Assembly: GCA_965206595.1 (NCBI GenBank) | Contig: OZ242214.1 | Coordinates: 1,216,001 to 1,280,000, forward strand | Source of the DNA: Candidatus Latescibacterota bacterium | GTDB taxonomy: Bacteria > Latescibacterota > UBA2968 > UBA8231 | Direction: 5' to 3' | DNA: 64,000 bases | Shown: positions 1-64,000 of the stretch, piece by piece | How positions within the stretch are numbered: the stretch's first letter is position 1 | How the letters are laid out: each line of letters begins with the position of its first letter | Made by a program: the position numbers and the translations under genes | Notes under the pieces: model-generated | What the model saw: only the letters and a program-made list of their open reading frames with translations | What the model was told of the DNA's origin: nothing | Database searches by the model: none

Positions 1-1
1 C

Positions 2-535
2 CCGCGCGACATCGACGGGCGGCCGCTGGAGGACGCATCCGTCCTTTTCGGTCTTATCAACAAGGCTGAGTACGGTCTGCCGCTGGGCAGACTCAGCGTG
101 ACGCCCAGACTCAAGAGTGAGCTCCTGCTCCAGGACGCGTTTGCCCGAGCAGACGAGCCCCGCGAGCACTGGATGGGGCTGGCGGCGCTCGTGTTCCAGT
201 TTCCCGTGCTGCGGCGGTCACAGTTCACGGCCGGGCTCGAGCTGGCGCAGTTTCACGATCTCGTCCTCGACGAAGAGGACGTCATCAGGCGGGCCGAGCT
301 GGGGGAAGCGGTCGAGGTCGGCGAGACCCGGGACTTCCGCTCCGCCACCTTTGCCATCCAGTTGTCGAACCGATCCCAGTACCAGGGATTTCACCTCACC
401 ACGCAGCTCGGCTTCCGGGTCGGCCGCACCTCGAACGAGTTGATCGAGCGGATTGAGCCGGGCCGGTTCGAGCGAGACAGCGAAGGCTTCACGGAGACGG
501 TGAGCTTCATCACCCTTTACGCCGGGACCGAGTGA
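2..535 (+). CDS. Partial CDS (5' end outside window), possible outer-membrane beta-barrel C-terminus
   Basis: Frame is open from position 2 to the TGA ending at 535. Alternating beta-strand-like pattern, ending FITLYAGTE. Confidence 0.6.
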   Translation, partial: PRDIDGRPLEDASVLFGLINKAEYGLPLGRLSVTPRLKSELLLQDAFARADEPREHWMGLAALVFQFPVLRRSQFTAGLELAQFHDLVLDEEDVIRRAELGEAVEVGETRDFRSATFAIQLSNRSQYQGFHLTTQLGFRVGRTSNELIERIEPGRFERDSEGFTETVSFITLYAGTE

Positions 536-617
536 CTTTTTTGGGGGAATGGGGGGAATGGGATGGTGTGTACATGTTGGTATATTAAGTGAGGCCCCTT
601 ACAGGGGGGTTCCCGCG

Positions 618-2672
618 ATGATGAGAATTCCCAACCTCGCCTGTCTGCTGTGCGCCTTCGGCGTGCTGTCCCTCGGTGTACCTCGACCGTCCTCCGCCCT
701 CGACATCTACCGCATAGGTGGCGCGAATCTCGATGCCCCCGAGCAGTGCGGCGATGTGAACGTGACCTGCCATTTCCTGGAATGGGACGATGTCGTCGAT
801 GCCGAGAAATTCGGCAGCGCTCACCTCGTGGCGCCGACGCCGGACTTCCTGCAGCCCGAACAGCTCGACCCGAGTGTCAACCTCACTCCCCTCATCCGGG
901 AGCGGGGAGGATCCATCAGGGTCATGGACCACATCGGCCACTGGTCTGAAGCTCCGGACCTCGATCTCATGTTCGACGGCGACTACGAGACGGCCTACAC
1001 GGGACTCGGGATCTGGTTCCAGCTGTTTTGCGGGAACTGGGATGCCGTGCAGGCCGATTTGAGCGGGCTCCCCGTTACGAGCCCAGAGCGTTCGGACAGG
1101 TGCAGGGCGATCTGGATCCAATTCGGGGAAGAGACGCCGTCTCCCCTGCCGATCAACCGGATCGTCATGCAGCCGTCGCAGACTTTTTTCAACGAGCGCT
1201 TCATCCCCGCCCTCCGCCTGGGCACGAACGATGGTGGGTTCGGCACGGCCGGCGCGCACGACGGGCACGTGGAATGGCGCGGCGGAGCTCGCCTCTATTT
1301 CGACGTGCGCTACGACATCAGGGAGAACACGACGCCCCTTCTCGACCTGAAGCTACCGGACGAACCGGTCGCCGGAATCCTCTTCCAGGCCGTGAACAAC
1401 CTGCCGTGGGAGATCGCCGAGTTGGAGATCTACGCAGACGGGTTCGCCTCGCAGGCGAACTACACTACCCAGCTCATCCCCCTGGGCTGCGACGGCGCCG
1501 ACCTGCTGGACTGCACGCCGGACCACCTGTCGAGCCTGGGTGAGCTGACCTGGGGCGGCGAGATCCCGGAGGGCGCACGGCTGGACCTGTCCATGCGCAG
1601 CGGCGGAGACGACGACCCCAACATTTACTGGCGCAAGACGTTTCGAGGAGACGAGCGCACTGCGCTGGACGCCGCCGGGCGACCGCTGACGCGCAGGGCC
1701 TACGAAAGGCTGGAAGGGGGGGAGAAGGCCGGCACCAGTCCCGATCAACAGAACTGGGAGTTCTGGACGCCGCCGCTCGATTTTGAGACTCGTCGCGCCG
1801 ATCTGGTGGGTGACAGACCGCACGCGTTCGTGCAGTTGCAGGCCGACTTCAGCTCTTCGAAGGCGCAGGCAGGGGCGCGGCTCGACTTTCTGCAGTTCGC
1901 CGTGTCGACGCCGCCGGCGGCCTCACAGGTGGTGGCCGAGATCGAGCCGCAGCAGGTGCCGCTCGCCGAACTGACCCGATTCACCTACAAGCTGCGGCCG
2001 GACATCGGCGAGCGGGATCTGGGGTTCGATACCATCGAGATCGAGACGCCGGTGGCGCCGGCGAGCGTCGATGAGGTTCGTATCGGGCTCGATACGTTGC
2101 GCGCCGGCGAGTTCGGCGTCGATTCCCACGACGGCGAACGGTTTGCGGTGCAGATTCCGCGCATCGGTCCGGTTCAGAGTGGCGATCTGATCGAGGTGGT
2201 ATTCCAGTCCGAGGTGTTCAAGGTGGGTACCGTCTTTTCCGCCCGCGTCTTCGCCAGCGATCGGCCGCACGAGGTGCATCAGCGGGTGACGGCCGGAGAC
2301 GCCGATCCGCTCGCGGACAGCAACTCCCTGACGGTACATCCGGCGCAGATCGGGAAAGCTGTGATCCGTGCGTTCCGGGTCTCTCCGTTCACGCCCAACG
2401 GGGATGGCATCAACGACGTGCTTCAAGTCGAGTACGATCTGGTCAACGTGGCCGGGCAAGTGCCGGCCGCGCTGGGAGTGTTCGATCTGTCGGGCTCGCG
2501 GATCGCCAGCGTTCTCCTTCCCGCCGCCGGCAGTGGTCGCTTTCCGGCCGCCTGGGACGGCACCGACGACGGCAACGATCTGGTGCCGCCCGGTCTGTAC
2601 CTGCTTCGGCTCGAGGTAGAAACCGATCGCGGTTCGGAGACGGCCCTCGCTGCGGTGCCGGTGGTCTACTAG
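618..2672 (+). CDS. Large secreted protein with C-terminal FlgD-Ig / CHU_C-like domain
   Basis: Signal peptide after the ATG at 618 (ORF track starts at 549). C-terminal FTPNGDGINDVL...WDGTDDGNDLVPPGLYLLRLEV motif. Confidence 0.8.
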   Translation: MMRIPNLACLLCAFGVLSLGVPRPSSALDIYRIGGANLDAPEQCGDVNVTCHFLEWDDVVDAEKFGSAHLVAPTPDFLQPEQLDPSVNLTPLIRERGGSIRVMDHIGHWSEAPDLDLMFDGDYETAYTGLGIWFQLFCGNWDAVQADLSGLPVTSPERSDRCRAIWIQFGEETPSPLPINRIVMQPSQTFFNERFIPALRLGTNDGGFGTAGAHDGHVEWRGGARLYFDVRYDIRENTTPLLDLKLPDEPVAGILFQAVNNLPWEIAELEIYADGFASQANYTTQLIPLGCDGADLLDCTPDHLSSLGELTWGGEIPEGARLDLSMRSGGDDDPNIYWRKTFRGDERTALDAAGRPLTRRAYERLEGGEKAGTSPDQQNWEFWTPPLDFETRRADLVGDRPHAFVQLQADFSSSKAQAGARLDFLQFAVSTPPAASQVVAEIEPQQVPLAELTRFTYKLRPDIGERDLGFDTIEIETPVAPASVDEVRIGLDTLRAGEFGVDSHDGERFAVQIPRIGPVQSGDLIEVVFQSEVFKVGTVFSARVFASDRPHEVHQRVTAGDADPLADSNSLTVHPAQIGKAVIRAFRVSPFTPNGDGINDVLQVEYDLVNVAGQVPAALGVFDLSGSRIASVLLPAAGSGRFPAAWDGTDDGNDLVPPGLYLLRLEVETDRGSETALAAVPVVY

Positions 2673-2677
2673 GAGCG

Positions 2678-5407
2678 ATGGCAATGGTGAGACGATTCGC
2701 CGTGAGTGGTTCCCTTCTGCTGGCGTTGACGGTCGGCGCCCACGGCCAGGACGGACACGACATCCGCGCCAATCAGGTCGTCATCTCCGATGAGGAGCAC
2801 TGGCAGCAATGGCGCTTCCCCGAGGGCACGGTGGACGTGCTCCCGGCAGGCGCAGTGGGGCCTCATTTCTGGAGCAAGGGGACGAGCGTCGCCACAGAGC
2901 ACGATATTGTGCAGAACCTTCGCAGGAATCCGCCCGAGTACCTCTCCAGGAAGGCGCCGGAGGAGTTCGAGCTCCTCGACGCCATCGATGCGGGGTCGAA
3001 TCACCGCGCAACGGCGAATCTCTTCGACGGCGACCCGAGCACCTACTGGGAGCCCTCCTTTCCCGATGACGAGACCATCGATCCGGCATCTCAGGCGTGG
3101 TTTACCGTCGATCTGGGCAAGATCGTCATGGCCGAGAAGATCGTGCTCAAGTTCGTGGACGAGGATCTGGGTGACCCCTTCCTTCTATTCGATGTTTTGA
3201 CGTCGGACGGACAGACGCCCACAGCAGCGCAAGGCGCCGAGAGCCTGGAGTTCGCGCGCGTGCACACGACCCTCGAGCCGAACAAGAGCCAGCGCCAGTT
3301 CGAGATCGATATGTCCCAGTTCAGACGCGTCGACACGGTGGAGAGATGGTGGGCCTTCGAGACCTTTGCAGAGCAACAGGGCTGGCACCCCTCGTTTGCT
3401 GAGGTGACACAGGATCCGGAAGTGCGCAAACGCCTGGTTCGCCACGTGCAGGTCGTCGTTTACGGAAGCGCCTTCAGGCGGGGCCGCCAGGTGAGCGAGG
3501 CGATCTACGATTCGGTGCGGGTGAATGCGCCCCGGGATACGGGGATGGTAGAGTACGTGAAGAAGCTCCTACCGAGTGGAGAGCGGGCGGTCTCGAAGGA
3601 CGTGTGGGAGGAGTTGCCGTCTCACCGGCAGGGACCGGTTCGATACTGGCTCCGCGAACGTCCCAGGCTGGCGGAGCTGGAGGTCTGGTCCAAGGGGGAC
3701 GACATCTTCGAGGGCTTCGCGAGAAGATGCCAGGAGCCGCCGTGCCTGACGTGGACGCTTCCCAATGTGCTCAAACCGCCGGCCACGCTCATCGACGGCG
3801 ATCTGTCGAGTCATCAGAACCTCTCCCTTTATATCGGCCAGACCCCTGATTGGTACAACATGCGTGTCGATCTGGGCTCTCTGTTCTGGGTCGACGGCTA
3901 CCGCCACATGATTCAGTTCCGGGGAACGCCGCACGCCCGCACCCTGCCGGAGTGGGGGCTCGACTTCTCCGACGGCACCCGCGAAGTGGACGGCAGTCTG
4001 AAATGGGACAGGAAGCTCTTCGACGAGACGCCTTTCACGCGATCGCGCATCATCGCCCTCGACGAGGTCGACTTCGAGCCGATCAAGGCCCGTTACATGA
4101 GACTGGAATGGCTCATGCACCCGGAGGGCACGGCGGCTCTCACCGTCAACCTGGCGGAGGTCCAGGTCTTCGGGGAGGGCTACCAACCCGAGGTGACACT
4201 TACTTCTGACCTCATCCGGCTGAGAGGGAACCGCAACCTCTTTGCCATCGAGTGGGATGCCGACACACCCCTTGGCACCGAGGTGGCCCTGCAGACGCGG
4301 ACGGGCGCCAGGCTCGATACGGTGTTCCACTACTTCCGCATCGTCGGCGAAGACACCCTCGAGATCGTCAGGGAGACCGAGGAGGAGGCCAAGAAGGCGT
4401 ACGACAAACTCCGGCTCGGAAAAGGGCCGATCGTGCCCGAGCTGGTCGCCGCCGGTGACTGGGAGCCGTGGAGCGAGCCGTACACCGATCCGGAGGGAAG
4501 CGCCATCACCTCGCCCTCGCCGCGGGAGTACCTGCTCGTCAGGGCGACCCTGCGGTCAGACGATCCCCATACTCGAGCTACGCTCAAGAGCATCCGTCTC
4601 AGCTTCGACAGTCCGGTGGCCCGACGGCTGGTCGGCGAGCTGACACCGGGATTGGTCGAGCTCATGGGAGAGGCCCGACCCTACATTCTCGAGGTAGCGG
4701 TCGACAACCTGACAGCCGGATTCGACGAGCTTCTCGTGAGGCCGCCGGCGGGGATGCAGCTCACCTACGGGACGCTCTACGCCGGCGAGGAGCCGGAGCT
4801 GGCCGAGGCGGCCGATATGAGCGGGCTCGCCCTGTCCGGTGTCGAGACGCTGGCCGAAGGGGACAGTCTCCATCTCAGCTTCCCCGCCATCGAGCGCTCC
4901 GACGACGTGGAGAAGATCAGGCTGGAGTTCACCGGCACTCTGTTCTCGGCCGGCGGGCGCCTGCATGCCAGCCTGCGCCGCAGCGAAAGCGGACAGGGGG
5001 CCTGGCAGCGGGTAGACGAGAAGGTTCCCCGCTCCTCTCTCATGGTACTGGCTACGACGCAGAGTAACGATCTGTTCAAGGACTTGACGATCGATCCGCC
5101 GGTCCTGACGCCGAATGGGGACGGCGTGAATGAAGAATTGACCCTGGCCTTCACCGTCCTGCTGGCTGCTCCCAACACGGCGGTCAAAGCGGAGATCTTT
5201 GATCTGAGCGGGCGGCTTGTGGCTCGCCGCGTCGAGGTGCGCGAGGTGAGCGCAGGGCCTCTCGAGATCACCTGGGATGGACGTGACCAGCAGGGAGCAC
5301 TCGTGCCGCCCGGGGTGTATGCCGTGAGGCTCGGCGTCGATGGTGACACCGGTGATACCGCGCTGACCAGCCTGGAGCTCCTGCGCACCATCGCCGTGGC
5401 CTACTGA
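2678..5407 (+). CDS. Large secreted protein, discoidin-like segment plus C-terminal FlgD-Ig domain (paralogue of upstream gene)
   Basis: RBS aggag, signal peptide, NLFDGDPSTYW...WFTVDLG, and LTPNGDGVNE...WDGRDQQGALVPPGVY. Confidence 0.8.
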   Translation: MAMVRRFAVSGSLLLALTVGAHGQDGHDIRANQVVISDEEHWQQWRFPEGTVDVLPAGAVGPHFWSKGTSVATEHDIVQNLRRNPPEYLSRKAPEEFELLDAIDAGSNHRATANLFDGDPSTYWEPSFPDDETIDPASQAWFTVDLGKIVMAEKIVLKFVDEDLGDPFLLFDVLTSDGQTPTAAQGAESLEFARVHTTLEPNKSQRQFEIDMSQFRRVDTVERWWAFETFAEQQGWHPSFAEVTQDPEVRKRLVRHVQVVVYGSAFRRGRQVSEAIYDSVRVNAPRDTGMVEYVKKLLPSGERAVSKDVWEELPSHRQGPVRYWLRERPRLAELEVWSKGDDIFEGFARRCQEPPCLTWTLPNVLKPPATLIDGDLSSHQNLSLYIGQTPDWYNMRVDLGSLFWVDGYRHMIQFRGTPHARTLPEWGLDFSDGTREVDGSLKWDRKLFDETPFTRSRIIALDEVDFEPIKARYMRLEWLMHPEGTAALTVNLAEVQVFGEGYQPEVTLTSDLIRLRGNRNLFAIEWDADTPLGTEVALQTRTGARLDTVFHYFRIVGEDTLEIVRETEEEAKKAYDKLRLGKGPIVPELVAAGDWEPWSEPYTDPEGSAITSPSPREYLLVRATLRSDDPHTRATLKSIRLSFDSPVARRLVGELTPGLVELMGEARPYILEVAVDNLTAGFDELLVRPPAGMQLTYGTLYAGEEPELAEAADMSGLALSGVETLAEGDSLHLSFPAIERSDDVEKIRLEFTGTLFSAGGRLHASLRRSESGQGAWQRVDEKVPRSSLMVLATTQSNDLFKDLTIDPPVLTPNGDGVNEELTLAFTVLLAAPNTAVKAEIFDLSGRLVARRVEVREVSAGPLEITWDGRDQQGALVPPGVYAVRLGVDGDTGDTALTSLELLRTIAVAY

Positions 5408-5597
5408 ACCCGAAAAAGCCGCCACACATGCCCTCGGCGCTCGTCACCCCCGACGGGCGCGGTATGCCCATGCGACGATTGCTCACATCGAGCGCCATCC
5501 CGCTCGGGCGAAGCCGTCGCAGCCTGTCCGACGAAATGCGCAAATCGCCGTCGGGATGTGTCGGCGCTGGCTGCTGCCTTCTCGGCGGAGCACAATC

Positions 5598-6676
5598 ATG
5601 GACAACCCCCGTGGGAACTGGAGCGGAGGAGCCGGGGACGGCAAGACCGCACTCGAGCATGATATTCGCTGCGGCGGCGCCCTACTCAATCAGGAGAGCG
5701 GAGACTGGCCGGCCTACTTTGCGGTCAGCTCCCCCAGCGCCTACAACGCCGCCCGCCCTCACCTGGCCCGAGAGCCCGCAGGGGTCGAATACGCTCGGTT
5801 GTTGGACTGGACCCACCTTCAAAAAATCGCTGACGAGGTACCAGACAAAGTTGGGCTCATCGTCGGGATCGGAGGGGGGATAGCCCTCGACGCGTCCAAG
5901 TACGTCGCGCTGAAGAAGGGGATGCCGCTGGTGCTGGTCCCGATGATCGTCTCGACCGGCGCTATCATCCACAGCATTTTCGCCAAGTGGGACGGCCACA
6001 AGACCATCGGCCCCAGCAGCACGTGGCCCTGGATCGACTTTGACCATGTCGTAATCGACTGCGATCTCGTGCTGCAGGCCCCCTACTATCTGAACACCGC
6101 GGGGCTCGGCGACGTGCTCTGCGGATACGCCGGATTCTGTGAATGGCGGCGGAGCACCAGGCTCGGCATCGGTGAGCCCTTTGATGAGTCTGCCATCGCC
6201 GTTACTTCTGAGTATTCCACCATATCGCCACGGAGTTCCCCGCGACCCTGAACTCGGACGGAGACCTGACGGCGGACAGCATTCGCCTGAATGTGAAAGC
6301 CGTCCAGGACCGGGACGGGAAAAGCCTCCGGCACCCGGCAGCTCCAGCCTCCGATCATGCCCTTTGGCTTGGCGCAGAGGAAGTCAACGGCAGGAGCTGG
6401 ATCCACGGCGAGTTTGTCGCTTTTGCAGCGGTCGTCGTCGCATGGCACTGCGAAGACGACACCGAAACGATCACAGGTTGGCTCGACGTGTGCAAGGTGC
6501 GCTGGCGCCCCGGTGAGATCGGGGTCAGCAGGGATGAGCTGCGCAAGTCTCTCGAATTTGCTCCCAACTACATGTCCGACGCCACCCGCGAAAACGACAT
6601 GCCCTCGAGCTTGTGGACCGAGCCGATCACCGGCGCTCGGTTCGATGCGCTGTGGGAGTTCCTCGAGAAGGCATAG
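5598..6676 (+). pseudogene. Glycerol-1-phosphate dehydrogenase / iron-containing ADH-like gene, frameshifted (copy 1)
   Basis: VGIGGGIALDASK, LVP.IVSTGA, AGLGD and IHGEFVA motifs are split over two frames. One base is missing near 6215 relative to copy 2. Confidence 0.75.
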
Positions 6677-6748
6677 AGCCATTGCCGCCCGCCCTTGTTC
6701 CTTGACTCAAACAGCCGAAAGTCGGTTGCTATTCCGGTCTCCATCCAC

Positions 6749-9306
6749 AAACCGTGCGACTGGCGCCATCCTGGAGAATTGAATGGAGAGAATCACCGCC
6801 ACGGTACCCGTCACCACCCCGCCCTCATGGGCCGTGCAACAGCGGCTCCTGCTGCACACCCTGGAGCGATCTGCCCATCCTTTCTGGGACCGGTACGTGC
6901 GCGACGACGGCGAGCTATACTGGGACGAGAGTTTCGGCGGCGTCAGCCCCGACGATTATGGTTTCGGCGGCAGCAGCCCCGACGATTTCTACGAGGCGTT
7001 CTTCAGCTGGCCCCTCGTCTACCTGATGGGGGGTGGCGACCATCTGCTGGAAATGGCGCATCGCGGCTGGGAAGGGGTCACGCGACTGCTCACCCGGTGC
7101 GGTACCGTGCACAAGGAGTACGCCCGGTGCGAAGACCAGTTCCACCAGTCGGAGAGCGACATCTTCTTCTACCACCTGTGCATGGCCGATCCGGCCAATG
7201 CCAGCCTCGCCATACGGGCGCGACGCTTCGCCGGATTCTACCTGAACGAGGATCCCGAAGCGATCAACTACGATCGCGAGCACCGGATCATCCTGTCGCC
7301 GTTCAACGGCTCGGGTGGCGCTCGCCAGACACCGACTGACGCGCAGCCGCACCCGTTTCGCGCGCGCGAGAACTACGGTCTGCCCACGTACGAACTACCC
7401 GACATCCAGAGCTGGAAGGACACGCAGGACGACGAAAAGGCGAGGCGTGTGGGCGAAGTCATGCACGGACGCTGGTACAGAGGGGACGTGGCCGCCAACC
7501 TCGCGATCTCGAGTCTGGTCACGAACGCCTTCCTGCTCACCGGCGAGGAGAAGTATCGCGACTGGGTTGTCGAGTACACCGACGCATGGATCGAGCGGGC
7601 GCGGGCCAACGACGGGTTGATCCCGGACAACGTCGGTCACTCCGGGGAGGTGGGGGAATACATCGACGGCAAGTGGCACGGCGGATTCTACGGCTGGACG
7701 CTCTATCACGGCTGGTACAACCTGCAGATGACGGTGACCGTCGCAGCCGCCAACGCCTATCTGCTGACGCGGGACAACCGCTACCTGGAATTTCCGCGGC
7801 GTCAGATGGACCGGATACTCGAGCTGGGGCAGATTCGCGATGTCCGGCGCGAGCACATGAGTCTGAGGCACCACTGGATCGGCCAGTTCACGGCCATGGG
7901 CGATCGGACGGAGACCTTGCTGGTGCCGTACCGTTACGGCGACGCCGGTTGGTTCGACTGGCAGCCCCCTTCACCCGTCTTCCTCGCAGCGCTTTGGAAC
8001 CTGTCGATGGCTGACGAGGATTGGCAGCGCATCGAGCGCGTGCGCGAAGCCGAGGCCTACGACTGGAATGCCGTAATCTCCTACCGTACCAAGGAGGATT
8101 CCGGTCACGAGCAACCCTGGCTGCGTTTCCTGGCCGGCGCCAACCCGGACTATCCCGAATGCATCCTGCAGGCCAGCTACCAGCAGGTGGCCTGGCGCCT
8201 TGCCCTCGTTCGGGCCGAGACCGAAGTCGGCACCCATCACGACGTCCACCGCTGGCAAGACACGGACCCGGTTTCGTCCGAGGCCCTCATCCAGCTGACC
8301 CTCGGCGCCCCGCAGCCGATCTACAACGGCGGCCTCCTCCACTGCCGGGTGCGCTACTTCGACCGTGGGGCAAGACGCCCGGGACTTCCCGAGGATGTCG
8401 CCGCCCTGGTCGAGAAGTTGGAGGCCGACCGCACCGTAGTCCGCCTCGTCAATCTCAACCCGCAATGGGACCGCGAGCTGATCGTGCAGGCCGGTGGCTA
8501 CGGAGAGCACCGGTTCACGGACGCGGAGTACGACGCGTTGACGAGTCCCTATCCGGGCCCCCCCAACCGCTATGCGCCCGACCCCACCACGGCGGAGAGG
8601 CGCCGGGTTTCGGTGAACGGCAAGCACCTGCAGGTGGCGCTGCCGGCCGGGACAGAGATGATCCTTGAGCTGGGTACGCAGCGCTACGTGAACGAACCTG
8701 CCAGCGCCGGCCCTTTCTGACTCGCACCCGCTACTTCCTCTTCTCAACCAGCTCGATCTCGTAGTTGTCGGGGTCGGTGACGAAGGCCATCCGTCGCTCG
8801 TCCTTGAACTTCTCTCGCCAGCCGTCGGGCCAGATCTCCAGACCCTCTTTCTCAGCTCATTTTCTTCAAGGTCGTCGTTCCAGAACCAGAAGGGGATGAT
8901 GCCGAACTCGCGCGGCGGATCGAGGAAGGTTTTAAAGGCTTCGTCGAGACTCATGGAACCCATTCAACGCAGAGGACGCGGAGAGCGCAGAGGGTAGGCA
9001 GGGGGTGCGCCCACCTGGACTTGGCGGTTCGAGTAGTGGGGTGGTTGCGTCATTCGGACGTGGCCCAGCGTTGGCGGAGGGCGTCGCCCCACTCGATCAC
9101 TCTGTCACGAGGACTGCCGTCACGAAGCGGTTGCCGAACCAGTCTGCTTTCGTGTTCGAGAAGTTTCGCTCGACACGATGCAACGGCGTCCGCAAACTCG
9201 GGTTCCGAGGCGATGTTCTTCGTCTCCCACGGGTCGTTGTCGAGATCGAACAGCTGCTCCAGGCCGAGGGCGTCGGGGTCCGGTCCTGGAGGGATGAAGT
9301 CCTCGG
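6749..9306. repeat. Segmental duplication of about 24104-27603 with an internal deletion of about 940 bp
   Basis: Matches 24104-26208, then jumps (tctttc-tc-agctc, about 8852) to about 27150-27603. Carries VOC, GH106 and sulfatase fragments. Confidence 0.9.
6783..8720 (+). CDS. Conserved hypothetical protein, 645 aa, possible (alpha/alpha) barrel enzyme (copy 1)
   Basis: Long ORF with RBS ggag, rich in aromatic and acidic residues. Near-identical copy at 24138-26075. Confidence 0.75.
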   Translation: MERITATVPVTTPPSWAVQQRLLLHTLERSAHPFWDRYVRDDGELYWDESFGGVSPDDYGFGGSSPDDFYEAFFSWPLVYLMGGGDHLLEMAHRGWEGVTRLLTRCGTVHKEYARCEDQFHQSESDIFFYHLCMADPANASLAIRARRFAGFYLNEDPEAINYDREHRIILSPFNGSGGARQTPTDAQPHPFRARENYGLPTYELPDIQSWKDTQDDEKARRVGEVMHGRWYRGDVAANLAISSLVTNAFLLTGEEKYRDWVVEYTDAWIERARANDGLIPDNVGHSGEVGEYIDGKWHGGFYGWTLYHGWYNLQMTVTVAAANAYLLTRDNRYLEFPRRQMDRILELGQIRDVRREHMSLRHHWIGQFTAMGDRTETLLVPYRYGDAGWFDWQPPSPVFLAALWNLSMADEDWQRIERVREAEAYDWNAVISYRTKEDSGHEQPWLRFLAGANPDYPECILQASYQQVAWRLALVRAETEVGTHHDVHRWQDTDPVSSEALIQLTLGAPQPIYNGGLLHCRVRYFDRGARRPGLPEDVAALVEKLEADRTVVRLVNLNPQWDRELIVQAGGYGEHRFTDAEYDALTSPYPGPPNRYAPDPTTAERRRVSVNGKHLQVALPAGTEMILELGTQRYVNEPASAGPF

Positions 9307-10216
9307 CTGGCCTCCTTCAACAGCCGGGTCAGGCGCCGGATGTCGACACGGGCCAGCTCATCGGCCGTGAGGTATTCAACCAGGACGGCGCGGCTCGCGG
9401 CGCCGAAGAGATCGGCGAAGTGCTGTCGGTATTCGGGAAAGGCCAGGTCGAGGAGACTGATGAGATGACCTTTTTCGGCCTTGGCGGTCTGGGCGCACTG
9501 GAAGCGCAGCCGCGTGAGGTCCCGCAACTGGCGTACCCTGGCGATCGGGAATGGCGCAGACCTTCAGGTGCGTCTCGCGCAACAGATGGGCGATCAACAG
9601 CGCATCGGCACTGTCGGTCTTGGTGCCACGGATGGTGATGTTCCGCCGCGCCGTCACGACCAAGGGGTTGATTACTTCGACCGGATAGCCAGCCTGGACC
9701 AGCGTTTCGGAGAGGACCATTCAGTAATGTCCGGTCGCCTCCATGCCGACGCGGATGTCGGCGGGGGGTTGTCCCGTTTCGGTGAGCCGTTGACGCAGCA
9801 GTTCAACCCCGTCGCGAGAATGCGGCACGGCGAGATTCCGGAAGACGGTCTGGCCGTCCTCATCCAACAGCGTGGCGCGATGGCTTCGTTTCGCCACGTC
9901 GATACCGAGAGTCCACATTGGCGAGCTCCTTGGTCGAGAGACCGAAGCTGCCCACGATCAGGGTGACGCCAGCTGGCACATCCTCGTAGCCAGATCAGGG
10001 AACCGATGTCCCATCAAGCGGTAAGTGCATGTGCTGGCGAGATGGCGGTCTATCCGAGAGGACCGAGCCTCGAGGAAGCGGAAAGCCAACCCCAGCAGCT
10101 TCGCTGATCCAGCGATCGCATCGCTGGCATCGGAAAAGCAAGCACTGAGAGTACGCTGCTGTTCACCGTCTCGCCGGTCACAAACCACCTGAAGTGGTCT
10201 GCACCTATTATACGAG
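9307..10216 (-). mobile_element. IS110-family element, copy A (left end intact, transposase truncated and pseudogenised)
   Basis: MWTLGIDVAK...GMEATGHY(*)...VINP...KTDSADA DEDD RuvC-like motifs from 9918. TGA at 9721, frameshift near 9540. The roughly 295-nt 5' non-coding end is shared with copy B. Confidence 0.9.
9919..10200 (-). ncRNA. Putative IS110 bridge RNA (copy A)
   Basis: Lies downstream of TATAAT (10207-10212, minus strand). Guide-like segments at 10073-10081, 10050-10055, 10015-10024 and 9983-9988, separated by hairpins. Confidence 0.7.
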
Positions 10217-10716
10217 GAAGAATAACGGGCATTATCGTTACTTTGGACGAGGTAGTATGGGCCGAAAATCAGGCAGTGTCGAGGGGCGCCGAGGGGGAGA
10301 GGCTGAATCAGATGGTCTCCCGGTCCATCAATCGGGCGGTCTCGATGGCTCAGAAGGGATTGAATGTCGCTTCCGGGCGCGGTCCTCCCCTACAGAAATC
10401 AGATTATGAGCTCTAAAGGGGCGAATTCGAGCTGGGACTGCGGTGAGCGGCGAGGCGGGGCGATTGGTGGTGGACGAGCGGAAAGACCGACCCCTCCCAG
10501 ATAGGCCCGGATGGATGTATGGTCGGTCAGTGCCGCGAGGATCCGCATGGAGCCGCCACATTCATAACATTTGGTCACATCAATGGCGAACACTCGGGCC
10601 AGAAGTGTTGCCCAGGCCAGACGGTGGGCGCGTTGCTGTGGTAGGATGAGAGCTGCGGCAGTCCCGCACTCGCCCGCCCCACTCTTGGTATCCACGGATC
10701 GGAGAGGGTGACCCAC
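10217..10716 (-). mobile_element. IS91/ISCR-family remnant: transposase C-terminus plus oriIS end
   Basis: WATLLARVFAIDVTKCYECGGSMRILA...GLSARPPPIAPPR is the IS91-type C-terminal Zn ribbon. About 180 nt downstream the sequence ends GCCCGTTATTCTTCCT at the IS110 insertion. Confidence 0.8.
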
Positions 10717-10752
10717 TCCTGTCGAAGATCTGTCATCGGTTTTCCGTGGCTG

Positions 10753-11802
10753 CTAAACCCGAACGCGCTGCCAGGGACCGGGCTCTCGACCTCCGCGGCA
10801 GGTGTAGAGAGCGCGGTCCTCACAGGAGACGAGGAGGCTGTCGAGGGTCATGCCGTTGCGGGTTAAACGGTGTCTGCCAAACGGCAACTGATGGATCCAG
10901 GGACCGGGACCGTCGCGGTCGGTGAGGATGCTTTTGGCGGCCGGAACTCCAAGGGGGCACCGTTCGTCGAGGAGTTTCGCCATCCGCGGTCCGCGGTATG
11001 CGGTGGTAGAAGCAGAGCCGCGTTCGAGGCGCTGACGGGACGCTCGAATGGCGCCCTCACACATATAGTGATTGGCGCGGCTCAGCGCATCAGCTGACTG
11101 GTCGACGGTAGTGTAACCGGGCAGACCCTCAACCACGGCGATCGTCCCGTCGGTGTCACCGAGGAAGAAGATGAAACAGCCGGCGTGTTCGACAGAGTCG
11201 AGCCAGCGCAGGGCGGCGTTCACGGTTTTGCGGCGCAGGATCTCAGCGATGACGACATAGGTGGGCACTCCAACTTCGGGTTGGAGTCGCGGCATGTGCC
11301 CCGAGCTCGTCCACATGAGGGACATGCCGTGTTCGTTGATGCCGGCTCCTGCCCACAGACCGGGAAAATGATACGTGAGGACGCGCGGACTGCCCTGGGG
11401 CGCCAGGCGCAGCAAGCCGGCCCAGGGATACAGCTGAGCTCCCCAGTCCCAGTTCATCGCCACGAGGGTCTTTCGACCTCGTGTCGCGCTGCCGGCAGCG
11501 GCGAAGGCTGTGCAGTGGGGCGTGTGATAGATTTCCTCATGCAGGGCGAGGAGGCAGACCTGATCGAGGGTGAGCCCAGACCCGCCGGCAAGGCCCTTCA
11601 TGAAGCGTGCCGAACGCCGCGCCGAGCGCTCCACATGTTTCCAGCAACGGCGGGCATAGCTCAGATTTTCTGTCGACGGGGAGACCTCCTGGTAGTAGAA
11701 GCCGAGCATCTCCGTCGCCCAGCGCTCACCATACTGGCGGCCACATTGTGTTTCGGTGCCTCGGATGGTGTGCACCGGCAGTTTGTCGCGATTGCGGCTC
11801 AT
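10753..11802 (-). CDS. Peptidase C45 / acyl-CoA:6-APA acyltransferase-like Ntn hydrolase
   Basis: HCTAFA autoprocessing Cys, MNWDW, GINEHG, RANHY. RBS ggag. Confidence 0.85.
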   Translation of the reverse strand: MSRNRDKLPVHTIRGTETQCGRQYGERWATEMLGFYYQEVSPSTENLSYARRCWKHVERSARRSARFMKGLAGGSGLTLDQVCLLALHEEIYHTPHCTAFAAAGSATRGRKTLVAMNWDWGAQLYPWAGLLRLAPQGSPRVLTYHFPGLWAGAGINEHGMSLMWTSSGHMPRLQPEVGVPTYVVIAEILRRKTVNAALRWLDSVEHAGCFIFFLGDTDGTIAVVEGLPGYTTVDQSADALSRANHYMCEGAIRASRQRLERGSASTTAYRGPRMAKLLDERCPLGVPAAKSILTDRDGPGPWIHQLPFGRHRLTRNGMTLDSLLVSCEDRALYTCRGGREPGPWQRVRV

Positions 11803-12065
11803 GTTGACTTCTCTCCACTGCTACCGGCCTGGGTTGCCACCGCCAACCCCGCCGCGATGATAGGCTAGTTCAAGCTTTTCTGACATCAAGGAACCGGAGC
11901 TTCCTCTACCACGATCACACCCTCAATGACGTTGTTAACCCGGAACAGTGGACACCCTGGGGCAATTTCCGCTTCGGTTACCAACCTTCACCCGAACTAT
12001 TTGGACGTCTCACCCCGGAGCGCCGCCAAATCGTCCAACCTCATAAAAACAAGGAGGAAATTACA

Positions 12066-13217
12066 ATGGCAACCATCCTCGCCCAGGATTTTACTACCGT
12101 CGTTCGTTCCTCGGACCCGCAAAACCTCTACATCGGCTCGCCGATGCTGACGAGATTATCGTCCGGCCGGATGATCGCAAGCTTCGAGTGGTTCCGCCCC
12201 TCGCCGGTCTCCACAAGCCTCCCCGGTCAGTTCAAGATCCTTGTGAGCGATGATCGTGGAGAAAGCTGGAGCGAAAAGGCAAGTCTAAGCATCATCTGGC
12301 CGTCGCTTTTCGTTCACGATGATTTCCTTTATGTGATAGGAAGTAGACCCAAATCGCGCGAGATCGTCATCTCGCGTTCGGGTGACGGGGGAGAGACCTT
12401 CACCCAAGAAAAGGTTTTGTACGAGGGACGTTTCCACAACGCTCCGACCCCCGTTGTGATGAAAGACGGTTTTGTTTACAGCGCTTTCGAGACCTGTGCG
12501 ACCGGCCACCGCAGCGAGTGGAATTCTTTGGTAATAGCCGGCGACCAGTCGGGAGATCTGCTCGACCCCTCCGCCTGGAGGATGTCCAATCACCTGGACT
12601 TCCCCGGCGTTCCTCCTACCCTTACCAGGGGCTTTTACAAACCCAGCTTCGAGGACAAAATCGCTGAGGACAGCTGGCTTGAAGGAAACGTCATCGATGT
12701 TGGTGGTGAGATCCGCGTGATCCTACGAACAATTATCGATGCTCACTCTACTGCAGGGCTGGCGGCGGTGTGTGGCTTAGAGGATGATGGTAAGCAGTTA
12801 AGTTACCGCTTCCTGCAGTTCTACCCGATGCCGGGAGCTCAATGTAAATTCTACATCGTTTATGATGATGCCAGCGGTCTCTTCTGGACGACGGTGACTC
12901 GACCTACCAACACCTGGCAGGATAGAGAGCCTCTTAAAAAAATCGGATTCGCCGGGGCCCCGGGAAACGAGCGCCGCATCCTTATCCTCATGTACAGTCT
13001 AGATGCCCTAAACTGGTTCGACGCCGGTTGTGTGGTGATGAGCCGTAGTCCGCTCGAATCCTTCAGTTATGCTTCACAATTAATAGATGGAGACGACCTA
13101 CTGGTGATAGCGCGTACCTCACAAGGGGGGAGGAACCAGCACGACACCAATCTGGTGACCCTTCATCGGGTAGTAGATTTCCGCAACCTCGCACTGGAGC
13201 TGAGGCCGGATATATGA
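12066..13217 (+). CDS. BNR/Asp-box sialidase-like beta-propeller protein
   Basis: RBS aggagg. Asp boxes SDDRGESW, SGDGGETF and SLDALNW. Confidence 0.8.
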   Translation: MATILAQDFTTVVRSSDPQNLYIGSPMLTRLSSGRMIASFEWFRPSPVSTSLPGQFKILVSDDRGESWSEKASLSIIWPSLFVHDDFLYVIGSRPKSREIVISRSGDGGETFTQEKVLYEGRFHNAPTPVVMKDGFVYSAFETCATGHRSEWNSLVIAGDQSGDLLDPSAWRMSNHLDFPGVPPTLTRGFYKPSFEDKIAEDSWLEGNVIDVGGEIRVILRTIIDAHSTAGLAAVCGLEDDGKQLSYRFLQFYPMPGAQCKFYIVYDDASGLFWTTVTRPTNTWQDREPLKKIGFAGAPGNERRILILMYSLDALNWFDAGCVVMSRSPLESFSYASQLIDGDDLLVIARTSQGGRNQHDTNLVTLHRVVDFRNLALELRPDI

Positions 13218-13224
13218 TAAGAAC

Positions 13225-14457
13225 TCAGTCGTCGGCCTCGAAGACGCCCTCCCTATCGATGCGCTCGTAAACCCGCCCGAATTCCTCTGAATCATCGTCC
13301 TCCCACAACTCCATTCGGATGCCTCGAATAGCACCCTCTTCACGCCCGGTCATCGCGGTTATGGCAGGTGTTGCCGAAGTGTACAGTTTCTGGCCGCCTG
13401 GCAGGTGTAGAATGCCGATGTTTCTCGACGACTCCGCGGAACCCTCTGAGCTTTTCGCCGCCAGTTCCGCCAGCTTCTCCTCGTCCACCTCGACGCCCAG
13501 GCCGGGCCCTTGCGGCACCGGGGAGCACCCCTCGGTAACGGGGATTCGCTCTCGCGTGACGTCGTCCTCGTACTGGTCATCCAGATGGATGGAGTGACCT
13601 GTCGCCGTGGGCAATACAGCCGCGATATGCAGCGCGAACGCCTTGGCAAGCGTACCGCCGGTGAGCTGCAACAGGACCTGCGCGTTTGCGCGGGCGCAGG
13701 CAAAGCCGGATACGAGGGTATCGCCGATCGACACGCCGCTGAAGAGGTAGGTGTCGGCCACTCCGGCCTTCACTTCCTGGAGGCCGGAGTGGCCGGCCGC
13801 CACGTGGAAAATCAGGGGGATCGCGACCTTGTCCCGCAGCCTGCACCAGCTGTCCAGATCGCTTTTCGGCAGGGGATCCTCGATATGGCCTACGACTGGA
13901 TGTGATTCCAGCTCTTTGATGAGGGGCAGTACTGTGGCCAGCGTCCGGTTGCCATTAAAGTCGTAGTGAATCTTGAAACCTCTCGGCGCCACTTCCTCGG
14001 CCGCGCGCGTCTGCTCCATCACATCGTGGAACGCAGCGGTGTGCATCTTGAAAACCCGATAGCCCTGCGCGGCGGCTCGCTCGAGCTCGCTGGCGAACTC
14101 AGCGGGCGATGACTGCGCCGTCCAGGCCGCAACCGACACGGCATCGCGCACCTTCTGTCCCATGAGCTTGTAGGCCGGCACTTGGAGGTGTTTGCCCATG
14201 AGGTCGTAGAGCGCTCCGCCCAGACCAGGGTCGAGAGTGTTGTTGATGAAATCAAAAGGGTCACGGCCGATGAGCGGCTCCACTGCTGCTCGGGGTAGCC
14301 CGCCCAGGCGATGGTCGCCGTAGCCCACCAGGCCGTTGTCCGTTTGCAGCTTGTATATGGTGCGGTGTTTGACACCCTGGAATCTCACTTCCCTCCCTTT
14401 ATAGCGACTGGCGAGCCGGGGCCGAATCGGAATTGTGTCGATTTTCGTGATTTTCAT
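13225..14457 (-). CDS. Mandelate racemase/muconate lactonising enzyme family (enolase superfamily)
   Basis: MKITKID, LQTDNGLVGYGD, ALYDLMGK...PAYKLMG, DFN, IEDP, PQGPGLGVEVDE. Confidence 0.88.
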   Translation of the reverse strand: MKITKIDTIPIRPRLASRYKGREVRFQGVKHRTIYKLQTDNGLVGYGDHRLGGLPRAAVEPLIGRDPFDFINNTLDPGLGGALYDLMGKHLQVPAYKLMGQKVRDAVSVAAWTAQSSPAEFASELERAAAQGYRVFKMHTAAFHDVMEQTRAAEEVAPRGFKIHYDFNGNRTLATVLPLIKELESHPVVGHIEDPLPKSDLDSWCRLRDKVAIPLIFHVAAGHSGLQEVKAGVADTYLFSGVSIGDTLVSGFACARANAQVLLQLTGGTLAKAFALHIAAVLPTATGHSIHLDDQYEDDVTRERIPVTEGCSPVPQGPGLGVEVDEEKLAELAAKSSEGSAESSRNIGILHLPGGQKLYTSATPAITAMTGREEGAIRGIRMELWEDDDSEEFGRVYERIDREGVFEADD

Positions 14458-14567
14458 ATCTCAGTTCCTCCTCTCAGTTCCTCCCGAACAGACAGCGAAA
14501 AAGTAGATGTGATGCCGGTTGGCGCCCAACAACAACAGATTTCATGTCCTCCGCTACCCGACTGAAA

Positions 14568-14776
14568 GTATAGGAATTATGAAGGGCCCTTTTTATTGCA
14601 TGGTCAAGTAGTGGCGGCACCTCTTCCGCCCTTTTTTCCGCCTAGTAGAACAAGTTCCGGTAGACTGCACACAGAGACACGGTCCTCGAGGACCTGCAGA
14701 CCTTGATGGCCGCTAATGCGACACATAGACGACTTAAACCCTTCACAGCAGACTATTGTCGCAGCACGTCCGGGAA
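14568..14776 (-). mobile_element. 209-bp non-coding repeat, putative IS91-type MITE (uninterrupted copy)
   Basis: About 99% identical to 29900-29905 plus 30684-30886. The minus-strand end GCCCTTCATAATTCCTATAC is oriIS-like, and TTC occurs at both ends. Confidence 0.7.
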
Positions 14777-14899
14777 AGCGATCAATCCCTCCCGCGCCTC
14801 GTCGGTCATGATATCGGGATAGGAGATGTACCCGTCCCGGTGAAAGCTGGCGATCTCCTCCGACGTCGGCCCGCTGCGGCGAAAAAGCGAATTCATCAT
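14777..14899 (-). pseudogene. Phytanoyl-CoA dioxygenase (PhyH) family N-terminal fragment
   Basis: RBS ggagg, then MMNSLFRRSGPTSEEIASFHRDGYISYPDIMTDE. Cut off exactly at the 209-bp repeat. Confidence 0.65.
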
Positions 14900-15268
14900 C
14901 CTCCGCTGTTGGAAAGGGACACTTCCGGCGCGAGCGTCGGCTCGAACGATGATGCGGCGCTGGCGCCTCAGCGCAACTGCATGGCATCCGAATGGTCCAT
15001 CGAGCCGATTGCCGGCCCCGAAGTGAGGCTAATCCACCTCCCGCGCAAACCCGCCTCGATCTGTTCACCAACTCGCCGGTTCCCTATTATCGCACGACGT
15101 ATACCCCTGCCCTCGTCATCGCGTTCCCCGGTAGGGACCCGACGAGGAAAACTGTGCTCGAAGCGCATACAGATCTCCCATCTCGGGGCCGGAGAGGCCG
15201 TGTCGAGAGGTGATTCGGTCTCCAGGCCGCTGGCTTCCGCGGTTCAATCCAGCCTGCAGCGGGCGAGA

Positions 15269-17194
15269 ATGAAATCACCTTTCAGTCTCCAGGGACTCCT
15301 CGTCGGTACCGCCCTCAGCATCGTCATCGGGCTCGTCGCTCCCTATGGGCTCGTGTTCCAGTACTTTCTCATCGGCTTCAACCCATCCTCTCCGGGCGCC
15401 ATCTTCTTCTTTTTCATCCTCACTCTCTTCGTCAACGCCATTCTCGCTCTCATCCGTCGGCATTTTGCCCTCTCCCGCGCCGACCTCGTGCTCATCTACT
15501 GTATGCTGCTGATGGCCGTCACCATGCCCACGTGGGGACTCGGATTCTTCCTCATCGGCACGATGATCTACCCGTACTACTACGCCACACCCGAGAACCG
15601 TTTCGCCGAGCTCTTTCACGATCTCATCCCCACGTGGATGGCGCCCCAGGATATGCACGCTATCGAGTATTTCTACGAGGGGCTTCCGAAAGGAGCCTCC
15701 ATCCCCTGGGGAGCCTGGGCGGAGCCGATGCTCTGGTGGTTTGCCTTCATCACGGCCCTGGGCCTCATGCTCGTATGTATGAGCGCCATTCTGCACCGTC
15801 AGTGGTCGGTCCACGAGCGGCTCACCTATCCGATGGCGCAGCTGCCCCAGAGCATGATCGAAAAAGGGGACAACGCCGCCTCGCTCGTGGCCCCGTTCTT
15901 CAAGAGCAAGGTGATGTGGCTCGGGTTCGCCATTCCCTTCATCTGCTTCAGTTTCACCGGACTGCACCACTTCTTTCCGGTCGTGCCCCCGTTCCCCTTT
16001 TTCCATGACCGCCTCTGGTGGTTCGATCACACCGTGTGGCTCGTCCTCGCCTTCAGCTTCGCCTGGGTCGGATTCTTCTACCTCGCCAACCTCGAGATCT
16101 CCTTCAGCATCTGGTTCTTCTACGTGATGCTCAAGTTCGAGGAAGGAGTCTTCAAAACGCTCGGTATCGCCAGTACCGAGAAACTCAGCTCGTACGAGTA
16201 TTCCCAGCCGGCGGACCTGACCCACCAGGCGACCGGCGCCGTCATCGTCCTCGTGCTCTACGGGCTGTGGATCGCCCGCGTCCATCTGCGCGATGTGCTG
16301 CGCAATGCCTGGAGCCCGGCAACTGGCGTGGACGACAGTGAAGAGCTGCTGAGCTACCGCACCGCCACGGTCGGATTCCTGGCCAGTCTCTTCTTCGTCA
16401 CCGCCTGGCTGTGGCGCTCGGGCGTGCCCGCGCTCGTGCTGCCCGTGCTCGTCGTGGTGAGTCTCATCTTCTTCATCCTCGTGGCCCGCGTCGTCGCCAC
16501 TGCCGGCGTGGCTACCGCGCGCAGCCCCATCGTCCCGGCCTATTTCATCATCTCCGGCTTCGGCACCTCCATACTCGGCTCCCAGGGGCTCATCGCCCTC
16601 AACTTCACCTTCACCTGGCAGGGTGAATCCCGCACCTCGCCGATGGTGGCCTGCTCGAACGGCCTCAAGCTGGCCGAAACGATCCGGGGCCCCAAGGGCC
16701 GCCTCTTCTGGGGTCTCATGATCTCGCTGGTCTGCAGCCTGGGAGCGGCAGTCTACATCTCACTGCATATGGCCTACACCTATGGTGCCGTCAACCTGGA
16801 CGCGCTGGGCACGGTGGGAGGCCACGGCTGGCCCTACATCGGGCCGACCATAATGGAGATGCCGGAGATGAATGTGCGGGGCTGGATATTCAGGGGAATC
16901 GGCGGGCTCGCGGAGGGGTTTCTGGTCTGGGCTCAGCACCGCTGGTTCTGGTGGCCCCTGCACCCCGTCGGCTTCGCCATCGCCGTGGGCTGGCTCACCG
17001 GCCATATCTGGTTCTCGGCGATGATAGCCTGGGGCATCAAACTGATGATTCTGCACTTCTGGGGACCCGGGATGTTCCAGAGTCTGAGACCATTCTTTCT
17101 TGGTCTCATACTGGGCGAGGTTGCCGTGGCCGGATTCTGGGGGGTGATCTATCACTTCACCACCGAGAAGGGCCACTGGCTGACTGTCATGTGA
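15269..17194 (+). CDS. Polytopic membrane protein, DUF6785/DUF6784 (OPT-like putative transporter)
   Basis: Many transmembrane helices. YYYATPEN, QWSVHERLTYPM, WWPLHPVG, RPFFLGLILGE. Probable start is the ATG at 15269, not 14756. Confidence 0.8.
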   Translation: MKSPFSLQGLLVGTALSIVIGLVAPYGLVFQYFLIGFNPSSPGAIFFFFILTLFVNAILALIRRHFALSRADLVLIYCMLLMAVTMPTWGLGFFLIGTMIYPYYYATPENRFAELFHDLIPTWMAPQDMHAIEYFYEGLPKGASIPWGAWAEPMLWWFAFITALGLMLVCMSAILHRQWSVHERLTYPMAQLPQSMIEKGDNAASLVAPFFKSKVMWLGFAIPFICFSFTGLHHFFPVVPPFPFFHDRLWWFDHTVWLVLAFSFAWVGFFYLANLEISFSIWFFYVMLKFEEGVFKTLGIASTEKLSSYEYSQPADLTHQATGAVIVLVLYGLWIARVHLRDVLRNAWSPATGVDDSEELLSYRTATVGFLASLFFVTAWLWRSGVPALVLPVLVVVSLIFFILVARVVATAGVATARSPIVPAYFIISGFGTSILGSQGLIALNFTFTWQGESRTSPMVACSNGLKLAETIRGPKGRLFWGLMISLVCSLGAAVYISLHMAYTYGAVNLDALGTVGGHGWPYIGPTIMEMPEMNVRGWIFRGIGGLAEGFLVWAQHRWFWWPLHPVGFAIAVGWLTGHIWFSAMIAWGIKLMILHFWGPGMFQSLRPFFLGLILGEVAVAGFWGVIYHFTTEKGHWLTVM

Positions 17195-17200
17195 GACAAC

Positions 17201-17725
17201 TCAGCCCGCGGCGAGGACCTCGCGAACGACCTGCGCCGCCGTCTCGATGTCACCGTCGTCGACGCCGCGATGGGTGAGAAACTTCACGGAACCGGCATCG
17301 AGCACGCTCACTCCGACGCCTCTGGCGAGGACGCGCTCGCTGAACTCCTCCGGCGTCATGCAATCGATGTCCACGCGCACGATGTTGGTTTGCACGGTCT
17401 CCATATCCACGCGGATGCCGTCCATGTCGGCGAGTAGCTCCCCCAGACGTCGCGCCCGCACGTGGTCCTCGGCTAGCCTGGGGATCATGGTATCGAGGGC
17501 GACGATGGCGGCGGCGGCGAAAACCACCGTCACCGCGTCACCCGCGGCTTTCACCTCCCGCACCCGGTCCCGGGCGCCGGCCAGGCTGGCCAGGGGTTCC
17601 TCGCGTGAGCCGGGGTTGTCGTCGCGGCCATCGGGACTCACGTGGAGGACTGCCTTCGCGCCGGCGGTGACCCCGGCGCCGGTGGTGATGGCGGTGCACA
17701 GCATCACGGCACTCCAGAGATTCAC
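17201..17725 (-). pseudogene. In-frame chimera: secreted beta-helix protein N-terminus fused to low-specificity threonine aldolase C-terminus
   Basis: LHVSPDGRDDNPGSREEPLASL joined at a gcg run (about 17510) to RLAEDHVRARRL...VQTNIV...FLTHRGVD. Confidence 0.7.
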
Positions 17726-17791
17726 GGGATGATTCTCCTCGAGCCACGCACGGCGACCTCGCCGTTTCGCAGATCGCCCATGGACAATCCT

Positions 17792-18870
17792 CTATGCCTT
17801 CTCGAGGAACTCCCACAGCGCATTGAAGCGAGCGCCAGTGATCGGCTCGGTCCGCAAGCTCGAGGGCATGTCTTTTTCGCGGGTGGCGTCGGACATGTAG
17901 GTGGGAGCAAATTCGAGAGACTTGCGCAGACTCATCCCTGCTGACCCCGATCTCACCGGGGCGCCAGCGCACCTTGCATACGTCGAGCCAACCTGTGATG
18001 GTTTCGGTGTCGTCTTCGCAGTGCCATGCGACGACGACCGCTGCAAAAGCGACAAACTCGCCGTGGATCCAGCCCCTGCCGTTGACTTCCTCTGCGCCAA
18101 GCCAAAGGGCATGATCGGAGGCTGGAGCTGCCGGGTGCCGGAGGCTTTTCGCGTCCCGGTCCTGGAGGGTTTTCACATTCAGGCGAATGCTGTCCGCCGT
18201 CAGGTCTCCGTCCGAGTTCAGGGTCGCGGGGAACTCCGTGACGATATGGTGGAAATACTCAAGTAACGGCGATGGCAGACTCATCAAAGGGCTCACCGAT
18301 GCCGAGCCTGGTGCTCCGCCGCCATTCACAGAATCCGGCGTATCCGCAGAGCACGTCGCCGAGTCCCGCGGTGTTCAGATAGTAGGGGGCCTGCAGCACG
18401 AGATCGCAATCGATTACGACATGGTCAAAGTCGATCCAGGGCCACGTGCTGCTGGGGCCGATGGTCTTGTGGCCGTCCCACTTGGCGAAAATGCTGTGGA
18501 TGATAGCGCCGGTCGAGACGATCGTCGGGACCAGCACGAGCGGTATCCCCGTCTTCAGGGCGACGTACTTGGACGCGTCGAGCGCTATCCCCCCTCCAAT
18601 CCCGACGATCAGCTCAACTCCGTCTGGTAGCTTGTCAGTGATGTTTTGAAGGTGCGCCCAGTCCAACAATCGAGCGTATTCGACCCCGTTGGGCTCTCGG
18701 GCCAGGTGAGGGCGTGCTGCGTTGTATGCGCTGGGCGAGCTGACCGCAAAGTAGGCCGGCCAGTCGCCGCTCTCCTGATTGAGAAGGCCGCTGCCGCAGC
18801 GAATATCATGCTCGAGTGCGGTCTTACTGTCCTCGGTTCCTCCGCTCCAGCTCCCACGCGGGTTGTCCAT
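17792..18870 (-). pseudogene. Glycerol-1-phosphate dehydrogenase-like gene, frameshifted (copy 2, inverted)
   Basis: Highly similar to 5598-6676. Frameshifts near 18262 and 17931. Confidence 0.75.
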
Positions 18871-19142
18871 GATTGTGCTCCTCCAAGAAGGCAGCAGCCA
18901 GCGCCGCTACGTCCCGACGCGCTATTTGTCCGTCGTACAGGCTCTGTCGGCACTGAGTTCCCGGGTCATTTCCGAACCCCAGCGACCGTGAAACCGGCTC
19001 TCCCGTAGAATGCAATTGCACGCATATCTGTTGAGTGTACTCCACCCGGCAAGATGATGCGAGATCGGTAGAAATGGCGAGCAGCCAACTCTATCCCAGC
19101 TTTCAACCAAACTATCTAAAATGCCCTACCGAGGAGTAGATA

Positions 19143-19565
19143 ATGCCCAGACGATTCCAAAGAAAACGAACTGAGGGCTGGAGAATGCCGGAGGGTGCCG
19201 TCTATGTCGGCCGCCCTACCAAGTGGGGTAACCAATTCACCGGTCCTCGTCATGTCGCCGTGGCCAATTATCGCAAGTGGATGAACGAACCTCAGTGGCA
19301 ACAGCTCCGAGAGGCAGCCAAGCGCGAACTCCGCGGCAAGGACCTCGTGTGCTGGTGTCCGCTGGATCAGCCATGCCACGCGTGTACTGAGTGTACTGCT
19401 GGAAATAGCAAACAAACACTAATACGACAAGCTGGCTGTACCGACCTGAAGGACCTAGCTCCGACCGATCAGCTCATCGAGATGCCTCAGCGAAATCGCT
19501 ACCAACTCTCGTCTCGTGGAGAAGCTCTACTGGTAATGCTGAACACAGCCAATTGGGACGCGTAG
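19143..19565 (+). pseudogene. DUF4326 domain protein (phage/plasmid-associated), C-terminus frameshifted
   Basis: YVGRPTKWGN.F and LRGKDLVCWCP...CHA. The expected VLLEIAN ending lies in another frame after a tgtactg duplication near 19384-19399. Confidence 0.7.
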
Positions 19566-19583
19566 CCTTCGAAGCTGAGTCAA

Positions 19584-21131
19584 CCCTCTGGTTGCATAAA
19601 AACAGGGCATTTTTCATCTCTGAACTGCCACACTTCACTTGCGGCGTCTCTGAAAATGGGGTATTGATGATGTCGACCAAGACATTTATCGACCCCTTCC
19701 AGGAGGACACCGCAAGTGAAGTGTAGCAAACAAGCCATTTTAGCCCGTTTTCACAAGCTCCCACGTCTTCGCTTCGAGGATCAACAGCTTACCTCCTTTG
19801 CCGGAACGATTGTTTTTCAACTCCTCTTCCAGCGCCTGGATCTCAAGGCTCGACTGAAGCCATGCTTCCCCGCCAAGAGCTCAGCGATCTTTGGTCCCCA
19901 TCTCATTGTAATGTGGCTCATCTTGCATCTGCTGCTGGGCTTCCGGCGGCTGCGCGACGTCGATTATTACCGGGACGATCCCGTGGTACTGCGCTTGTTG
20001 GGCGTACGTCGCCTGCCGGATGTGGCCACCGTCAGTCGCACGCTGGCGAAAATGGGCCCTTCCAGTGTCGAAAAAGTGCGCCACCTGTCTTCGACCTTGG
20101 TGGTGCAAGCGCTCCGGCGCGAACGCTGTCCTCGCCTGACCCTCGACTTCGACGGCTCGGTGTCCTCCACTTGTGGTCATGCCGAAGGTACCGCGGTCGG
20201 CTACCATCCCAAGAAAAAAGGGGCGCGCAGCTACTACACTCTGTTTTGCACGGTGGCCCAAACCGGTCAATTCTTCGATGTCCTTCACCGGCCCGGCAAC
20301 GTCCATGACAGCAAGGACGCTCATGAATTCATGATGAACGTTTTCGATCGCGTGGGCGACGAACTGGCGCACCCCGTGCTCGAGTCCCGACTGGACAGCG
20401 CCTTCTTCAGCCACCACACGCTTACCCTCATGGACCTGTATGGCGTCGGATGCACGATCAGTGTCCCTTGCGAACGCTTTGCGCTACTCAAGGACAAAAT
20501 CGAGGCGCGCCAGCGCTGGTGCTATCTCGATGAGCAATGCTCCTATTTCGAGAGGGACTGGAAACCCAAAAGCTGGCCGGCCTCGTACCGGTTTCTCTTC
20601 GTCGCGCCGTAGGGTACAGCGCCAGACCAAGGAAGCGCTGCAACTGGATCTGTTCGAACCCCGAGCATTCGATCACGAGTACCGCGTTGTGGTTACCAAC
20701 AAGCCGAGCTCGGCACGTAGCGTGCTCCTCTTCCACTATGGCCGCGGCGCTCAGGAAGGGATCTTCGCCGAGGCCAAGCAACAGGCCGGGCTGGATCTGA
20801 TCCCCACCCGACGGCTGCTCGGAAACCGAATGGTTACTTTGGGTGCGATGATGGCCCACAACCTGGGGCGCGAAATGCAGATGCTGGCGCAGGCGCGATC
20901 CAACTATTCGCGTGGCAAACGGCCGGCGGCGTGGACCTTCCAGACCCTGGGCACCTTGCGTCAGCGCTTCCTGCATCGCGCCGGGCGTCTCACTCAGCCC
21001 AAGGGCGAGTTGACCCTGACCATGAACTCGAATCCAAAAATCGAAAAAGATCTGTTGCATTTTCTCGATACACTGAAGGATGCGGCCTGATCACAACCAC
21101 CTCCTTCAAGCTGATTTATGCAACGTTAGGG
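19584..21131 (+). mobile_element. IS1380-family insertion sequence
   Basis: TIRs ccctctggttgcataaa / ccctaacgttgcataaa (14/17). Flanking duplication is TCAA, or GTCAAC if the ends are taken 1 nt inward. Confidence 0.9.
19716..21090 (+). pseudogene. IS1380-family DDE transposase, frameshift near 20605
   Basis: LTSFAG, TLDFDGS, RPGNVH, RLDSAFF, YGRGAQEGIFAEAK, split over two frames. Confidence 0.85.
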
Positions 21132-21351
21132 TCAACTATGGTCCCAATCAATATTCAGATCGATGAGTAGATTTGACCAACATGGAAGCTCAGACCGTTC
21201 GGATTACCGATCTGAACGACCATTCTTCATCTGCACAGATCGTGTTGACATGGTTCTGACGGCGCCATAGTATGCCGAGCGGATACGGATAGCTCGCTGA
21301 GAGACTGTGCTCGTGAGCTCCTCGTGCATTTCAAGCGAGCGGAGGGAAACC

Positions 21352-23946
21352 ATGGCAGACACCCTGAGAAGCGTCAACACATTGTTGAGAAGACCACCGT
21401 CGAGGTTTGCAACAGCACTGATGCCGCTCGCTGTCGTCGGTGTATTGGTACTGTCTCCCCTTGTCACGCCAGCCGCCGCTCGAACGGAGGCATTTGAAGT
21501 CGGTGATGCCAACAAAGACCAGCTGCCAACCGGCAAGGAGGCTGACGGCATACTCGGCGACTTCGTGATGCGGAACGACCTGATCGAAGCGACTATCTCA
21601 GGCGATCTGCCAAGACGCAAGGCAAATATAGGCGCGTTTTGGGCTGCCATCACACCAGGCTGCGTGTATGATCTCTCCGTACGAGGTTCCAGAAACGACC
21701 AACTCACCCTGTTCTCCCCGTCTTTCCAGCAAGGGGATGTCAATTATGTCCGAATCCTGGATGATGGGAAGTCTGGCAAAGCAAGCATTGAGACGGTCGT
21801 ATCTGCGGCCAGGAACAGTGGTCTCTACAAGCGCCATCTCTATCACCTCCAGGATGGCTGGCGAGGCCTTCTAATCGAGACGACCCTGCGCAACGAAGCC
21901 GATTCGACCCACCGAGTCGGCACGGAGGACCGGCTCGAAGATTTTCAGGCCGATGACCGCAACGTGGGTGAAAATACTGTCATCTACATTACTGATCCGG
22001 CGGACAAGGCGGGGTACGCATTCGGTTGGGTCGCTGAAGCGCCGGTCGATACACTGGAGCTGCTGCCCGGTCAGGAGGTCACCTACAAGCGTTTTCTGGC
22101 CGTCGGCACATCTCCCGCAGAGGCATACGGACTGGTGGTCCAGCGCCAGGGCGAATTCGGCACTGTTTCGGGTGTGATTGTCGGACCCAGCGGGAAAGGC
22201 GTACCGACGGCACACATCGAGATAACAAGCGACGACGACACACTGGCAGCCTATCCCGATGCTGACGGCAGGTTCAATTTTGCACTGCGACCGGGATCAT
22301 ACGATTTCCTAGTGACGGACGTGGGACGAGCGGAGGTACGTCAATCGTTGGCGCTAATCTCCGGTGAGGTCCGATCGCTGAGTTTTGAGATGGACCGGGC
22401 CTCCACCGTCGTCCTAGACATTCGCGATGAGGACGGCAGGAGCATCCCCTGTAAGGTCCAATTCATTGGCATTGAGGGCAACGAGTCACCCGATCTGGGA
22501 CCCAGCACAAGGGCGCACGGGTGTCTCGACCAGTATCACTCGGAGACTGGTCGGTTCGAAGTGCAGGTTCCGCCGGGAGATTACCGCGTCCTGGTAACCC
22601 GCGGCATCGAGTTCGGCCATCTCGAGAAGGAGATACAACTGCGTCCGGGTCGCACCGAGAAAATTCGGGGTTTACTCCGCCGGCTCGTGGACACAGAAGG
22701 TTGGGTCAGTACCGACTTCCACAACCACTCGACGCCCAGCGGCGACAATGTGACCAACTCCCGCGACCGCGTAATCAACCTGGCGGCAGAGCACATAGAA
22801 TTCGCGCCAACAACCGAGCACAATCGGCTCTACGATTGGCAGCCGTTCATAGACGAGCTGGGTCTGGCGGACGAGATTGTGACGATCCCTGGCCTCGAGA
22901 TGACCTTGGCGGGTGCTCACCTCAACGCCTTCCCATTTGTACCGGACCCGTACGCTCAGGATGGGGGAGCTCCGGAATGGCAGTTTGATCCTCGGATCAA
23001 CGCCATCGTGCTGCGCGATTTTCAGCGTTCGTGGGAAGACCTCATGCCGGAGCGATGGGTCCACCTCAACCACCCGAACATGTCGTTGGATTTTGTCGAC
23101 CGGGATAAGGACGGTCGAGAAGATGGCGGCTACCGCGGGTTGGCTGTATTGATTGACGGGGCCGAGGTGTGCGGCAATTGGGAGGTGTGGGGTGAGGACA
23201 TACTGGCTCGTTCACCGTGGCGAGTCGTGACTCGAGACGAGGAGGAGGAAGTGCGGCATCGTCGCGAGTTCATCTGGCTGCAATTGCTCAATCGCGGTCA
23301 TCGTTATACCGCCATCGCAGTATCCGACGCACATACGATCCACGGTAACGGCGTCGGCGGCTGGAGAACATACATTACTAGCAGCAGCGATCGACCGGCC
23401 GATATCGACTGGAAAGAGGTCGTAGGCAATGCCAAAGCCGGTCAGGCTCTGATCACCAACGGTCCCTTCCTCAGGGTCGAGACGGTCGACGGTACGTTGC
23501 CGGGAGGCAGTGCGCGAGCGCAGGGATCAATCGCACTGCGTATCGAGGTACAGTGCACTGACTGGATCGACATCGACCGCGTCCAGATCCTCGTCAACGG
23601 CCGGCAGCACCCAGATCTCAACTTCACGAAGGAATCTCATCGCGACTGGTTCAGCGATGGCGTGGTGAAATTCAACCGAGTCATCGACGTACCCCTAAGT
23701 CAAGACAGTCATATAATCATTGTCGCTACGGGCGAAAACTCGGATCTGTCGGTTGGGTACGGCAGCAGTTGGCAGGCACGGATGAAGCCGGTGGCCTACA
23801 CGAATCCGATCTGGGTCGATGTGGACGGAGGCGGATTCGTGCCTAACGGGGATGATCTCGGTTGGGACTTGCCAGTAATGGAGAAGACGGTGGAGGAAGT
23901 ACGCAAGATGCTTGAAGCCGCCGGGCTGGACGATTCTGGCGTCTAG
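21352..23946 (+). CDS. CehA/McbA-like PHP-domain metallohydrolase with carboxypeptidase-regulatory-like domains, secreted
   Basis: DFHNHSTPSGD, TEHN, GLE, HLN, LNHP, VSDAH, YTNPIWVDVDG. RBS ggaggg. Confidence 0.82.
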   Translation: MADTLRSVNTLLRRPPSRFATALMPLAVVGVLVLSPLVTPAAARTEAFEVGDANKDQLPTGKEADGILGDFVMRNDLIEATISGDLPRRKANIGAFWAAITPGCVYDLSVRGSRNDQLTLFSPSFQQGDVNYVRILDDGKSGKASIETVVSAARNSGLYKRHLYHLQDGWRGLLIETTLRNEADSTHRVGTEDRLEDFQADDRNVGENTVIYITDPADKAGYAFGWVAEAPVDTLELLPGQEVTYKRFLAVGTSPAEAYGLVVQRQGEFGTVSGVIVGPSGKGVPTAHIEITSDDDTLAAYPDADGRFNFALRPGSYDFLVTDVGRAEVRQSLALISGEVRSLSFEMDRASTVVLDIRDEDGRSIPCKVQFIGIEGNESPDLGPSTRAHGCLDQYHSETGRFEVQVPPGDYRVLVTRGIEFGHLEKEIQLRPGRTEKIRGLLRRLVDTEGWVSTDFHNHSTPSGDNVTNSRDRVINLAAEHIEFAPTTEHNRLYDWQPFIDELGLADEIVTIPGLEMTLAGAHLNAFPFVPDPYAQDGGAPEWQFDPRINAIVLRDFQRSWEDLMPERWVHLNHPNMSLDFVDRDKDGREDGGYRGLAVLIDGAEVCGNWEVWGEDILARSPWRVVTRDEEEEVRHRREFIWLQLLNRGHRYTAIAVSDAHTIHGNGVGGWRTYITSSSDRPADIDWKEVVGNAKAGQALITNGPFLRVETVDGTLPGGSARAQGSIALRIEVQCTDWIDIDRVQILVNGRQHPDLNFTKESHRDWFSDGVVKFNRVIDVPLSQDSHIIIVATGENSDLSVGYGSSWQARMKPVAYTNPIWVDVDGGGFVPNGDDLGWDLPVMEKTVEEVRKMLEAAGLDDSGV

Positions 23947-24137
23947 CAGGCAACGCGCGCAATCACCGCGGATACTGACGAGGGTGTCGTCAGATTCGGT
24001 AAACGACAGCCCTATCGAAGCTTTCTCTGAGTCTCATGACTCAGGGAGTTGGTCAAACTTCACGAGTTCTTGGTAGTAGAGATATCCAACGTCCCTGCGC
24101 ATCAAACCGTGCAACTGGCGCCATCCTGGAGGATCGC

Positions 24138-26075
24138 ATGGAGAGAATCACCGCCACGGTACCCGTCATCACCCCGCCCTCATGGGCTGTCCAGCAGCGT
24201 CTCCTGCTGCAGACCGTGGAAAGATCGGCCCTTCCCTTCTGGGATCGGTACGTGCGCGACGACGGCGAGCTATACTGGGACGAGAGTTTCGGCGGCGTCA
24301 GCCCCGACGATTATGGTTTCGGCGGCAGCAGCCCCGACGATTTCTACGAGGCGTTCGACAGCTGGCCCCTCGTCTACCTGATGGGGGGTGGCGACCATCT
24401 GCTGGAGATGGCGCATCTCGGCTGGGAAGGCGTGACGCGACTGCTCACCCGCTGCGGTGCGGTGCACAAGGAGTACGCCCGGTGCGAAGACCAGTTCCAC
24501 CAGTCGGAGAGCGACATCTTCTTCTACCACCTGTGCATGGCCGATCCGGCCAATGCCAGCCTCGCCATACGGGCGCGACGCTTCGCCGGATTCTACCTGA
24601 ACGAGGATCCCGAAGCGATCAACTACGATCGCGAGCACCGGATCATCCTGTCGCCGTTCAACGGCTCGGGTGGCGCTCGCCAGACACCGACTGACGCGCA
24701 GCCGCACCCGTTTCGCGCGCGCGAGAACTACGGTCTGCCCACGTACGAACTACCCGACATCCAGAGCTGGAAGGACACGCAGGACGACGAAAAGGCGAGG
24801 CGTGTGGGCGAAGTCATGCACGGACGCTGGTACAGAGGGGACGTGGCCGCCAACCTCGCGATCTCGAGTCTGGTCACGAACGCCTTCCTGCTCACCGGCG
24901 AGGAGAAGTATCGCGACTGGGTTGTCGAGTACACCGACGCATGGATCGAGCGGGCGCGGGCCAACGACGGGTTGATCCCGGACAACGTCGGTCACTCCGG
25001 GGAGGTGGGGGAATACATCGACGGCAAGTGGCACGGCGGATTCTACGGCTGGACGCTCTATCACGGCTGGTACAACCTGCAGATGACGGTGACCGTCGCA
25101 GCCGCCAACGCCTATCTGCTGACGCGGGACAACCGCTACCTGGAATTTCCGCGGCGTCAGATGGACCGGATACTCGAGCTGGGGCAGATTCGCGATGTCC
25201 GGCGCGAGCACATGAGTCTGAGGCACCACTGGATCGGCCAGTTCACGGCCATGGGCGATCGGACGGAGACCTTGCTGGTGCCGTACCGTTACGGCGACGC
25301 CGGTTGGTTCGACTGGCAGCCCCCTTCACCCGTCTTCCTCGCAGCGCTTTGGAACCTGTCGATGGCTGACGAGGATTGGCAGCGCATCGAGCGCGTGCGC
25401 GAAGCCGAGGCCTACGACTGGAATGCCGTAATCTCCTACCGTACCAAGGAGGATTCCGGTCACGAGCAACCCTGGCTGCGTTTCCTGGCCGGCGCCAACC
25501 CGGACTATCCCGAATGCATCCTGCAGGCCAGCTACCAGCAGGTGGCCTGGCGCCTCGCCCTCGTTCGGGCCGAGACCGAAGTCGGCACCCATCACGACGT
25601 CCACCGCTGGCAAGACACGGACCCGGTTTCGTCCGAGGCCCTCATCCAGCTGACCCTCGGCGCCCCGCAGCCGATCTACAACGGCGGCCTCCTCCACTGC
25701 CGGTTGCGCTACTTCGACTGTGGGGCCAAACGCCCGGGGCTACCCAAGGATGTCGCCGCCCTGGTCGAAAAGGTGGAGGCCGGCCGCACCGTGGTCCGCC
25801 TCGTCAATCTCAACCCGCAATGGGACCGCGAGCTGATCGTGCAGGCCGGCGGCTACGGAGAGCACCGGTTCACGGACGCGGAGTACGACGCGATGACGAG
25901 CCCCTATCCGGGGCCCGCCAATCGCTATGCGCCCGAACCGATCACGACCGCAAAGCGCAGGGCCGCCGTGAACGGCAAGCATCTGCAGGTGGCGCTGCCG
26001 GCCGGGACAGAGATGATCCTTGAGCTGGGTACGCAGCGCTACGTGAACGAACCTGCCAGCGCCGGCCCTTTCTGA
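24138..26075 (+). CDS. Conserved hypothetical protein, 645 aa (copy 2)
   Basis: RBS ggagg. Near-identical to 6783-8720. Confidence 0.78.
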   Translation: MERITATVPVITPPSWAVQQRLLLQTVERSALPFWDRYVRDDGELYWDESFGGVSPDDYGFGGSSPDDFYEAFDSWPLVYLMGGGDHLLEMAHLGWEGVTRLLTRCGAVHKEYARCEDQFHQSESDIFFYHLCMADPANASLAIRARRFAGFYLNEDPEAINYDREHRIILSPFNGSGGARQTPTDAQPHPFRARENYGLPTYELPDIQSWKDTQDDEKARRVGEVMHGRWYRGDVAANLAISSLVTNAFLLTGEEKYRDWVVEYTDAWIERARANDGLIPDNVGHSGEVGEYIDGKWHGGFYGWTLYHGWYNLQMTVTVAAANAYLLTRDNRYLEFPRRQMDRILELGQIRDVRREHMSLRHHWIGQFTAMGDRTETLLVPYRYGDAGWFDWQPPSPVFLAALWNLSMADEDWQRIERVREAEAYDWNAVISYRTKEDSGHEQPWLRFLAGANPDYPECILQASYQQVAWRLALVRAETEVGTHHDVHRWQDTDPVSSEALIQLTLGAPQPIYNGGLLHCRLRYFDCGAKRPGLPKDVAALVEKVEAGRTVVRLVNLNPQWDRELIVQAGGYGEHRFTDAEYDAMTSPYPGPANRYAPEPITTAKRRAAVNGKHLQVALPAGTEMILELGTQRYVNEPASAGPF

Positions 26076-26085
26076 CTCGCGCCCG

Positions 26086-26370
26086 CTACTTCCTCTTCTC
26101 AACCAGCTCGATCTCGTAGTTGTCGGGGTCGGTGACGAAGGCCATCCGTCGCCCGTCCTTGAACTTCTCTCGCCAGCCGTCGGGCCAGATCTCCAGACCC
26201 TCTTTCTCCAACCGGTCGCAATACGCGATCAGGTCGTCGACGCCGATGCAGGTGTGGATGAGGTCTTCCGGCACTTCCGGTTTGTAGTCGGACTCGGCGA
26301 ACTCCAGCGCGAAATCGTTGCCGGGCAGTTCGAGAAAGGCCAGGCGGTTGCCGGCCGGAGACGACGTCGA
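26086..26370 (-). pseudogene. VOC/glyoxalase family protein, N-terminus missing
   Basis: HTCIGVDDL...MAFVTDPDNYEIELV. Confidence 0.7.
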
Positions 26371-26371
26371 G

Positions 26372-26685
26372 CCCTTCGGTATCAGCGAGTCAGCGAACCG
26401 ATCGCTCCGGAGAGCTTCCAGCCTCACAGTCTGCTGAACACTTGGGAGAATATCTACGCCGATTGGTCGTCGGAGGAGCTGCAGTACTACTGGAAGAAGT
26501 GAGACCTCGAAGTCGCGGAATACGACAGCAGCTACTACGACAGGCGCGATGAACTAGCTTTCGAGATGGCGGGAGAGGGGGATGAAACGGCGCGATCGGC
26601 TCTACAGCGCGTCGTGGCGCGGAGCGAGGACGCGGGGAAGCGGAAACGGGCGGAAGAGCTGCTGGCGAAGCTCGACTCAGCGTGA
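26372..26685 (+). pseudogene. PhyH-like dioxygenase C-terminal fragment with internal stop
   Basis: LRYQRVSEPI...TWENIYADW...QYYWKK*DLEVAEYD...ARSALQRVVAR continues in frame across the TGA at 26500-26502. Confidence 0.5.
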
Positions 26686-26694
26686 GTGGGCGAT

Positions 26695-27260
26695 GGGCTC
26701 ATGACCTTCCACGATCCCTCAGGAACCTCGATGCGGAGGATGTCGTGCTGGTGAGGAGAGAGGACGCGGATAGAAACCGGATCGATCGTATCGCCGCCGT
26801 CGACGCGACCGAGAACGGTGCAGACGTGCCGATCGAGGAGGGCTCGACCCGTGTTGGGGCGCTAGAAGCCGTCGTGCGGCCCTTCGACGACGTGTTCCCA
26901 CAGACGGATGCACCGGCCTGCGAAATCGGGGTTCTCCGCCACGACGGCCCCACAAGCGGAGCCTGACGGGTAGGATCCTTCGTCGTAGAGGATAACTTTC
27001 ATGTCGAGAGAAGCGGCTTCCTCTACGACGCGGCGGACGAGTCGGAAGTACTCGTCGGTGAGGTAGCCCACGCGGCGGGAGAGGCCGATTCGCGCGTGGG
27101 GCATGACGCCGCCGAACCCCGCTTCGTGAAACGCACGGAGCTGGCGAATCAGCTCATTTTCTTCAAGGTCGTCGTTCCAGAACCAGAAGGGGATGATGCC
27201 GAACTCGCGCGGCGGATCGAGGAAGGTTTTAAAGGCTTCGTCGAGACTCATGGAACCCAT
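26695..27260 (-). pseudogene. Glycoside hydrolase (GH106 alpha-L-rhamnosidase-like) N-terminal fragment
   Basis: PFWFWND, GFGGVMPHARIG, ILYDEGSYPSGSACG. In-frame TAG at 26862, then truncation. Confidence 0.75.
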
Positions 27261-27346
27261 TCAACGCAGAGGACGCGGAGAGCGCAGAGGGTAGGCAGGG
27301 GGTGCGCCCACCTGGACTTGGCGGTTCGAGTAGTGGGGTGGTTGCG

Positions 27347-28768
27347 TCATTCGGACGTGGCCCAGCGTTGGCGGAGGGCGTCGCCCCACTCGATCACTCT
27401 GTCACGAGGACTGCCGTCACGAAGCGGTTGCCGAACCAGTCTGCTTTCGTGTTCGAGAAGTTTCGCTCGACACGATGCAACGGCGTCCGCAAACTCGGGT
27501 TCCGAGGCGATGTTCTTCGTCTCCCACGGGTCGTTGTCGAGATCGAACAGCTGCTCCAGGCCGAGGGCGTCGGGGTCCGGTCCTGGAGGGATGAAGTCCT
27601 CGGGTTCCTTCGGCCTGTACTCGGTGACGTACTTGAACCGCCCGGTGATGATCGCACGGCCCCAGTAGTTGCTCTCCACGTAGGCATAGTCGGGCCAGTC
27701 TGAGGCACCCCTCTCGAGGAGGGGACGCAGGCTTCTGCCTTGCACATCGTCAGGCGCGTCGACAGCTGCGTAGTCGAGGACGGTTGGGAGGAGGTCGACG
27801 CCCGACACGAAGTGCTCCCGGTCGAATCGCCCGCTTCCCACGTCCAGACGATCGCCAAGGGTTGCGACGATGGTGGGCACGCGGATGCTCTCTTCGTAAA
27901 GCGCGAACTTCTGGAATGTCCGGTGCTGTCCGTTAGCTTCGCCGTGGTCGGCCATGAAGATGATCAGCGTGTTGTCCCGGAAGGAACTCTTTTCCAGGGC
28001 ATTGAGGATCAGGCCGATCTGCTGATCCGCCATTTCTGTGAATCGGGCGTGGTTCCACGCCAGAAAGCGCCATTGCTGGTCTGTCCAGTCAGCGATTCCG
28101 TTGAGGATCCGATGATGGATGAGCGGCTGTTGGCCGCGGCGGAAAACCTGTTGGACGACCGTCTCTCGTTCGTCGTAATCGAAGTTATCGGGCAGGGGCG
28201 GGAGGTCGTTTTCGGAGAAACCCTGCTCTTCGGGTCCGGGGATCGTCTTGACTTCGTGATTGTGCTCGTACTCGCAGATGTCGTGGGGGTTGACGAGGCC
28301 GATCTGAAGGTAGAACGGGTTCTCTGAGTCCCGCCGGTCGAGGAAGTCGATCAGCGCGTGGGTGGAGACGCGATCGTAGTACTCTCCGCCCCCGGCAGCG
28401 ATGTCCCACTTGCCCGTGTAGAGGTTCTGGAAGCTGTCCCGCATGGGTCGCCCGCCGATGTGCCACTTCCCGCAATGAACGGCGTCGTAGTCGCTTCGGT
28501 TTAAGACCTGGCCGAGGTCGGGGATGTCCTCGTGCATCAGGCCGCTGTTGAAGCAGACACCGTTCTCGGACGTGTAGCGTCCCGTCATCCAGCTGGCGCG
28601 AGAGGCCGAGCAGACTGGATCGGCACAGTAGCTACGCATGAAGCTGGTCCCGTTCCGGTGCAGGCGATCCATGTGAGGCGTTCGGACGTGAGGATGCCCG
28701 TAGGCCGATACGACGTTCCACGTCTGTTGATCGGTGTTGATAAAGAGAATATTCGGCCGGTCCATCAC
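27347..28768 (-). CDS. Formylglycine-dependent sulfatase
   Basis: PNILFINTDQ, CSASRASWMTG (CxAxR), GKWH, ADHG, YEESIRVP, LFDLDNDPWE. Confidence 0.92.
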   Translation of the reverse strand: MMDRPNILFINTDQQTWNVVSAYGHPHVRTPHMDRLHRNGTSFMRSYCADPVCSASRASWMTGRYTSENGVCFNSGLMHEDIPDLGQVLNRSDYDAVHCGKWHIGGRPMRDSFQNLYTGKWDIAAGGGEYYDRVSTHALIDFLDRRDSENPFYLQIGLVNPHDICEYEHNHEVKTIPGPEEQGFSENDLPPLPDNFDYDERETVVQQVFRRGQQPLIHHRILNGIADWTDQQWRFLAWNHARFTEMADQQIGLILNALEKSSFRDNTLIIFMADHGEANGQHRTFQKFALYEESIRVPTIVATLGDRLDVGSGRFDREHFVSGVDLLPTVLDYAAVDAPDDVQGRSLRPLLERGASDWPDYAYVESNYWGRAIITGRFKYVTEYRPKEPEDFIPPGPDPDALGLEQLFDLDNDPWETKNIASEPEFADAVASCRAKLLEHESRLVRQPLRDGSPRDRVIEWGDALRQRWATSE

Positions 28769-29514
28769 GCCCCTCGCTCGCAGAGGACGTAGGTGGAGAA
28801 CATCGTGGAGACGAGGGCGACGTCACCGGACTCGGTCACCCACCAGTAGGAGGGTGGGAGCCCCTCACCGGAGAGCACGTATCCAGTCAACACGTGCGAT
28901 TCGAACGTCCACGTTTCGAGGGGGTGGATTCGACAGCCGAGCTTGAGCGTTTCGAGGTCTTCGAGAACGGAGAGTCCGCCGACTCTTTCGGTCATTGCAG
29001 GGAGGATGTCGACAAGTGCCCAGATGGTCGTAACGGGGGAGTGGGGCGGCACCTCACCTGCGCCGAACGAGCGTCCTCGTTGGGTTGTGAGTGAAATCGT
29101 CGATTCCTCGAGCGATCCCCGCCAGTCGACTTCGTTGTAGATACCATCGGCGCTGTTGTGTGCCTGGATGCGCCAGGGGCTGCGGAGCGGTCGTAGTGGT
29201 TCGTCTCCGCAAGTGAAGTCGAGGATGAGGCGCTCGCCGCTCGGGGTGTTTTCGTGCGTGACGTGGTAGCGCCAGTCGGCTTCCGTTCGTGTTCGCTCGA
29301 TGACGAGCGAGCCGATGCCAAAATCCGGGCTGTGGCCCCGGTTGAATCCACACCAGAAATTGGGCAGGATGGTGTAGCGATGCGTCTTCGACGTCGCGTC
29401 CGGATCGACGGGTGTGGAGGAGAGGGCCTGGGCCAAAGGTTGAGCGAGCTCAGACCGGACGCCCCAGTGATCCGTCTGGTCGGTGTAATCAACGCTCCAG
29501 TGCAGGTCGTTCAT
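28765..29514 (-). CDS. Hypothetical protein
   Basis: 249-aa ORF whose stop codon overlaps the sulfatase start. Confidence 0.6.
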   Translation of the reverse strand: MNDLHWSVDYTDQTDHWGVRSELAQPLAQALSSTPVDPDATSKTHRYTILPNFWCGFNRGHSPDFGIGSLVIERTRTEADWRYHVTHENTPSGERLILDFTCGDEPLRPLRSPWRIQAHNSADGIYNEVDWRGSLEESTISLTTQRGRSFGAGEVPPHSPVTTIWALVDILPAMTERVGGLSVLEDLETLKLGCRIHPLETWTFESHVLTGYVLSGEGLPPSYWWVTESGDVALVSTMFSTYVLCERGA

Positions 29515-29638
29515 CAGGAAGGCAGGGCTCAGAGTTCAGAGTTCAGGAAGACCTGTACACCATCAGATTGATAAGGCGCGAGATTGGACCCAATGGTGCG
29601 CTCAGGACGGTGAAGAATACGTAGGCTGGTAGGACCGT

Positions 29639-29896
29639 TCACAAGGGTTCGAGCTCGCCCAGCATGGTGGGGACGAGCTCGGATACTGTCGGGTGGATGT
29701 GCATGGCCCGCTGGATGACCGTGTACGGCGCCTTCGCGTACATGACGTCGAGGAGCGCGTGAACGACTTCGTCTCCGTTGATACCCAGGATGGCCGCGCC
29801 CAGGATCTCCTCGGAGTCGGCGTCGACGAACACCTTCATGAAGCCGTCGGTTTCGCTTCGCTCCTTGGCGCGTCCCACATCGGCCATCATCCGTTT
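29639..29896 (-). pseudogene. Pyridine nucleotide-disulfide oxidoreductase (mercuric reductase-like) C-terminal dimerisation fragment
   Basis: VGRAKERSETDGFMKVFVDA...ILGAAILG...HIHPTVSE. Begins at the oriIS end of the 209-bp repeat. Confidence 0.8.
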
Positions 29897-29918
29897 GAAG
29901 TATAGACAAGCGGTAACA

Positions 29919-29924
29919 TGTAAA
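29919..29924 (-). promoter_or_regulatory. -35 hexamer (TTTACA) of the IS110 circle-junction promoter
   Basis: Joining the two ends at the CT core gives TTTACA-N17-TATAAT. Confidence 0.75.
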
Positions 29925-30388
29925 TCCCGATCGCGGGCAAATATCTGTTCTCCGTTTAGTTGAGGATAGGGGTGTAGGGACGATTGTTTTTAAGGACGCT
30001 GAAGACAACGTGGAGCATCTTGTTGGCGACGTGGGTGAGGGCGACGAGGTGATGCTTGCCGCGGTCGATTTGCCGTTGATAGACCTGGACAAACAGCGGA
30101 TCATGGCTTTTGAAGACGGCGATCTCCGAGGCCTGCATGACGGCGGTGCGCAGATAGCGACTGCCGCGCTTGGACATCCTGCCGCAGCCGACCTGATCGC
30201 CGCTGTCGATCTGCTTGACGTCGATACCGGCGGGGGACTGTCCCGTTTCGGTGAGCCGTTGACGCAGCAGTTCAACCCCTTCGCGAGAGTGCTGCACGGC
30301 GAGATTTCGGAAGACGGTCTGCCCGTCCTGACCCAACAACGTGGCGCGATGACTTCGTTTCGCCACATCGATACCGAGAGTCCACATT

Positions 30389-30667
30389 CGGCGAGCTCCT
30401 TGGCCAAGAGACCGAAGCTGCCCACGATCGGGGTAACATCAGCTGACACATCCTCGTAGCCAGATCAGGGAACCGATGTCCCGTCAAGCGGTAAGTGCAT
30501 GTGCTGGCGCGTATGGCGGTCTATACGAGAGGATCGAGCCTCGAGGAACGAATAGCCAACCCCAGCAGCTTCGCTGATCCAGGATACCTCACTGGCATCA
30601 AAAAGCAAGCACAGGAAGTACGCAGCTGGTCGCTGTCTCGCGGGGCCAGACCCAGCTGAAGTGGCCT
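30389..30667 (-). ncRNA. Putative IS110 bridge RNA (copy B)
   Basis: Target-binding loop at about 30514-30558 and donor-binding loop at about 30437-30509, with guides matching the flank and the end junction. Confidence 0.78.
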
Positions 30668-30673
30668 GCACCT

Positions 30674-30679
30674 ATTATA
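30674..30679 (-). promoter_or_regulatory. -10 hexamer (TATAAT) of the IS110 circle-junction promoter
   Basis: Perfect TATAAT 2 nt inside the core. Conserved in copy A (10207-10212). Confidence 0.78.
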
Positions 30680-30683
30680 CGAG

Positions 30684-30886
30684 GAATTATGAAGGGCCTT
30701 TTTTATTGCATGGTCAAGTAGTGGCGGCACCTCTTCCGCCCTTTTTTCCGCCTAGTAGAACAAGTTCAGGTAGACTGCACACAGAGACACGGTCCTCGAG
30801 GACCTGCAGACCTTGATGGCCGCTAATGCGACACATAGACGACTTAAACCCTTCACAGCAGACTATTGTCGCAGCACGTCCGGGAA
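30684..30886 (-). mobile_element. 209-bp IS91-type MITE, copy interrupted by IS110
   Basis: Near-identical to 14574-14776. Its last bases (gtatag) lie on the far side of the IS110 at 29900-29905. Confidence 0.7.
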
Positions 30887-30959
30887 GCCCAGATATTACG
30901 CCACGGGCCACGGTATGGACTCAGGGTCGTGGTTACTGGCACCAAGAGTCTCTTCCAGA

Positions 30960-31242
30960 CCTTCGCGGACGCCCCTCGATCACCGACTCCCTGACGGTGA
31001 TGTCCAGGTCTCTCAAGGGGATGAATTTGCCTCGAATGGGAATGGCCATGACCCTTCTTCGAGTGGCCAATGGGACGACCTGCACTGTCTCGTCGGCCGG
31101 CATGCCCCCGGTGATGGTCTACCGATCTGAGGCCGGCGAAGTGGACGAGATCGAACTGTCCGGTTATCCACTTGGCGTGGAAGGTCGCCCCCAGGACGAC
31201 GACATCACGCTGGTCGTGCTGAAGGTGACTCCCGACTTGTGA
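30960..31242 (+). pseudogene. SpoIIE/PP2C-like phosphatase fragment
   Basis: SSAGMPPVMVYR...GYPLGV joined directly to QDDDITLVVLKV (internal deletion). Confidence 0.65.
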
Positions 31243-31351
31243 CTGTTCGGTTGTGCTCCCATCTTTGTCATAGACCATCGCCGAGAGAGCTCTCTGTTTG
31301 ACCTAATTCGCTATTAAACAGGTAGTCCCGCAGTATCGAGAGAGATCAGAA

Positions 31352-31555
31352 ATGGCTCGACATGCTGACTACGACCCTTTCGCATGGGTCTACAACCAGC
31401 ACTGGGGGTTCTACGCCTCCCGCGTACTCCCCATTCAGCGCGGCGAGCCGCAGGCTGCTCTGGCAGTGTACCGCGAATTCGTCAAGACCGCTAAGCCCGA
31501 TGACGGACGTCTGAGCGACGTGCGCATGCGCATCGCGCAGCTGGAGTCGCGGTGA
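31352..31555 (+). pseudogene. Chimeric fragment: SAM-methyltransferase N-terminus plus TPR-like C-terminus
   Basis: DYDPFAWVYNQHWG followed by GEPQAALAVYREFV...VRMRIAQLE. Confidence 0.45.
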
Positions 31556-33279
31556 GCGGCAGTAGTGAACGCGCCCTGAGGTTGATGCTCCCGGCGCTGC
31601 TGGGCGCCGCATCGCTGCCGGCCGGCGAGGGCAATGCGCCTCCCCCGGCGCAACAGACGCCGACCTTCGTCGATGTAGCCGAGGAGAGCGGTGTGGACTT
31701 GCTGACGTTATCGGGCACGCCGTACAAGGCCTACATCGTCGAAAGCACGACGGGGGGCACGTCTGTTTTCGACTACGACAACGACGGCGACGTCGACATC
31801 TACATCGTCAATGGCTCACGGCTGGCCGGCTTCGCAGAGGCTGCCGCACCGCGCGCCACGCTCTATCGCAACGACGGCAACTGGCGTTTTTTCGATGTCG
31901 GGGCTACGGCCGGCGTCGATCACGCCGGCTGGGGCATGGGTTGTACGGCCGCCGATTACAACGCTGATGGCTGGCTCGATCTCTACCTGACCAACTACGG
32001 GCCCAACGCGCTCTACCGAAACGGCGAGGGCCGCTTCCTCGACGTCGCCGCAGAGGCCGGTGTGGCGCACGCCGGGTGGGGCTCGGCGGCGGCTTTTGCC
32101 GACTTCGACGGCGACGACGATGTGGATTTCTACCTGACCAATTACGTGGATTTCGACCCTGACTACACACCTCCCGACTCCAGTTTGTGTCGCTGGCGCG
32201 GGCTCAGTGTCTTCTGTGGTCCCGTCGGCCTGCAGGGGGCGGCAGACGTCTTTTACCGCAACGACGGTCCGCAGAGTTCATGGTCCTTCTCGGTGGCCAG
32301 CGCTGAATTCGGACTCGCCGACTATCGGTATTACGGCCTGGGAGCCCTGGCGGGCGATTTCGATAACGACGGAGACCCCGACCTCTACATCGCCAACGAC
32401 TCGACTCCGAACGTACTCTACCGCAACGACGACGGACGTTTTCACGATACGGCTCGGATCAGCGGCGTTGCGTACAGCGAAAACGGTCTGGAACAGGCGA
32501 GCATGGGAATCGCCGCCGCAGACTACGACGCCGACGGCGATCTCGACCTGTTCGTGACAAACTTCGCCAACGATAACAACACACTGTATCAGAACATGGG
32601 TGGCGGTTTCTTCTTCGACACCAGTTTTGCGGCCGGGCTCGGGGCCGCGAGCTTCACCGAGCTCGGTTGGGGTGCCGGTTTCTTCGACGCCGACAACGAT
32701 GGCGACCAGGACCTGTTCGTCGCCAACGGCCACGTCTACCCGTCGGTGGACGACCACGGGGTGGGATCGAGCTACGGGCAGCGCAATCAGCTGTTCGAGA
32801 ACGGCGGCCATGGCGTGTTCAGCGACGTGACAGACAGCGCCGGACCCGGTTTCGCGATCGCCGAATCGAGCCGAGGGTCTGCGTTTGCCGACTTCGACAA
32901 CGATGGCGACCTGGACCTCATTGTAGTCAACCTCGATTCGCGACCCACGTTGCTGCGCAACGACGGGGGGAACCGCGGCAACTGGTTGAAGGTGCAGTTG
33001 CGCCAGCCGGGTCATAACACCCAGGCCATCGGCGCGCGCGTGACCGTGCTGGCCGGAGGGCGATTACAGATGCGCGAAGCCCGGGCGGGGGCCAGCTATC
33101 TGTCGCAGAACGACGCCCGGCTGCACTTCGGACTGATGACAGAGCAGGTTGACCAGCTGACGATTCGCTGGCCCGGTGGTGAAAAAGAAATGTTCACAGA
33201 GGTTCCGGTGAACCGCTTCATTGAGATCAGGCGCGGCCACGGCCTCGTCGTGCGCCCATCGAGCGCTACGGAGCCATGA
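31552..33279 (+). CDS. CRTAC1-family protein (FG-GAP/VCBS repeats plus ASPIC/UnbV domain)
   Basis: Multiple DxDNDGDxDxYxxN repeats. AIGARVTV...SYLSQND.RLHFGL...IRWPGG. Confidence 0.92.
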   Translation: MSGSSERALRLMLPALLGAASLPAGEGNAPPPAQQTPTFVDVAEESGVDLLTLSGTPYKAYIVESTTGGTSVFDYDNDGDVDIYIVNGSRLAGFAEAAAPRATLYRNDGNWRFFDVGATAGVDHAGWGMGCTAADYNADGWLDLYLTNYGPNALYRNGEGRFLDVAAEAGVAHAGWGSAAAFADFDGDDDVDFYLTNYVDFDPDYTPPDSSLCRWRGLSVFCGPVGLQGAADVFYRNDGPQSSWSFSVASAEFGLADYRYYGLGALAGDFDNDGDPDLYIANDSTPNVLYRNDDGRFHDTARISGVAYSENGLEQASMGIAAADYDADGDLDLFVTNFANDNNTLYQNMGGGFFFDTSFAAGLGAASFTELGWGAGFFDADNDGDQDLFVANGHVYPSVDDHGVGSSYGQRNQLFENGGHGVFSDVTDSAGPGFAIAESSRGSAFADFDNDGDLDLIVVNLDSRPTLLRNDGGNRGNWLKVQLRQPGHNTQAIGARVTVLAGGRLQMREARAGASYLSQNDARLHFGLMTEQVDQLTIRWPGGEKEMFTEVPVNRFIEIRRGHGLVVRPSSATEP

Positions 33280-33783
33280 TAGTTCCCGGAGGCTACGGCT
33301 CGACGACTTCGATACGCCGGTTAGGCTCCAACGGGCCGCGAACTACCTGATGCTGCCCGGACAGCCAGTCCACCTCGACGCTGTCGACGACAGCCGCATC
33401 GCCCAATCCGAAGTAGAGCGGATACAGACTCTGAGACAGGTACCCCGACTGCCCGTCGTACACTTTGGTCAGGATGCGGCCGCCGGCGTTCAGGTCGACC
33501 CGGTCTGGATGGCCGCCGCCCTGCGCCAGATCGGCCCGGACGGGTTGGCCTACTGGCCTCGGCTCCCGTGGGTGAATGCTTCTCGCCGCGGTCTGGCCGG
33601 AGACTCACAAGCGGTACTACAGCAACATCATGCAGGTATGGAGGGATGCCCAGAACGGGAACATGCCGATCCATGAGGCCGGCTCGCGGCTCGAGTACGT
33701 CGACAACGATGGGTCACCTGAGTGGGATGAGCTGCAGAAACGGGCGCAGGAGGGTCCGGTCTTCTCAGCAGTCTAGATAGTCC

Positions 33784-35730
33784 GTGCCTCGCAAACAGCT
33801 GTCCCTCCGCGCCGTCGCCACCGGAGCCCTGCTCTCCCTCGGCATCAGTGTGTTCTTCGCCTGGGCCCGCCTCGGCATGGCCACGACCGGCATGTCGGCC
33901 GACTACATCACCGCCGCCGCCATTTTCTTCTTCTTCGTCCTGACCGCCGCGATCAACCCGCTGCTCAAGCTCGTTCGTCTGTCGTGGGGGTTTGACCGCT
34001 CAGAGCTCATCGTCATCTACATCATGATGATCGTGGCTTCGGCGATCCCCACGTGGGGCTTCACGGCGAACCTGATTGCCCTGCTGCCATCGGTCTTCTA
34101 CTACGCCACACCGGAAAACGAGTGGGCCCAGCTCCTGCATCCCCACGTGACCGAGTGGCTCGTGCCGCAGGATCCGGAGGCCATCAGGTACTTCTTCGAG
34201 GGCCTGCCAGCGGGACAGCCCATCCCCTGGAGCGCCTGGATGACGCCGCTCCTTGCCTGGGTCTCCTTCATTCTCTCCATCTACCTGATGATGATCACCA
34301 TCATGATCATCATGCGCCGCCACTGGGTCGAGCACGACCGTCTCACCTTCCCGTTGCTGCAGCTGCCGATGGACATGACCGAAGAGGGTGAGCCGGGGTC
34401 GAAACTGACCCCTTTCGTCAAACAACCTCTCATGTGGGTCGGTTTTGCGCTGCCATTCCTGCTGTTGAGCACCTCGGCTCTCAACCACTACTACCCCTTC
34501 ATCCCCGAGATCTCGCTTCGGCACTCCGTTCCCCTCTTCGGCAACGCCATGGTGTTGACGACAAACGTCAACTTCATCGCCCTCGGCCTCTCCTATTTCC
34601 TGAGTCTGGACGTCTCTCTGAGTGTGTGGCTTTTCCACCTGCTCGCAAAAACCCAGATCGCGGCGGAAAGCCTCCTTGGCTTCAGCCTTCACGGACGCCG
34701 CGATCTGTTCACGGAGGGATCACTTTCAGTTGCTTACCAGGGAATGGGCGCCATGCTCGTTTTCGTCCTGCTCGGCCTGTGGACGAGTCGCAGTTACCTC
34801 AAGCAGGTGTGGGCCAAGATCACCCGCGATGAGGGAGCTCTCGAGGACGGAGACGAACTGCTGTCCTATCGCGCCGCCGCCGTCGTCCTGACCCTGTCGG
34901 CGCTGTATGCCACCGGCTGGCTGACCGCTGCCGGCGTGCCGCTGCCCGTGTCCATCCTCTTCATGGCCGTCGCTTTCGCCATCTTCTACGGTCTCGCCCG
35001 CATCGTCGCCGAGGGTGGCCTCGGGTTCGCGCGGGCCCAGATGACGGCCCAGCCATTTGTCATCAACGCCGTCGGCACCGAAATGATCACCGCGCCCGGA
35101 CTGGTAACCCTCGGCTTCAGCTACTGCTGGGCCGGAGACCTGCGCACCATGGTCATGGCCTCCGCAATCAGCGGCATGAAACTCGCCGACAGCGGCAACG
35201 TCCGCGGCCGGCTCCTGATGTGGGCCATGCTGCTGGCCATCATCATTGCCCTCGCCGGCTCAGTGGGTATGCTCGTCTGGATGGGGTATCGCTACGGCGG
35301 TATCAACCTCGACTGGTGGTTCTACAACCGCTTCGGCGAGATTGTCCACTCAGATTCGGCGCACAAGATCGCCAACCCGATTGAGCCGCTGGAGCAGTGG
35401 TCCGTCATCGGCCCTCGGTATCTCTTCGCTGGAATCGGGGCAGCGGTCATGGGGTTCCTCATGTGGGCCCGCCACCACTGGGTATGGTGGCCGACTCACT
35501 ATCTCGGCTTTCCCATCGGCGCCACGCTGATGATGAACTGGACCTGGTTCAGCGTATTCCTCGGATGGGTGCTGAAAGCCCTCATCCTGCGCTACGGCGG
35601 AGTTTTCCTCTACCATCGCCTGCGGCCCCTGTTTCTGGGGCTCATCCTCGGACACGTCTTCGTGTCCGGTTTCTGGGTGATGTTCGACTTCGTCACAGGC
35701 GAGACGGGGAACGAGATCCCCGTCTACTGA
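33784..35730 (+). CDS. Polytopic membrane protein, DUF6785/DUF6784 (second paralogue)
   Basis: YYATPENEW, HWVEHDRLTFPL, WWPTHYLG, RPLFLGLILG. Confidence 0.82.
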   Translation: MPRKQLSLRAVATGALLSLGISVFFAWARLGMATTGMSADYITAAAIFFFFVLTAAINPLLKLVRLSWGFDRSELIVIYIMMIVASAIPTWGFTANLIALLPSVFYYATPENEWAQLLHPHVTEWLVPQDPEAIRYFFEGLPAGQPIPWSAWMTPLLAWVSFILSIYLMMITIMIIMRRHWVEHDRLTFPLLQLPMDMTEEGEPGSKLTPFVKQPLMWVGFALPFLLLSTSALNHYYPFIPEISLRHSVPLFGNAMVLTTNVNFIALGLSYFLSLDVSLSVWLFHLLAKTQIAAESLLGFSLHGRRDLFTEGSLSVAYQGMGAMLVFVLLGLWTSRSYLKQVWAKITRDEGALEDGDELLSYRAAAVVLTLSALYATGWLTAAGVPLPVSILFMAVAFAIFYGLARIVAEGGLGFARAQMTAQPFVINAVGTEMITAPGLVTLGFSYCWAGDLRTMVMASAISGMKLADSGNVRGRLLMWAMLLAIIIALAGSVGMLVWMGYRYGGINLDWWFYNRFGEIVHSDSAHKIANPIEPLEQWSVIGPRYLFAGIGAAVMGFLMWARHHWVWWPTHYLGFPIGATLMMNWTWFSVFLGWVLKALILRYGGVFLYHRLRPLFLGLILGHVFVSGFWVMFDFVTGETGNEIPVY

Positions 35731-35933
35731 TCTGAGGGTTACCCGCTTCTGTTGGCGTCCCCCTCCCACGGCCCATCGGGGTAGGCGTAGCGGACGCTCA
35801 GTTCCGCGTCGGTTAATTCGAGGGGAATCTCACCGGCAATCCGCCCATTCCTCCGCCCCACGTCGGATCTGTATATCGCCCTGCAAGAATCGGAGCGGAA
35901 TTTATGTCGGGTTTATAGAGACGAATAATATGG

Positions 35934-35999
35934 CATCGGGCTCACAGTTGCCGGCTCCGCTCTGTTCAGACCGGGTCTCCGGCAATTGTGAGCCCGATG
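35934..35999. repeat. 21-bp inverted repeat between convergent genes (terminator or REP-like hairpin)
   Basis: catcgggctcacagttgccgg / ccggcaattgtgagcccgatg, 20/21 complementary. Confidence 0.7.
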
Positions 36000-36006
36000 T
36001 GTAAAA

Positions 36007-36987
36007 TCAGACGGCTGCTGTGTATTCGAGTTCCAATCCCCGGTAGACCGTTTCCGGTGTAAGGCCCGCCTTTTCGAGACACTCGGCGATGAACCGGATT
36101 TCTGAATCGGAGAGTTTCATCAACGGGGGCCTGACACCCGCGTAGCTCAAGCGCCCCAGCAAGACCAGCGCTTCTTTCATGCGGTTGTGCATGTCGAGAA
36201 GCGGCTCGCGGTAAAAAGCCCGGACCATGTGGTAGATCCGGTCGTTCACGGCCTGGGCAAGGCCAAGGTCTTTGGATGTCACGGCCTCCCACAGGGCTAC
36301 CTGGAGGTCGGCAATCACACTTCCGGCGCCCGAAAGTAAGCCGTCGCATCCCATGACGCAGGAACCGAGCAGCCACGCGCTGTGGGTGGTCAGCACATTG
36401 ACGGGCCGGTCCAGGGCGTGCAGCTCTCGAATGTGTCTTTCGTGCAGGGCGCCGTCGTTGCACCAGTCCTTGATGGCCCGAATGGTGGGGAATCGCTGGC
36501 AGAGATCCAGCAGGGTGTCGAGCGGATATCCGAACCCGCCGCCCAGGGGATACTGAAACAGGATGATGGGCAGCCGGGTTTGTTCGACGATACTTTCAAT
36601 GTGACGGATTGCCATTTCCGGCCGAAGTTGCCCGCCAAAGGCCGTGCTTGTGGCCGGGAAGACCAGCAGGCCATCGGCGCCCAGGTCCTCCGCCATTTTC
36701 CCAATGTGTCCAGCCTCCAAACTGCTTCCGGTATACACACCCGCCACAATAGGAAGTTGGCCGTCCAGTTCGTCCACAGCGATACGGATGCCCTCCTTCT
36801 GTTCGTCGAAGGTGAGCGCGTGGATCTCGGCGGCGTGGCCGTTTACCGTTATTGCACTGATCCCGGCGACGGAGGCCAGATCACGCAGGTGGTTGCGGTA
36901 GGCGGGCCCGTCGATGGCCAGGTCCGTGTCAAAAGGCAGGAGACAGGCCGGTATGACGCCGGACGGAGTGAATTCGTGATCAGACAT
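36007..36987 (-). CDS. Dihydrodipicolinate synthase (DHDPS/NAL) family aldolase
   Basis: GVIPACLLPF, NGHAAE, GADGLLVFP, ILFQY, AIKD, GLLSG, VRPPL. RBS gaggag. Confidence 0.88.
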   Translation of the reverse strand: MSDHEFTPSGVIPACLLPFDTDLAIDGPAYRNHLRDLASVAGISAITVNGHAAEIHALTFDEQKEGIRIAVDELDGQLPIVAGVYTGSSLEAGHIGKMAEDLGADGLLVFPATSTAFGGQLRPEMAIRHIESIVEQTRLPIILFQYPLGGGFGYPLDTLLDLCQRFPTIRAIKDWCNDGALHERHIRELHALDRPVNVLTTHSAWLLGSCVMGCDGLLSGAGSVIADLQVALWEAVTSKDLGLAQAVNDRIYHMVRAFYREPLLDMHNRMKEALVLLGRLSYAGVRPPLMKLSDSEIRFIAECLEKAGLTPETVYRGLELEYTAAV

Positions 36988-37115
36988 TCAGAACTCCTCT
37001 CGTTATCCGTTTGGAACTCGAATTCGCGGCTTGAGCTCAGTCGAGCCTCACTGACCGCCAGGCCGGGCTGCCTCTGCGAGACCATGGTGATCACTGACTA
37101 CGGCTCGTCTGACCG

Positions 37116-37148
37116 TAAACACCTCTGAGTTCACCCTCATCGATGTCG
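37116..37148. repeat. 33-bp direct repeat, copy 1
   Basis: taaacacctctgagttcaccctcatcgatgtcg, identical at 38798-38830. Confidence 0.9.
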
Positions 37149-37290
37149 AGATGCGCCTCGCACACCCTCACTCAAGCCGCACCGCGCGCCAAGCAGCTCT
37201 CGACCGAGCCAGAATTTCGCTGTAAACTAACGATCTCTTTAGGCGAAACAGATTCCGGCGCTCCTCGCTTAGGAGCAGAAAACGGAACCC

Positions 37291-38766
37291 CTACAGTCCC
37301 AGCCTTTCGTACTGTTCCACCGGCGCGTCGCACTCCTCCATCAAGGTGCGCAACAAACCGGTCATCCGCTCCTCTGCCTCCGCATCCTCTAGCGGCTGTT
37401 GCTGCCAGGGATCGCTGTGGAGATCGAAGAGCAGGTTCTCGAAGCTGAACCGCGGTGACTCCCACTGGCCGCTCGTGCGCATGAGCGAACACCCCTTGGT
37501 GAATGAGAACGGCTCGGCCAACTTCAGGCCGGCGAACTCTTCTACCGGAAACATGTCGTGCATATTCGTGGGCATCAACGTGTACTCGTGCAGCGGCCCG
37601 TTGTCCGCCGTCGCGGCGGCGCGCATGTACACGTATCGTCCGTCGGTGACGTTCACGTGGCCGCCGTGGATTCCGAAGATCCCCGCCTCCCTCACCGGCC
37701 GGTCCTCGGCAATCGCATAGCGCAGTGGCACGCCGAGCATGTCCGGCGTCAGCTCCAGGCCGAACAGGTCGAGTAGCGTCGGCCCCAGGTCGATCGATGG
37801 TTGCACGAGTGCCGAGCGCCGCTCGTTGCCGGCGCCACAGCGCGGGTCCCAGATGAAAAACGGCGTGTTCCCCGTCTCGCGGTACCAGGGCATCGACACC
37901 TTGGCCCACAGGTCGTGCTCTCCAAGCAGGAACCCGTGATCGGTCCAGACGATGAGCATAGTGTCCTCCCACATCTCCAGACGATCCATCTCGTCGAGCA
38001 CGTCGCCGAGCCGGGCATCACACATGCTGAGAAGCGCCGCGTAGTGCCCGCGGCACTGCTGTACGAGGTCTTCCGATTCTGTCACCTGTCCGTAAATGGG
38101 CCAGTCGAGCAGCGGCGCCGAGCGCTCTTTGATCAGCTCGGGGTAGAGGTCCTGGTAGTGTCGTTGGGTGAAGAACGGCTCGTGCGGATCGAAGGTCTCG
38201 ATCTGCAGGAACCAGTTGTCTTCCTCATGGTTGCGGCGCAGGAAGTCCAGGCCGGCTTCGAAGGTCTTTGACTGCGGCTGCTCCTTCTCGCTGCGCATGA
38301 AGGCGCGGTTCACCCGGTCCTGATTGTTCCATTGGCTTTTCCCTGAATTCTGGCCGGCGCTGCTGACCGGCGGCGCCTCGGCGACCTGGCCCATCCATGG
38401 GTCTCCTTCCTGGCCGCGGTGGAACTGCCATGTAGTGTACTGCGTGTGGTAGGTTGCACCCCCGGTTCCCCAGTAGTGGAGGTGGTCGCTGATCAGGTGC
38501 GAGGAGACGCCCTGCTCTCTCAGCATCCTCGGTACCGAATCGTCGAATGGCTCGAGCGGCCCCCACGACCGGTGCAGGAAGTTCGGCCGACCCGTGTGCA
38601 GGTCGCGACGCGCCGGCATGCATGGCATCGAGCAGATGTAGCTCTTGTCGAAGATGACCGTGCGCTCTGCCAATTGCTGGAAGTTCGGCGCATGCGTCCA
38701 GTCGCAGCCATAGGGCGGCAGCATGTGCCGGTTGAGCGAGTCGAACATCACCATCACTGCTCTCAT
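37291..38766 (-). CDS. Formylglycine-dependent sulfatase
   Basis: MFDSLNR, CMPARRDLHTG, DPHEPF, TDHG, LFDLHSDP. RBS aggag. Confidence 0.92.
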   Translation of the reverse strand: MRAVMVMFDSLNRHMLPPYGCDWTHAPNFQQLAERTVIFDKSYICSMPCMPARRDLHTGRPNFLHRSWGPLEPFDDSVPRMLREQGVSSHLISDHLHYWGTGGATYHTQYTTWQFHRGQEGDPWMGQVAEAPPVSSAGQNSGKSQWNNQDRVNRAFMRSEKEQPQSKTFEAGLDFLRRNHEEDNWFLQIETFDPHEPFFTQRHYQDLYPELIKERSAPLLDWPIYGQVTESEDLVQQCRGHYAALLSMCDARLGDVLDEMDRLEMWEDTMLIVWTDHGFLLGEHDLWAKVSMPWYRETGNTPFFIWDPRCGAGNERRSALVQPSIDLGPTLLDLFGLELTPDMLGVPLRYAIAEDRPVREAGIFGIHGGHVNVTDGRYVYMRAAATADNGPLHEYTLMPTNMHDMFPVEEFAGLKLAEPFSFTKGCSLMRTSGQWESPRFSFENLLFDLHSDPWQQQPLEDAEAEERMTGLLRTLMEECDAPVEQYERLGL

Positions 38767-38797
38767 GATATCTCCTGTGGATGAACCCGTCTTGGGC

Positions 38798-38830
38798 TAA
38801 ACACCTCTGAGTTCACCCTCATCGATGTCG
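38798..38830. repeat. 33-bp direct repeat, copy 2
   Basis: Identical to 37116-37148. Confidence 0.9.
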
Positions 38831-38959
38831 TGAGGCGGATTTCAACTCGATCCTCATCCTTGGCGACGCAGCGACCGCGCGGCAATGCCAGGTGAGGTAT
38901 TTCTGCGACAGGACACTGATATGTATTGACCCTTGTCAACCCCTCCGAGGTGGATTTTT

Positions 38960-39205
38960 CGGTAGTTACCTTTGCCTTGGTTTTTTGCCGGGAACAGAAG
39001 GGACGACTTTGGCGACGGTTGATCCGACTGATATTCGCGGGTTGGGTACCGCCTGTCCTGGGTTCGTCGCGGAGCCAGCCTCAGTCTAGTGTCGAGGGTC
39101 ACCCCATAGGGCGCCTCATAGTGTCTTCGAGGGTTCTCCTAACCAGTCCCTTCTGTCCCGGTCCGTTCACATGAGCAATCCCACTCCGTTGCCTGAAACC
39201 TCGCT
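38960..39205 (-). ncRNA. Putative bridge/seek RNA of element C
   Basis: Two internal-loop hairpins carrying AAGACACUA and CUAG (target) and AUAUCAG (donor). Confidence 0.7.
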
Positions 39206-39209
39206 CCTG

Positions 39210-40340
39210 TTAGGCGGCCTTTCTGACTGTGCTGCCCGGTTGTTTGAGCTCCCAGGCGATGGCCCAGATGAAACCCAACAGGTCGCGCGCAACGGCGGTG
39301 CAGACCTTGTTCTTCGGCATCCCTCGCGCCGTCAACCGGCGGGATAGCGTCCACACAGTCGTTTCTGCGCCTTCCAGGCGATCGCCTGTACCGCCGGGGT
39401 CGTCTGCTCGGCTCGCCGCTGCAGGTGCGCGGTCTTGCGGGCCGGAAACCGATTAGCTCCAAGCCGCTTCGGCCAGCACCCGCCGCACGTGGGCATTGCC
39501 CGCCTTGGTAATCGCACCCCGCTGCCGGCGACGGCCGCTGGAATGCTCGCTGGGCACCAGACCGACGAAGGCCATCAGCTGGCGCGGCGAATCAAAGCGG
39601 GTGAGGTCCCCCAGTTCCGCCAAGGTCGTGATCGCGGTCAGCGTGTTCACCCCGCGCAGCGCCATGATGGCGCGGGTCTCGGCTTCCCGCGACCAGCCCG
39701 ACAGGGTGCGCTGCAATTCCTCGTCCAGCCCCTTGACGCGAGCCTGGGCTTGGCGCACCGCGTCGACGTATTCCTCAAAGACGATCTGCTGGGCCGGAGG
39801 ATCGAAGCGCTGCCTCTCGAGCCAGCGAAAGTGGCTCTGCGTCCAGCGACCGCGACCCGAGTAGATGCGACCGTGGCGCTGCAAGAAGCTGGTCAGCCGT
39901 TGGCGCACGCGGCGCTCGGCATGCTTGAAGTCTTCCCGGCAGCGCTCCAGATCGCGCATCGCCTCCTGCTCCGGGTCAGGCACCCACACCACGGTCAGCT
40001 CGCCGTGTCGGTGCAGCCGCGCCAGCGTCATCGCATCCCGCCGATCGGTCTTGATGCGGTCGCCCGGACGCCGCGGAATCAGCGACGGCGCCACCACCAT
40101 GCACGCGTGACCCAACGCGGTCAGCAGCCGGTAGACGCCGTAGCCGCAGGGGCCGGCTTCGTAGCAAAACCGCAACTGCGTCGATGCATCGGCCAACGTG
40201 CCCGCCAGCTTGGCCACCGCTTCGCCCGTGGAGGCGATGGTACCGTACAGCCTCGGCTCGGTCCGATACGGATCGGCAATGGCGACGGTGATGGAATCCC
40301 GGTGTATGTCCAACGCTACCACTTTCGTAGGTTTACGCAT
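39210..40340 (-). pseudogene. IS110-family transposase, frameshifted near the C-terminus
   Basis: ALDIHRD, CYEAGPCG, KTDRRDA, GLVPSEHSSG, ITKAGNAHVR. Indels near 39454 and 39340. Confidence 0.88.
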
Positions 40341-40456
40341 GGCCTCCTCCTTCTCGCTGGGGATAGGTCTTTGGGTGAACTGCATTTGTCCAAAGATAAC
40401 CCCCGAAAATCGAGACTGGAGGAGGTCTTCATATACGCGTCAATACATAAGGTCTA

Positions 40457-41704
40457 GTGGTTCAACTAGGTAGCAGTGCGAGGTAGAGTCGCTTGAGTTT
40501 AATGCGTGCATCCGCGGTGGTGAACCGCCAGTTGATGACGGGCGGGTCTTCGAGGCGCTCCGTGAGCCAGGCTTTCACGTGTTTTCCTAACTGCTGGATC
40601 GTCGCGATGCGACGATTGAGGCACTGCCGAAAGAGCACGTTCAGTCCGATCTCGGCCATGTTGAGCCAGCTGCCGTGTGTAGGGGTGTAGTGAATGTCGA
40701 GTTTGTCAGCGATGCGCTTGGCTTCGTCCGGTTCGAAGACCTCGTAAAGGGCCGCCTTCTTATGGGTGCTCAAGTTGTCGATCACCAGCGTGATCTTCTC
40801 GGCCTCAGGGTAATGGACATCGACGAGATCCCTGACGGTGTGAGCCCAGTCCCTCATCGTGCGCTGTTCACTCACTCGGACGTGGCAGCGACCCGTGAGG
40901 GGCTCCAGCATCATGAAGACGTTGGCAACCCCGTTGCGGACGTATTCATGGTGATACCGCGCCGGACACCCCGGCGCCACCGGCAAGGGCTGCTGCGTTT
41001 CGCCGATCAACTGCTTGCAGGTCTCATCCAAGCAAATCAGCGGATGGCTCGGGTCGTACGGCCGTTGATAGATCTCCAACACGTCCTCCATCGCGCAGAC
41101 GAACTCGGCACTGGGTTTGCCCGGCAGGCACCACATCTCCCGCTGCCAGGGCTTCAGTTCTTTTTTTTAGCGTTTGGCGGACCGTTTCCGGGCTGACGCT
41201 GTCAACCAGCTCCAAGGTCACGAGGCGGTCTGCCAGCAACTTCAGGGTCCAGTGCTTCCTTCCCTCGGGGGGCTCGCCGCAGGCCAGAGCCACCAGATGG
41301 GCTTCGGCTCTGCCGTCGATCTTCTTCGCTTTCCGATTCTTCTGCTCTTTGCGCTGCAGCGACGCCTCGAAGCCCTCTTCCACGAACCGCTTGCGCAGAC
41401 GCTCCACTGTGCTCGGATGCACGTCGAGCGCGCGTTCGATCTGCTCATCGGTCCAGTGCTCACCATGCGGACCCTGGTCCGTCTTCAACAGGATCCTGGC
41501 ATGCCGTTGTTTGTAGGCCGCCGCCTTCCCCTTCGAGATCAAATCGCGCAGATGAGCTCGCTCCTCCGCTGTGAGCGTGACAATGTACTTTTTCTTGGGC
41601 CACGTCGATCTCCTCTCCTGACAAAGGGGCCTCAGGAGAAGGATACGATCCCCGGCCTCAAAACGCTAGTTCCAATATCCATCAATCCTAACTGGATGAA
41701 CCAC
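40457..41704 (-). mobile_element. IS630-family insertion sequence (two ORFs joined at an A8 run, 41161-41168)
   Basis: TIRs gtggttca, TA duplication at 40455-40456 and 41705-41706. HTH ORF, plus a DDE ORF at 40462-41136 (LDE, DNLSTH, SWLNMAE). Confidence 0.93.
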
Positions 41705-41768
41705 TAGGAGAGTTCGTGATTATGAAACGTGAAACGATTGGTTGGTCAGGTCGGCCAATTACAATAAC

Positions 41769-43427
41769 TCATTCAGCTTGGATCTCACCCACTAAACTCC
41801 TGCCGTCTATTTCGATAGTGGGCTTGATATCAAGCCATTCCGCAAATGTCGGTGCAATATCAACAGTTCGTACTTTTGGCGAATGGAAACCTGCCTTTAT
41901 CCCCGCTCCCATAAACACAATTGGCACATGACTATCGTATGTGTATGGCGAGCCATGATTTGTCGGGATATCGTTAAGTAGGTAAAACTCTTTGTAACGC
42001 AAAATGAGATCGCCCGACCTTCCCGGATGATAGCCATTTTCATAGAGATCATAATAGGGACGGCCATTGCTTACTTTTCCTGTCAGCTCTTCCCTGCTGA
42101 AAACGTCCACTACCGAACCAAACTGCTTCAATTTTGGAATCAACAGACGATTGAGTTCTCTAGCACTGATTCCCTTTGATTCTGCGGCGGCATAATTTAC
42201 ATAAATTCCCGGAGACAACCCAAGTATCAGACGCTCAGTAATCTCTAGATACTTAGCACTTTCAATGAATATTTTCTGAATCTCGGCTAATAGCTTTTCA
42301 TCCGAAATACGCTTGGCGTCAAAGCCGCGCCTAGCCAGGTCCTCCACAAGTGGCAACACCCCATGATCACTGCTAAGTGCAACGATATAATTTTCAGAGC
42401 CAATCTGCTGGTCAAGGAAGTCAAGAAATTCTTCCAGATAAATATCCAGTCTTAAAAAATGATCTAAACTCTCCTGGCTCAAGGGTCCAAAGGTGTGGCC
42501 GATTGCATCGGCTGAAGAACACCCAACGAAAAGTAGATCGGGTGATTCATCGGTACCGAGATTTTCATTCTTGATAAGTGTCTTTGCAAACTCCAGGATG
42601 AATTCATCTGCAAATGGCGTGATTTGCAAAGCTTGGTAATATTGCCTATCAGGCTCAGTGCCTTCAAAATTGTGGGGGAAGGTAGTATTTTTGCCATAAT
42701 TTTCAGCGGTAAAACTATCTTCCCGCGCCAGAAAGTAAGTTTCCCCCTGCATCAGCTTTTGCCAGCCAGGTTCAAAAAATTGCTCGACTACCCTGGATTC
42801 ATTGAAATTCTCAACCCAGGCGGGATAAGACTTCAGGTAATATTCCGATGTAATGATATTACCATTATCATTGTTATACCAATAAGCAGCATCAGGCTTT
42901 TTCCCTGCCATCATAACTGCAGAGCCGGATTTTCGAGAAATGGAAAACACTTTGCTTTTCGGCGATTGCATTTTCAGCCAATCCCCCAGAGCTGGTATGA
43001 GCACTTTCACCGGAGAACGCCCTTCACGGGGTTCTTTGTTGGGATAGCCAAGAGGCGGATAGCTGGAATCTTCACCGTACCCGAAAGCGCCACGCTTTTT
43101 TTGGACGCGGTCAAACCAGGAATTTGCCACGATACCATGTCGAGAAGGGTGAGAGCCGGTTGCAATTGTAGCATGTCCCGGTCCGGTCTGAGTCATATAA
43201 TGACCATGATGCGCATTTGTAAAAACAGCGCCTTGATCGAGCAACCGCTTGAAACCGCCCTTATATATACCGGCAAATCGAGAAAGATGGTCGGCGCGCA
43301 TCTGATCGACGACAATCACGACAGCCAGTTTTGGGGGTGTGGACTCTTCGGAGGCTCGTGTTTGAAAACCGTTGGTGAGGAACACAGCTATGAAAAAAAA
43401 GCTTTTGATTACCCAGGCTCGATTCAT
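41769..43427 (-). CDS. Alkaline phosphatase / nucleotide pyrophosphatase family (PafA-like), secreted
   Basis: VVDQMR, TGPGHATIATG, DAIGHTFGP, SSDHG, HGSPYTYDSHVP. Visibly AT-richer than its flanks. Confidence 0.9.
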   Translation of the reverse strand: MNRAWVIKSFFFIAVFLTNGFQTRASEESTPPKLAVVIVVDQMRADHLSRFAGIYKGGFKRLLDQGAVFTNAHHGHYMTQTGPGHATIATGSHPSRHGIVANSWFDRVQKKRGAFGYGEDSSYPPLGYPNKEPREGRSPVKVLIPALGDWLKMQSPKSKVFSISRKSGSAVMMAGKKPDAAYWYNNDNGNIITSEYYLKSYPAWVENFNESRVVEQFFEPGWQKLMQGETYFLAREDSFTAENYGKNTTFPHNFEGTEPDRQYYQALQITPFADEFILEFAKTLIKNENLGTDESPDLLFVGCSSADAIGHTFGPLSQESLDHFLRLDIYLEEFLDFLDQQIGSENYIVALSSDHGVLPLVEDLARRGFDAKRISDEKLLAEIQKIFIESAKYLEITERLILGLSPGIYVNYAAAESKGISARELNRLLIPKLKQFGSVVDVFSREELTGKVSNGRPYYDLYENGYHPGRSGDLILRYKEFYLLNDIPTNHGSPYTYDSHVPIVFMGAGIKAGFHSPKVRTVDIAPTFAEWLDIKPTIEIDGRSLVGEIQAE

Positions 43428-43899
43428 AGGATTTATCCTTGATATGCTTGATCTCAAGCAGAACTCTCAGATCGGGGCGAATTTTCAATTCGAGAGATGA
43501 AACTATCGTTTACCACGCTTGCGTGTCCAGACTGGACTGACGGGGTACACCTCATTGGTCTCCTGACGGCCAGAGCATTTGTTTCGTCTCCAACCGGCCT
43601 GAACCCTTTCTCGATGGTCTGATCCGGTGGTTTAAGGACTGGTAGCGCAACCCACGGTCTGCCCCACCAAACATCACCCCATCCAGGTCATCCGGGGCTT
43701 GGTAGCTCACCGCGATCGCGTCCCTGATCCCCCTCGACGTGGCGTGCGGCCGTATCGCTCCAGCACTTCGAGCCGTGGCCCGAAGAGGTGGAAGACCTGC
43801 ACGGCGACGGTACATCAGCCGCTGGGATCAGGCAGGATTCAAAAACCTGGATGATTCAGCCACACCGGGCTGAGAAGCAGTGGCGGCAGCGGGCGTGGC

Positions 43900-45792
43900 C
43901 TACTCGCCCCCCGCTTTGGGGCCGCGCCGGGCGTGCAGGATGACCATCAGGGAGGAGACGTCCGCCGGGGAGACCCCCGATATCCTGGAGGCCTGCCCGA
44001 GGGTGCGGGGCCGCACCGCGGATAGCTTCTGGCGCGCCTCGGTCGACAGCTTGTCCGCCTCCGCCTCGAAGTCGAAATCGGCCGGTATGGTGAGCTCCTC
44101 GAGGCGCCGTACCTTGGCGACCTCCTGCTGCTGCCGGTCGATGTACCCTTCATACTTGATCTCCGCCTCGACATGCTCGGCGGCGTCGGCTGGCAGGGGC
44201 CGCGGCGGGGGCGACAGCTCGCAGACGTCGTCGTAGCCGAGCTGCGGCCTGCGCAGCAGGTCGGCTAGCAGGGCCGCTTCGGAGATCTTCGCCGTGCCCT
44301 GTCTTTGCAGCACCTCGTTCGTCCTCTCGCCGGGTCGGACGCGCACGCTACGCAGGCGCGCCAGCTCCTCGGCGACGTCCCGCTGCTTGCGTCGGAACCG
44401 GCTCCAGGCGCCGTCTCCCACCATTCCGAAGCGGCGCCCGTGTTCCATCAGCCGGTAGTCGGCGTTGTCCTCGCGCAGCAGCAGGCGGTACTCGGCGCGC
44501 GAGGTGAACATCCGGTAGGGCTCCGGCGTCCCCTTGGTCACCAGGTCGTCGACCAGCACCCCCATGTAGGCCTCGGAGCGCTGCAGCACGAACGGCTCCT
44601 CGCCGCGCGCCTTGAGCACGGCGTTGATGCCGGCGAGCTGGCCTTGGCCCGCGGCTTCCTCGTACCCGGTGGTGCCGTTGATCTGCCCGGCGAAGAAGAG
44701 GGAGTCGACGAGCTTGGTTTCCAGCCATCCGTACAGCTGCGTAGGCGGGGCGTAGTCGTACTCGACGGCGTAGGCAGGGCGCATGATCTCGGCGCGCTCG
44801 AGACCGGGAACGGTGCGCAGGATGTCGTGCTGGAGCTCTTCGGGCAGGCTCATCGACAGGCCGTTGATGTAGAACTCGAGGGTGCGGACCCCCTCCGGCT
44901 CGATGAAGATCTGGTGGCGCTCGCGGTCGGCGAACTTGACGATCTTGTCCTCGATCGAGGGGCAGTAGCGCGGTCCCACCCCCTCGATGCGGCCGCTGTA
45001 CATGGCAGAGCGGCCGAGGTTCTCGCGGATGCGGTCATGCGTTTCGCTGTTGGTGTAGGCGACCCAGCAGGGGAGCTGCGGCAGCGCGGGGCCCTCGCTT
45101 TCGTACGAGAACATCCGCGGGGGCTCGTCGCCCGGTTGCCTCTCGAGGGCGTCGAAGTCGATGCTGCGGCCGTTGACGCGCGGCGGCGTGCCGGTCTTCA
45201 GGCGCCCGATCTCGAACCCGAGGGAGGCGAGACCCTCCGAGGCCCTGTCCGCAGCCGCCTCCCCGGCGCGGCCGGAGCTGTAGCTGTAGTCGCCGACGTG
45301 GATCCTGCCCTTGAGGAACGTTCCCGTGGTCAGGATGACGGTGCGCCCCCGGTAGAGGATTCCCCCCTTGACCCCGACCCCAGTGACGCGGCCGCCTTCG
45401 ACGATCAGGCTCTCCATCATTCCCTGTCGCAGGTCGAGGCGTTCCTGGGCCTCGCAGGTGTACTTCATTTCCAGCTGGTACACTTTCTTGTCGCACTGGG
45501 CGCGGCAGGCGCGCACCGCGGGACCGCGGCTGGTGTTGAGGCGGCGAAACTGGATCCCGGAGCGGTCGGTGTTGGCGGCCATGGCGCCCCCGAGGGCGTC
45601 GATCTCCTTGACCATGTGACCTTTGCCGATACCGCCGATGGCGGGGTTGCACGACATCTGCGCCACGGTGTCGAGATTCATGGTCAGCAGCAGGGTCTCG
45701 GCCCCCATGCGAGCCGCGGCGAGGGCGGCCTCAGTGCCGGCGTGACCGCCGCCGACGACGACGACCTCGTAGGTCTTGGGGTAGGTGCTCAT
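43900..45792 (-). CDS. mnmG: tRNA uridine-5-carboxymethylaminomethyl(34) synthesis enzyme MnmG
   Basis: [63 protein letters not shown]. Confidence 0.98.
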
Positions 45793-46055
45793 GAGTCCCT
45801 GCCGTCAAACTCCTCTTCGAGCTCCAGCACGAGTGCTTCGAGCACTTCCTGCGGGCTGCCGGGCCGCTCCTGCCTGCCGGTCCAGCTCCACTGCTCGAGG
45901 TAGTCGTCGGTGCCCTCGAGCCCCTGCTCCATCGCCGACTGGTCGATCGCCTCCTGGAAGCGGTCGGGCATCTTCCGCGACAGCGGCCGGCGCCCCTCGA
46001 AGACGCGGACCTGGGCGGGAATGTTCTGCCAGTAGAGGATCTGGTAGTGGGCCAT
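45789..46055 (-). CDS. Virulence_fact (CvfA C-terminal-like) small protein, often linked to corrinoid genes
   Basis: [11 protein letters not shown]...[11 protein letters not shown]...DDYLEQW. Confidence 0.8.
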
Positions 46056-46058
46056 CTG

Positions 46059-47069
46059 CTATTGCTCCTGCTGCCGCGGCCAACCGGCTGCGGCCATGGC
46101 TGCGGCGAATCCGCGGATATGGTCGGGGCCGGTTCCGCAGCACCCCCCGACGACCGCGGCGCCGGTGGCGAACAGGGCGGGGACCTCGGCCGCCATCTCT
46201 TCCGGGGTCTGCGAATACACGGTGCGCTGGCGCTCGAGACGGGGCATGCCGGCGTTCGGGAAGGCGATCGTCTTTTTGCGGGCCATGCCGCGGGCGTCCA
46301 TCGCCTCGTTGAGCTGCTCGATGCCGAGCAGGGCGTACGGCATGCCGGTGTGCTCGCGGCGGCGCTGCTCGGCGCCGCAGTTCAGCCCGAGCAGGTCCAC
46401 CGATTCGAGGAGATCGTCGCCGTTGGAGTGCTTCCCCGAGGCGAGGATTTCGAGCAGGTCCCCCGCGGAGTGGCCCCAGTCGGTCCTGTAGACGATCTCC
46501 CGGGTACGGCGGTCCCGGGTGTACTTGTAGGTGAGGCAGAGGGCGACTGGAAGCCCGAAACGGCGCGCCACGTCGACGGCGATCGCCGCTTCGTTGGCGG
46601 AGAACATCGTTTCGATGACGAAGAGGTCTACCCCTTCCTCGGCCAGGGCGGCGGCGACCCGCTGGTGGGCGTCGCGGACCTTGGCGTCCGGGATGCCGAA
46701 ATCGGTGCCGCCGGCATCCGCTTCGATGGCGCCGGGGGAAGGGCCGAGGCTGCCGGCGACATAGATGTCTCGCCCGGCTTCCGAGGCCGCCCGGCGGGCA
46801 TGGGCCGCGGCCAGGGCGGCGATGCGGCCGGCGTCGGCTTCGGGATCGGCCATCTCGAGGTGAAGCGGAGAGCCGACGAAGGTGTTGACGTGGATCATCT
46901 CGGAGCCCGCTTCGATGTAGCGGCGATGGATGTCGAGAACCGCGTCGGGGTGCAGCTGGTTGGCCATGGCGCTGTTCGGCAGCTCGATGCCGCGGGCGAA
47001 CAGCTCGGTGCCGAAGGCGCCGTCGTAGAGGAGTGGACCTTCGTCCAGGCGCTCGAGAAGCGGTTTCAT
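46059..47069 (-). CDS. Homocysteine S-methyltransferase family (stand-alone MetH Hcy domain)
   Basis: DGAFGTEL, GSLGP, IETM, GLNC, PNAGMP, GGCCGTGPDHI. Start is the ATG at 47069 with RBS aggag. Confidence 0.92.
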   Translation of the reverse strand: MKPLLERLDEGPLLYDGAFGTELFARGIELPNSAMANQLHPDAVLDIHRRYIEAGSEMIHVNTFVGSPLHLEMADPEADAGRIAALAAAHARRAASEAGRDIYVAGSLGPSPGAIEADAGGTDFGIPDAKVRDAHQRVAAALAEEGVDLFVIETMFSANEAAIAVDVARRFGLPVALCLTYKYTRDRRTREIVYRTDWGHSAGDLLEILASGKHSNGDDLLESVDLLGLNCGAEQRRREHTGMPYALLGIEQLNEAMDARGMARKKTIAFPNAGMPRLERQRTVYSQTPEEMAAEVPALFATGAAVVGGCCGTGPDHIRGFAAAMAAAGWPRQQEQ

Positions 47070-48142
47070 CTCCTGGGGCGCGGCCTGCGGCGCGGGGGGC
47101 CGCCGTCTCCGAGCTCCCCCTTTCGCCATGCCCGGATGTAACCGGCGCAGTGCTCGTCCCTGCCCATCAGCACGTCCTCGGCCAGCTGGTAGGGACGCGA
47201 ACTGCGGTCGAGGGCGAACACCTTGTCCGGCCGGCTGGTCACCGGGTCGATGATGCCGCTGTCGGCCCCGGCCTCGACCGCGAGCACCATGAAGACGTCG
47301 TTGATCCACTTGCGGCTCGGGATGCCGAATGAAACGTTGCTCAGGCCCCCGGTTATGTGAATGCGGGGGCCGTATTTCTCGCGCAGGCCGCGGATCGCCT
47401 CGAAGCTGTGAAGGCCGAAGCGGCCGTCCACCGAGATCGGGAATATCAGCGGGTCGATGTAGATGTCGCTGTCGGCAATCCCCCTGTCGAAAGCCGCATC
47501 GACCATGCGCGAGGCATTGCCGATGCGCTCCTCGGCGCTCTCCGGCATCCCGGAATCGCCCGCCGCGGTGACGATGACGCCGGCGTCGTGCTCGACGGCG
47601 AGATCGAGGGCCTCGAGGCGCTCGAGCGAGGCGGAGTTGAGCAGCGGCCGCCCCCTGGACTTGTCGCACGCCTCCAGGCCGGTGGCGATGGTCTCGACAT
47701 TGGAGGAATCTACTGACACCGGGATTTCCGACATGCCTTGCACGGTGCGTACGAGCCAGGCCATCGCCGCCTTCTGTTCTTCGAGCTTCAGCGAGATTTC
47801 GTCGACGTTGAGGTCGAGGAAGTCGGCCCCCGCCTGTTCCTGGCGCTGGACCAGCCGCTCAAGGTACTGCATCCCCTCTGCCGCGGGTTCGCCCTCCCCG
47901 GACATTGCCCCCTGCAGGGCGAACTTGACGTGCTTGACGCGCCCTTCTTCGTAATCCTGGGTGCACTTCACCGCCTCGGGAATGGCCAGGCGGCGGCGTT
48001 CGCCCGCAGTCGAAGTGTAGCGCACCGCTTCGCGCCCGTCCGCGTCGGCGGTCACGAGCTTGCCGCGGCGCATCACCACCCGCGTGGTGTGGATGTTCTC
48101 GCCGACGATGATGAAATCGAGATCGGGGTCCTGCAGCTTCAT
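47066..48142 (-). CDS. Pterin-binding methyltetrahydrofolate:corrinoid methyltransferase (AcsE/MetH-pterin-like)
   Basis: IVGENIH, GADFLDLN, SVDSS, LLNS, IYIDPL, GGLSNVSFGIP. Confidence 0.9.
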   Translation of the reverse strand: MKLQDPDLDFIIVGENIHTTRVVMRRGKLVTADADGREAVRYTSTAGERRRLAIPEAVKCTQDYEEGRVKHVKFALQGAMSGEGEPAAEGMQYLERLVQRQEQAGADFLDLNVDEISLKLEEQKAAMAWLVRTVQGMSEIPVSVDSSNVETIATGLEACDKSRGRPLLNSASLERLEALDLAVEHDAGVIVTAAGDSGMPESAEERIGNASRMVDAAFDRGIADSDIYIDPLIFPISVDGRFGLHSFEAIRGLREKYGPRIHITGGLSNVSFGIPSRKWINDVFMVLAVEAGADSGIIDPVTSRPDKVFALDRSSRPYQLAEDVLMGRDEHCAGYIRAWRKGELGDGGPPRRRPRPRR

Positions 48143-48164
48143 TCGCTGTTCCCGGAAAAATGGT

Positions 48165-49781
48165 TCATTCCGCCTGCTGCCCGGAATGGTTCGCGGCGTG
48201 GTGGTCGCGCCCGAGGAAGGTGTTGCCCCAGGCGCTGGTCCCTTCGAGAGTGCCGTCGCGGTAGACGACCGGCCGCTCCAGCATCCCTTCCTCTTCCCCG
48301 TAAGCTTTCAGGCGGTCGTACGCCCGCACCCAGATGCAGTCCTTCTCGCCGACCTCGCACTTGCCGTCGCGGGTACCGCCGCAGGGACCGTTGCGCTGGT
48401 TCTTGACGCACTGCGACTCCGGGCAGAGGAAGGCGATGTCGGGCAGCGAGCAGTCGCCGCAGTCGCGGCAGTCGAAGGCCGGCACCTTGACCGCCTGCTC
48501 GACGGCGTGAAGGAGCCTGCGCGTCCCCGGGCTGTTGTCGGCCGCGGCGAAAAGTTTTTCCCCTGCCTTGAATGCCGGGCGGTCCGGTTCGAACAGAACC
48601 TCGTGGGCGGCACGGTTGAGCTTGTAGGTCAGCGGCACCTGGCGGCGCAGGGCGCGGCGGGCTTCGGGGGTTCGCGAAGCCTCGTACTCGCGGTTGATTT
48701 CGGTGGAGGCGAGTCCGGTCTCCGGGTCGGCCTCGAAGAAGAAGAACTCGTCCGGGGCACCGTAGCGGAAGTCCGCGGCGAAATCCCGCCAGTCGTCGTC
48801 GCCGTAGGAGGCCGTCAGCTCGAGGATGCGCGCGTAATCGTCGTGTTTGAGGTGGCCGCCGAGGTAGGCGCCGCGGTAGCCGAGGCCGCGGGCGACGGCG
48901 CACTGCCTGGCGGCGAATTCGAGAAGGAACTGCTTGCCCTTGTCCCTGCCGCGGGCGTGTCTCTCGACTTCGGCGAGCAGCTCGTCCGACACTACCACTC
49001 CGGGAATGCGGCCGGCGTTGAAGTAGCGCGCCGCGGGTCCGCTGAGGACGTAGACGTTGGCGAGCACCGGAACATTCATCCCCTTGAGCGCCATGTACTT
49101 GACCAGCTCGTCCATCTTGCGGGCGTTGTAGCCGATCTGGTTGATGACGAAGGCGGCCCCGGCCGCGACTTTGCCGGCGAGCTTGAAGTACTGCGGCATG
49201 ACCTCGCTCTCGTGACGCTTGTAGTTGTTGACCACGGCGCCGAGGAAGAAGTCGGTCCGTTTCATGCGCGCCCGGCGGCCCTTGGGAGTCCGGGTTTCAA
49301 GCCCCTGGTTCATGTCGGAGAGCATCTTCAGGAGGCCGACCGAGTCGATGTCGAAGACGCCGCTGGCGCGGCCGCGGAAGCCGTCGGCCGGGTAGTCGCC
49401 TGAGAGGGCGAGAATGCTTTCGAACCCCTCGCTGGCCAACTGCCAGGCGTGGCTCTGCAGGCCGTTGCGGTTCCAGTCCTTGCAGGAGAGGTGGATGATG
49501 ACGTCCTGCCCCCGCGAGAGCAGGTCGAAGCCGAGGGTGTCGGCGCTGAGAACGGCGTTGCCGCCCGGGTTGTCGGTGATGCTCAGGGCGTGGATCCCCG
49601 GCAGGTCGGCGAGGCTGCGGGCCAGCTGCATAACCTTGCTGCCGCCGCGCTCGGTGATGACGCCGCGCGAGTTGACCAGCTCGACGACGGTGGCGAATTC
49701 GCCGGTGTGTTCGAGCAGGTGGCGCAGAGAGCGCTTGTTCCAGGAACCGGCGGCTGCGGTCGCGGTGCTCACCGGCCTCAC
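48165..49781 (-). CDS. metF: Methylenetetrahydrofolate reductase fused to a Cys-rich MTHFR_C (MetV-like) domain
   Basis: ITDNP, HLSCKDWNR, LALSGD, KVAAGAAFVINQ. C-terminal CRDCGDC...CP...CVKNQRNGPCGG...C...CIW. Confidence 0.85.
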   Translation of the reverse strand: MRPVSTATAAAGSWNKRSLRHLLEHTGEFATVVELVNSRGVITERGGSKVMQLARSLADLPGIHALSITDNPGGNAVLSADTLGFDLLSRGQDVIIHLSCKDWNRNGLQSHAWQLASEGFESILALSGDYPADGFRGRASGVFDIDSVGLLKMLSDMNQGLETRTPKGRRARMKRTDFFLGAVVNNYKRHESEVMPQYFKLAGKVAAGAAFVINQIGYNARKMDELVKYMALKGMNVPVLANVYVLSGPAARYFNAGRIPGVVVSDELLAEVERHARGRDKGKQFLLEFAARQCAVARGLGYRGAYLGGHLKHDDYARILELTASYGDDDWRDFAADFRYGAPDEFFFFEADPETGLASTEINREYEASRTPEARRALRRQVPLTYKLNRAAHEVLFEPDRPAFKAGEKLFAAADNSPGTRRLLHAVEQAVKVPAFDCRDCGDCSLPDIAFLCPESQCVKNQRNGPCGGTRDGKCEVGEKDCIWVRAYDRLKAYGEEEGMLERPVVYRDGTLEGTSAWGNTFLGRDHHAANHSGQQAE

Positions 49782-51433
49782 GCTCCCGCGGCGGCCGGCG
49801 CCAGGCGGGCGGGCATCGGTTTGAACTGGCAGCCCTCGACGAAGACCTCGAAGAAGTCGGGGGTCGTCTCGAGTTCGAGGTGCTCGATGTCGTGGACGAG
49901 TGTTTCGATTTGGGCGCGCCGCCGGCGGTTGAGCAGCACCTCCCGGGCCCCCTGGACCGCGGCGTTTCCGACCTTGACGATGCGCTCCCGCGGCACCGGG
50001 GCGAGGAAGCCGATGTCGATGGCGTTGCCGATGTCGATGTAATTGGCGAAACCTCCGGCGAGGTAGAGCCTGGAGATGTCGCCGGGATCGACTCCGAACG
50101 CGCGCAGGGTGATGAACTGCCCGCAGAAATTGGCCGCCTTGGCTTGCGCGAGGTTGCTGGCGTCGTCGCGCGAGAAGGTGATGCCGTGCTCGGGAATCAG
50201 GGTCATCTCCCGCTGCTTCCTGTCCCCGAAGACCCCCATTTCCGTCATCCGTCCGCGGCGCCGCAGCTCGGCGAGGAGATCGACCAGGCCGGAGCCGCAG
50301 ATTCCCTGCGGAGGCAGCCCCCCGATCGTCGTGTACTCGAACTCCCGGCTGCCGTTTGGGGCGAGGCGCAGCGATTCGATCGCCCCCTCGTATCCCGGCA
50401 TGCCGAACTTGACGAGCCCGCCCTCGAAGGCGGGGCCGGCCGGACAGGAGGCGGTCAGCATGCGGCCCCGTCCGGCGACGACGACCTCGGTGTTGGTGCC
50501 GACGTCGACAATCATGGCAGCCTCGTCGGCGTCGCGGTCAATACCGCAGGCGGCGATGGCCGCGGCCGTATCGGCGCCGACGTGGCTGGCGATCAGCGGC
50601 ATGCCGTAGACCTTGGTGTGCAGGTTGGCGCGCAGTCCGAGGCGGCGGGCGTCCGCGACCAGGGCGGTGGTCGGCCTGTTGCCCTCGAGGTAATCCTGCT
50701 CGATCAGCGATTTGTACGGCTTCTGCCCGATGCTCTGCACGTCGAGCTTGAACAGCAGGTCGCGCATGGTCGAGTTGCCGGCGACGACGATCTCGTAGAT
50801 CTCCTGCCGGGCGAACCCGAAGCGCCTGCCCAGCTCGACGATCTCGTGGCTGACCGCGTTGGCCAGGGACCGCTGCAGCTCTCCCCTGAATTCGCCGCCG
50901 TCGTAGGAAATGCGGTGCATGATGTCGCTGCCGCCGAAGCGCTGGGGATTCTCGAAGGATCTCACCGAGACCGTCGCTCCCGATTCCAGGTCGATCAGCT
51001 GCATCACCACCGTGGTGGTGCCGAGGTCGATCGCCAGCCCGTAGAGGTGCCCGCGGTAGGCGTCGACCGGCTCGCCATCGTAGAGCACGTCGACGCCCCG
51101 GCGCGTCACCACCGGGTCGAGGGGGATCTCCTTTTGGACGCCCGCGGTCAGGATCTTCGGCGTCCGCCGTAGCGGGGCGAACTCGACGTCGACGTCGTCG
51201 CGGAGGATCTCGGCCTGGCAGGCGAGGCGGTAGTTGTCGCGCAGGAAGGACTCCGCCTCGGTGGGCTGCGTCAGGGCCTCGATGCCGCTCCTGATCTCGA
51301 CCACGCACTCGTGGCAGTGGCCGGTTCGGTAGCAGGAAGTGGGCACCTGCACGGCGAGCTCGTCGGCGTAGTCGAAGATCGTCCTGCCTGGGGATAGCTC
51401 GGTCCGCATCTGGTCGTGAATCACCGTGGCCAT
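49778..51433 (-). CDS. ATP-dependent reductive activator of corrinoid proteins (RACo/RamA-like, 2Fe-2S plus ASKHA)
   Basis: CYRTGHCHEC...RLACQ, IDLGTTT, VDVGTNTE, AGPAFEG, GICGSG, LAGGFA, GNAA. Confidence 0.92.
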   Translation of the reverse strand: MATVIHDQMRTELSPGRTIFDYADELAVQVPTSCYRTGHCHECVVEIRSGIEALTQPTEAESFLRDNYRLACQAEILRDDVDVEFAPLRRTPKILTAGVQKEIPLDPVVTRRGVDVLYDGEPVDAYRGHLYGLAIDLGTTTVVMQLIDLESGATVSVRSFENPQRFGGSDIMHRISYDGGEFRGELQRSLANAVSHEIVELGRRFGFARQEIYEIVVAGNSTMRDLLFKLDVQSIGQKPYKSLIEQDYLEGNRPTTALVADARRLGLRANLHTKVYGMPLIASHVGADTAAAIAACGIDRDADEAAMIVDVGTNTEVVVAGRGRMLTASCPAGPAFEGGLVKFGMPGYEGAIESLRLAPNGSREFEYTTIGGLPPQGICGSGLVDLLAELRRRGRMTEMGVFGDRKQREMTLIPEHGITFSRDDASNLAQAKAANFCGQFITLRAFGVDPGDISRLYLAGGFANYIDIGNAIDIGFLAPVPRERIVKVGNAAVQGAREVLLNRRRRAQIETLVHDIEHLELETTPDFFEVFVEGCQFKPMPARLAPAAAGA

Positions 51434-51434
51434 G

Positions 51435-51752
51435 TCACCCGCTCCGGCGGCGGTCTCCGGCCTTTCCCCTGATGCGGGAGATCTTGTCCCGGGCCTTCTC
51501 GACGGCCCCGGGGTCGGAGTCCCAGGCGTCGCGGTAGTCGAAACTGCCGTCGTGGCCGCAGATGAGCGGAGACCCTTCGGAGCGCGCCGGCAGCTGGTTG
51601 CGGCAGCGGATCTTCGCCGTGCACTCGTCGTGGCGGTTGCGGTACGGGCAGCGGTAACGCGACTGCTCGTCGGCGTGGGAGACCATGTCGGCGAACAGCC
51701 CGGTGATACGGTCGAGACGCTGTTGGTACTCCTCCTGGGTGATCTTGCGCAT
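51435..51752 (-). CDS. Small Cys-rich hypothetical protein
   Basis: RCPYR...C...CRNQ...C. Tightly packed in the operon. Confidence 0.75.
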   Translation of the reverse strand: MRKITQEEYQQRLDRITGLFADMVSHADEQSRYRCPYRNRHDECTAKIRCRNQLPARSEGSPLICGHDGSFDYRDAWDSDPGAVEKARDKISRIRGKAGDRRRSG

Positions 51753-51764
51753 CGTGCCTTCCGC

Positions 51765-52514
51765 TCAGGCCTTCTCGGCGACCAGCTCCTTGGCGAGGGC
51801 GACGCAGGCCAGGGCGTCCTTGCCGTAGCCGTCTGCCCCCATGTCGTCGGCGAACTCCTGGGTCACCGGCGCTCCGCCGACCATGATCTGCACGTCGTCG
51901 CGCAGATCATGGTCGATGAACGCCTCGATGGTCTTGCCCATGTTCGGCATCGTCGTGGTCAGCAGCGCCGACATCCCGATCAGGGGCGCCCCGTGCTCCT
52001 CGACGGCGTCTATGAATTCATCTCCGGAGGTGTCGACCCCGAGGTCGATGACCTCGAAGCCCGATCCCCGAAGCATCATGATGCAGAGGTTCTTGCCGAT
52101 GTCGTGGAGGTCCCCCTTGACGGTCCCCATGATCACGGTGCCGGCGTTCTCCACGCCCGCGGCCGACAGGATCGGCTCGATGTGGGCCATGCCGGCTTTC
52201 ATGGCCCGCGCGCAGGAGAGCACTTCGGGGACGAAGATGAAGTTCTCCCGGAACTTGATGCCGACGATGCCCATGCCGGCAATGAGGCCGTCGTCCATGA
52301 CTTCGAGCGCCTCGATGCCCTCGTCCAGGGCCTGTTGCGAAAGCCGGTCGACGGTCCCGTGGTCTCCCTCGATCAGGGCCGCGGCGATTTCCTGCATGAG
52401 CGGCCGGGCGGCGGCGAACAGCTCGACGGTGCGCTCGATTTCCTCGGGCCGCTCTACGTATTCCTCGATTTCGAAGCGGATCGTTTCGTTCTGAATGTCG
52501 GACAGTTCAGCCAT
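51765..52514 (-). CDS. Corrinoid (B12-binding) protein
   Basis: GLIAGMGIVG.KF, FVPEVL, GTVKGDLHDIGKN, SALLTTT, MVGGAP. Probable start at 52514. Confidence 0.95.
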   Translation of the reverse strand: MAELSDIQNETIRFEIEEYVERPEEIERTVELFAAARPLMQEIAAALIEGDHGTVDRLSQQALDEGIEALEVMDDGLIAGMGIVGIKFRENFIFVPEVLSCARAMKAGMAHIEPILSAAGVENAGTVIMGTVKGDLHDIGKNLCIMMLRGSGFEVIDLGVDTSGDEFIDAVEEHGAPLIGMSALLTTTMPNMGKTIEAFIDHDLRDDVQIMVGGAPVTQEFADDMGADGYGKDALACVALAKELVAEKA

Positions 52515-52516
52515 CG

Positions 52517-53578
52517 TCAATTCAGCGTCGCCTTGGTTGCCGAAGAGGCGCGCTCCCGGTGCCAGTCCTGCACCGCTTTGGGGATTTCCACCAAATTCTC
52601 GATTGCCGTCTGCAGCGGTATGGCGCATTCCGGGCCGACCAGCTGCACGCCGGCGTCGAGGTTTCGGTATACTTCGGCGCGCACCTCTTCGGGGCCCTTC
52701 GAGAACAGCGTTTCCGGGTTGTTGATGTTGCCGACCAGCGAGATCCGCTGCCGCATGATGTCGACGGATTCCTGCGGCTTGTTCTTCGAGTCGTAGTGGA
52801 AAGCGGCCATCCCGGTCTGGGCGATGTACTCCATGCGGTCGACGGTGCGCCCGCAGATGTGGAGAATCAGCGGAATCGGGATGCTCTCGCTGAACTCGAT
52901 GTGCATGTCGCGCAGATAGCGTTCGTAGTACTCGCCGCTGACCAGGTCGCCGGTGGCGTGGTCGGGCAGGGTCAGGGCGTCGGCGCCGGCCTCGATCTGG
53001 GCGACGCCGAAGTCGACGGTGACTTTCTTCAGCTTGTCGAGGATGGCGCGCGTGGCATCCGGATCGTCGAGCGACAGCAACAGGAAGGGCTCGACGCCGA
53101 AGCAGTGGTAGGCGAGCGACCAGGGCCCCATGGTCTTGCCGATAACCGCGACCTCGTCGCCGTACTCCCGCTTGAGGATGGAGATCGCCTCGAGGACGCA
53201 GCGGGTGTCGGGGTGAGTGCAGAGATCGTCCGGAATGACGATGTCCTCCAGCTTCTCGTAGATCGGCTCGCGCATGCGCACCGTCGGCCAGTTGTCCTTC
53301 TGCTCCCACTGGATCTTGCAGCCGAGGGCCGAGGACTCCTGGATGATCGTGAATACCGGCATGATGGTGTCGAAGCCGAGCTCCGTGTACCCGGTGGCCG
53401 CGAGGCGGGCCATGAGCTCGGGCTTGCGGTTGGCCTCGGGAAAGGGGGCGCCGACGAGGTCCATCAGCTCGACGGTCGCCACCGAGGTCGGATTGCACAC
53501 GGGGGTGCGGTCGACCGGCTCCCGGCGCAGCGCCGCGAGCACGCGCTCGCGGCTCGTCATCGGTTTGATATCTGCCAT
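52517..53578 (-). CDS. MtaA/CmuA-family methyltransferase (UroD fold)
   Basis: MTSRERVLAAL, GPWSLA, ILHICG (Zn HxC), GNIN, PECAIP. Start at 53578 with RBS aggag. Confidence 0.9.
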   Translation of the reverse strand: MADIKPMTSRERVLAALRREPVDRTPVCNPTSVATVELMDLVGAPFPEANRKPELMARLAATGYTELGFDTIMPVFTIIQESSALGCKIQWEQKDNWPTVRMREPIYEKLEDIVIPDDLCTHPDTRCVLEAISILKREYGDEVAVIGKTMGPWSLAYHCFGVEPFLLLSLDDPDATRAILDKLKKVTVDFGVAQIEAGADALTLPDHATGDLVSGEYYERYLRDMHIEFSESIPIPLILHICGRTVDRMEYIAQTGMAAFHYDSKNKPQESVDIMRQRISLVGNINNPETLFSKGPEEVRAEVYRNLDAGVQLVGPECAIPLQTAIENLVEIPKAVQDWHRERASSATKATLN

Positions 53579-53649
53579 GAGACGTTCTCCTTTTCGGTTT
53601 CCTGCTTCGTCTTTTCTGTCCCGGTCACAGATCCCCTGATGTCCTCGAG

Positions 53650-54297
53650 CTACCGGTCCTGCGCGCTCGGAGCGGAGAGAACTCCCCGCGCCGCCGCGGC
53701 CTCGGCCTCGCGCATGGCGGTGCGCACGTTGAGGGCCCGGGGCAGCAGCACGGCGACGAGGTTGTCGTGCGCCTGGCCGCATTCGAAGCGGACCTGGTCC
53801 CGACGGTCGCCGGCCGGCTCCATTTCCCCGAGCTTGGCGAGGCCGCCTGCCGTGGCGGCGACGCGCCGCAAGGTCATGCTTTCGCCCGGGTCGTCCGCGG
53901 TTACAGTGTACAGACCTTCCCCCTCGCTGACGGCAACCATCTCCTTGCCGGCCTTCTTGTCGAAAACGCTCAAAGGTCTGGGGGCGAGGTCGCTGCCGTT
54001 GGGGAGCTTGCAGGCCTCGAGGAACAGCCGCCGACAGGCCAGCTCATGGCCGCGGCCGCAGGGAAAGCGCAGGCAGCCCGGGTTCTCCGGAGAGTCCTCG
54101 ACGTTTCCCATCACCTTCATCGCCTCGGTGATGAAGCCGACCCGTTCGCCGGCGTCTTCCCTGCCGCTGTAGGTGTGGACGAGAAACTCGGCCCCGCCGG
54201 ATTCCTCCCGGCGGTACAGAGCTATGGAGATCTCCTCGCAGTGCAAGTCCATCGGCACGAGCTCGATGCGGGAGCCGAGGTCGAGGATCCGGGGCAT
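53650..54297 (-). CDS. Hypothetical protein, first gene of the corrinoid operon
   Basis: 215-aa ORF with RBS aaggaagg. Repeated F.CG..H motifs. Confidence 0.7.
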   Translation of the reverse strand: MPRILDLGSRIELVPMDLHCEEISIALYRREESGGAEFLVHTYSGREDAGERVGFITEAMKVMGNVEDSPENPGCLRFPCGRGHELACRRLFLEACKLPNGSDLAPRPLSVFDKKAGKEMVAVSEGEGLYTVTADDPGESMTLRRVAATAGGLAKLGEMEPAGDRRDQVRFECGQAHDNLVAVLLPRALNVRTAMREAEAAAARGVLSAPSAQDR

Positions 54298-54308
54298 GGC
54301 AACCTTCC

Positions 54309-54337
54309 TTGACAGCGCGCTGCCGGCTGAGTATCAA
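54309..54337 (+). promoter_or_regulatory. Sigma70-like promoter for the GntR gene
   Basis: TTGACA-N17-TATCAA. Confidence 0.55.
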
Positions 54338-54352
54338 TAGAAAATCTGCCTG

Positions 54353-54365
54353 ATGGTCAGACCAT
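54353..54365. promoter_or_regulatory. GntR/FadR-type operator palindrome
   Basis: ATGGTCAGACCAT (TGGT-N3-ACCA) in the divergent intergenic region. Confidence 0.75.
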
Positions 54366-54405
54366 TGGCAACAGGAAAGTACGAAGGCAGCAGATAAAAG
54401 CAATC

Positions 54406-55164
54406 ATGAGTTCAGGTGAAACGAGCCGAGGGAGGGCGGGAGCCGCGGAAGGAGCGGAGTTGCTGCGGCCGGTCCCGAAAAGCTCGGTCAGCGAGGCCAT
54501 CGTCGATCAGATCATCGACCTGATTTCGCGCAACGTGCTCAAACCGGGGGACCGGCTGCCGTCCGAGCGGGAGCTGTGTGGTCGCTTCGCGGTCGGGAGA
54601 ACCTCGGTCCGCGAGGCCCTGCGGTCGCTGTCGGTGATGGGCATCCTCACCGGCCGCGTCGGGGACGGCACCTTCGTGGCGGACAACGAGAGCTACCTCG
54701 GGCGCGCCTACGAGTGGGGCTTCGCCCTCGACCCGAAGCAGGTCGGCGACCTCATAGAAACGCGGCTCATGCTCGAGTCCAACACGGCGTCGTGGGCCGC
54801 GGAGCGCGCAACCGGGGAGAACCTCGATGCGATCGCGGCGACGCTGCGCGGAATGGAGAAGGAGATCGAGCGGCCGGGGGAGTTCCTCGAGTTCGACGTC
54901 GCCTTCCACCTCGAGGTCGCCCGCGCCGCCCACAACTCGATTCTCTACAACCTGGTGCGCACCACCCGCGGCTACCTGCAGGAGTGGATCAAGGGGAGCC
55001 TGGAAACCTCGTCATCCCGGGCGGCGGGCAGGGCCCGCCTTTCGGTTGCCCAGCATCACGAGGTGTTCGACGCCCTCGCCGACAAGGACGCCAAGGCTGC
55101 GCGCGAGCGCATGCGCGCCCACGTCCTGTCGAGCAGCAAGGATTTTCAGTCCCACCTGCGTTGA
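54406..55164 (+). CDS. GntR/FadR family transcriptional regulator
   Basis: LKPGDRLPSERELC...VGRTSVREAL, FCD domain D.AFH. Confidence 0.95.
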   Translation: MSSGETSRGRAGAAEGAELLRPVPKSSVSEAIVDQIIDLISRNVLKPGDRLPSERELCGRFAVGRTSVREALRSLSVMGILTGRVGDGTFVADNESYLGRAYEWGFALDPKQVGDLIETRLMLESNTASWAAERATGENLDAIAATLRGMEKEIERPGEFLEFDVAFHLEVARAAHNSILYNLVRTTRGYLQEWIKGSLETSSSRAAGRARLSVAQHHEVFDALADKDAKAARERMRAHVLSSSKDFQSHLR

Positions 55165-56750
55165 GGCGCCGGGGCTCGAACCGCCCTGCGGATTGCCTGA
55201 GACGGTCCTGCGACCATCACCGGATTGCTCTCGTTCCCCAGGCGGTCGACGGCGCTTACCGCAAACTCCCGGCGCTCTGCGCGCCCGGGTCCCGACCACG
55301 ACAGCCCGCGGGGATCGAGTTCGTGGCCTGTCCGGGTGCCGGGAAGGATGTGGTAGGTCCAGCTCGTTCCCGCCTTCGAGTACACCACGTAGAGAAACGG
55401 GTCTTCCCCGGCCGGCTGCTTCCATGAAAGTTCGACCCGGCTGCCGTTCCGTACCATCGGGGCAACCTCCGGAGGCGGCGGCGGGGTGGAGTCGAGCCAG
55501 GTCCAGCGGGGAACGAGCGCCGGCTGGGCGTAGAGCCGGGCCCCGATCGAGGTGGCCAGCTGCCGGGAGGGGCCACTTTCGGCTTGGATGGCGCGCATGC
55601 TGAAGTGCAGATGCCCGTCGCTCTCGAGGATGTCGCGAGCCAACGCGATCTGGTCGATCACCTCCCTGGCAGGCCACTTGCCCTGGCTCACCCTGCTGGT
55701 GAACATGCCCGGCCAGAGGTGGCGGCCTTGGAGGTTGTTCTCCCGCCACCAGGAAAGCAGGGCAGGGAAGCTCCGGGCCTCGGCGGCGATCCGCCAGTAC
55801 AGTTGGGGGGCGAGGTAATCCAGCCACCCCTGCCGCAGCCACAGGCGGGGGTCGGCGAAGAGGGTTTCGTACTGGTCCACTCCCCCTTCCGTGCCGGGAG
55901 GATGCCCCGGCCTCCAGATGCCGAACGGACTGATGCCGACCTTTACCTCGGGCCGCCGCTGTTTGACTTCCCGGTAGAGATCGCGGACGAAATCGTCGAC
56001 GTTGCCGCGGCGCCAGTCGGACCGAGACAGGGAGCCCCCGGAATCGCGATAGGCCGCCCAGCTGTCCCCATCGGGAAAATCCGCGCCGTCGTTGTAGGAG
56101 GGGTACGGGTAGAAGTAGTCGTCGAGGTGGATGCCGTCGACGTCGTAGTGTTCGACGACCTCGAGGATGACCGCCATGGTGTGCGCCCGCGCCTCGGGAC
56201 GCCCGGGGTCGAGCCAGTAGTAGCCCTTGCCGCCGAGCCGGAGCGCGAGGTCGGGGCGCCGCGAGACGATCGACCGGGGAGACAGTTTTCCCCTGTGCCC
56301 GGGGTGGTTGGCGCGGAACGGATTGACCCAGGCGTGGAGCTCGAGGCCGCGGGCGTGCGCCTCGTCGACCCAGAAGCTCAGGGGATCGTAGATCGGCTGC
56401 GGCGGGAGCCCCTGCTCGCCGCTGAGAAAGAAGGACCACGGCTCGAGGGCGGAGGGGTAGATGACGTCGCACTGCGACCTGATCTGAAGGATCACGGCGT
56501 TGAAGTTGAGGGCGCGGCAGCGCTGGAGGATGGCGATCGCTTCGGCCTGCTGGGTGCGGCTCGGAAGGCCGGGGGCCGACGGCCAGTCGATGTTGGCGAC
56601 CGTCGCCACCCATACGCCGCGGAACTCACGGGCAGGCGCCGGCAGGTCCGCGCGGTAGAGCGGGCGGGGGGTGGGAAGTGAGCAGGAAAGGACGAACCCG
56701 GCCGCGAGCGCCGCGCCGAAGCGCTGGGCGCGGGGCGGGTTCCTATCCAT
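55146..56750 (-). CDS. GHL10 (DigH/YngK-like) glycoside hydrolase lipoprotein with FN3-like C-terminus
   Basis: Lipobox VLSC, REFRGVWVATVANIDWPS, LELHAWVNPFR, DGIHLDDYFYPY, PQLYW. Confidence 0.9.
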   Translation of the reverse strand: MDRNPPRAQRFGAALAAGFVLSCSLPTPRPLYRADLPAPAREFRGVWVATVANIDWPSAPGLPSRTQQAEAIAILQRCRALNFNAVILQIRSQCDVIYPSALEPWSFFLSGEQGLPPQPIYDPLSFWVDEAHARGLELHAWVNPFRANHPGHRGKLSPRSIVSRRPDLALRLGGKGYYWLDPGRPEARAHTMAVILEVVEHYDVDGIHLDDYFYPYPSYNDGADFPDGDSWAAYRDSGGSLSRSDWRRGNVDDFVRDLYREVKQRRPEVKVGISPFGIWRPGHPPGTEGGVDQYETLFADPRLWLRQGWLDYLAPQLYWRIAAEARSFPALLSWWRENNLQGRHLWPGMFTSRVSQGKWPAREVIDQIALARDILESDGHLHFSMRAIQAESGPSRQLATSIGARLYAQPALVPRWTWLDSTPPPPPEVAPMVRNGSRVELSWKQPAGEDPFLYVVYSKAGTSWTYHILPGTRTGHELDPRGLSWSGPGRAERREFAVSAVDRLGNESNPVMVAGPSQAIRRAVRAPAPQRRWD

Positions 56751-57756
56751 CAATAAGGGTGCGATTGATGAACTCGGTGATGTCCTCAATCTTTTCGAGT
56801 TCGGTGGTCAGCAGGCTCTGCGCGATCCGCCGGGTGAGGTCAAGGGTCGGGGGGTCCATGTCCAGCGGCGGGGTTTGGGCCCTGGCGAGCAGCAGACAGC
56901 CGAAGTTCCTCACCGCGGAGCGCTCGACCTGTGGCTGCCGAGCGTACCGGGCGACGCTGAAATAGGACAACCAGAAGACGTTGATGGCCTCGAGGTATGC
57001 GGCCTTCTGCGGGCTGTTGATGATCGCCTTGAGACACAGGTCGCTGCAGTAGAAGGCGAGGTCGAATTCCGGGCTCCCGAAATGGGCGGTGGCGAAATCG
57101 ATGAGGTAGATCGAACCCTTGTTGACCCAGACGTTGCGCGGGCGAAGGTCGCCCAGCACCATGACCCTGCCGCCCTTCAACAGCTCTTTGGACTGATCCT
57201 CGATGACCTTCTTGTACTCGGGAAATGCTTCGGCGATTCGGCCGTACGCAGGGGCGATGCGCAACTGCTCGAAGGGCTTGCGGTCATTGAACATTTCCCT
57301 CAAGGCGCGCGCGTTTACCGTGTCGTTGTGAACCGTGGCGAGCAGCTCCCCGCACTGGGCGGCGATTTGCAGGTCGACGCGCCCGCGCAGGAGCTCGTTC
57401 TCCCACAGCAGGGCCTCGCGGGGGGGGGCCGTGGTGACGAGGATGAAATTGCTGCGGTCCAGCAGAAGGGAGGTGGGAACGAAGTCGGGGGGAACGATCT
57501 CGGCGAGCACGCCGATACAGGCGTTCTCATGGAAGATCCGCTTGCGGTCGAGATAGATGCGCTCCTTGGTCTGCTGGATCCGCGAGTGCGCCTGCTTGAC
57601 GATCAGCCGCTTCCGCGAGGTGACGACCGCGTAGATGGTGTTCTTCCTGCCGTCTCCCACCGGGTCAATCTCCCGGATCGATTCCCCCTGAACGACGATC
57701 TTCTTGCGGCGCAGGTACGGCGGGAGCGATTTCTTGTCGAGGTTGATTATGGGCAT
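56743..57756 (-). CDS. APH/choline-kinase-like phosphotransferase (methylthioribose kinase-like)
   Basis: GDGRKN, LIVKQA, GDLRPRN, LIDF, GSPEFDLA. Confidence 0.75.
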   Translation of the reverse strand: MPIINLDKKSLPPYLRRKKIVVQGESIREIDPVGDGRKNTIYAVVTSRKRLIVKQAHSRIQQTKERIYLDRKRIFHENACIGVLAEIVPPDFVPTSLLLDRSNFILVTTAPPREALLWENELLRGRVDLQIAAQCGELLATVHNDTVNARALREMFNDRKPFEQLRIAPAYGRIAEAFPEYKKVIEDQSKELLKGGRVMVLGDLRPRNVWVNKGSIYLIDFATAHFGSPEFDLAFYCSDLCLKAIINSPQKAAYLEAINVFWLSYFSVARYARQPQVERSAVRNFGCLLLARAQTPPLDMDPPTLDLTRRIAQSLLTTELEKIEDITEFINRTLIDG

Positions 57757-57766
57757 GACTCGGGTA

Positions 57767-58711
57767 TCATCCGGTTGATGGCCGCGGCGGCGAGACGACT
57801 GCTGCGCCAGCCGCATCTTCGGGTTGTGGGGAGAGGGGGCGGACCGCGGCCATTTCGAAGCCGCTCACCTGCCGTTCGGCGTGGTACGAGCTGCGCACCA
57901 AGGGGCCGGATTCGACGTGGCGGAAGCCGAGCTTCAGCGCGTAGTCGCGGAGTTCCACGAATTCGTTCGGAGGCACGAAACGGGCGACCGGGTGGTGGCC
58001 CTTCGAGGGGCTGAGGTACTGGCCGAGAGTGAGGATGCTGCAGCCGACCGCGGCGAGATCGGCGATGACATCCTCGGTCTCCCGGCGAGTCTCACCGGCT
58101 CCGAGCATCATTCCCGACTTCGTCGGCGCCGGGCTGAGCCGGCGGGCGCGGTCGAGAAGCTCGAGCGAGCGGCGGTATTTCGCCTGCGGCCGCATGGAGC
58201 CATACAGCCGCGGGGCGGTTTCGATGTTGTGGTTGAGTATGTCGGGACCGGACTCGAGCACGGTCTGCAGCGCTTCGGGACTCCCCTGGAAATCCGGTAT
58301 CAGCACCTCGACCGTGGTACCGCGGCAGAGGCGGTGGACCTCGTCGAGGGTTCTGGCGAAGATGCGTGCGCCGCCATCGGGGAGCTCGTCCCTGTTGACC
58401 GAGGTGATCACCGCGTGCCTCAGGCCCAGGGTGGAGATGGCGCGGGCGACCCTCAGCGGTTCCCCTTCGTCGAGACCTTGCGGACGCCCGGTGCGGATGG
58501 CGCAAAAGCCGCAGCTGCGGGTGCAGATGTCTCCCAGGATCATGAAGGTCGCGGTGCGACTCCCCCAGCAATCCCCGATGTTGGGACACTGGGCGCTTTC
58601 GCACACCGTGTTGAGCCTGAGCTCCTTTACCAGTCTCTTGAGATCGAGGTAGTTGGGGCTGCCGGGGGCTCTGACCCTGAGCCAGGAAGGTAAACGGCCC
58701 TTGCTCTTCAT
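57767..58711 (-). CDS. lipA: Lipoyl synthase
   Basis: TVCESAQCPNIGDC, CTRSCGFC, NHNIET, GQYL, VRSSYHA. Confidence 0.97.
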   Translation of the reverse strand: MKSKGRLPSWLRVRAPGSPNYLDLKRLVKELRLNTVCESAQCPNIGDCWGSRTATFMILGDICTRSCGFCAIRTGRPQGLDEGEPLRVARAISTLGLRHAVITSVNRDELPDGGARIFARTLDEVHRLCRGTTVEVLIPDFQGSPEALQTVLESGPDILNHNIETAPRLYGSMRPQAKYRRSLELLDRARRLSPAPTKSGMMLGAGETRRETEDVIADLAAVGCSILTLGQYLSPSKGHHPVARFVPPNEFVELRDYALKLGFRHVESGPLVRSSYHAERQVSGFEMAAVRPLSPQPEDAAGAAVVSPPRPSTG

Positions 58712-58922
58712 ATCATCATCAAAAACAGTTAGTTGCGTCTGTTTGGCGGATGCTTCCGGCAGTTCCCGGGGTCCCGGGATTTTTAAAATATAGTGGGCCG
58801 GCAGACGTGACAGCAAGTTACGCATGCATGATTGCATGCGTAACTTGTTGAAAAACATAGATATGCAATATTTGTCGAGGAATTCATGGATAAGTGCCCA
58901 GTTGTGTAGTTTTCAGGCAGGT

Positions 58923-58960
58923 AAAAACAAAGGCCCGACTTCCAGACGAGGAAGCGGGCC
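58923..58960 (-). terminator. Probable intrinsic terminator after ctpA
   Basis: Minus strand: ggcccgcttcc / ggaagtcgggcc stem followed by tttgttttt. Confidence 0.65.
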
Positions 58961-58997
58961 CGGTCGGAGCAGCCGAAGGCAAACCAGAATATACGAA

Positions 58998-60914
58998 TCA
59001 GAATTTGGTAACCGGATCTTCGAGCACCCCGAGGTCCGCCGGCCTATCCTCGAGTGCGGAGGTATCCGTAGCCGCGGCGATGGCCTCCTCGTCGGTCAGG
59101 CCGATCTCGATCCGGCGAAAGTAGCTCTCGTAGCGCTCGGGATCGACGATGATTTCCCTGGCCAGCTGAACCTGGGGATCGACGGCTACGTCGTAGGCAT
59201 AGGCGGCCTTCATTCCGAAGGCCTTTTCAAGGATGTCGAAGGTCAGCCTCCATTTGATCAGCCCGGCGTCGGCTTCCCAGTGCTTCTCCTCGATCTTGTC
59301 GATCTCCTTCTTCAGCCGGCGCAGGGGCTGGTCCAGGCTGTCCTGTTCTTCCTCTTCCTCGACCTTCTCCTCGAGGTTCAGCAGCCTGCTCTCGAGTTCG
59401 CTGACATAGGAGAACTCCTGTGCTTCGACGTACTCCCGGAACTCCTCGAGGACCGAAGTTCCGGCGACGAACTCGCGGGTCAGCCCCGGATTTTTTGCGG
59501 GGTACTCGCGGGTGAAGCGAAAGAACTTGCTGTCCAGGGTCCAATAACCCTCCAGCTGGGCGAAAAGCGGCGTGCGCGTGCGACCAGGCGAGGAAATGTC
59601 GGGAGTGATTCCTCCAGCCCCGTGCACGATGCGTCCCTGGCGCCTGGTTCTGAATTCCTTGTCAGAAAGCGCGACCAGTGTGGAGTCCTTGCGCATGCGT
59701 TTGTCGATCGAGCGCCCGCTGGGAATGAAATATGCCGCCACGGTCAGCTTGAGCTCCGCTTTTTCGCCGATGGGGAGGGTTTTCTGAACCGAGCCCTTGC
59801 CCACCGACGGCTGGCCCAGGACGAGGGCGCGGTCCCAGTCCTGCATGGCTCCCGAGACGATCTCGGATGCGCTGGCCGAGCCGCGGTCGACCATAAGCAG
59901 CAGGGGCCCTTCCCCGAAACTGGGATCGCTTCTTGTGAAGTACTTCGTCGTGTCCTCGAAAGCACGTCCGGCGGTGTAGACCACGAGGTGGTCCTTCGGC
60001 AGAAACAGATCCGCGACGCGCACCGCTTCGTGCAGGTAACCGCCGCTGTTGCTGCGCAGGTCGAGTATCAGCCGCTTCATCCCCCGGCCGATGAGGCCTG
60101 CCAGGGCGGAGTCGACCTCGCTGGCGGAGTGTTGCTGGAACTTGAGCAGCCGTATGTATCCGGTGGAGTCGGGGAACATTGTGGAATACGACACCCCGTC
60201 GATGTGGACTTTCTTGCGGATGACGGTGGTCTCCACAGGATCTTCGACCCCAGCCCGAAGCAGAGTCAGCGTTACCGGGGTGCCGGCCTTGCCGCGCATG
60301 AGGCTCGCCGCATCGCTCGCCGACATGTGTGTGGTGGAGCTGTCGTCGATGGCGATGATAATGTCTCCCGACTTCACACCGGCGAGTGCCGCCGGCGTCT
60401 TCTCGTGCAGCAGCGAGGCGATGGCGATGGCGCTGTCCGGGCGAATCACCTGAATGCGGAACCCGACCCCTCCGTATTCCCCCTTAACGTCGATGCGGAA
60501 GTTGTCGAGGTTCATCATTTCCATGAAGACCGTGTCCGGATCGAGCATCGACATCATTCCGGCGATGCCGAAGCGGACCAGGGTGTCGGCGCCGACGGTG
60601 TAGAACGCCTTGCGGTCGAGGTGGTGAACGATCCTCTCGAGACGGGTGAAGTTATCGGGCCAGCTGCCGCCCTCCCCGGACCAAGTGAAGTCGGACCCCG
60701 GATCGAGGGCGCGGAAGAGGCCGTCGACTCCTGCGCGCATCAGCGAGTCGGGTGGAACCTCGTCGATGTAGAACTTCTTGAGGTGCCTCACCACGGGGAG
60801 CAGATAGTCCCGAACCTGGTCCCCCACCTTGGTCTCCCTCCCCTCCGCGAAGGCGTACCCAGCCAGCAGCAGGTGAGTTGCGAACGCCGCAGCGACCCCG
60901 GTCCGGAATGCCAT
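58998..60914 (-). CDS. ctpA: Carboxy-terminal processing protease (S41A, PDZ)
   Basis: GEYGGVG, DLRSNSGGYL, SASASEIVSGAMQD, GKGSVQ, GGITPD. Confidence 0.9.
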   Translation of the reverse strand: MAFRTGVAAAFATHLLLAGYAFAEGRETKVGDQVRDYLLPVVRHLKKFYIDEVPPDSLMRAGVDGLFRALDPGSDFTWSGEGGSWPDNFTRLERIVHHLDRKAFYTVGADTLVRFGIAGMMSMLDPDTVFMEMMNLDNFRIDVKGEYGGVGFRIQVIRPDSAIAIASLLHEKTPAALAGVKSGDIIIAIDDSSTTHMSASDAASLMRGKAGTPVTLTLLRAGVEDPVETTVIRKKVHIDGVSYSTMFPDSTGYIRLLKFQQHSASEVDSALAGLIGRGMKRLILDLRSNSGGYLHEAVRVADLFLPKDHLVVYTAGRAFEDTTKYFTRSDPSFGEGPLLLMVDRGSASASEIVSGAMQDWDRALVLGQPSVGKGSVQKTLPIGEKAELKLTVAAYFIPSGRSIDKRMRKDSTLVALSDKEFRTRRQGRIVHGAGGITPDISSPGRTRTPLFAQLEGYWTLDSKFFRFTREYPAKNPGLTREFVAGTSVLEEFREYVEAQEFSYVSELESRLLNLEEKVEEEEEQDSLDQPLRRLKKEIDKIEEKHWEADAGLIKWRLTFDILEKAFGMKAAYAYDVAVDPQVQLAREIIVDPERYESYFRRIEIGLTDEEAIAAATDTSALEDRPADLGVLEDPVTKF

Positions 60915-60924
60915 CCCGTATCCT

Positions 60925-61214
60925 TAGTGTCCTGTCCCGGAAGTAGATTGCCGGAATTCGGCCGCCGAGGCACCCGGCTCGAAAGGCTCCTGAGCGAGTC
61001 GTACCGAGGGTGTACGGGGAGCGAAGGCAACGCAGCGAGCGGGAATCGATCGGCTGCCGAATGGCATGGAATTGAAGGGATAGGACATTAGTTCAGATTT
61101 TACGGATACTTACAACACCTGCGACAAAGGTATACAGGGGGCCTGTGGGCCGCAATGCAGCCGCGGGAGGGAATTCGTCGCGTAGACCAGGGACTATTTC
61201 GGGACACGGCAATA
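60925..61214. mobile_element. Possible MITE (290 bp, imperfect TIRs, TA-bounded)
   Basis: tagtgtcctgtcccggaagtag versus the reverse complement of the right end, tattgccgtgtcccgaaatag (about 17/22). A related TIR lies at 38898-38917. Confidence 0.45.
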
Positions 61215-61507
61215 GCCGCGGATTTCGTCCCGCAGGAGGGCCGAGAGTTGGTCGGCGATTGACTTTCAGGGATACCGTGGCTACCTTGGAAATTCCTGTC
61301 ACGAGCAGGTGACAGTGCGAAACAGCGCTGTTTTTCAACGGCGCCCAGATGATTTTTCCGATTTCGCGTTTGATTTGGTTCCTCAGTCGAGTATCGAATT
61401 GAACCCGGATGTCGTCTGGACGCACTGCCCGCCTCGTTCCCACACTCCATCCACTTTTTCGCAGCCCACCGATTCAGTAGAGCGTTTCCCAGAATCCTGA
61501 GCGAGGT

Positions 61508-62545
61508 ATGCCCCGCAAGAAATACACCTTCATCGTGATTCCTCCCAACGACGGGCATGTGAAGGAGTTCAGGATTGCGTCGCCTCTTCTCGGAGCTGCG
61601 GGTCTGATGCTGATCTGCGGCGCCCTCGGCTATTACGCGTCGGGATATCACCTGCGCGCCGACCAGTCCTCGATGGTTGCCGACCTGCGCTACGAGAACC
61701 TGCAGCTTGCCACCGCGCTGCAGCAGACGCGCAGGGAGGTCACCGGACTCGAAGAGGTGATGACCGAGCTGGCACAGAGCGACTACCGGCTCCGCGCCTT
61801 GCACAACATGGAGCTCGACACCGAGGACGCGAGACTGGGTGGCATTGGCGGCTTTAGCGAGTTCGGAGTGGAGGAGCTGCCCGAGGAGTTCGCCTTTCTG
61901 CCGGCCCGAAAACGATCCCTTGTCGAGGATATCAAGGGACGCATCTTCCGGCTGCGGATGGAGGCGAGCTTTCAGGAAGTCAGCTACGACCAGATCGCCA
62001 GGAACTACAGGCTGAGCGAGGAGGGGCGTCGCGCCTTGCCGACGATCTCCCCGGTGCCGCAAGAGCTGGCGTGGAAGTCGTCCAAGTTCGGTCCCCGGAT
62101 CGATCCGTTCACGGGGCGCAAGGCTCGCCACTTCGGTCTGGACCTGGCAGGGCGCAGGGGTACGAACGTCATCGCCACCGCGGACGGGGAAGTCATCCAC
62201 TCCTACCACGACAACCGTCTCGGAAAGGTGATCGTCATCAAGCACGACCTGAGAATGACCACCAACTCCGGTGAAGTCTACGCCCTTCAGGGAACTTTTC
62301 GCACCGAGTACGGCCACCTCGACAAGATGCTCGTCAAGAAGGGGGACTGGGTTGAGAGAGGTCAGAGGATCGGTACCATGGGCAACACGGGACGCTCGAC
62401 GGGACCGCACCTGCATTACGCCGTGCGCTACCAGAACAGTAAGACCGGGGGCTGGAACGGCTATCTCGATCCGGAGAATTTCCTTCTCGACTGGCCCGAG
62501 GACAACCGCGTGGCCGGCTGGCTCTCGGCCGCGGCAGGCGGATAA
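61508..62545 (+). CDS. M23 family metallopeptidase with N-terminal TM helix and coiled coil
   Basis: HFGLD, YGHL, GNTGRSTGPHLHY. Confidence 0.93.
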   Translation: MPRKKYTFIVIPPNDGHVKEFRIASPLLGAAGLMLICGALGYYASGYHLRADQSSMVADLRYENLQLATALQQTRREVTGLEEVMTELAQSDYRLRALHNMELDTEDARLGGIGGFSEFGVEELPEEFAFLPARKRSLVEDIKGRIFRLRMEASFQEVSYDQIARNYRLSEEGRRALPTISPVPQELAWKSSKFGPRIDPFTGRKARHFGLDLAGRRGTNVIATADGEVIHSYHDNRLGKVIVIKHDLRMTTNSGEVYALQGTFRTEYGHLDKMLVKKGDWVERGQRIGTMGNTGRSTGPHLHYAVRYQNSKTGGWNGYLDPENFLLDWPEDNRVAGWLSAAAGG

Positions 62546-62563
62546 GCACGGACAGACGGTGGA

Positions 62564-62599
62564 GAACCCGGCTTGCGCCCGAGCAGACCGGGTTTTTTA
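62564..62599 (+). terminator. Intrinsic terminator
   Basis: aacccgg...ccgggtt stem followed by a T run. Confidence 0.7.
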
Positions 62600-62637
62600 T
62601 GTACCTGTGAAAACCGTTCGGGCAGTCTGAGTCGGTC

Positions 62638-63246
62638 ATGCCGGAAAATATCTCAGCAAAAGTCGCCGCCGTCGCCGACGATACCACTCTGGTTCTCAAC
62701 GTCGGTTCTGGACAGGGAGTCAGCGAGGGCATGGTGTTCGCCATCGTCGCCGAGCAGCAGGAGATCACCGATCCGGACTCGGGGGAGAGCCTCGGTAACT
62801 GGGAGGTCGTGAAGGCGCGGGTGGTGGTCGAGCACGTGCAGGAGCGCATGTGCACAGTGCGTTCTCCGCTGAGACAGGAGATCGACACCACCGGCACGCT
62901 CAGCACCATGATGGTGCGCCATTCCTTTGGAGCTTACGGCTCTGCGGCGGGGGACCGCGCCAGCATGCAGGTGCGCGCCACCGGTCTCGCGGGACGCCCG
63001 AAGGTTCGTCCGATCGAAATCGGTGACCGCGCCCGCCTGGTTAGGGAGGAGCAGGGACCACAGCCGCCAGAGTCCCCTGCCACCGAGCAGCCGGTGGCCC
63101 CGGATCTGCCCTCCAAGACCTATGCGACGGCGGCGACCGCCGAGAGCGCCGATCAAGCCCCGGCCGAACCGGTGCAAGGCGAGTCCCGGGCGCCGGAAGA
63201 AGCCTCCCCGGACTCGGAGAAGTCCGAATCACAACCTGGAGCCTGA
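62638..63246 (+). CDS. Hypothetical protein (FlgT C-terminal-like beta domain plus disordered tail)
   Basis: LNVGSGQGVSEGMVF...EITDPDSGESLG. Confidence 0.7.
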   Translation: MPENISAKVAAVADDTTLVLNVGSGQGVSEGMVFAIVAEQQEITDPDSGESLGNWEVVKARVVVEHVQERMCTVRSPLRQEIDTTGTLSTMMVRHSFGAYGSAAGDRASMQVRATGLAGRPKVRPIEIGDRARLVREEQGPQPPESPATEQPVAPDLPSKTYATAATAESADQAPAEPVQGESRAPEEASPDSEKSESQPGA

Positions 63247-63752
63247 GGCTCGGCTTCGCGAGCCCCGTCCTCCCCTGCTGCTTCGCCCTCGCCTCACTCG
63301 GCGCCTGCGCCCACTACTCGACCAGCTCGGGGCTCGTCGGCGGCATCCGCAGCGTCGGCATCCCGGTAGCTGAAAACAACACCGCCGAGGAGCGGATCGC
63401 CGAGACTCTCAGCGAGCGCATCAGCGACGCCTTCACAGTCGACGGCCGCCTGCGTGTTGTCGACGAGGAGAGCGCAGATGCCCTGCTGGTGCTTAGGCTG
63501 GCGGCACTGGAGGACAGCCCGTTCACTTTCACCGCCGAGGAAGTGACCGAACAGTACCGGTTTCGCGTCTGGATCGAAGCCGAGCTGGTGCGCACCAGCG
63601 ACCAGAGTTCGCTGCTCGACCTCGATAGCCTGGAGGGGTGGGGGACCTACGACGCGGCGCTTCCCGACGAGGAGGGGCGGGATTTCGCAGTCGAAGCCGG
63701 GCTCGACATGGTGATCGAAGAGATCGTCGACCGCACTACGGCGAGCTGGTAA
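63243..63752 (+). CDS. LptE-like lipoprotein
   Basis: Lipobox LGAC, then HYSTS...SVGIPVAENNT...DALL...EEIVDRTTASW. Start uncertain (CTG at 63243). Confidence 0.7.
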   Translation: MRLGFASPVLPCCFALASLGACAHYSTSSGLVGGIRSVGIPVAENNTAEERIAETLSERISDAFTVDGRLRVVDEESADALLVLRLAALEDSPFTFTAEEVTEQYRFRVWIEAELVRTSDQSSLLDLDSLEGWGTYDAALPDEEGRDFAVEAGLDMVIEEIVDRTTASW

Positions 63753-64000
63753 CCTCTGGATCCCTGCCGGCCAGACGCACCAGAACCCCGACAACCAATC
63801 CGCCCAGCAGCAGACCGATCCACGGAGAATACAGGTACGCGCTCCCTGCGTACCCCAGGGCCGCGGCGGCGACCATCGCAGTCAGGGCATAGGGGATCTG
63901 CGTGCGCACGTGATCCATGTGGTCGCAGGCCGCCGCTATGCTCGAAAGCAGGGTGGTGTCGCTGATGGGAGAGCAGTGGTCGCCGAAAATTGCGCCGTCG
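63736..64000 (-). CDS. Na+/H+ antiporter NhaC family, C-terminal part (partial)
   Basis: GAIFGDHCSPISDTTLLSS...DHVRTQIPYA. Confidence 0.9.
   Translation of the reverse strand, partial: DGAIFGDHCSPISDTTLLSSIAAACDHMDHVRTQIPYALTAMVAAAALGYAGSAYLYSPWIGLLLGGLVVGVLVRLAGRDPEVTSSP

Follow-up and report, generated by a model that had tools for sequence, protein, structure and literature searches.

The window analysed here, a stretch of 64,000 nucleotides from a Candidatus Latescibacterota bacterium, contains two damaged elements of the IS110 family, copies A and B, and each lies against sequence related to another family of transposons, IS91. The features discussed below, with the guides predicted for the bridge RNAs, are collected in Table 1.

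Table 1. Positions of the IS110-family copies, their predicted guides and the IS91-related sequences around them
Feature	Positions	Strand	Remarks
IS110-family copy A	9307-10214	minus	left end with bridge RNA, then ~200 codons of DEDD recombinase
Copy A recombinase start codon	9918-9916	minus	
Bridge RNA core, copy A (predicted)	9972-10103	minus	guide rules from Durrant 2024
Copy A target-binding loop (predicted)	LTG 10073-10083; RTG 10050-10055	minus	LTG TTCCGCTTCCT; RTG GGATAG
Copy A donor-binding loop (predicted)	LDG 10016-10025; RDG 9983-9988	minus	LDG TTACCGCTTG; RDG TACGAG
Core dinucleotide CT, copy A left junction	10215-10216	minus	
3' non-coding end of IS91 remnant	10217-10398	minus	ends in oriIS-like GATAATGCCCGTTATTCTTC, the left target
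C-terminal stump of IS91-family (Y2 HUH) transposase	10399-10629	minus	tblastn match 10426-10629; stop codon 10399-10401
Uninterrupted paralogue, empty target site	14568-14776	minus	LT 14574-14583; core 14572-14573; RT ATAC 14568-14571
IS110-family copy B	29906-30681	minus	both ends intact; CT cores 30682-30683 and 29904-29905
Bridge RNA core, copy B (predicted)	30443-30574	minus	LTG ATTCGTTCCT; RTG GTATAG
Repeat hosting copy B, 205 bp	30682-30886	minus	3' end is an oriIS-like terminus without a transposase gene

Copy A starts with its first base at 10214, and its left junction, read in minus sense, is ...GATAATGCCCGTTATTCTTC-CT-CGTATAATAGGTG. The element is decayed by an in-frame stop and frameshifts, and it is 3'-truncated at 9306/9307, where the lost part of the gene gives way to a duplicated sulfatase C-terminus (8852-9151, equal to 27149-27448); 205 residues of its protein can be aligned to the intact recombinase of a relative (L016). 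The transposase stump upstream, which reads ...WATLLARVFAIDVTKCYECGGSMRILAALTDHTSIRAYLGGVGL... in its translated frame, is preceded by an ORF of an AAT-family gene. Its stop codon lies 182 nt from copy A, and the original prediction, which put copy A about 180 nt downstream of an IS91-type transposase C-terminus, agrees with this direct reading of the sequence. Over 68 aa, the stump shows 69% identity to an intact transposase from a related genome (L177, residues 411-478; tblastn E 9e-19), whose domains are PF04986 (Y2_Tnp) and PF14319 (Zn_Tnp_IS91), and corresponds to the tail of the protein beyond the Y2 domain. Pfam gave no matches on the IS91 and IS110 fragments of the window alone, so that both identities are taken from intact relatives; on the IS110 side, the intact relative is clade member L005/L016, with PF01548 (DEDD, E 2e-40) and PF02371 (Transposase_20, E 2e-17). 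The non-coding end between the stump and copy A is built like the ends of two intact IS91-family elements (L179 and L184): ...GATAATGC(T/C)(G/A)TTTAT....C-CT-A..C.

Copy B measures 776 nt, versus ~1532 nt in its intact relatives, and carries an internal deletion that fuses 57 N-terminal codons to ~85 C-terminal codons. Its protein aligns with that of L005/L016 over 150 aa and is broken, as is that of copy A: both copies are dead remnants. The junctions, again in minus sense, are ...GGCCCTTCATAATTC-CT-CGTATAATAGG on one side and TTACCGCTTGT-CT-ATACTTCAAACGG on the other. What did this site look like before the insertion? The repeat that hosts copy B (repeat length 205-209 bp) is 99% identical to the sequence at 14572-14776, and this uninterrupted paralogue displays the empty site, GGGCCCTTCATAATTC-CT-ATACTTTCAG, with the terminus ...TTCATAATTC-CT-ATAC; it is site 47 in the genome census of ends described below. 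The original prediction had placed copy B within a 209-bp repeat, and the paralogue bears this out. Searches with the 205-bp repeat in the genome and across the family recovered no more than its final 30-75 nt elsewhere, and consequently it is not demonstrable as a complete miniature IS91 derivative.

Ends of this kind can be counted. A census of T[TA]CCTATAC sites in the 7.05-Mb genome returned 26, among which 20, all unoccupied, have the build of an IS91 end, ...GGTGCCTCATTTT[T/A]C-CT-ATAC. At 19 motif sites, an IS91 transposase C-terminus ends 167-281 nt upstream; the genome has 19 Y2_Tnp matches, and the IS91 copies of Latescibacterota are mostly 5'-truncated or without transposase. A specific tetranucleotide (CTTG/GTTC) adjoins the oriIS end in the IS91/ISCR family; here, the base after ...CCTATAC is T in 18 of the 20 ends and, including the last C, the sequence is CTTN in 14 and CTTG in only 2, which leaves the exact boundary uncertain by 1-2 bases. 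Intact IS91-family elements of relatives terminate in ...C-CT-ATAC, -AAGC, -ATGC or -ATCC, 200-290 nt past the stop codon, one type (L176) reading ...TTATCCTCA-CT-AAGC. The published descriptions place the oriIS of IS91 167 bp after the CDS, and give TTCCTATAC in the oriIS of both ISCR27 (sequence GCGGTTGAACTTCCTATACC, 236 bp past the stop) and ISCR1 (sequence GTGGTTTATACTTCCTATACCC). With this motif in the published origins, and end motifs shared by the intact relatives, the rejoined sites do align with known oriIS.

Beyond the window, the IS110 lineage of copies A and B has only three copies in the genome, and all three adjoin IS91-related sequence; given that there are only ~20 such ends in 7.05 Mb, this is more than chance would provide. 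In the tree, the clade forms 12 rows on one branch (SH-aLRT 100), with the groups labelled from the IS91-end feature itself and with two members (L014 and L098) placed there without a readable left junction. The sample is small: it covers 11 places in 6 of the 168 genomes of the phylum plus three metagenome contigs, mostly MAGs, and one of the six genomes (G013) is not independent since it has a near-identical copy of the window region. Every one of the ten clade insertions with a readable left junction lies in IS91-related sequence, oriented as the IS91 transposase, which largely supports the central claim of the original prediction, that the lineage targets the oriIS of IS91/ISCR elements. 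When all of the copies in the genome and its relatives were gathered, nine of the ten were found at a CT that precedes the last 4 nt of an IS91-type 3' end; the exception, L003, has a shifted or deleted junction, off the canonical position. IS91 coding remnants on the same strand end 149-428 nt upstream of seven of the ten, versus none of 9 sister-group elements and none of 145 more distant IS110 loci.

The flanks of L007, L017 and L018 match non-coding sequence at the 3' side of intact IS91 copies (88%, 90% and 77%, respectively). At the left junction, the core is CT in 18 of the 19 elements read (L015 has TT), leaving aside L100, where the contig start cuts the upstream flank; at the right junction all 19 elements read have CT, with L015 needing a shift of one base. 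Immediately before the end core, L006 and L015 carry sequence that is part of, or similar to, the end of an IS1595-family element. No host IS91 among the clade insertions is intact, all being truncated or transposase-less ends. Over 1532 nt, L017 and L018 share 99.8% identity, yet they occupy the ends of two different IS91 subfamilies; this pair points to recent mobility of the clade, and RNA-guided recombination itself is suggested indirectly, from sequence. The sister group (L019, L099 and L020) occupies sequence that reads as a ribosome-binding site plus start codon, with the gene on the opposite strand.

How would such an element recognize its target? The bridge RNA and guide architecture of IS621 and the IS110 group (Durrant et al. 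2024, PMC11208160) supplied the rules for reading the left ends. A consensus fold of 16 sequences (RNAalifold) has two stem-loops with internal loops and 24 pairs, 10 of which show compensatory changes. An Rfam search of the left end recognized no RNA model apart from a snoRNA match attributable to chance (E 0.22), and the bridge RNA assignment therefore relies on the alignment made here. The right target guide (RTG) agrees with the right flank at three or more of the four non-core positions in all 17 elements, perfectly in seven, while 51 of 272 non-cognate pairs reach the same level; this is in keeping with the proposal that the bridge RNA reads the IS91 end. For copy B, the RTG GTATAG is the reverse complement of CTATAC, its actual right flank. 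The left target guide (LTG) matches the left flank at a mean of 6.7 of nine positions, versus 5.0 for shuffles, and at least seven positions match in 9 of 18 elements, compared with 465 of 9000 shuffles. Perfect matches of nine occur in L007, L006 and L101, and the weak ones include L016 and L018 (5/9) and both copies of the window (6/9 each), which would reflect either mismatch-tolerant insertion or later drift of the guides. Across the clade, the guides vary in step with the termini of the IS91 subfamilies (CT-AAGC, CT-ATCC, CT-ATAC). As for the donor guides, read directly from the sequences, the final bases of the right end recur in the RNA as TTACCGCTTG, the left donor guide matching 10 nt there and leaving the core unmatched, and TACGAG reverse-complements the CT+CGTA of the left end.

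Could the adjacency have arisen otherwise? Segmental duplicates and inverted repeats mark the window as heavily rearranged, and copy A is fused to the duplicated sulfatase fragment, so one may ask if the juxtaposition is a matter of chance or a by-product of these rearrangements. Such an origin has next to no probability: four further genomes, as well as metagenome contigs, show the same junction, guides covary with flanks, and the 145 distant loci lack IS91 similarity, all of which already contradicts it. It is just as hard to credit the reverse order of events, in which IS91-family elements landed beside pre-existing IS110 copies, even if the literature describes IS91 elements as inserting beside specific short tetranucleotides. 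This order is contradicted by the split termini: in B, L003, L007, L006, L015, L017 and L018, the IS110 element divides the IS91 terminus and leaves its last four nucleotides (ATAC, AAGC, ATGC or ATCC) beyond the far side. The uninterrupted paralogue of the host of copy B and the 20 uninterrupted ends in the genome are likewise at odds with it.

More can be said for a third possibility, which is nevertheless unlikely: that the real target of the clade is a short motif (...CTTGACC-N-AAAGGCCCTTTATAATTCCTATAC), widespread and of regulatory or miniature-repeat kind, for instance an outward promoter module found by coincidence at IS91 ends as well, with IS91 a bystander and origin function irrelevant. 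A 24-nt form of the motif (up to 3 mismatches) has ~160 matches in 36 of the 76 genomes of the family, and the reversed pattern has none. IS91 coding sequence lies within 1.5 kb of only 1 of 30 fetched transposase-less ends like that of copy B; many such ends directly precede ribosome-binding-like (GGAG-like) sites and so may not be functional origins at all, and 10 have a flank in common, as orthologous loci would. Outward promoters are also known in the oriIS region of ISCR1. The original prediction had proposed to count how often an IS91 transposase gene lies within 300 bp of the insertions, and here it stands in part: remnants do lie upstream of seven of the ten clade insertions, but the count of 1 in 30 weakens the proximity as a general rule. 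The same seven insertions speak against a motif recognized for itself, and so do the different guides, which fit the termini of different IS91 subfamilies, distinct from the transposase-less motif. A sigma-70 scan of the two copies of the motif in the window, at the empty site and at copy B, gave no promoter. Moreover, the final 16 nt of the family-wide motif, TTTATAATTCCTATAC, differ from the published ISCR1 oriIS, TTTATACTTCCTATAC, at a single position, so that "motif" and "origin end" are one sequence family.

The reading that best accommodates these data is that copies A and B are probably relics of an IS110 clade whose bridge RNA targets the oriIS end of IS91/ISCR-type elements. The junctions, the empty site, the IS91 identity of the flanks, the architecture of the RNA and the guide-flank matches are observed, and the chemistry of recombination would be that of IS621, by homology. 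Intact members of the clade measure ~1.53 kb and have a DEDD recombinase, a bridge RNA in the left end and a CT core; on this reading, their target-binding loop is set to the final ~13 nt of the oriIS end. The left target guide repeats ...TTTxxxC-CT in sense orientation and would anneal to the bottom strand, whereas the right target guide, which reverse-complements CT-A(T/A)x(C), would anneal to the top strand. An exchange at CT would then leave the element inserted 4 nt in from the IS91 end, in all cases pointing the same way as the IS91 transposase. Being multi-copy and dispensable, IS91 termini are likely to serve as safe landing sites. The insertion would probably part the recognition portion of the origin from the terminal bases and disable that IS91 copy, a step that stays conditional since every host seen is already truncated. 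A bolder picture, rather doubtful at present, is that of a hyperparasite of rolling-circle transposons: its guides may track the diverging IS91 termini (CT-ATAC/-AAGC/-ATGC/-ATCC), its insertions silence IS91, and the promoter-like, outward-facing end of the host drive transcription into the left end of the IS110 element, feeding its RNA and recombinase. With no promoter at the sites of the window, this last point is speculation.

Placed beside known systems, the clade shares with IS621 a DEDD_Tnp_IS110 + Transposase_20 protein, an RNA encoded ahead of the gene within the left end, the CT core and the guide logic, in which the 5' sides of the loops are sense copies of the left target or donor and the 3' sides are reverse complements of the core plus the right target or donor. 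IS621 also forms a promoter across its RE-LE junction, and the natural RE-CT-LE junction in L191 contains a sigma-70-like one, TTAACT-17-TATAAT, the sole positive of the scan. IS621 targets REP sequences, whereas the target of the clade is the terminus of another transposon family; in addition, the protein of the clade is larger (396-429 aa), its right target guide effectively reads the core plus 3-4 nt, and its left donor guide fits 10 nt of the right end, not the core. Closer in habit are IS4321/IS5075, which target the terminal repeats of the Tn21 family, and the IS1111-attC group, which targets integron attC sites; these are IS1111-subgroup elements and carry their guide RNA at the opposite end. 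Like them, the clade is specialized on a conserved functional site of another mobile-element family, in one orientation, and on recurring, dispensable, multi-copy sites; unlike them, it is of the IS110 subgroup and inserts into the origin end of elements of the rolling-circle (HUH Y2) type. The host ends match IS91/ISCR oriIS in lying 167-290 nt downstream of the Y2_Tnp gene and in finishing with TT[C/A]CTATAC or close variants, although the Latescibacterota elements are distant from clinical ISCRs and include subfamilies whose terminal bases are AAGC, ATGC or ATCC and not ATAC. Mycobacterial IS900-type IS110 elements insert between the ribosome-binding site and the start codon, a likeness that belongs to the sister group and not to the clade of the window.

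The original prediction also knew of no description of oriIS targeting, and in the main texts of open-access papers and bioRxiv preprints, no report was found of an IS110-family insertion into oriIS; the supplementary target tables of Durrant 2024 could already hold such cases. As the window copies are dead, their value is that of comparative biology, and not of an active system in this genome. Even so, bridge recombinases come in nature from IS110-family elements, whose natural targets show how guides evolve: one RNA scaffold is retargeted, in the sister group to ribosome-binding-site regions and in the clade to IS91-type origin ends, and within the clade the guides differ by IS91 subfamily. 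ISCR elements are widely held to move antibiotic-resistance genes, and their oriIS would be, judging from sequence, readable by a bridge recombinase; on the bolder reading above, with a family-wide motif only one position in 16 away from the ISCR1 oriIS, relatives of the clade, whether natural or given new guides, could serve to tag or inactivate gene-capturing elements of ISCR type. The origins of rolling-circle transposons would join REP sequences, attC sites and Tn21 ends among the "safe sites" known for the family, and the clade would show, in a natural setting, how one family of transposons preys on another at its replication origin.

As for the window, its two decayed IS110-family copies, A and B, share 465 nt at ~88% identity and are therefore separate, old insertions. 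The left junction of copy A, in its own sense, reads ...GATAATGCCCGTTATTCTTC-CT-CGTATAATAGGTG (flank, core, element); ~295 nt of non-coding sequence lead to a recombinase frame (MWTLGIDVAKRSHRATLL...) whose translation contains a stop and frameshifts, and the copy ends abruptly at 9306/9307, where a duplicated sulfatase C-terminus starts. Located 5' of it, in the same orientation, is an IS91-like frame (...WATLLARVFAIDVTKCYECGGSMRILAALTDHTSIRAYLGGVGL...) with its stop codon at 10399-10401, 182 nt from the CT core, which confirms the original prediction of an IS91-type transposase C-terminus ~180 nt upstream. This tail is not recognised by Pfam; over 68 aa it shares 69% identity with residues 411-478 of a 486-aa protein that is intact in a related genome and carries the domains Zn_Tnp_IS91 and Y2_Tnp. 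The next ORF upstream belongs to the unrelated AAT family, so of the IS91 gene only a 5'-truncated stump remains.

Copy B measures 776 nt versus 1532-1534 nt in intact relatives and occupies the terminus of a 205-bp repeat. An uninterrupted copy of this repeat exists, and ATAC recurs past the right end of copy B (...TTACCGCTTGT-CT-ATACTT); thus, the IS110 entered the repeat and not the reverse. The neighbourhood is heavily rearranged; fragments of metabolic genes (Fe-ADH, sulfatase) lie in its segmental duplications and in inverted repeats of 1.1 kb, at 94-100% identity.

Features of the window and their coordinates
Feature	Position	Strand	Remark
Copy A, IS110-type	10214 down to 9307	minus	from sequence
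Copy B, IS110-type	29906-30681	minus	both ends kept, middle of gene lost
Second copy of copy B's host repeat	14572-14776		uninterrupted, 99% identical, reads GGGCCCTTCATAATTC-CT-ATACTTTCAG
Transposase-less ends	14568-14776; 30682-30886		
Duplicated segments	5549-6678 vs 17790-18919; 6748-7047 vs 24103-24402; 8852-9306 vs 27149-27597		
Sulfatase C-terminus duplicate	8852-9151 = 27149-27448		at copy A break

The whole genome (G000) holds one more relative, L003, which adjoins an N-terminal piece of IS91 together with 3' non-coding sequence of the IS91 type, and whose junction (..TTGATACTAC-CT-CC..) appears shifted or deleted. A scan with the donor-guide motif of the RNA across 168 genomes from the phylum gave 11 places in 6 genomes, and protein-based scans added loci from one Latescibacterota MAG and three metagenome contigs. 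One of the 6, a MAG assigned to another genus (G013), is not an independent genome, since its contig C53 (L190, L200) is 99.87% identical to the window region over 3020 nt; the contig also matches a 231-nt repeat query at 100% identity, and could reflect mis-binning, the same population or a very recent transfer. In the maximum-likelihood tree, 12 rows (A, B, L003, L007, L006, L014, L015, L016, L017, L018, L097 and L098) form one branch, hereafter the clade, with SH-aLRT 100. Group labels were assigned from the feature itself, L014 and L098 being placed in the clade although neither has a readable left junction, and L191 was omitted because only 34 of its residues align.

Where does this clade insert? 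All ten readable insertions lie within IS91-related sequence and are oriented as the IS91 gene, nine of them at the CT of an IS91-type end (L003 is the exception). As predicted, IS91 transposase sequence lies nearby: same-strand coding remnants occur upstream in seven of the ten, ending less than 300 nt before the junction in L003 (149 nt, the N-terminal fragment), L097 (157), L016 (189; weak, E 1e-5), A (211), L018 (218) and L007 (240), and 428 nt before it in L017. The L007, L017 and L018 flanks are 88%, 90% and 77% identical to non-coding 3' sequence of intact IS91 copies. B, L006 and L015 retain the end core and no more of IS91. No IS91 similarity was seen in the flanks of 9 sister-group elements or at 145 IS110-family loci that are more distant, 91 of which span at least 3 kb. 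The near-identity of L017 and L018 (3 differences in 1532 positions), hosted by ends of two different IS91 subfamilies, speaks for recent mobility.

In L097 (4240-4480), the IS110 right flank opens within coding sequence for an IS91 N-terminus (residues 62-141 of a reference), and the origin end here adjoins a fragment from the interior of a different IS91 copy. The end core of L006 is preceded by an IS1595-family transposase, and this IS1595-family element (L186 of G010, 6842-7972 minus, DDE_Tnp_IS1595 plus zinc ribbon) ends in CCGGTTAAATGGATACCCCCAA, immediately adjoining the core. The same end splits an IS91 3' end in L181 (G001), ~200 nt after the IS91 stop and in opposite orientation; in L015, the core follows a similar 22-mer, and L188 (G016, near 3780) is grouped with these loci. 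Such a spot may be favoured by a second IS family as well.

In G000, the regions 3' of 13 IS91-like C-termini all end in ...AAAAAGGTGCCTCATTTT[T/A]CCTATAC, beyond which the copies lose mutual resemblance. A census of [AT][TAC]CCTATAC gave 51 sites: 26 read T[TA]CCTATAC, and 20 of these have the full IS91-end build, all free of an IS110 occupant. An IS91 transposase C-terminus lies 167-281 nt upstream at 19 of the 51, a count that omits a twentieth match 619 nt upstream of site 17. In three related genomes, similar ends lie 200-290 nt past the stop of intact IS91-family genes (...TTATCCTCA-CT-AAGC, ...TTTATCGGTC-CT-ATAC, ...GTTTATCCTCA-CT-ATGC, ...CATTTTAC-CT-ATAC and ...ATTTATTTGCC-CT-ATCC). 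In published sequences, the oriIS of ISCR27 is GCGGTTGAACTTCCTATACC, 236 bp past the stop codon (PMC8894482), the ISCR1 right end is GTGGTTTATACTTCCTATACCC (PMC13023784), and a Sphingobium IS91 oriIS lies 167 bp past the CDS (PMC5737581). The original prediction expected the rejoined sites to align with known oriIS, and TTCCTATAC is indeed common to the Latescibacterota ends and the ISCR27 and ISCR1 sequences given there. Together, these three sets of sequences mark the end downstream of tnp as the origin end.

In G000, 16 of 19 Y2_Tnp matches begin at model position 76 or higher and cover only the later portion of the domain, most adjoining an intact origin end; the IS91 copies are mostly 5'-truncated with this end retained, as if origin-started transfer often stopped early. 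Elsewhere, the origin-end unit is repeated in tandem (three 38-nt units; L203 of G020, 1500-1640), and an intact IS91-family element (L176, G016) finishes, downstream of tnp, in an 18-nt duplication (CTTATCCTCACTAAGCGC twice).

The host repeat of copy B is a member of a very common transposase-less end class (L202-L241). Its 24-nt motif AAAGGCCCTTTATAATTCCTATAC, with at most 3 mismatches, has ~160 matches spread over 36 of 76 family genomes, and the reversed motif none in the 76. These ends may be short origin-proximal remnants, miniature IS91 derivatives, or promoters, mobile or co-opted. An IS91 coding sequence lies within 1.5 kb of 1 of 30 fetched copies, and the ~65 nt 5' of the motif are conserved, including a CTTGACC box also present in transposase-linked ends. 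Many copies have a GGAG-like site directly 3', one flank is common to ten loci, as in orthologues, and a sigma-70 scan of the window's copies called no promoter.

The left-end loops were assigned by the guide rules of Durrant 2024. The predicted target loop is GGYT-[LTG...CT]-hairpin-[RTG]-AGACC and the predicted donor loop ..CAC-[TTACCGCTTG]..hairpin..GGC-[TACGAG]; RNAalifold, with 16 sequences, gave two stem-loops with internal loops and compensatory changes in 10 of 24 pairs. In 7 of 17 elements, the right flank is exactly the reverse complement of the right guide; the other 10 miss one position, mostly the last, versus a mean of 1.5/4 for non-cognate pairs. Examples are B (GTATAG, CT-ATAC), L018 (GCTTAG, CT-AAGC), L015 (GGATAG, CT-ATCC) and, in the sister group, L102 (TTGGAG, CT-CCAA). 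The left guide repeats left flank and core in the sense direction, with a mean match of 6.7 of 9 positions versus 5.0 for shuffled flanks; it is perfect in L007, L006 and L101 and reaches only 5-6/9 in A, B, L016 and L018, reflecting either mismatch-tolerant insertion or later guide drift. The sister-group elements L019, L099 and L020 occupy ...CT-TTCC or ...CT-TTCT sites; in L099 and L020, the left flank reads as RBS and start codon of an opposite-strand gene. The guides fit (e.g., GGAAAG for CTTTCC), which shows retargeting on one RNA scaffold.

In L191 (G012, 1260-1310), a right-end remnant directly precedes the left end on the chromosome, possibly the relic of a tandem or dimer. This natural RE-CT-LE junction contains a sigma-70-like promoter (TTAACT-17-TATAAT), in keeping with promoter formation in the circular form; IS621 likewise forms one at its RE-LE junction.

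Functional sites of other mobile elements, such as Tn21 ends and attC, are known targets of IS110-family members, so the principle is not new; for rolling-circle origin ends as a target, no report was found in open-access papers (main texts) and bioRxiv. The sequence data largely support the reading of the clade as a bridge-RNA lineage whose specialised target is the last bases of IS91-type origin ends, with guides that differ in step with IS91 subfamily termini. Insertion separates the origin body from its last 4 nt by 1.5 kb and would presumably kill the IS91 origin; every host seen is already a fragment.

Follow-up and report, generated by a model that had tools for sequence, protein, structure and literature searches.

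Is the non-coding left end of an IS110-type element a complete bridge RNA, and does it guide a recombinase of new specificity? Both had been proposed in a first-pass annotation of a 64,000-nt stretch of DNA from a Candidatus Latescibacterota bacterium (hereafter the window), which contains such an element, here called W1, on its minus strand. A computational analysis was undertaken of the ends of W1, its predicted RNA, its coding capacity and its relatives.

Extent and ends of W1

W1 is an internally deleted IS110-group element at 29904–30683 (minus strand, the CT core copy being counted at each end, at 30683–30682 and 29905–29904); it is 779 nt long, versus 1526–1577 nt in 12 fuller relatives. 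Its non-coding left end, of ∼294 nt and running from CGTATAAT to the ATG (30388–30681, minus strand), is 88% identical to that of W2, a second copy in the window, and in the alignment shows few differences from that of the intact relative L043. The non-coding right end is short (∼50 nt; 29906–29955, minus strand) and terminates in the left donor TTACCGCTTGT. These ends are fixed by a paralogous site at 14566–14581, by the right ends of 18 relatives, all of which stop at ...CCGCTTG(G)T-CT, and by copy L051, in which a fossil right-end/left-end junction is preserved as DNA. The ...T-CT terminus was present in all 19 right ends (W1 among them), and the left junction was CT in 26 of the 29 tabulated copies, the exceptions being L023 (TT), L003 (ambiguous) and L051, where a right-end fragment forms the flank. 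W1 thus shows the layout of the IS110 group, i.e. a long left end, a short right end and a 2-nt core present at both junctions, with no long terminal inverted repeats. The seekRNA elements of the IS1111 group share the recombinase superfamily and the RNA-guided logic. In that group, as described in PMC11208160, it is the right end that is long and encodes the RNA, and the subterminal inverted repeats are long as well; the lengths of the two ends of W1 therefore assign it to the IS110 group and not to IS1111.

Joining the ends would complete a promoter, in which the –35 box TTTACA of the right end (29924–29919, minus strand) is followed by 15 nt reaching through the core, then CG, and then the –10 box TATAAT of the left end (30679–30674, minus strand; conserved in the alignment), giving a spacer of 17 nt. 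At the sequence level, the left-end RNA gene therefore lies downstream of a junction-completed promoter, as bridge-RNA genes do. Counting W1, 19 copies have a right end; in these the –35 position reads TTGAC in 16 and CTGAC in two, the –35 box of W1 being a weaker one.

Four guide segments in the left end

The predicted bridge-RNA core comprises 159 nt (30414–30572, minus strand) and encloses a target-binding and a donor-binding loop, each with two guides, all on the minus strand. The left target guide (LTG) UUCGUUCCU (30552–30544) lies in the 5′ side of the target-binding loop (30543–30557), and the right target guide (RTG) GUAUAG (30526–30521) in its 3′ side (30521–30528). In the donor-binding loop, the left donor guide (LDG) UUACCGCUUG (30494–30485) occupies the 5′ side (30483–30494) and the right donor guide (RDG) UACGAG (30458–30453) the 3′ side (30450–30467).

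The donor guides correspond to the joined ends of W1 itself: the LDG is identical at 10 of 10 positions to the right end at 29916–29907, and all six RDG bases are complementary to the CT+CGTA of the left junction. The LDG 10-mer occurs three times in the window (the third being in W2), against 0.03 expected, and none of 100 shuffles contained it at least three times. As for the target guides, the RTG is complementary to CTATAC (6/6 including the core) and fits the right target at four of the five non-core positions. The LTG, which had been said to resemble the left target plus core, does lie in the expected position; its fit to ATAATTCCT, only 6/9 with the core and 4/7 outside it, is at the background level (non-cognate mean, 3.0), so a full match to the guides does not account for the insertion of W1. 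All coordinates and motifs first proposed were nonetheless recovered on the minus strand, and the LTG/RTG/LDG/RDG order, CT core and junction promoter of IS110-group bridge RNAs are all present in the left end of W1, being upheld by the consensus fold and by guide–flank covariation in relatives.

Guides covary with insertion flanks among relatives

Twenty-nine related copies were gathered from relatives' genomes and metagenomes, and their guides extracted by alignment column. Rows L033, L047 and L055 (pattern matches with no left-end homology), L038 (left junction misaligned) and L048 (only 84 nt upstream) were dropped, and the left-target test was run without L051 (whose flank is the right-end fragment) and L023 (damaged hairpin). 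Alignment A1 was built without L003, L023, L034, L036, L040 and L048 (truncated or decayed), L028, L044 and L045 (duplicates) and L030 (junction not found); alignment A2 was built without L021, whose core is identical to that of L019.

Over the seven non-core positions, the left target matched the LTG at a mean of 4.7 in 20 unique cognate pairs versus 3.0 in 374 non-cognate pairs, with 7/7 in L013, L014 and L030. Over the five non-core positions on the right, the mean was 3.44 in 18 unique pairs versus 2.20. On either side the observed mean was reached in 0 of 20,000 shuffles, a count that overstates significance since the copies are not independent and some have homologous target sites. At the level of the family, then, the target-loop guides covary with both flanks, and the lack of such covariation among homologues, named beforehand as evidence against a bridge RNA, is not what was seen. 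The donor guides are invariant across the family, so that covariation offers practically nothing in favour of donor pairing; the sole exception on the donor side is L013, in which a right donor CGCA is accompanied by an RDG UGCG.

These results bear on the reading of the left end as a mere 5′ UTR and promoter with recombinase-binding subterminal repeats, the guide matches being end repeats plus chance. The identity between LDG and right end would indeed suit an invariant direct repeat of the end, as is found for subterminal binding sites, the 6-nt matches are weak one by one, and the stability of the single-sequence fold is unremarkable. Covariation of target-loop segments with the flanks on both insertion sides is unexpected for protein-binding repeats, however, the surrounding stems are kept via compensatory changes, and the recombinase is homologous to those of IS621 and ISCro4, whose RNA mechanism is solved. 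We therefore regard this reading as very improbable, and the left end as a bridge-RNA gene.

A conserved fold with two internal loops

The core is closed by a long-range stem of 8 bp, formed by GAAGCUGC (30572–30565) with GCAGCUUC (30421–30414), and a hairpin (GAGGC/AUCCUC; 30529–30542, minus strand) stands inside the target loop; the consensus structure also has a small hairpin 3′ of the donor loop. For 37 curated pairs in 20 distinct left ends, 99.6% of cells were paired, versus 37.9–51.4% when the partners were slid. Conservation of the core is so high that compensatory change is limited to three of these pairs (16 cells with changes on both sides); the covariation score was reached by none of 500 shuffles, and the target-loop hairpin contains two pairs with compensatory changes in relatives. 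The arrangement is that of a bridge RNA, in which two stem-loops carry internal loops and only the second of them is conserved: the target-loop columns vary in the alignment and the donor-loop columns are invariant. Guides buried in stems had been named as a further sign against the proposal; in the RNAalifold consensus the LTG and RTG columns are unpaired, so no such burial affects the target loop. In the donor loop, part of the LDG is paired with the 3′ side through invariant columns, an outcome that neither supports nor refutes the proposal.

The core of W1 scored 158.9 bits with covariance model R1, in whose training set it is included. When the genome was searched with the covariance model, only three copies were returned, the same three broken copies found by protein searches (see below). 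Weak matches were given by L080, without a target loop (40.3 bits), and L078, without a donor loop (31.8 bits), which appear to be remnants. The single-sequence fold of W1 (MFE –101.7 kcal/mol, z = 0.18; 112 of 200 shuffles as stable or more) is not evidence either way, and an Rfam 15 scan of 29500–31100 with E up to 10 returned a chance DnaX match inside the ORF alone, which is uninformative on the bridge RNA.

W1 carries four private changes at columns invariant in 19 others. Three of these fall in stems and weaken them; a G>A change at 30534 breaks one pair of the target-loop hairpin.

The recombinase gene is a deletion remnant and the genome lacks a helper

The recombinases of the IS110 group combine an N-terminal RuvC-like DEDD domain with a C-terminal Tnp domain. 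Both are full in the intact L043 protein (PF01548, 5.7e-40, positions 1–155 of 155; PF02371, 6.1e-18), whose matches in the PDB include the transposases of ISCro4 (1.4e-17) and IS621 (4.2e-17); W1 retains the two extremities only. Its ORF of 143 aa (29956–30387, minus strand) consists of residues 1–57 (82% identity) fused in frame to residues ∼306–396 (92% identity) of the 396-aa L043 protein, and matches DEDD_Tnp_IS110 at positions 1–49 of 155 and Transposase_20 at positions 38–87 of 87. Residues ∼58–305 are missing, including the stretches bearing the MEATG and TDSADA motifs, and with them three of the four DEDD residues. W1 accordingly falls short of an autonomous insertion sequence, which requires an entire recombinase gene and its full set of catalytic residues. 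Searches of its own genome returned three broken copies and two unrelated IS110-family genes (29–31% identity); no intact cognate recombinase was found in this single-contig genome of 7.05 Mb (92.9% complete).

Could W1 nonetheless belong to a functional bridge-recombinase system of new specificity, either as an autonomous element or as a miniature one moved by a helper recombinase acting in trans? W1 still has its two ends with their CT cores and promoter halves, none of the four guide segments is missing, and the recombinase deletion is in frame. A 161-nt contig identical to 30193–30353 was present in an RNA library (X18), although RNA libraries can hold DNA. Active IS110 elements of ∼800–843 bp have been described, with the suggestion that the bridge RNA can act in trans; in the same preprint, elements with truncated recombinases are reported to be inactive (Hu et al. 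2026, 10.64898/2026.08.14.744561). The large gap in the ORF and the lack of an intact cognate recombinase in the genome argue against function, as do the three private stem-weakening changes, the weaker –35 box and the single occurrence of the deletion form in the genome. Likewise, no genome site had 0 or 1 mismatch to the guide-predicted target, and five sites had two mismatches compared with nine for a reversed control, i.e. chance level. We consider a functional W1 very unlikely. The proposed new natural RNA-guided specificity is not supported for W1: its recombinase gene is a deletion remnant, the genome offers no intact cognate enzyme, and the fit of its LTG to the target is no closer than that of non-cognate guides. 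We instead take W1 to be a fossil, non-autonomous IS110-group insertion sequence that has kept its bridge-RNA gene and lost most of its recombinase, a reading to which we assign a probability of roughly 85%.

A paralogous target site and a second decayed copy

An unoccupied target, CATAATTC-CT-ATACTT, lies at 14566–14581 (minus strand), in the intergenic region between 13225–14457 (minus strand) and 14756–17194 (plus strand). It had been taken as the empty site of W1, and it does fix the ends of the element; it is a paralogous duplicate of ∼211 nt and not an allele of the W1 locus lacking the insertion. The left flank of W1 (30684–30886, minus strand) is a copy of intergenic 14574–14776, and with the CT core (30682–30683) included, 14572–14776 and 30682–30886 are 99% identical over 205 nt, with no further copy in the genome. 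On the right side of W1, the letters shared with the site are only those of the right target ATACTT (29903–29898, minus strand), which is part of the same duplicated block; homology to a truncated oxidoreductase gene starts immediately after it. The 205-nt repeat on one side and the 6 nt shared on the other indicate that a block of ∼211 nt carrying W1 was duplicated or moved.

W2 (9307–10216, minus strand; bridge-RNA core, 166.9 bits) is a second decayed copy, inserted independently; its left flank and target guides differ from those of W1. It has an in-frame stop and a 3′ truncation that abuts a 100% duplicate of 27149–27603.

The locus of W1 is a mosaic of gene fragments, and no sign was found of W1 being conserved at the same locus in other genera. 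This counts against the idea that the host has retained the bridge-RNA gene as a stand-alone regulatory RNA after loss of the recombinase, as does the location of private substitutions in stems. The RNA core is, it is true, much better preserved than the ORF, the upstream flank contains a TTGACC from which read-in transcription is conceivable, and an RNA-library contig from a relative spans 30375–30565 (X19). A recent deletion explains the good state of the RNA gene more simply, and we give the regulatory role hardly any credence compared with a decayed insertion sequence. The evidence at the RNA level amounts to the two short contigs X18 and X19, from libraries of a kind that can contain DNA; four sequencing runs, available as contigs only, contained no joints or circle junctions, an absence that proves nothing. 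Gaps in the cover of W1 by the RNA runs likewise carry no weight, and RNA runs with a small share are uninformative as to habitat.

The target may conceivably be the end of an IS91-family element. Several ORFs upstream of the copies resemble the tail of an IS91-type transposase. That upstream of L003 matched Zn_Tnp_IS91 (1.1e-14), while the ORF upstream of W2 gave no Pfam match and none of 19 Y2_Tnp matches in the genome adjoins W1 or W2.

A left guide that misfits its targets in one sub-lineage

In W1, L012 and L043 the LTG is near-identical (UAU[U/A]CGU[U/G]CCU). Their three left targets differ, and are matched at 4, 2 and 1 of 7 positions, respectively, compared with the non-cognate mean of 3.0; the RTGs match the right targets at 4, 3 and 5 of 5. 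Two of the three copies have intact recombinases. All left flanks contain a GGGCC-TTAT-type motif, and a TTGAC lies ∼30 nt upstream of it. A register with a 1-nt bulge or shift in the left guide, tried by eye, helped L021, L043 and, in part, L012, and left W1 unimproved; it was not adopted. Conceivably, site choice by some bridge recombinases depends on the right half-site, the core and a conserved feature of the flank, the left guide being partly dispensable (a natural 'half-match' targeting). W1, which lacks a recombinase and retains the RNA gene together with both donor halves, would in that case be a candidate for movement in trans; we hold this to be a long shot.

Comparison with known bridge-RNA systems

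W1 and its relatives resemble IS621 (Durrant et al. 2024, PMC11208160; PDB 8wt6), as far as that system is set out there, in the long left and short right ends, the CT core, the DEDD + Tnp recombinase, the sigma-70-type promoter rebuilt across the right-end/left-end junction, and an RNA made of a 5′ region followed by two internal-loop stem-loops, the first variable and the second conserved. They differ from it in several respects. The recombinase is distant (E 4e-17 over two stretches) and longer (396 aa versus a chain of 328 aa); the RNA has the additional long-range stem around both loops and the small hairpin after the donor loop; the 10-nt LDG match ends one base before the core, and the dinucleotide preceding the donor hairpin is not CU; and in W1 itself the recombinase is deleted. 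At the protein level, the best match of the L043 protein to a solved structure is the ISCro4 transposase (PDB 9t56), with the same two-domain layout and low identity. W1 also resembles the compact IS110 elements of Hu et al. (2026) and Xie et al. (2026, 10.64898/2026.08.31.748434), to the extent that these are described: at ∼780 bp it is in the range of the smallest elements, its locus is duplication-shaped, and its left half-site is poorly matched and its right one matched. In contrast, the 843-bp element of those reports encodes a complete recombinase of 201 aa, while the ORF of W1 is the deletion product of a 396-aa protein.

Proposed mechanism and history

The anatomy, conservation, structural support, guide–flank covariation and gene state are shown above; how the element is transcribed, how it recombines under RNA guidance and in what order events took place are inferred. 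In intact members (1.53–1.58 kb, with a DEDD/Tnp recombinase of 395–396 aa), excision would join the right and left ends and thereby create a TTGACA-N17-TATAAT promoter, from which the left end would be transcribed, and the folded core of ∼160 nt would present two internal loops. The target loop would pair with the bottom strand over the left target plus CT and with the top strand over CT plus the right target, the donor loop would pair with the element's own joined ends, and the recombinase would exchange strands at the CT core. W1 or its ancestor would have inserted at a CATAATTC-CT-ATACTT site. Some 760 bp of the recombinase gene would then have been lost by deletion between two similar short stretches, stem-weakening substitutions and the weaker –35 box would also have been acquired, and W1 would last have been carried along in a block rearrangement of ∼1 kb.

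Significance of the family

Bridge RNAs are predicted in 85.7% of the IS110-group elements in ISfinder, according to PMC11208160, which makes W1 a further member and not a new kind. It is a new, decayed member, with intact orthologues elsewhere: intact recombinases of 395–396 aa are present in L012, L019, L021, L027, L041 and L043, and the family occurs in the bacterial family of the window (Ca. Latescibacterota; two relatives) and on marine and other metagenome contigs. A literature search found no paper pairing Latescibacter* with IS110. The family is small and previously unnamed, and may already figure among the predicted bridge RNAs listed in the supplement of PMC11208160. W1 itself, a dead copy, is of little import: the RNA-guided mechanism of such elements has been known since 2024, and most IS110 elements already had a predicted bridge RNA. 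The value of the family lies in its clear natural guide–target covariation and in a bridge RNA whose loops are clamped by a long-range stem; the left-guide misfit of one sub-lineage bears on the 'half-match' question, i.e. how much guide is needed, and the members of the family are candidates for surveys of bridge-recombinase diversity.

Anatomy of W1 and definition of its ends

The IS110-group element W1 occupies 779-780 nt of the minus strand, from 30683 to 29904. It opens with a CT core, followed by a non-coding left end of ~294 nt that starts CGTATAAT, an ORF of 143 aa (30387-29956, minus strand) and, 3′ of this ORF, a right end of ~50 nt terminating in TTACCGCTTGT-CT. The first-pass annotation had recognised an IS110 element with a bridge-RNA left end; this observation is real, and its minus-strand coordinates hold for each of the four guide-like segments, for the match to the far end and for both halves of the promoter. 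The window has three occurrences of TTACCGCTTG (in the W1 loop, at the W1 right end and in the loop of W2, a second decayed copy) against 0.03 expected, a number that none of 100 shuffles reached.

The ends of W1 had been set using what was described as an empty site at 14566-14581. This site still fixes them, but it is not an allele of the W1 locus: it is a paralogue that is unoccupied, since W1 lies in a ~211-nt block, surrounded by gene fragments, that is paralogous to the intergenic segment 14566-14776. The paralogy follows from three observations: 14572-14776 and 30682-30886 are 99% identical and are the sole two copies in the genome; the opposite side of W1 has nothing in common with the paralogous site beyond ATACTT; and the oxidoreductase gene fragment downstream of W1 aligns in seven relatives from the base directly after ATACTT. 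Of this pyridine nucleotide-disulphide oxidoreductase gene, which is intact in seven relatives, the fragment (29639-29890, minus strand) keeps only the final 83-88 codons (Pyr_redox_dim); the 5′ three-quarters of the gene was not found anywhere in the genome. Another gene fragment at the locus, an ORF at 30826-31242 (plus strand) that covers part of a SpoIIE phosphatase domain (positions 45-109 of 192), starts within the duplicated 205-nt block. Independent confirmation of the element ends came from 18 relatives, whose right ends all terminate ...T-CT, and from the related copy L051 (~1282-1710, genome G102), where a right end and a left end meet in a fossil junction. There, the final 16 nt of the right end (TGTTTACCGCTTGTCT) are directly fused to a left end of which just 411 nt are left, embedded in unrelated DNA, indicating that a joined form (circle or tandem) once existed as DNA.

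A recombinase remnant in a family of full-length elements

In Pfam terms, the W1 ORF begins with the start of DEDD_Tnp_IS110 (residues 1-49) and continues with the end of Transposase_20 (residues 53-104). Compared with the intact 396-aa protein of the related copy L043, the ORF joins residues 1-57 (82% identical) in frame to 306-396 (92%), a deletion of ~760 bp whose endpoints are two similar short stretches of the recombinase gene. Judged by its sequence, the ORF is plainly a deletion product. The stretches bearing the MEATG and TDSADA motifs are absent; by homology with IS621, these carry three of the four DEDD residues. W1 does not qualify as an autonomous element.

Searched by protein, eight of 168 genomes of the phylum contained relatives; the exact donor-loop pattern was present at 12 places in seven of the 168 and in 23 metagenome contigs. 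Of 151 genomes sampled from the phylum, eight had a match to a covariance model of the bridge-RNA core (R1), and all eight belong to the taxonomic family of the window. Twelve family elements measure 1526-1577 nt, and the five genes translated specify proteins of 395-396 aa each; that of L043 has both Pfam domains complete and matched the ISCro4 and IS621 transposases in the PDB at ~1e-17. L014 (genome G103) is 1291 nt long with a different internal deletion, and in L023 (G105) the distance from donor guide to right end is 871 nt versus ~1340 nt in full elements, so decay by internal deletion is recurrent in the family. Two weak R1 matches, L080 1501-1623 (40.3 bits, without the target loop) and L078 1501-1623 (31.8 bits, without the donor loop), resemble half bridge RNAs and are probably remnants.

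Predicted structure of the bridge RNA

Twenty distinct left ends were aligned and their consensus obtained with RNAalifold. In the core, a long-range 8-bp stem (W1 30572-30565 with 30421-30414) encloses a target module (stem UGGGGUU/GACCGCC, an internal loop and a hairpin of GAGGC with its 3′ strand) and a donor module (stems CGCCAG/CUGGCG and GCAC/GUGC, an internal loop and a GGGA/UCCC hairpin), after which comes a small additional hairpin. The columns of the left and right target guides (LTG, RTG) are single-stranded, and not buried in stems, the outcome that the first-pass annotation had named as adverse. Part of the left donor guide (LDG) is paired with the 3′ side of the donor loop in columns that are invariant and so provide no test. 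A curated structure of 37 pairs, LDG pairs excluded, had 99.6% of 738 cells paired, against 37.9-51.4% when partners were slid by 1-3 columns. Both sides changed in three pairs (16 cells), and the covariation score was reached by none of 500 shuffles; 23 of the 37 pairs are invariant, and hence uninformative, because the left-end sequence is highly conserved. The single-sequence fold of W1 was no more stable than shuffles (z = 0.18). Across the alignment the target (first) loop is variable and the donor (second) loop invariant; Durrant et al. (PMC11208160) describe a variable first loop and a conserved second one in IS621 relatives.

Guides covary with flanking sequences

For 29 copies, the bases of guides and flanks were read off the alignment columns. 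At the seven non-core positions of the left target, 20 unique cognate pairs with the LTG had a mean of 4.7 matches versus 3.0 for 374 non-cognate pairs; at the five of the right target, 18 unique cognate pairs with the RTG had a mean of 3.44 versus 2.20. The covariation proposed as a check was thus present on both sides, each observed mean being reached by 0 of 20,000 shuffles, counts that overstate independence because the copies are related and several have homologous target sites. On the left, L013, L014 and L030 match at 7/7 positions (9/9 counting the core); right-guide examples are GGAUAG with CTATCC (L023), GCUUAG with CTAAGC (L019), GCAAAG with CTTTGC (L046) and CGUAUAG with CTATACG (L043). 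Guides that covary with flanks are the pattern defining bridge RNAs (PMC11208160), and that of the W1 family is, on the sequences compared and despite the kinship of the copies, this pattern.

Left flanks from different organisms are alike over ~50 nt (TTGAC, ~30 nt, a GGGCC-TTAT-type motif and the core), and right flanks over ~9 nt only (CTAWMCKTT). This likeness points to a repeated, conserved sequence as the possible target of the family. The ORF upstream of one copy (L003 922-1380) has an IS91-type zinc-binding domain; several other upstream ORFs presumably resemble IS91 transposase tails.

Decay of W1 and of the other copies in the genome

The donor guides of W1 are intact (LDG 10/10 with the right end; right donor guide, RDG, 6/6), and its RTG, GUAUAG, pairs with CTATAC, 4/5 beyond the core. 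The LTG matches its own left target at 6/9 positions with the core and 4/7 without it, which is background level; L043 and L012, the nearest relatives, with an LTG nearly the same, also mismatch their own left targets (1/7 and 2/7). A genome-wide search for the W1 guide-pair site returned none with fewer than two mismatches and five with two, the chance level. Four substitutions are private to W1, at columns that do not vary among the other 19 left ends. Three of these affect stems: one disrupts a pair of the target hairpin, one leaves a C·A in the outer stem of the donor module and one a G·U. The -35 box of W1 reads TTTACA, against TTGAC in 16 of 19 copies that have a right end, W1 being one of the 19. 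Of four sequencing runs compared with the element, two, both RNA libraries, yielded one contig each: that of 161 nt (X18) is identical to 30193-30353, and that of 194 nt from a relative (X19; 90-95% alike) spans 30375-30565, nearly exactly the RNA core; these are a hint only, since RNA libraries may contain DNA and the contigs give neither ends nor strand.

The genome (7.05 Mb, one contig, 92.9% complete) holds only three left-end copies, all broken, and these are its only R1 matches (166.9, 158.9 and 72.1 bits). W2 (10216-9307, minus strand) has a left end 88% identical to that of W1; its left flank (TTATTCTTC-CT) and its target guides (right guide GGAUAG) are not those of W1. Its recombinase gene is interrupted by an in-frame stop codon, and its truncated 3′ end abuts a 455-nt duplicate of 27149-27603 (100%), the 3′ end of a sulfatase gene; L015, in genome G101, is identical to W2, flank included. 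The third copy, at 6.29 Mb of the genome, has lost the RDG and the N-terminus and carries frameshifts. Two further IS110-family genes in the genome are just 29-31% identical to the W1-family recombinase. Together with the gene deletion and the absence of a helper, the guide mismatch, the private substitutions and the -35 change make a fossil the best reading of W1.

Also of the IS110 family, but unrelated, is a 310-aa ORF at about 39453-40385 (minus strand; DEDD_Tnp, 1.2e-15), ~31% identical to the W1-family recombinase over 88 residues; the 224-aa ORF adjoining it upstream resembles a DDE transposase. Segmental duplications make a mosaic of 5541-10219 and 17790-30686. In it, 5541-6678 is inverted relative to 17790-18928 (94.7%), 6748-8853 corresponds to 24103-26208 (97.2%) and 8852-9306 equals 27149-27603 (100%); the last two blocks are colinear with W2/W1, so that one region looks like a condensed version of the other. 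A ~1.5-kb repeat at 19583-21133, with three further copies of 99-99.7% identity elsewhere in the genome and others of ~79%, is presumably another insertion sequence.

Relationship to known bridge-RNA elements

At family level, every sequence-testable feature defining an IS110-group element with an IS621-type bridge RNA is present. The recombinase differs from that of IS621 in being distant and longer, the long-range clamp around both loops is a feature of the W1 family, and the 10-nt LDG match ends one base before the core. These differences are within the diversity described by Durrant et al., whose predictions gave 85.7% of ISfinder IS110-group elements a bridge RNA (PMC11208160). Preprints describe active IS110 elements of 800-843 bp, a lack of activity with truncated recombinases and 'half-match' recombination (Hu et al. 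2026, 10.64898/2026.08.14.744561; Xie et al. 2026, 10.64898/2026.08.31.748434). W1 is similar to these compact or 'half-match' elements, as the preprints present them, in size and one-sided match, but its ORF is a deletion product. A literature search pairing Latescibacter* with IS110 found no paper, and of two papers in which non-autonomous elements are mentioned alongside IS110 and bridge RNA, neither, judged by its search entry, concerns the W1 family. The proposal of a new natural specificity is not supported for this copy, which is decayed, with a deletion remnant for an ORF and no helper in the genome. W1 is new and decayed, and belongs to an already known kind of element.

What the first reader, a model, noticed from the sequence alone, without database searches (positions are those of the whole stretch)
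38895..40457. Second, unrelated IS110 (IS1111 layout) with a 3' bridge RNA aimed at the tip of a MITE-like terminal repeat
Seen in sequence: after removing the IS630, the plus-strand target is AGGACA-CT-AGGAG and the donor junction is ATAAGGT-CT-GATAT. The 3' non-coding RNA has a cctc/gagg-closed loop containing AAGACACUA (39119-39127; 8/9 to AGGACACTA) and CUAG (39086-39089). A second loop contains AUAUCAG (39028-39034; 7/7 complementary to CTGATAT). The left donor guide matches only weakly (agg). The flank (reverse complement agtgtcctgtcgcagaaata) is 17/20 identical to the repeat end at 60926-60945. Inference: two independent RNA-guided elements in one island both home to the ends of other mobile DNA.
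Basis: partly seen in the sequence, partly recalled or inferred. Interest (0 to 1): 0.72.

Follow-up and report, generated by a model that had tools for sequence, protein, structure and literature searches.

The report
RNA-guided IS homing to transposon tips
This is a broken copy of an IS1111-type jumping gene whose own guide RNA matches the outermost tip of another transposon's end repeat; it is a new target for a mechanism that is already known.

Summary
Window 38918-40453 (minus strand) is an IS1111-type IS110-family element. It has 11-bp subterminal inverted repeats, a CT core at both junctions, a DEDD transposase gene and a 292-nt 3' non-coding region. That region folds into a two-loop bridge/seekRNA.

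The first target-loop segment, AAGACACUA, is complementary to T-AG-TGTC at the flank. The second, GACACUAG, repeats the CTAG side. AUAUCAG repeats the element's right end plus core. Across 52 homologous loci the first guide tracks its own flank (4.3 of 6 variable positions, against 1.7 when permuted; 0 of 10,000 permutations reach it).

The flank is the tip of IS630-family terminal repeats, which are always bounded by CTAG. Seven close relatives in other genomes sit at similar tips (five of them at 121- or 166-bp MITEs), each with a different opposite flank.

Three caveats apply:
- This copy is a relic. Two insertions break the transposase frame, and contigs from four studies show the same indels.
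- It is the only copy in the genome, while 63 unoccupied tips remain.
- The flank here is a solo 21-nt tip, not a whole MITE.

Homing of IS1111 relatives to transposon repeats and MITEs is in print, so this is a new member of a known kind.

The parts
38899..38917 (+). Tip of an IS630-type terminal inverted repeat (ATTTCTGCGACAGGACACT). With the AG beyond the insertion it is a 21-nt exact match to the repeat of an IS630 copy at genome position 783481. It is the right-hand target half recognised by the first guide.
   Evidence: the body behind it has no likeness to MITE bodies
38916..38917 (.). Core dinucleotide CT (AG on the transposase strand), the copy at the right-end junction.
   Evidence: AG at both junctions in 54 of 56 loci with paired ends; two loci read AA at the right-end junction
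38918..40453 (-). Body of the IS1111-type IS110-family element (1,536 bp without the core).
   Evidence: 81% nucleotide identity over its whole length to L007 and L035, ending at these borders
38920..38930 (-). Right-end subterminal inverted repeat (GTCAATACATA on the transposase strand), followed by the 2-nt extension TC.
38990..39162 (-). Bridge/seekRNA gene including the outer closing stem. The core that the covariance model matches is 39012-39139.
   Evidence: (127.9 bits, the only hit in the genome)
39119..39127 (-). Target loop, 5' segment AAGACACUA. It is complementary to the transposase-strand target T-AG-TGTC(c)T.
39086..39093 (-). Target loop, 3' segment GACACUAG. It has the same sense as the left flank plus core (..CT-AG), so it pairs with the other strand.
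39053..39060 (-). Donor loop, 5' segment CAGGACAG. It is only a weak complement of C-AG-ACCTT at the left end (5 of 9 over the 9-nt segment compared).
39028..39034 (-). Donor loop, 3' segment AUAUCAG, which equals the right end ATATC plus the core AG.
   Evidence: L016 changes on both sides: ATAACAG with right end CATAAC
39210..40340 (-). Transposase gene, broken. Start ATG at 40340. The frame is open for 295 codons to a stop at 39453-55. Extra bases near 39454 (+1) and 39343 (+2) shift the frame out and back. The last piece is 39210-39344.
   Evidence: the same indels appear in contigs of four runs
40439..40449 (-). Left-end subterminal inverted repeat (TATGTATTGAC on the transposase strand), preceded by the extension ACCT.
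40454..40455 (.). Core CT, the copy at the left-end junction. Its T is shared with the TA duplication of the IS630.
40457..41704 (-). IS630-family element inserted into the CTAG at the IS110 left end. TA copies lie at 40455-56 and 41705-06. It has two overlapping ORFs.
60924..61092 (+). Degenerate copy of the 166-bp MITE family that carries the relatives' insertions.
   Evidence: local alignment score 85 against the L007/L008 MITE

Best explanation
Window 38918-40453 (minus strand) is one copy of an IS1111-type member of the IS110 family, an insertion sequence moved by an RNA-guided DEDD recombinase.

Anatomy, shown here:
- 11-bp subterminal inverted repeats.
- The same dinucleotide at both junctions (CT on the plus strand, AG on the transposase strand).
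- A 113-nt left end, a transposase gene, and a 292-nt 3' non-coding region.
- That region encodes a structured RNA of about 170 nt with two stem-enclosed internal loops.

In the first loop, the 5' segment AAGACACUA is complementary to T-AG-TGTC on the right of the insertion point. The 3' segment GACACUAG repeats CT-AG on the left, so the two segments read opposite strands and overlap at the core. In the second loop, AUAUCAG repeats the element's right end plus core, and a weaker 5' segment faces the left end.

Inferred by analogy with IS621, ISEc11 and ISPa11: the element excises as a circle joined at the core. The RNA holds that joint in one loop and the target in the other. The recombinase then exchanges strands at the core.

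The sequence CTAG+TGTC is the outer tip of terminal inverted repeats of IS630-family elements and their MITEs, which always insert into CTAG. The guide therefore sends the element to the ends of other transposons, whatever host DNA lies beyond them.

This particular copy is a relic. Two small insertions break the transposase frame, it is the only copy in the genome, and no other RNA of this type exists there. It is flanked on one side by a solo 21-nt repeat tip and on the other by an IS630.
For: Family membership:
- PF01548 58.5 bits and PF02371 78 bits.
- NF033542 228.5 bits against a cut-off of 140.
- The GLVPSEHSSG motif is present.

Borders:
- Homology to L007/L035 runs exactly between the conserved ends ACCTTATGTATTGAC and GTCAATACATATC.
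- These ends, with AG at the junctions, recur in 56 of 81 loci examined. Two of the 56 read AA at the right-end junction.

RNA:
- RNAalifold predicts 28 pairs, 9 of them with compensatory changes.
- On my structure for 29 sequences, 91.6% of cells pair, against 31-52% when partners are slid. Eleven pairs change on both sides.
- Covariance model R1 hits 77 of 81 sources, always 3' of the transposase gene. It hits once in the window's own genome, at 39012-39139 with 127.9 bits.

Guides:
- In 52 loci the six variable guide positions match their own flank 4.33 of 6. For the 32 distinct guides the value is 4.19, against a permuted mean of 1.67, and 0 of 10,000 permutations reach it.
- Flank positions 1-4 match in 81-94% of loci.
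- The second segment matches the left flank at position -1 in 100% and at -2 in 90% of loci.
- Compensatory examples: L039 GACUCCUA with flank TAGGAGTC, against L011 GGCUCCUA with TAGGAGCC; L013 has CUG with flank C-AG.

Target:
- Seven further insertions sit at TGT-type repeat tips with different opposite flanks: L007, L008, L035, L105, L094, L095 and L099. Five of these are at complete 121- or 166-bp MITEs.
- The owners of the repeats are IS630 family: DDE_3 and NF033545 at 270 bits.
- CTAGTGTC occurs 84 times in the genome, and 63 of these are followed by repeat-like sequence.

Relic status:
- Insertions of +1 and +2 nt relative to the intact 379-aa L007 gene.
- Contigs of four runs from four studies span both sites without any indel difference.
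Against: - No expression, circle junction or empty site was seen. No sigma-70-like promoter lies inside the element, and no contig bridges an empty site.
- The guide is imperfect: position 5 of the flank mismatches here, and positions 5 and 6 mismatch in L007. The donor 5' segment matches only 5 of 9.
- The DNA behind the 21-nt tip in this window has no likeness to any MITE body (score 9-12, the same as shuffles), so 'MITE' is not shown for this site.
- L106 carries the same guide but an unrelated flank; that copy is rearranged.
- No Rfam family matched at gathering threshold.
- Homologous transposases are 374-388 aa, longer than the 330-350 aa quoted for IS1111-family transposases (PMC11187229, section 6).
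Confidence: 0.9

Rival explanations
1. Same element and mechanism, but a different order of events. The IS630 at 40457-41704 was already lying next to the repeat tip, sharing its CTAG. The IS110 then inserted between two abutting transposon ends, so the real target was ..GAACCA-CT-AG-TGTCC.., a near-palindrome.
For: - The second guide segment GACACUAG matches the IS630 side for 6 contiguous bases (CACTAG). It matches the host side CTCTCCTAG for only 4.
- Both guide segments carry GACACUA, which would suit a palindrome GACACTAGTGTC.
- IS630 copies do abut head to head in this genome, at position 4097467.
Against: - Family-wide, flank positions -3 and -4 match the guide in only about 40% of loci, against 25% by chance, so two extra matches weigh little.
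- IS110 insertion recreates CTAG at its left end, which is exactly what an IS630 needs, so the reverse order fits equally well.
- None of the three L007-type copies (L007, L008, L035) has a transposon end on that side.
- The perfect palindromic site at 4097467 is unoccupied.
Confidence: 0.4
2. The copy is still functional. The two frame changes are bypassed, or the 295-residue product suffices, so the element is an active transposon and not a relic.
For: - The two insertions add three bases in total, and the stretch between them still encodes the conserved peptide in its own frame.
- The RNA scores as high as in intact copies: 127.9 bits against 127.5 for L007.
- The truncated product keeps both Pfam domains up to the SG motif.
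Against: - A stop follows the first insertion immediately.
- There is no slippery run at either site.
- It is a single copy, although 63 perfect unoccupied tips exist.
- The same arrangement is fixed in contigs of four studies, with no empty or circular form.
- An orphan left-end fragment elsewhere in the genome shows that the lineage is decaying here.
Confidence: 0.07
3. The repeat-like flank belongs to the element, or travels with it, and was not a pre-existing target. On this reading the RNA matches reflect the element's own end.
For: Homology between this copy and L007/L035 runs 19 bases past the core into the flank.
Against: - The same repeat ends 63 sites that have no IS110.
- In L007, L008, L035 and L105 it is one end of a complete 166-bp MITE, found in both orientations.
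- Relatives with other guides have other flanks that match those guides.
Confidence: 0.02
4. Site choice is made by the protein or by DNA structure at the palindromic CTAG, and the RNA matches are incidental.
For: - CTAG or TTAG is shared by 47 of 52 loci whatever the guide.
- The donor 5' segment is weakly complementary.
Against: - The variable flank positions covary with the guide: 0 of 10,000 permutations reach the observed match.
- Loci whose flank departs from TAG show the matching change in the RNA (L010, L013, L025, L082).
- Experiments on IS1111-family seekRNAs show reprogramming (PMC11187229, abstract and sections 9-10 passages).
Confidence: 0.03

Closest known systems
IS1111-family elements with a 3' seekRNA or bridge RNA (ISEc11, ISPa11, ISKpn4; Siddiquee et al. 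2024, PMC11187229; Durrant et al. 2024, PMC11208160)
   Same: - A DEDD transposase with the GL-P----SG motif, subterminal inverted repeats, and a long non-coding region downstream of the gene.
- An RNA with one segment complementary to the top strand lying 5' of a segment complementary to the bottom strand. The two overlap at the insertion point.
- No promoter inside the element.
   Different: - The target is the CTAG-bounded tip of IS630-type repeats. The targets those papers name are a REP (ISPa11) and an attC site (ISKpn4).
- The intact relatives' transposases are 374-388 aa, against the 330-350 aa quoted.
- This copy is broken.
IS4321 / IS5075 (Partridge and Hall 2003; seen only as a title in the reference lists of PMC11187229 and PMC11208160; the paper itself is not held)
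   Same: These are IS1111-family elements that home to the terminal inverted repeats of other transposons.
   Different: - Their hosts are Tn21-family repeats, and, as I recall it, the site lies inside the 38-bp repeat. Here the core straddles the last base of an IS630-type repeat and its TA duplication.
- A blastn search with the RNA region found no enterobacterial plasmid among 56 records. Their RNA is therefore not detectably like this one by that test.
IS1111 in QMITE2 (PMC5896051; abstract and passages read)
   Same: An IS1111-family element uses a MITE as its preferred landing site. Twenty of 21 copies there lie in the MITE.
   Different: There the site is a GTAG palindrome (REP) inside the MITE. 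Here it is the outer tip of the repeat at the CTAG junction, so host DNA forms half of the site.
IS621 bridge recombinase and bridge RNA (PDB 8WT6; PMC11208160, PMC11208158)
   Same: - A two-loop RNA in which one loop reads the target and the other the donor joint, with a CT core.
- Same protein family: E = 7.5e-07 to the IS621 transposase over the C-terminal domain.
   Different: - In IS621 the RNA lies in the left end, upstream of the gene, and the order of strand matches is reversed.
- The proteins are alike only in residues 215-305 by phmmer.

Membership tests
IS110 family (RNA-guided DEDD transposases) | N-terminal DEDD/RuvC-like domain (PF01548) and C-terminal PF02371 domain | tested here: met
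   58.5 bits (cut-off 29) and 78 bits (cut-off 21.3). NF033542 scores 228.5 bits against 140.
IS110 family (RNA-guided DEDD transposases) | Conserved G--P----SG motif carrying the serine | tested here: met
   GLVPSEHSSG is present in the ORF translation. The motif is as quoted in PMC11187229, section 6. The four DEDD residues were not mapped individually.
IS110 family (RNA-guided DEDD transposases) | Intact full-length transposase gene (needed for activity, not for descent) | tested here: not met
   +1 nt near 39454 and +2 nt near 39343 relative to the 379-aa L007 gene, with a stop at 39453-55. Reproduced in contigs of four runs.
IS1111 group | Subterminal inverted repeats (11-13 bp per PMC11187229; 7-17 bp per PMC11208160) with short asymmetric extensions | tested here: met
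   An 11-bp repeat, TATGTATTGAC, at 38920-38930 and 40439-40449. The extensions are ACCT (plus the core) and TC. Counted from a 10-bp repeat with the core on the left, they are 7 and 3, as published.
IS1111 group | Longer non-coding region downstream of the transposase gene | tested here: met
   292 nt downstream (38918-39209) against 113 nt upstream (40341-40453).
IS1111 group | Transposase of 330-350 aa | tested here: not met
   Intact relatives are 379, 388, 376 and 374 aa (L007, L010, L011, L020). L008 is 339 aa only because of a deletion.
Bridge RNA / seekRNA | Structured RNA with two internal loops closed by stems | tested here: met
   28 pairs. 91.6% of cells pair, against 31-52% when partners are slid, and 11 pairs change on both sides. 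The RNAalifold result is and the single-sequence fold (z = -1.74, unremarkable on its own).
Bridge RNA / seekRNA | Target-loop segments complementary to both strands around the core, with the top-strand match first in IS1111 types | tested here: met
   The order is as described in PMC11187229, section 9.
Bridge RNA / seekRNA | Donor loop complementary to the joined ends | tested here: inconclusive
   The 3' segment matches 7 of 7, with a two-sided change in L016. The 5' segment matches only 4-8 of 9 across the family and 5 of 9 here.
Bridge RNA / seekRNA | RNA is made and binds the transposase; changing it redirects insertion | not testable with these tools
Bridge RNA / seekRNA | Match to a curated Rfam family | tested here: not met
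   0 matches at gathering threshold in the whole window.
IS630 family / its MITEs (the target's owner) | DDE_3 transposase with HTH domains, terminal inverted repeats, and insertion into CTAG with TA duplication | tested here: met
   DDE_3 at 85.6 bits and NF033545 at 270.3 bits. CTAG lies at nearly all of the 65 repeat ends listed. The CTAG/TA rule for IS630 itself is recalled, not read here.
IS630 family / its MITEs (the target's owner) | The flank at this site is a complete MITE | tested here: not met
   Only 21 nt match, no inverted partner was found, and the body is no more like a MITE than shuffles are. Complete 166-bp or 121-bp MITEs flank L007, L008, L035, L105 and L094.

The most novel reading that the evidence does not exclude
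The whole clade of IS1111-type elements found here, spread over many phyla, may specialise in the outer tips of other DDE transposons and their MITEs.

On this reading the second guide segment and the core are held at the palindrome (C/T)TAG, the footprint that CTAG-inserting transposons leave at both ends. Only the first segment is rewritten to follow one repeat family or another. That would make these elements hyperparasites of transposons. They would gain a dispersed, self-renewing and harmless landing site, and they would probably disable the host element's end.

Supporting counts:
- 34 of 52 loci sit at CTAG and 13 at TTAG.
- In 17 of 53 loci the 3' flank is one end of an element with a matching inverted repeat, 14 of them with at most 2 mismatches. 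Upstream controls gave 2 of 53, both with 3 mismatches.
- The hosts include IS630 types, an IS5-like element (DDE_Tnp_1 with DUF772) and a DDE_5 element.
Probability: 0.45. Interest if true: 0.6.

Novelty: new member of a known kind. Interest (0 to 1): 0.42.

Why it matters
It adds a natural example, with clear covariation, of how an IS1111-type guide RNA is written. About eight bases are specified in practice: one left base, the two-base core and four to six right bases on one strand, plus CTAG on the other.

It also shows that such elements can aim at the junction between another transposon's end and host DNA. Half of the site is then constant and half is free. This explains why independent copies in several related genomes sit at the same repeat tip beside unrelated DNA.

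For genome annotation, nested IS110 / IS630 / MITE clusters like this one are products of targeting, not of chance.

For tool builders, the 52-locus guide-and-flank table is a small natural specificity map for a group that has been studied less than IS621. The copy in this window is a fossil and has no likely effect on the neighbouring sulfatase and phosphodiesterase genes.

Tried and rejected
- **PF01548 search of the own genome.** It returned a machine error. I did not repeat it. The parallel PF02371 search gave four loci.
- **The search of earlier findings.** It was closed and I did not try it again.
- **Partridge and Hall 2003 (PMC219399).** It is not held. Statements about IS4321/IS5075 rest on its title in two reference lists and on recall. 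Supplementary files of PMC11187229 and PMC11208160 (target logos and per-IS bridge RNA predictions) were not opened. They may already list relatives of this clade or CTAG targets.
- **Literature searches.** Searches found no paper that describes IS1111-type elements aimed at IS630 repeats. That is four searches, so it is not proof of absence.
- **Rfam.** No match.
- **Promoter scan.** No promoter-like site was found inside the element. A TTGACA near the right end could be the -35 of a junction promoter, but I found no convincing -10 across the joint by eye and make no claim.
- **Order of IS630 and IS110 insertion.** Unresolved. The IS630 is single-copy in the genome, so its age cannot be judged.
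- **Is the flank a diverged MITE?** Rejected.
- **Are enterobacterial plasmid relatives IS4321/IS5075?** Thousands of such relatives have under 60% protein identity. I did not establish which elements they are. A blastn search with the RNA region found none of them.
- **Read laying.** No contig joined across an empty site or a circle. Several joints in run X7 (for example 38939 to 40301) have short sides of 20-43 letters at 90% likeness, and I take them to come from other organisms or relatives. Parts without long contigs prove nothing.
Full report
**What is at the coordinates**

The plus strand reads ...TTTCTGCGACAGGACA-CT|GATATGTATTGAC... at 38900-38930. At 40439-40457 it reads ...GTCAATACATAAGGT-CT|AG (checked by script).

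An IS630-family element follows, at 40457-41704. It has HTH domains and a DDE_3 domain, and TA copies at 40455-56 and 41705-06.

On the minus strand, an ORF at 39453-40385 carries PF01548 (58.5 bits) and PF02371 (78 bits). It also scores 228.5 bits on NCBIfam NF033542, 'IS110 family RNA-guided transposase', whose cut-off is 140. The likely start is the ATG at 40340, behind GGAGG.

**The gene is broken**

The closest intact homologue is L007, 379 aa. Against it, this copy has one extra base near 39454, which brings a stop at 39453-55. It has two extra bases near 39343, which return the reading to the first frame. The gene then ends at 39210.

Neither site is a long homopolymer. Contigs of four public runs from four studies span both sites with no indel there: X1 record 4, X4 record 9, X6 record 18 and X7 record 26. 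They also carry the same junctions to the flank and to the IS630. X1 may be the source sample, and the sequencing platform is not on record. I conclude that the breaks are real and fixed.

The element is single-copy in the 7.05-Mb genome. The only other trace is a 79-bp orphan left-end fragment at genome position 6486855-6486933.

**Relatives and borders**

A scan of genome contigs kept 80 loci with 52-82% protein identity. Three copies in one MAG labelled Candidatus Latescibacterota (L007, L008, L035) are 81% identical in DNA across the whole element.

The ends ACCTTATGTATTGAC... and ...GTCAATACATATC are conserved family-wide. In 56 of 81 loci examined (80 plus the window) a regex pairs a left and a right end 1.4-1.9 kb apart, with AG outside them. 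Two of the 56 read AA at the right-end junction. The other 25 loci had no pair, either because their ends are more diverged or because the contig is cut.

The layout fits the IS1111 group as described in PMC11187229 (section 6 and Introduction passages) and PMC11208160 (passages):
- an 11-bp subterminal repeat;
- short asymmetric extensions;
- a 113-nt left end and a 292-nt right end.

**The RNA**

An alignment of the last 330 nt of seven copies shows a conserved core with two variable boxes. RNAalifold on 25 sequences predicts two adjacent stem-loops, each with an internal loop. The single-sequence fold adds an outer closing stem, GGGACAGAAGGGAC with GUCCCUUCUGUUCCC. Its z-score of -1.74 is unremarkable on its own.

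I wrote a 28-pair structure for 29 sequences. On it, 91.6% of cells pair, against 31-52% when partners are slid by one to three columns. Eleven pairs change on both sides. No shuffle out of 500 reaches the observed covariation score. These sequences are related, so the shuffle control overstates the case; the slide control is the fairer one.

Covariance model R1 finds the RNA in 77 of 81 sources, always downstream of the transposase gene. The four misses are L009, L024, L040 and L068, at least two of which are cut contigs. In the window's genome R1 finds it once, at 39012-39139 with 127.9 bits.

**Guides**

The 9-nt box after GGAGAACCCUCG is the reverse complement of one left base, the core AG and six right bases of the transposase-strand target. 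Examples:

| Locus | Guide (as DNA) | Flank |
|---|---|---|
| L011, L012 | GGCTCCTA | TAGGAGCC |
| L039 | GACTCCTA | TAGGAGTC |
| L015 | TGCACGCTA | TAGCGTGCA |
| L013 | ...CTG | C-AG |

I had 56 loci with paired ends. I dropped four before counting: L021 and L028 for short flanks, and L034 and L043 because an anchor was not found. In the remaining 52:
- The six variable positions match their own flank 4.33 of 6.
- For the 32 distinct guides the mean is 4.19, against a permuted mean of 1.67 and a permuted maximum of 2.44. No permutation out of 10,000 reaches the observed value.
- Flank positions 1-4 match in 81-94% of loci, and positions 5-6 in 37-46%.

The second box, before AGA..GAGGC, has the same sense as the left flank. 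It matches at position -1 in 100% of loci, at -2 in 90%, and at -3 and -4 in about 40%, against 25% in cross-locus pairs. This is the order reported for IS1111-family seekRNAs: the top-strand match comes first and the two matches overlap (PMC11187229, section 9).

In this window the boxes are AAGACACUA and GACACUAG. The first matches the flank at positions 1-4 and 6 and mismatches at position 5.

In the donor loop, AUAUCAG equals the right end plus core. L016 changes on both sides: ATAACAG with right end CATAAC. The 5' donor segment is weak everywhere, 4-8 of 9, and 5 of 9 here.

**What the target is**

The 18-mer CTAGTGTCCTGTCGCAGA has 65 hits with up to 3 mismatches in the genome. These include paired ends of about 1,003-bp and 1,172-bp elements. 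Their 362-aa ORFs are IS630 family: DDE_3 plus HTH, and NF033545 at 270 bits. The hits also include a 167-bp MITE at genome position 3730601-3730768. Nearly all are preceded by CTAG.

The minimal site CTAGTGTC occurs 84 times. Sixty-three occurrences are followed by repeat-like sequence. One of the other 21 lies inside the RNA gene itself. That leaves one occupied tip against 63 perfect free ones.

In L007, L008 and L035 the right flank is one end of a complete 166-bp MITE with perfect 18-nt repeats, in either orientation. The left flanks are all different.

A search of the window's own phylum (168 genomes, 12 with a match including the window's own) added more copies:
- L105, at a 166-bp MITE.
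- L094, at a 121-bp MITE.
- L095, at a TGT-type tip (flank TGTGCCGTCCC).
- L099, at a TGT-type tip (flank TGTCGTGTCCC), with guide ACGACACUA that matches 9 of 9 if the base before the core is T.

One rearranged copy, L106, has the same guide as this window but an unrelated flank.

In this window, however, only 21 nt match a repeat. They are identical to the IS630 end at genome position 783481. The DNA behind them is no more like a MITE body than shuffled sequence is. The site is a solo tip.

**Order of events**

IS110 insertion recreates CTAG at its left end, which an IS630 could then use. Equally, an IS630 lying against the tip would leave a CTAG for the IS110.

The second guide box fits the IS630 side slightly better, with 6 contiguous bases against 4. 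The family data show that those two extra positions carry little weight. I leave the order open, at about 40% for IS630 first.

**A wider pattern**

Of 52 loci, 34 sit at CTAG, 13 at TTAG and 5 elsewhere. In 17 of 53 loci with enough flank, the reverse complement of the first 18 bases of the target recurs within the 3' flank with at most 4 mismatches. Fourteen of these have at most 2 mismatches. In 2 of the 53 loci the same test on an equal length of upstream DNA gave a hit, each with 3 mismatches.

The bounded elements range from 76-294-bp MITE-like units to full elements. One encodes a DDE_Tnp_1 plus DUF772 transposase (L011) and one a DDE_5 transposase (L017). This suggests, but does not prove, that the clade as a whole seeks transposon tips.

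**What is already known**

The following are all in print:
- IS1111-group elements with a right-end bridge RNA, predicted in 93% of ISfinder members (PMC11208160, passages).
- Experimentally programmable seekRNAs (PMC11187229; abstract and sections 6, 8, 9 and 13 read).
- IS4321 and IS5075 targeting Tn21-family repeats (title only).
- IS1111 landing in the MITE QMITE2 (PMC5896051; abstract and passages).

Four literature searches turned up nothing on IS630 repeat tips as a target. I therefore rate this a new member of a known kind. It has a well-supported target, and the local copy is dead.

The other IS110-family ORF of the island (29956-30387, 143 aa) shows no BLASTP likeness to this one. 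I did not study it further.

Noticed in passing
window 37116-37148 and 38798-38830: A perfect 33-bp direct repeat (AAACACCTCTGAGTTCACCCTCATCGATGTCG..) brackets the sulfatase gene at 37291-38766. Its meaning is unknown (visible).
   Followed up: no
window 40457-41704, around 41160: The IS630 next to the element has its HTH and DDE_3 parts in two overlapping ORFs that meet at a run of eight T (eight A on the coding strand). Contigs of three other runs carry one extra base behind 41160 (G or T). This copy therefore differs by one base from relatives, either as a frameshift mutation or at a slippage site. It is single-copy in the genome.
   Followed up: partly
window 29956-30387 (-): A 143-aa ORF joins the start of a DEDD domain to the tail of a Transposase_20 domain (33 bits). 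It looks like an internally deleted remnant of a different IS110-family element. It has no BLASTP likeness to the element studied.
   Followed up: partly
own genome C1:6486855-6486933 (L002): An orphan 79-bp fragment, 82% identical to the left end of the element (GACCTTATGTATTGCC...GGGGGTTATCTTTGG), with no transposase or RNA nearby. It is a trace of an older copy.
   Followed up: partly
own genome C1:4097467-4097470 (L091): Two IS630-type elements abut head to head and share one CTAG. This forms GACAGGACACTAGTGTCCTGTC, the ideal palindromic site for both guide segments, yet it is unoccupied.
   Followed up: no
L035:4644-4708: Beyond the far end of the 166-bp MITE that carries the L035 copy lies an inverted fragment of a second copy's RNA region. 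This suggests that both tips of one MITE were hit.
   Followed up: no
L056:5738-5894 and L072:5447-5607: A second full match to RNA model R1, together with a second right-end motif, lies 1.2-1.5 kb downstream of the element in two gammaproteobacterial loci. These may be orphan or duplicated guide-RNA modules, reminiscent of the extra ssr9 copies described for ISPpu9 (PMC12288879, abstract only).
   Followed up: no
L008, within 4019-4097: One of the three copies in the Latescibacterota MAG has a 120-bp in-frame deletion in the C-terminal part of the transposase (339 aa against 379 aa). Its RNA is intact.
   Followed up: no
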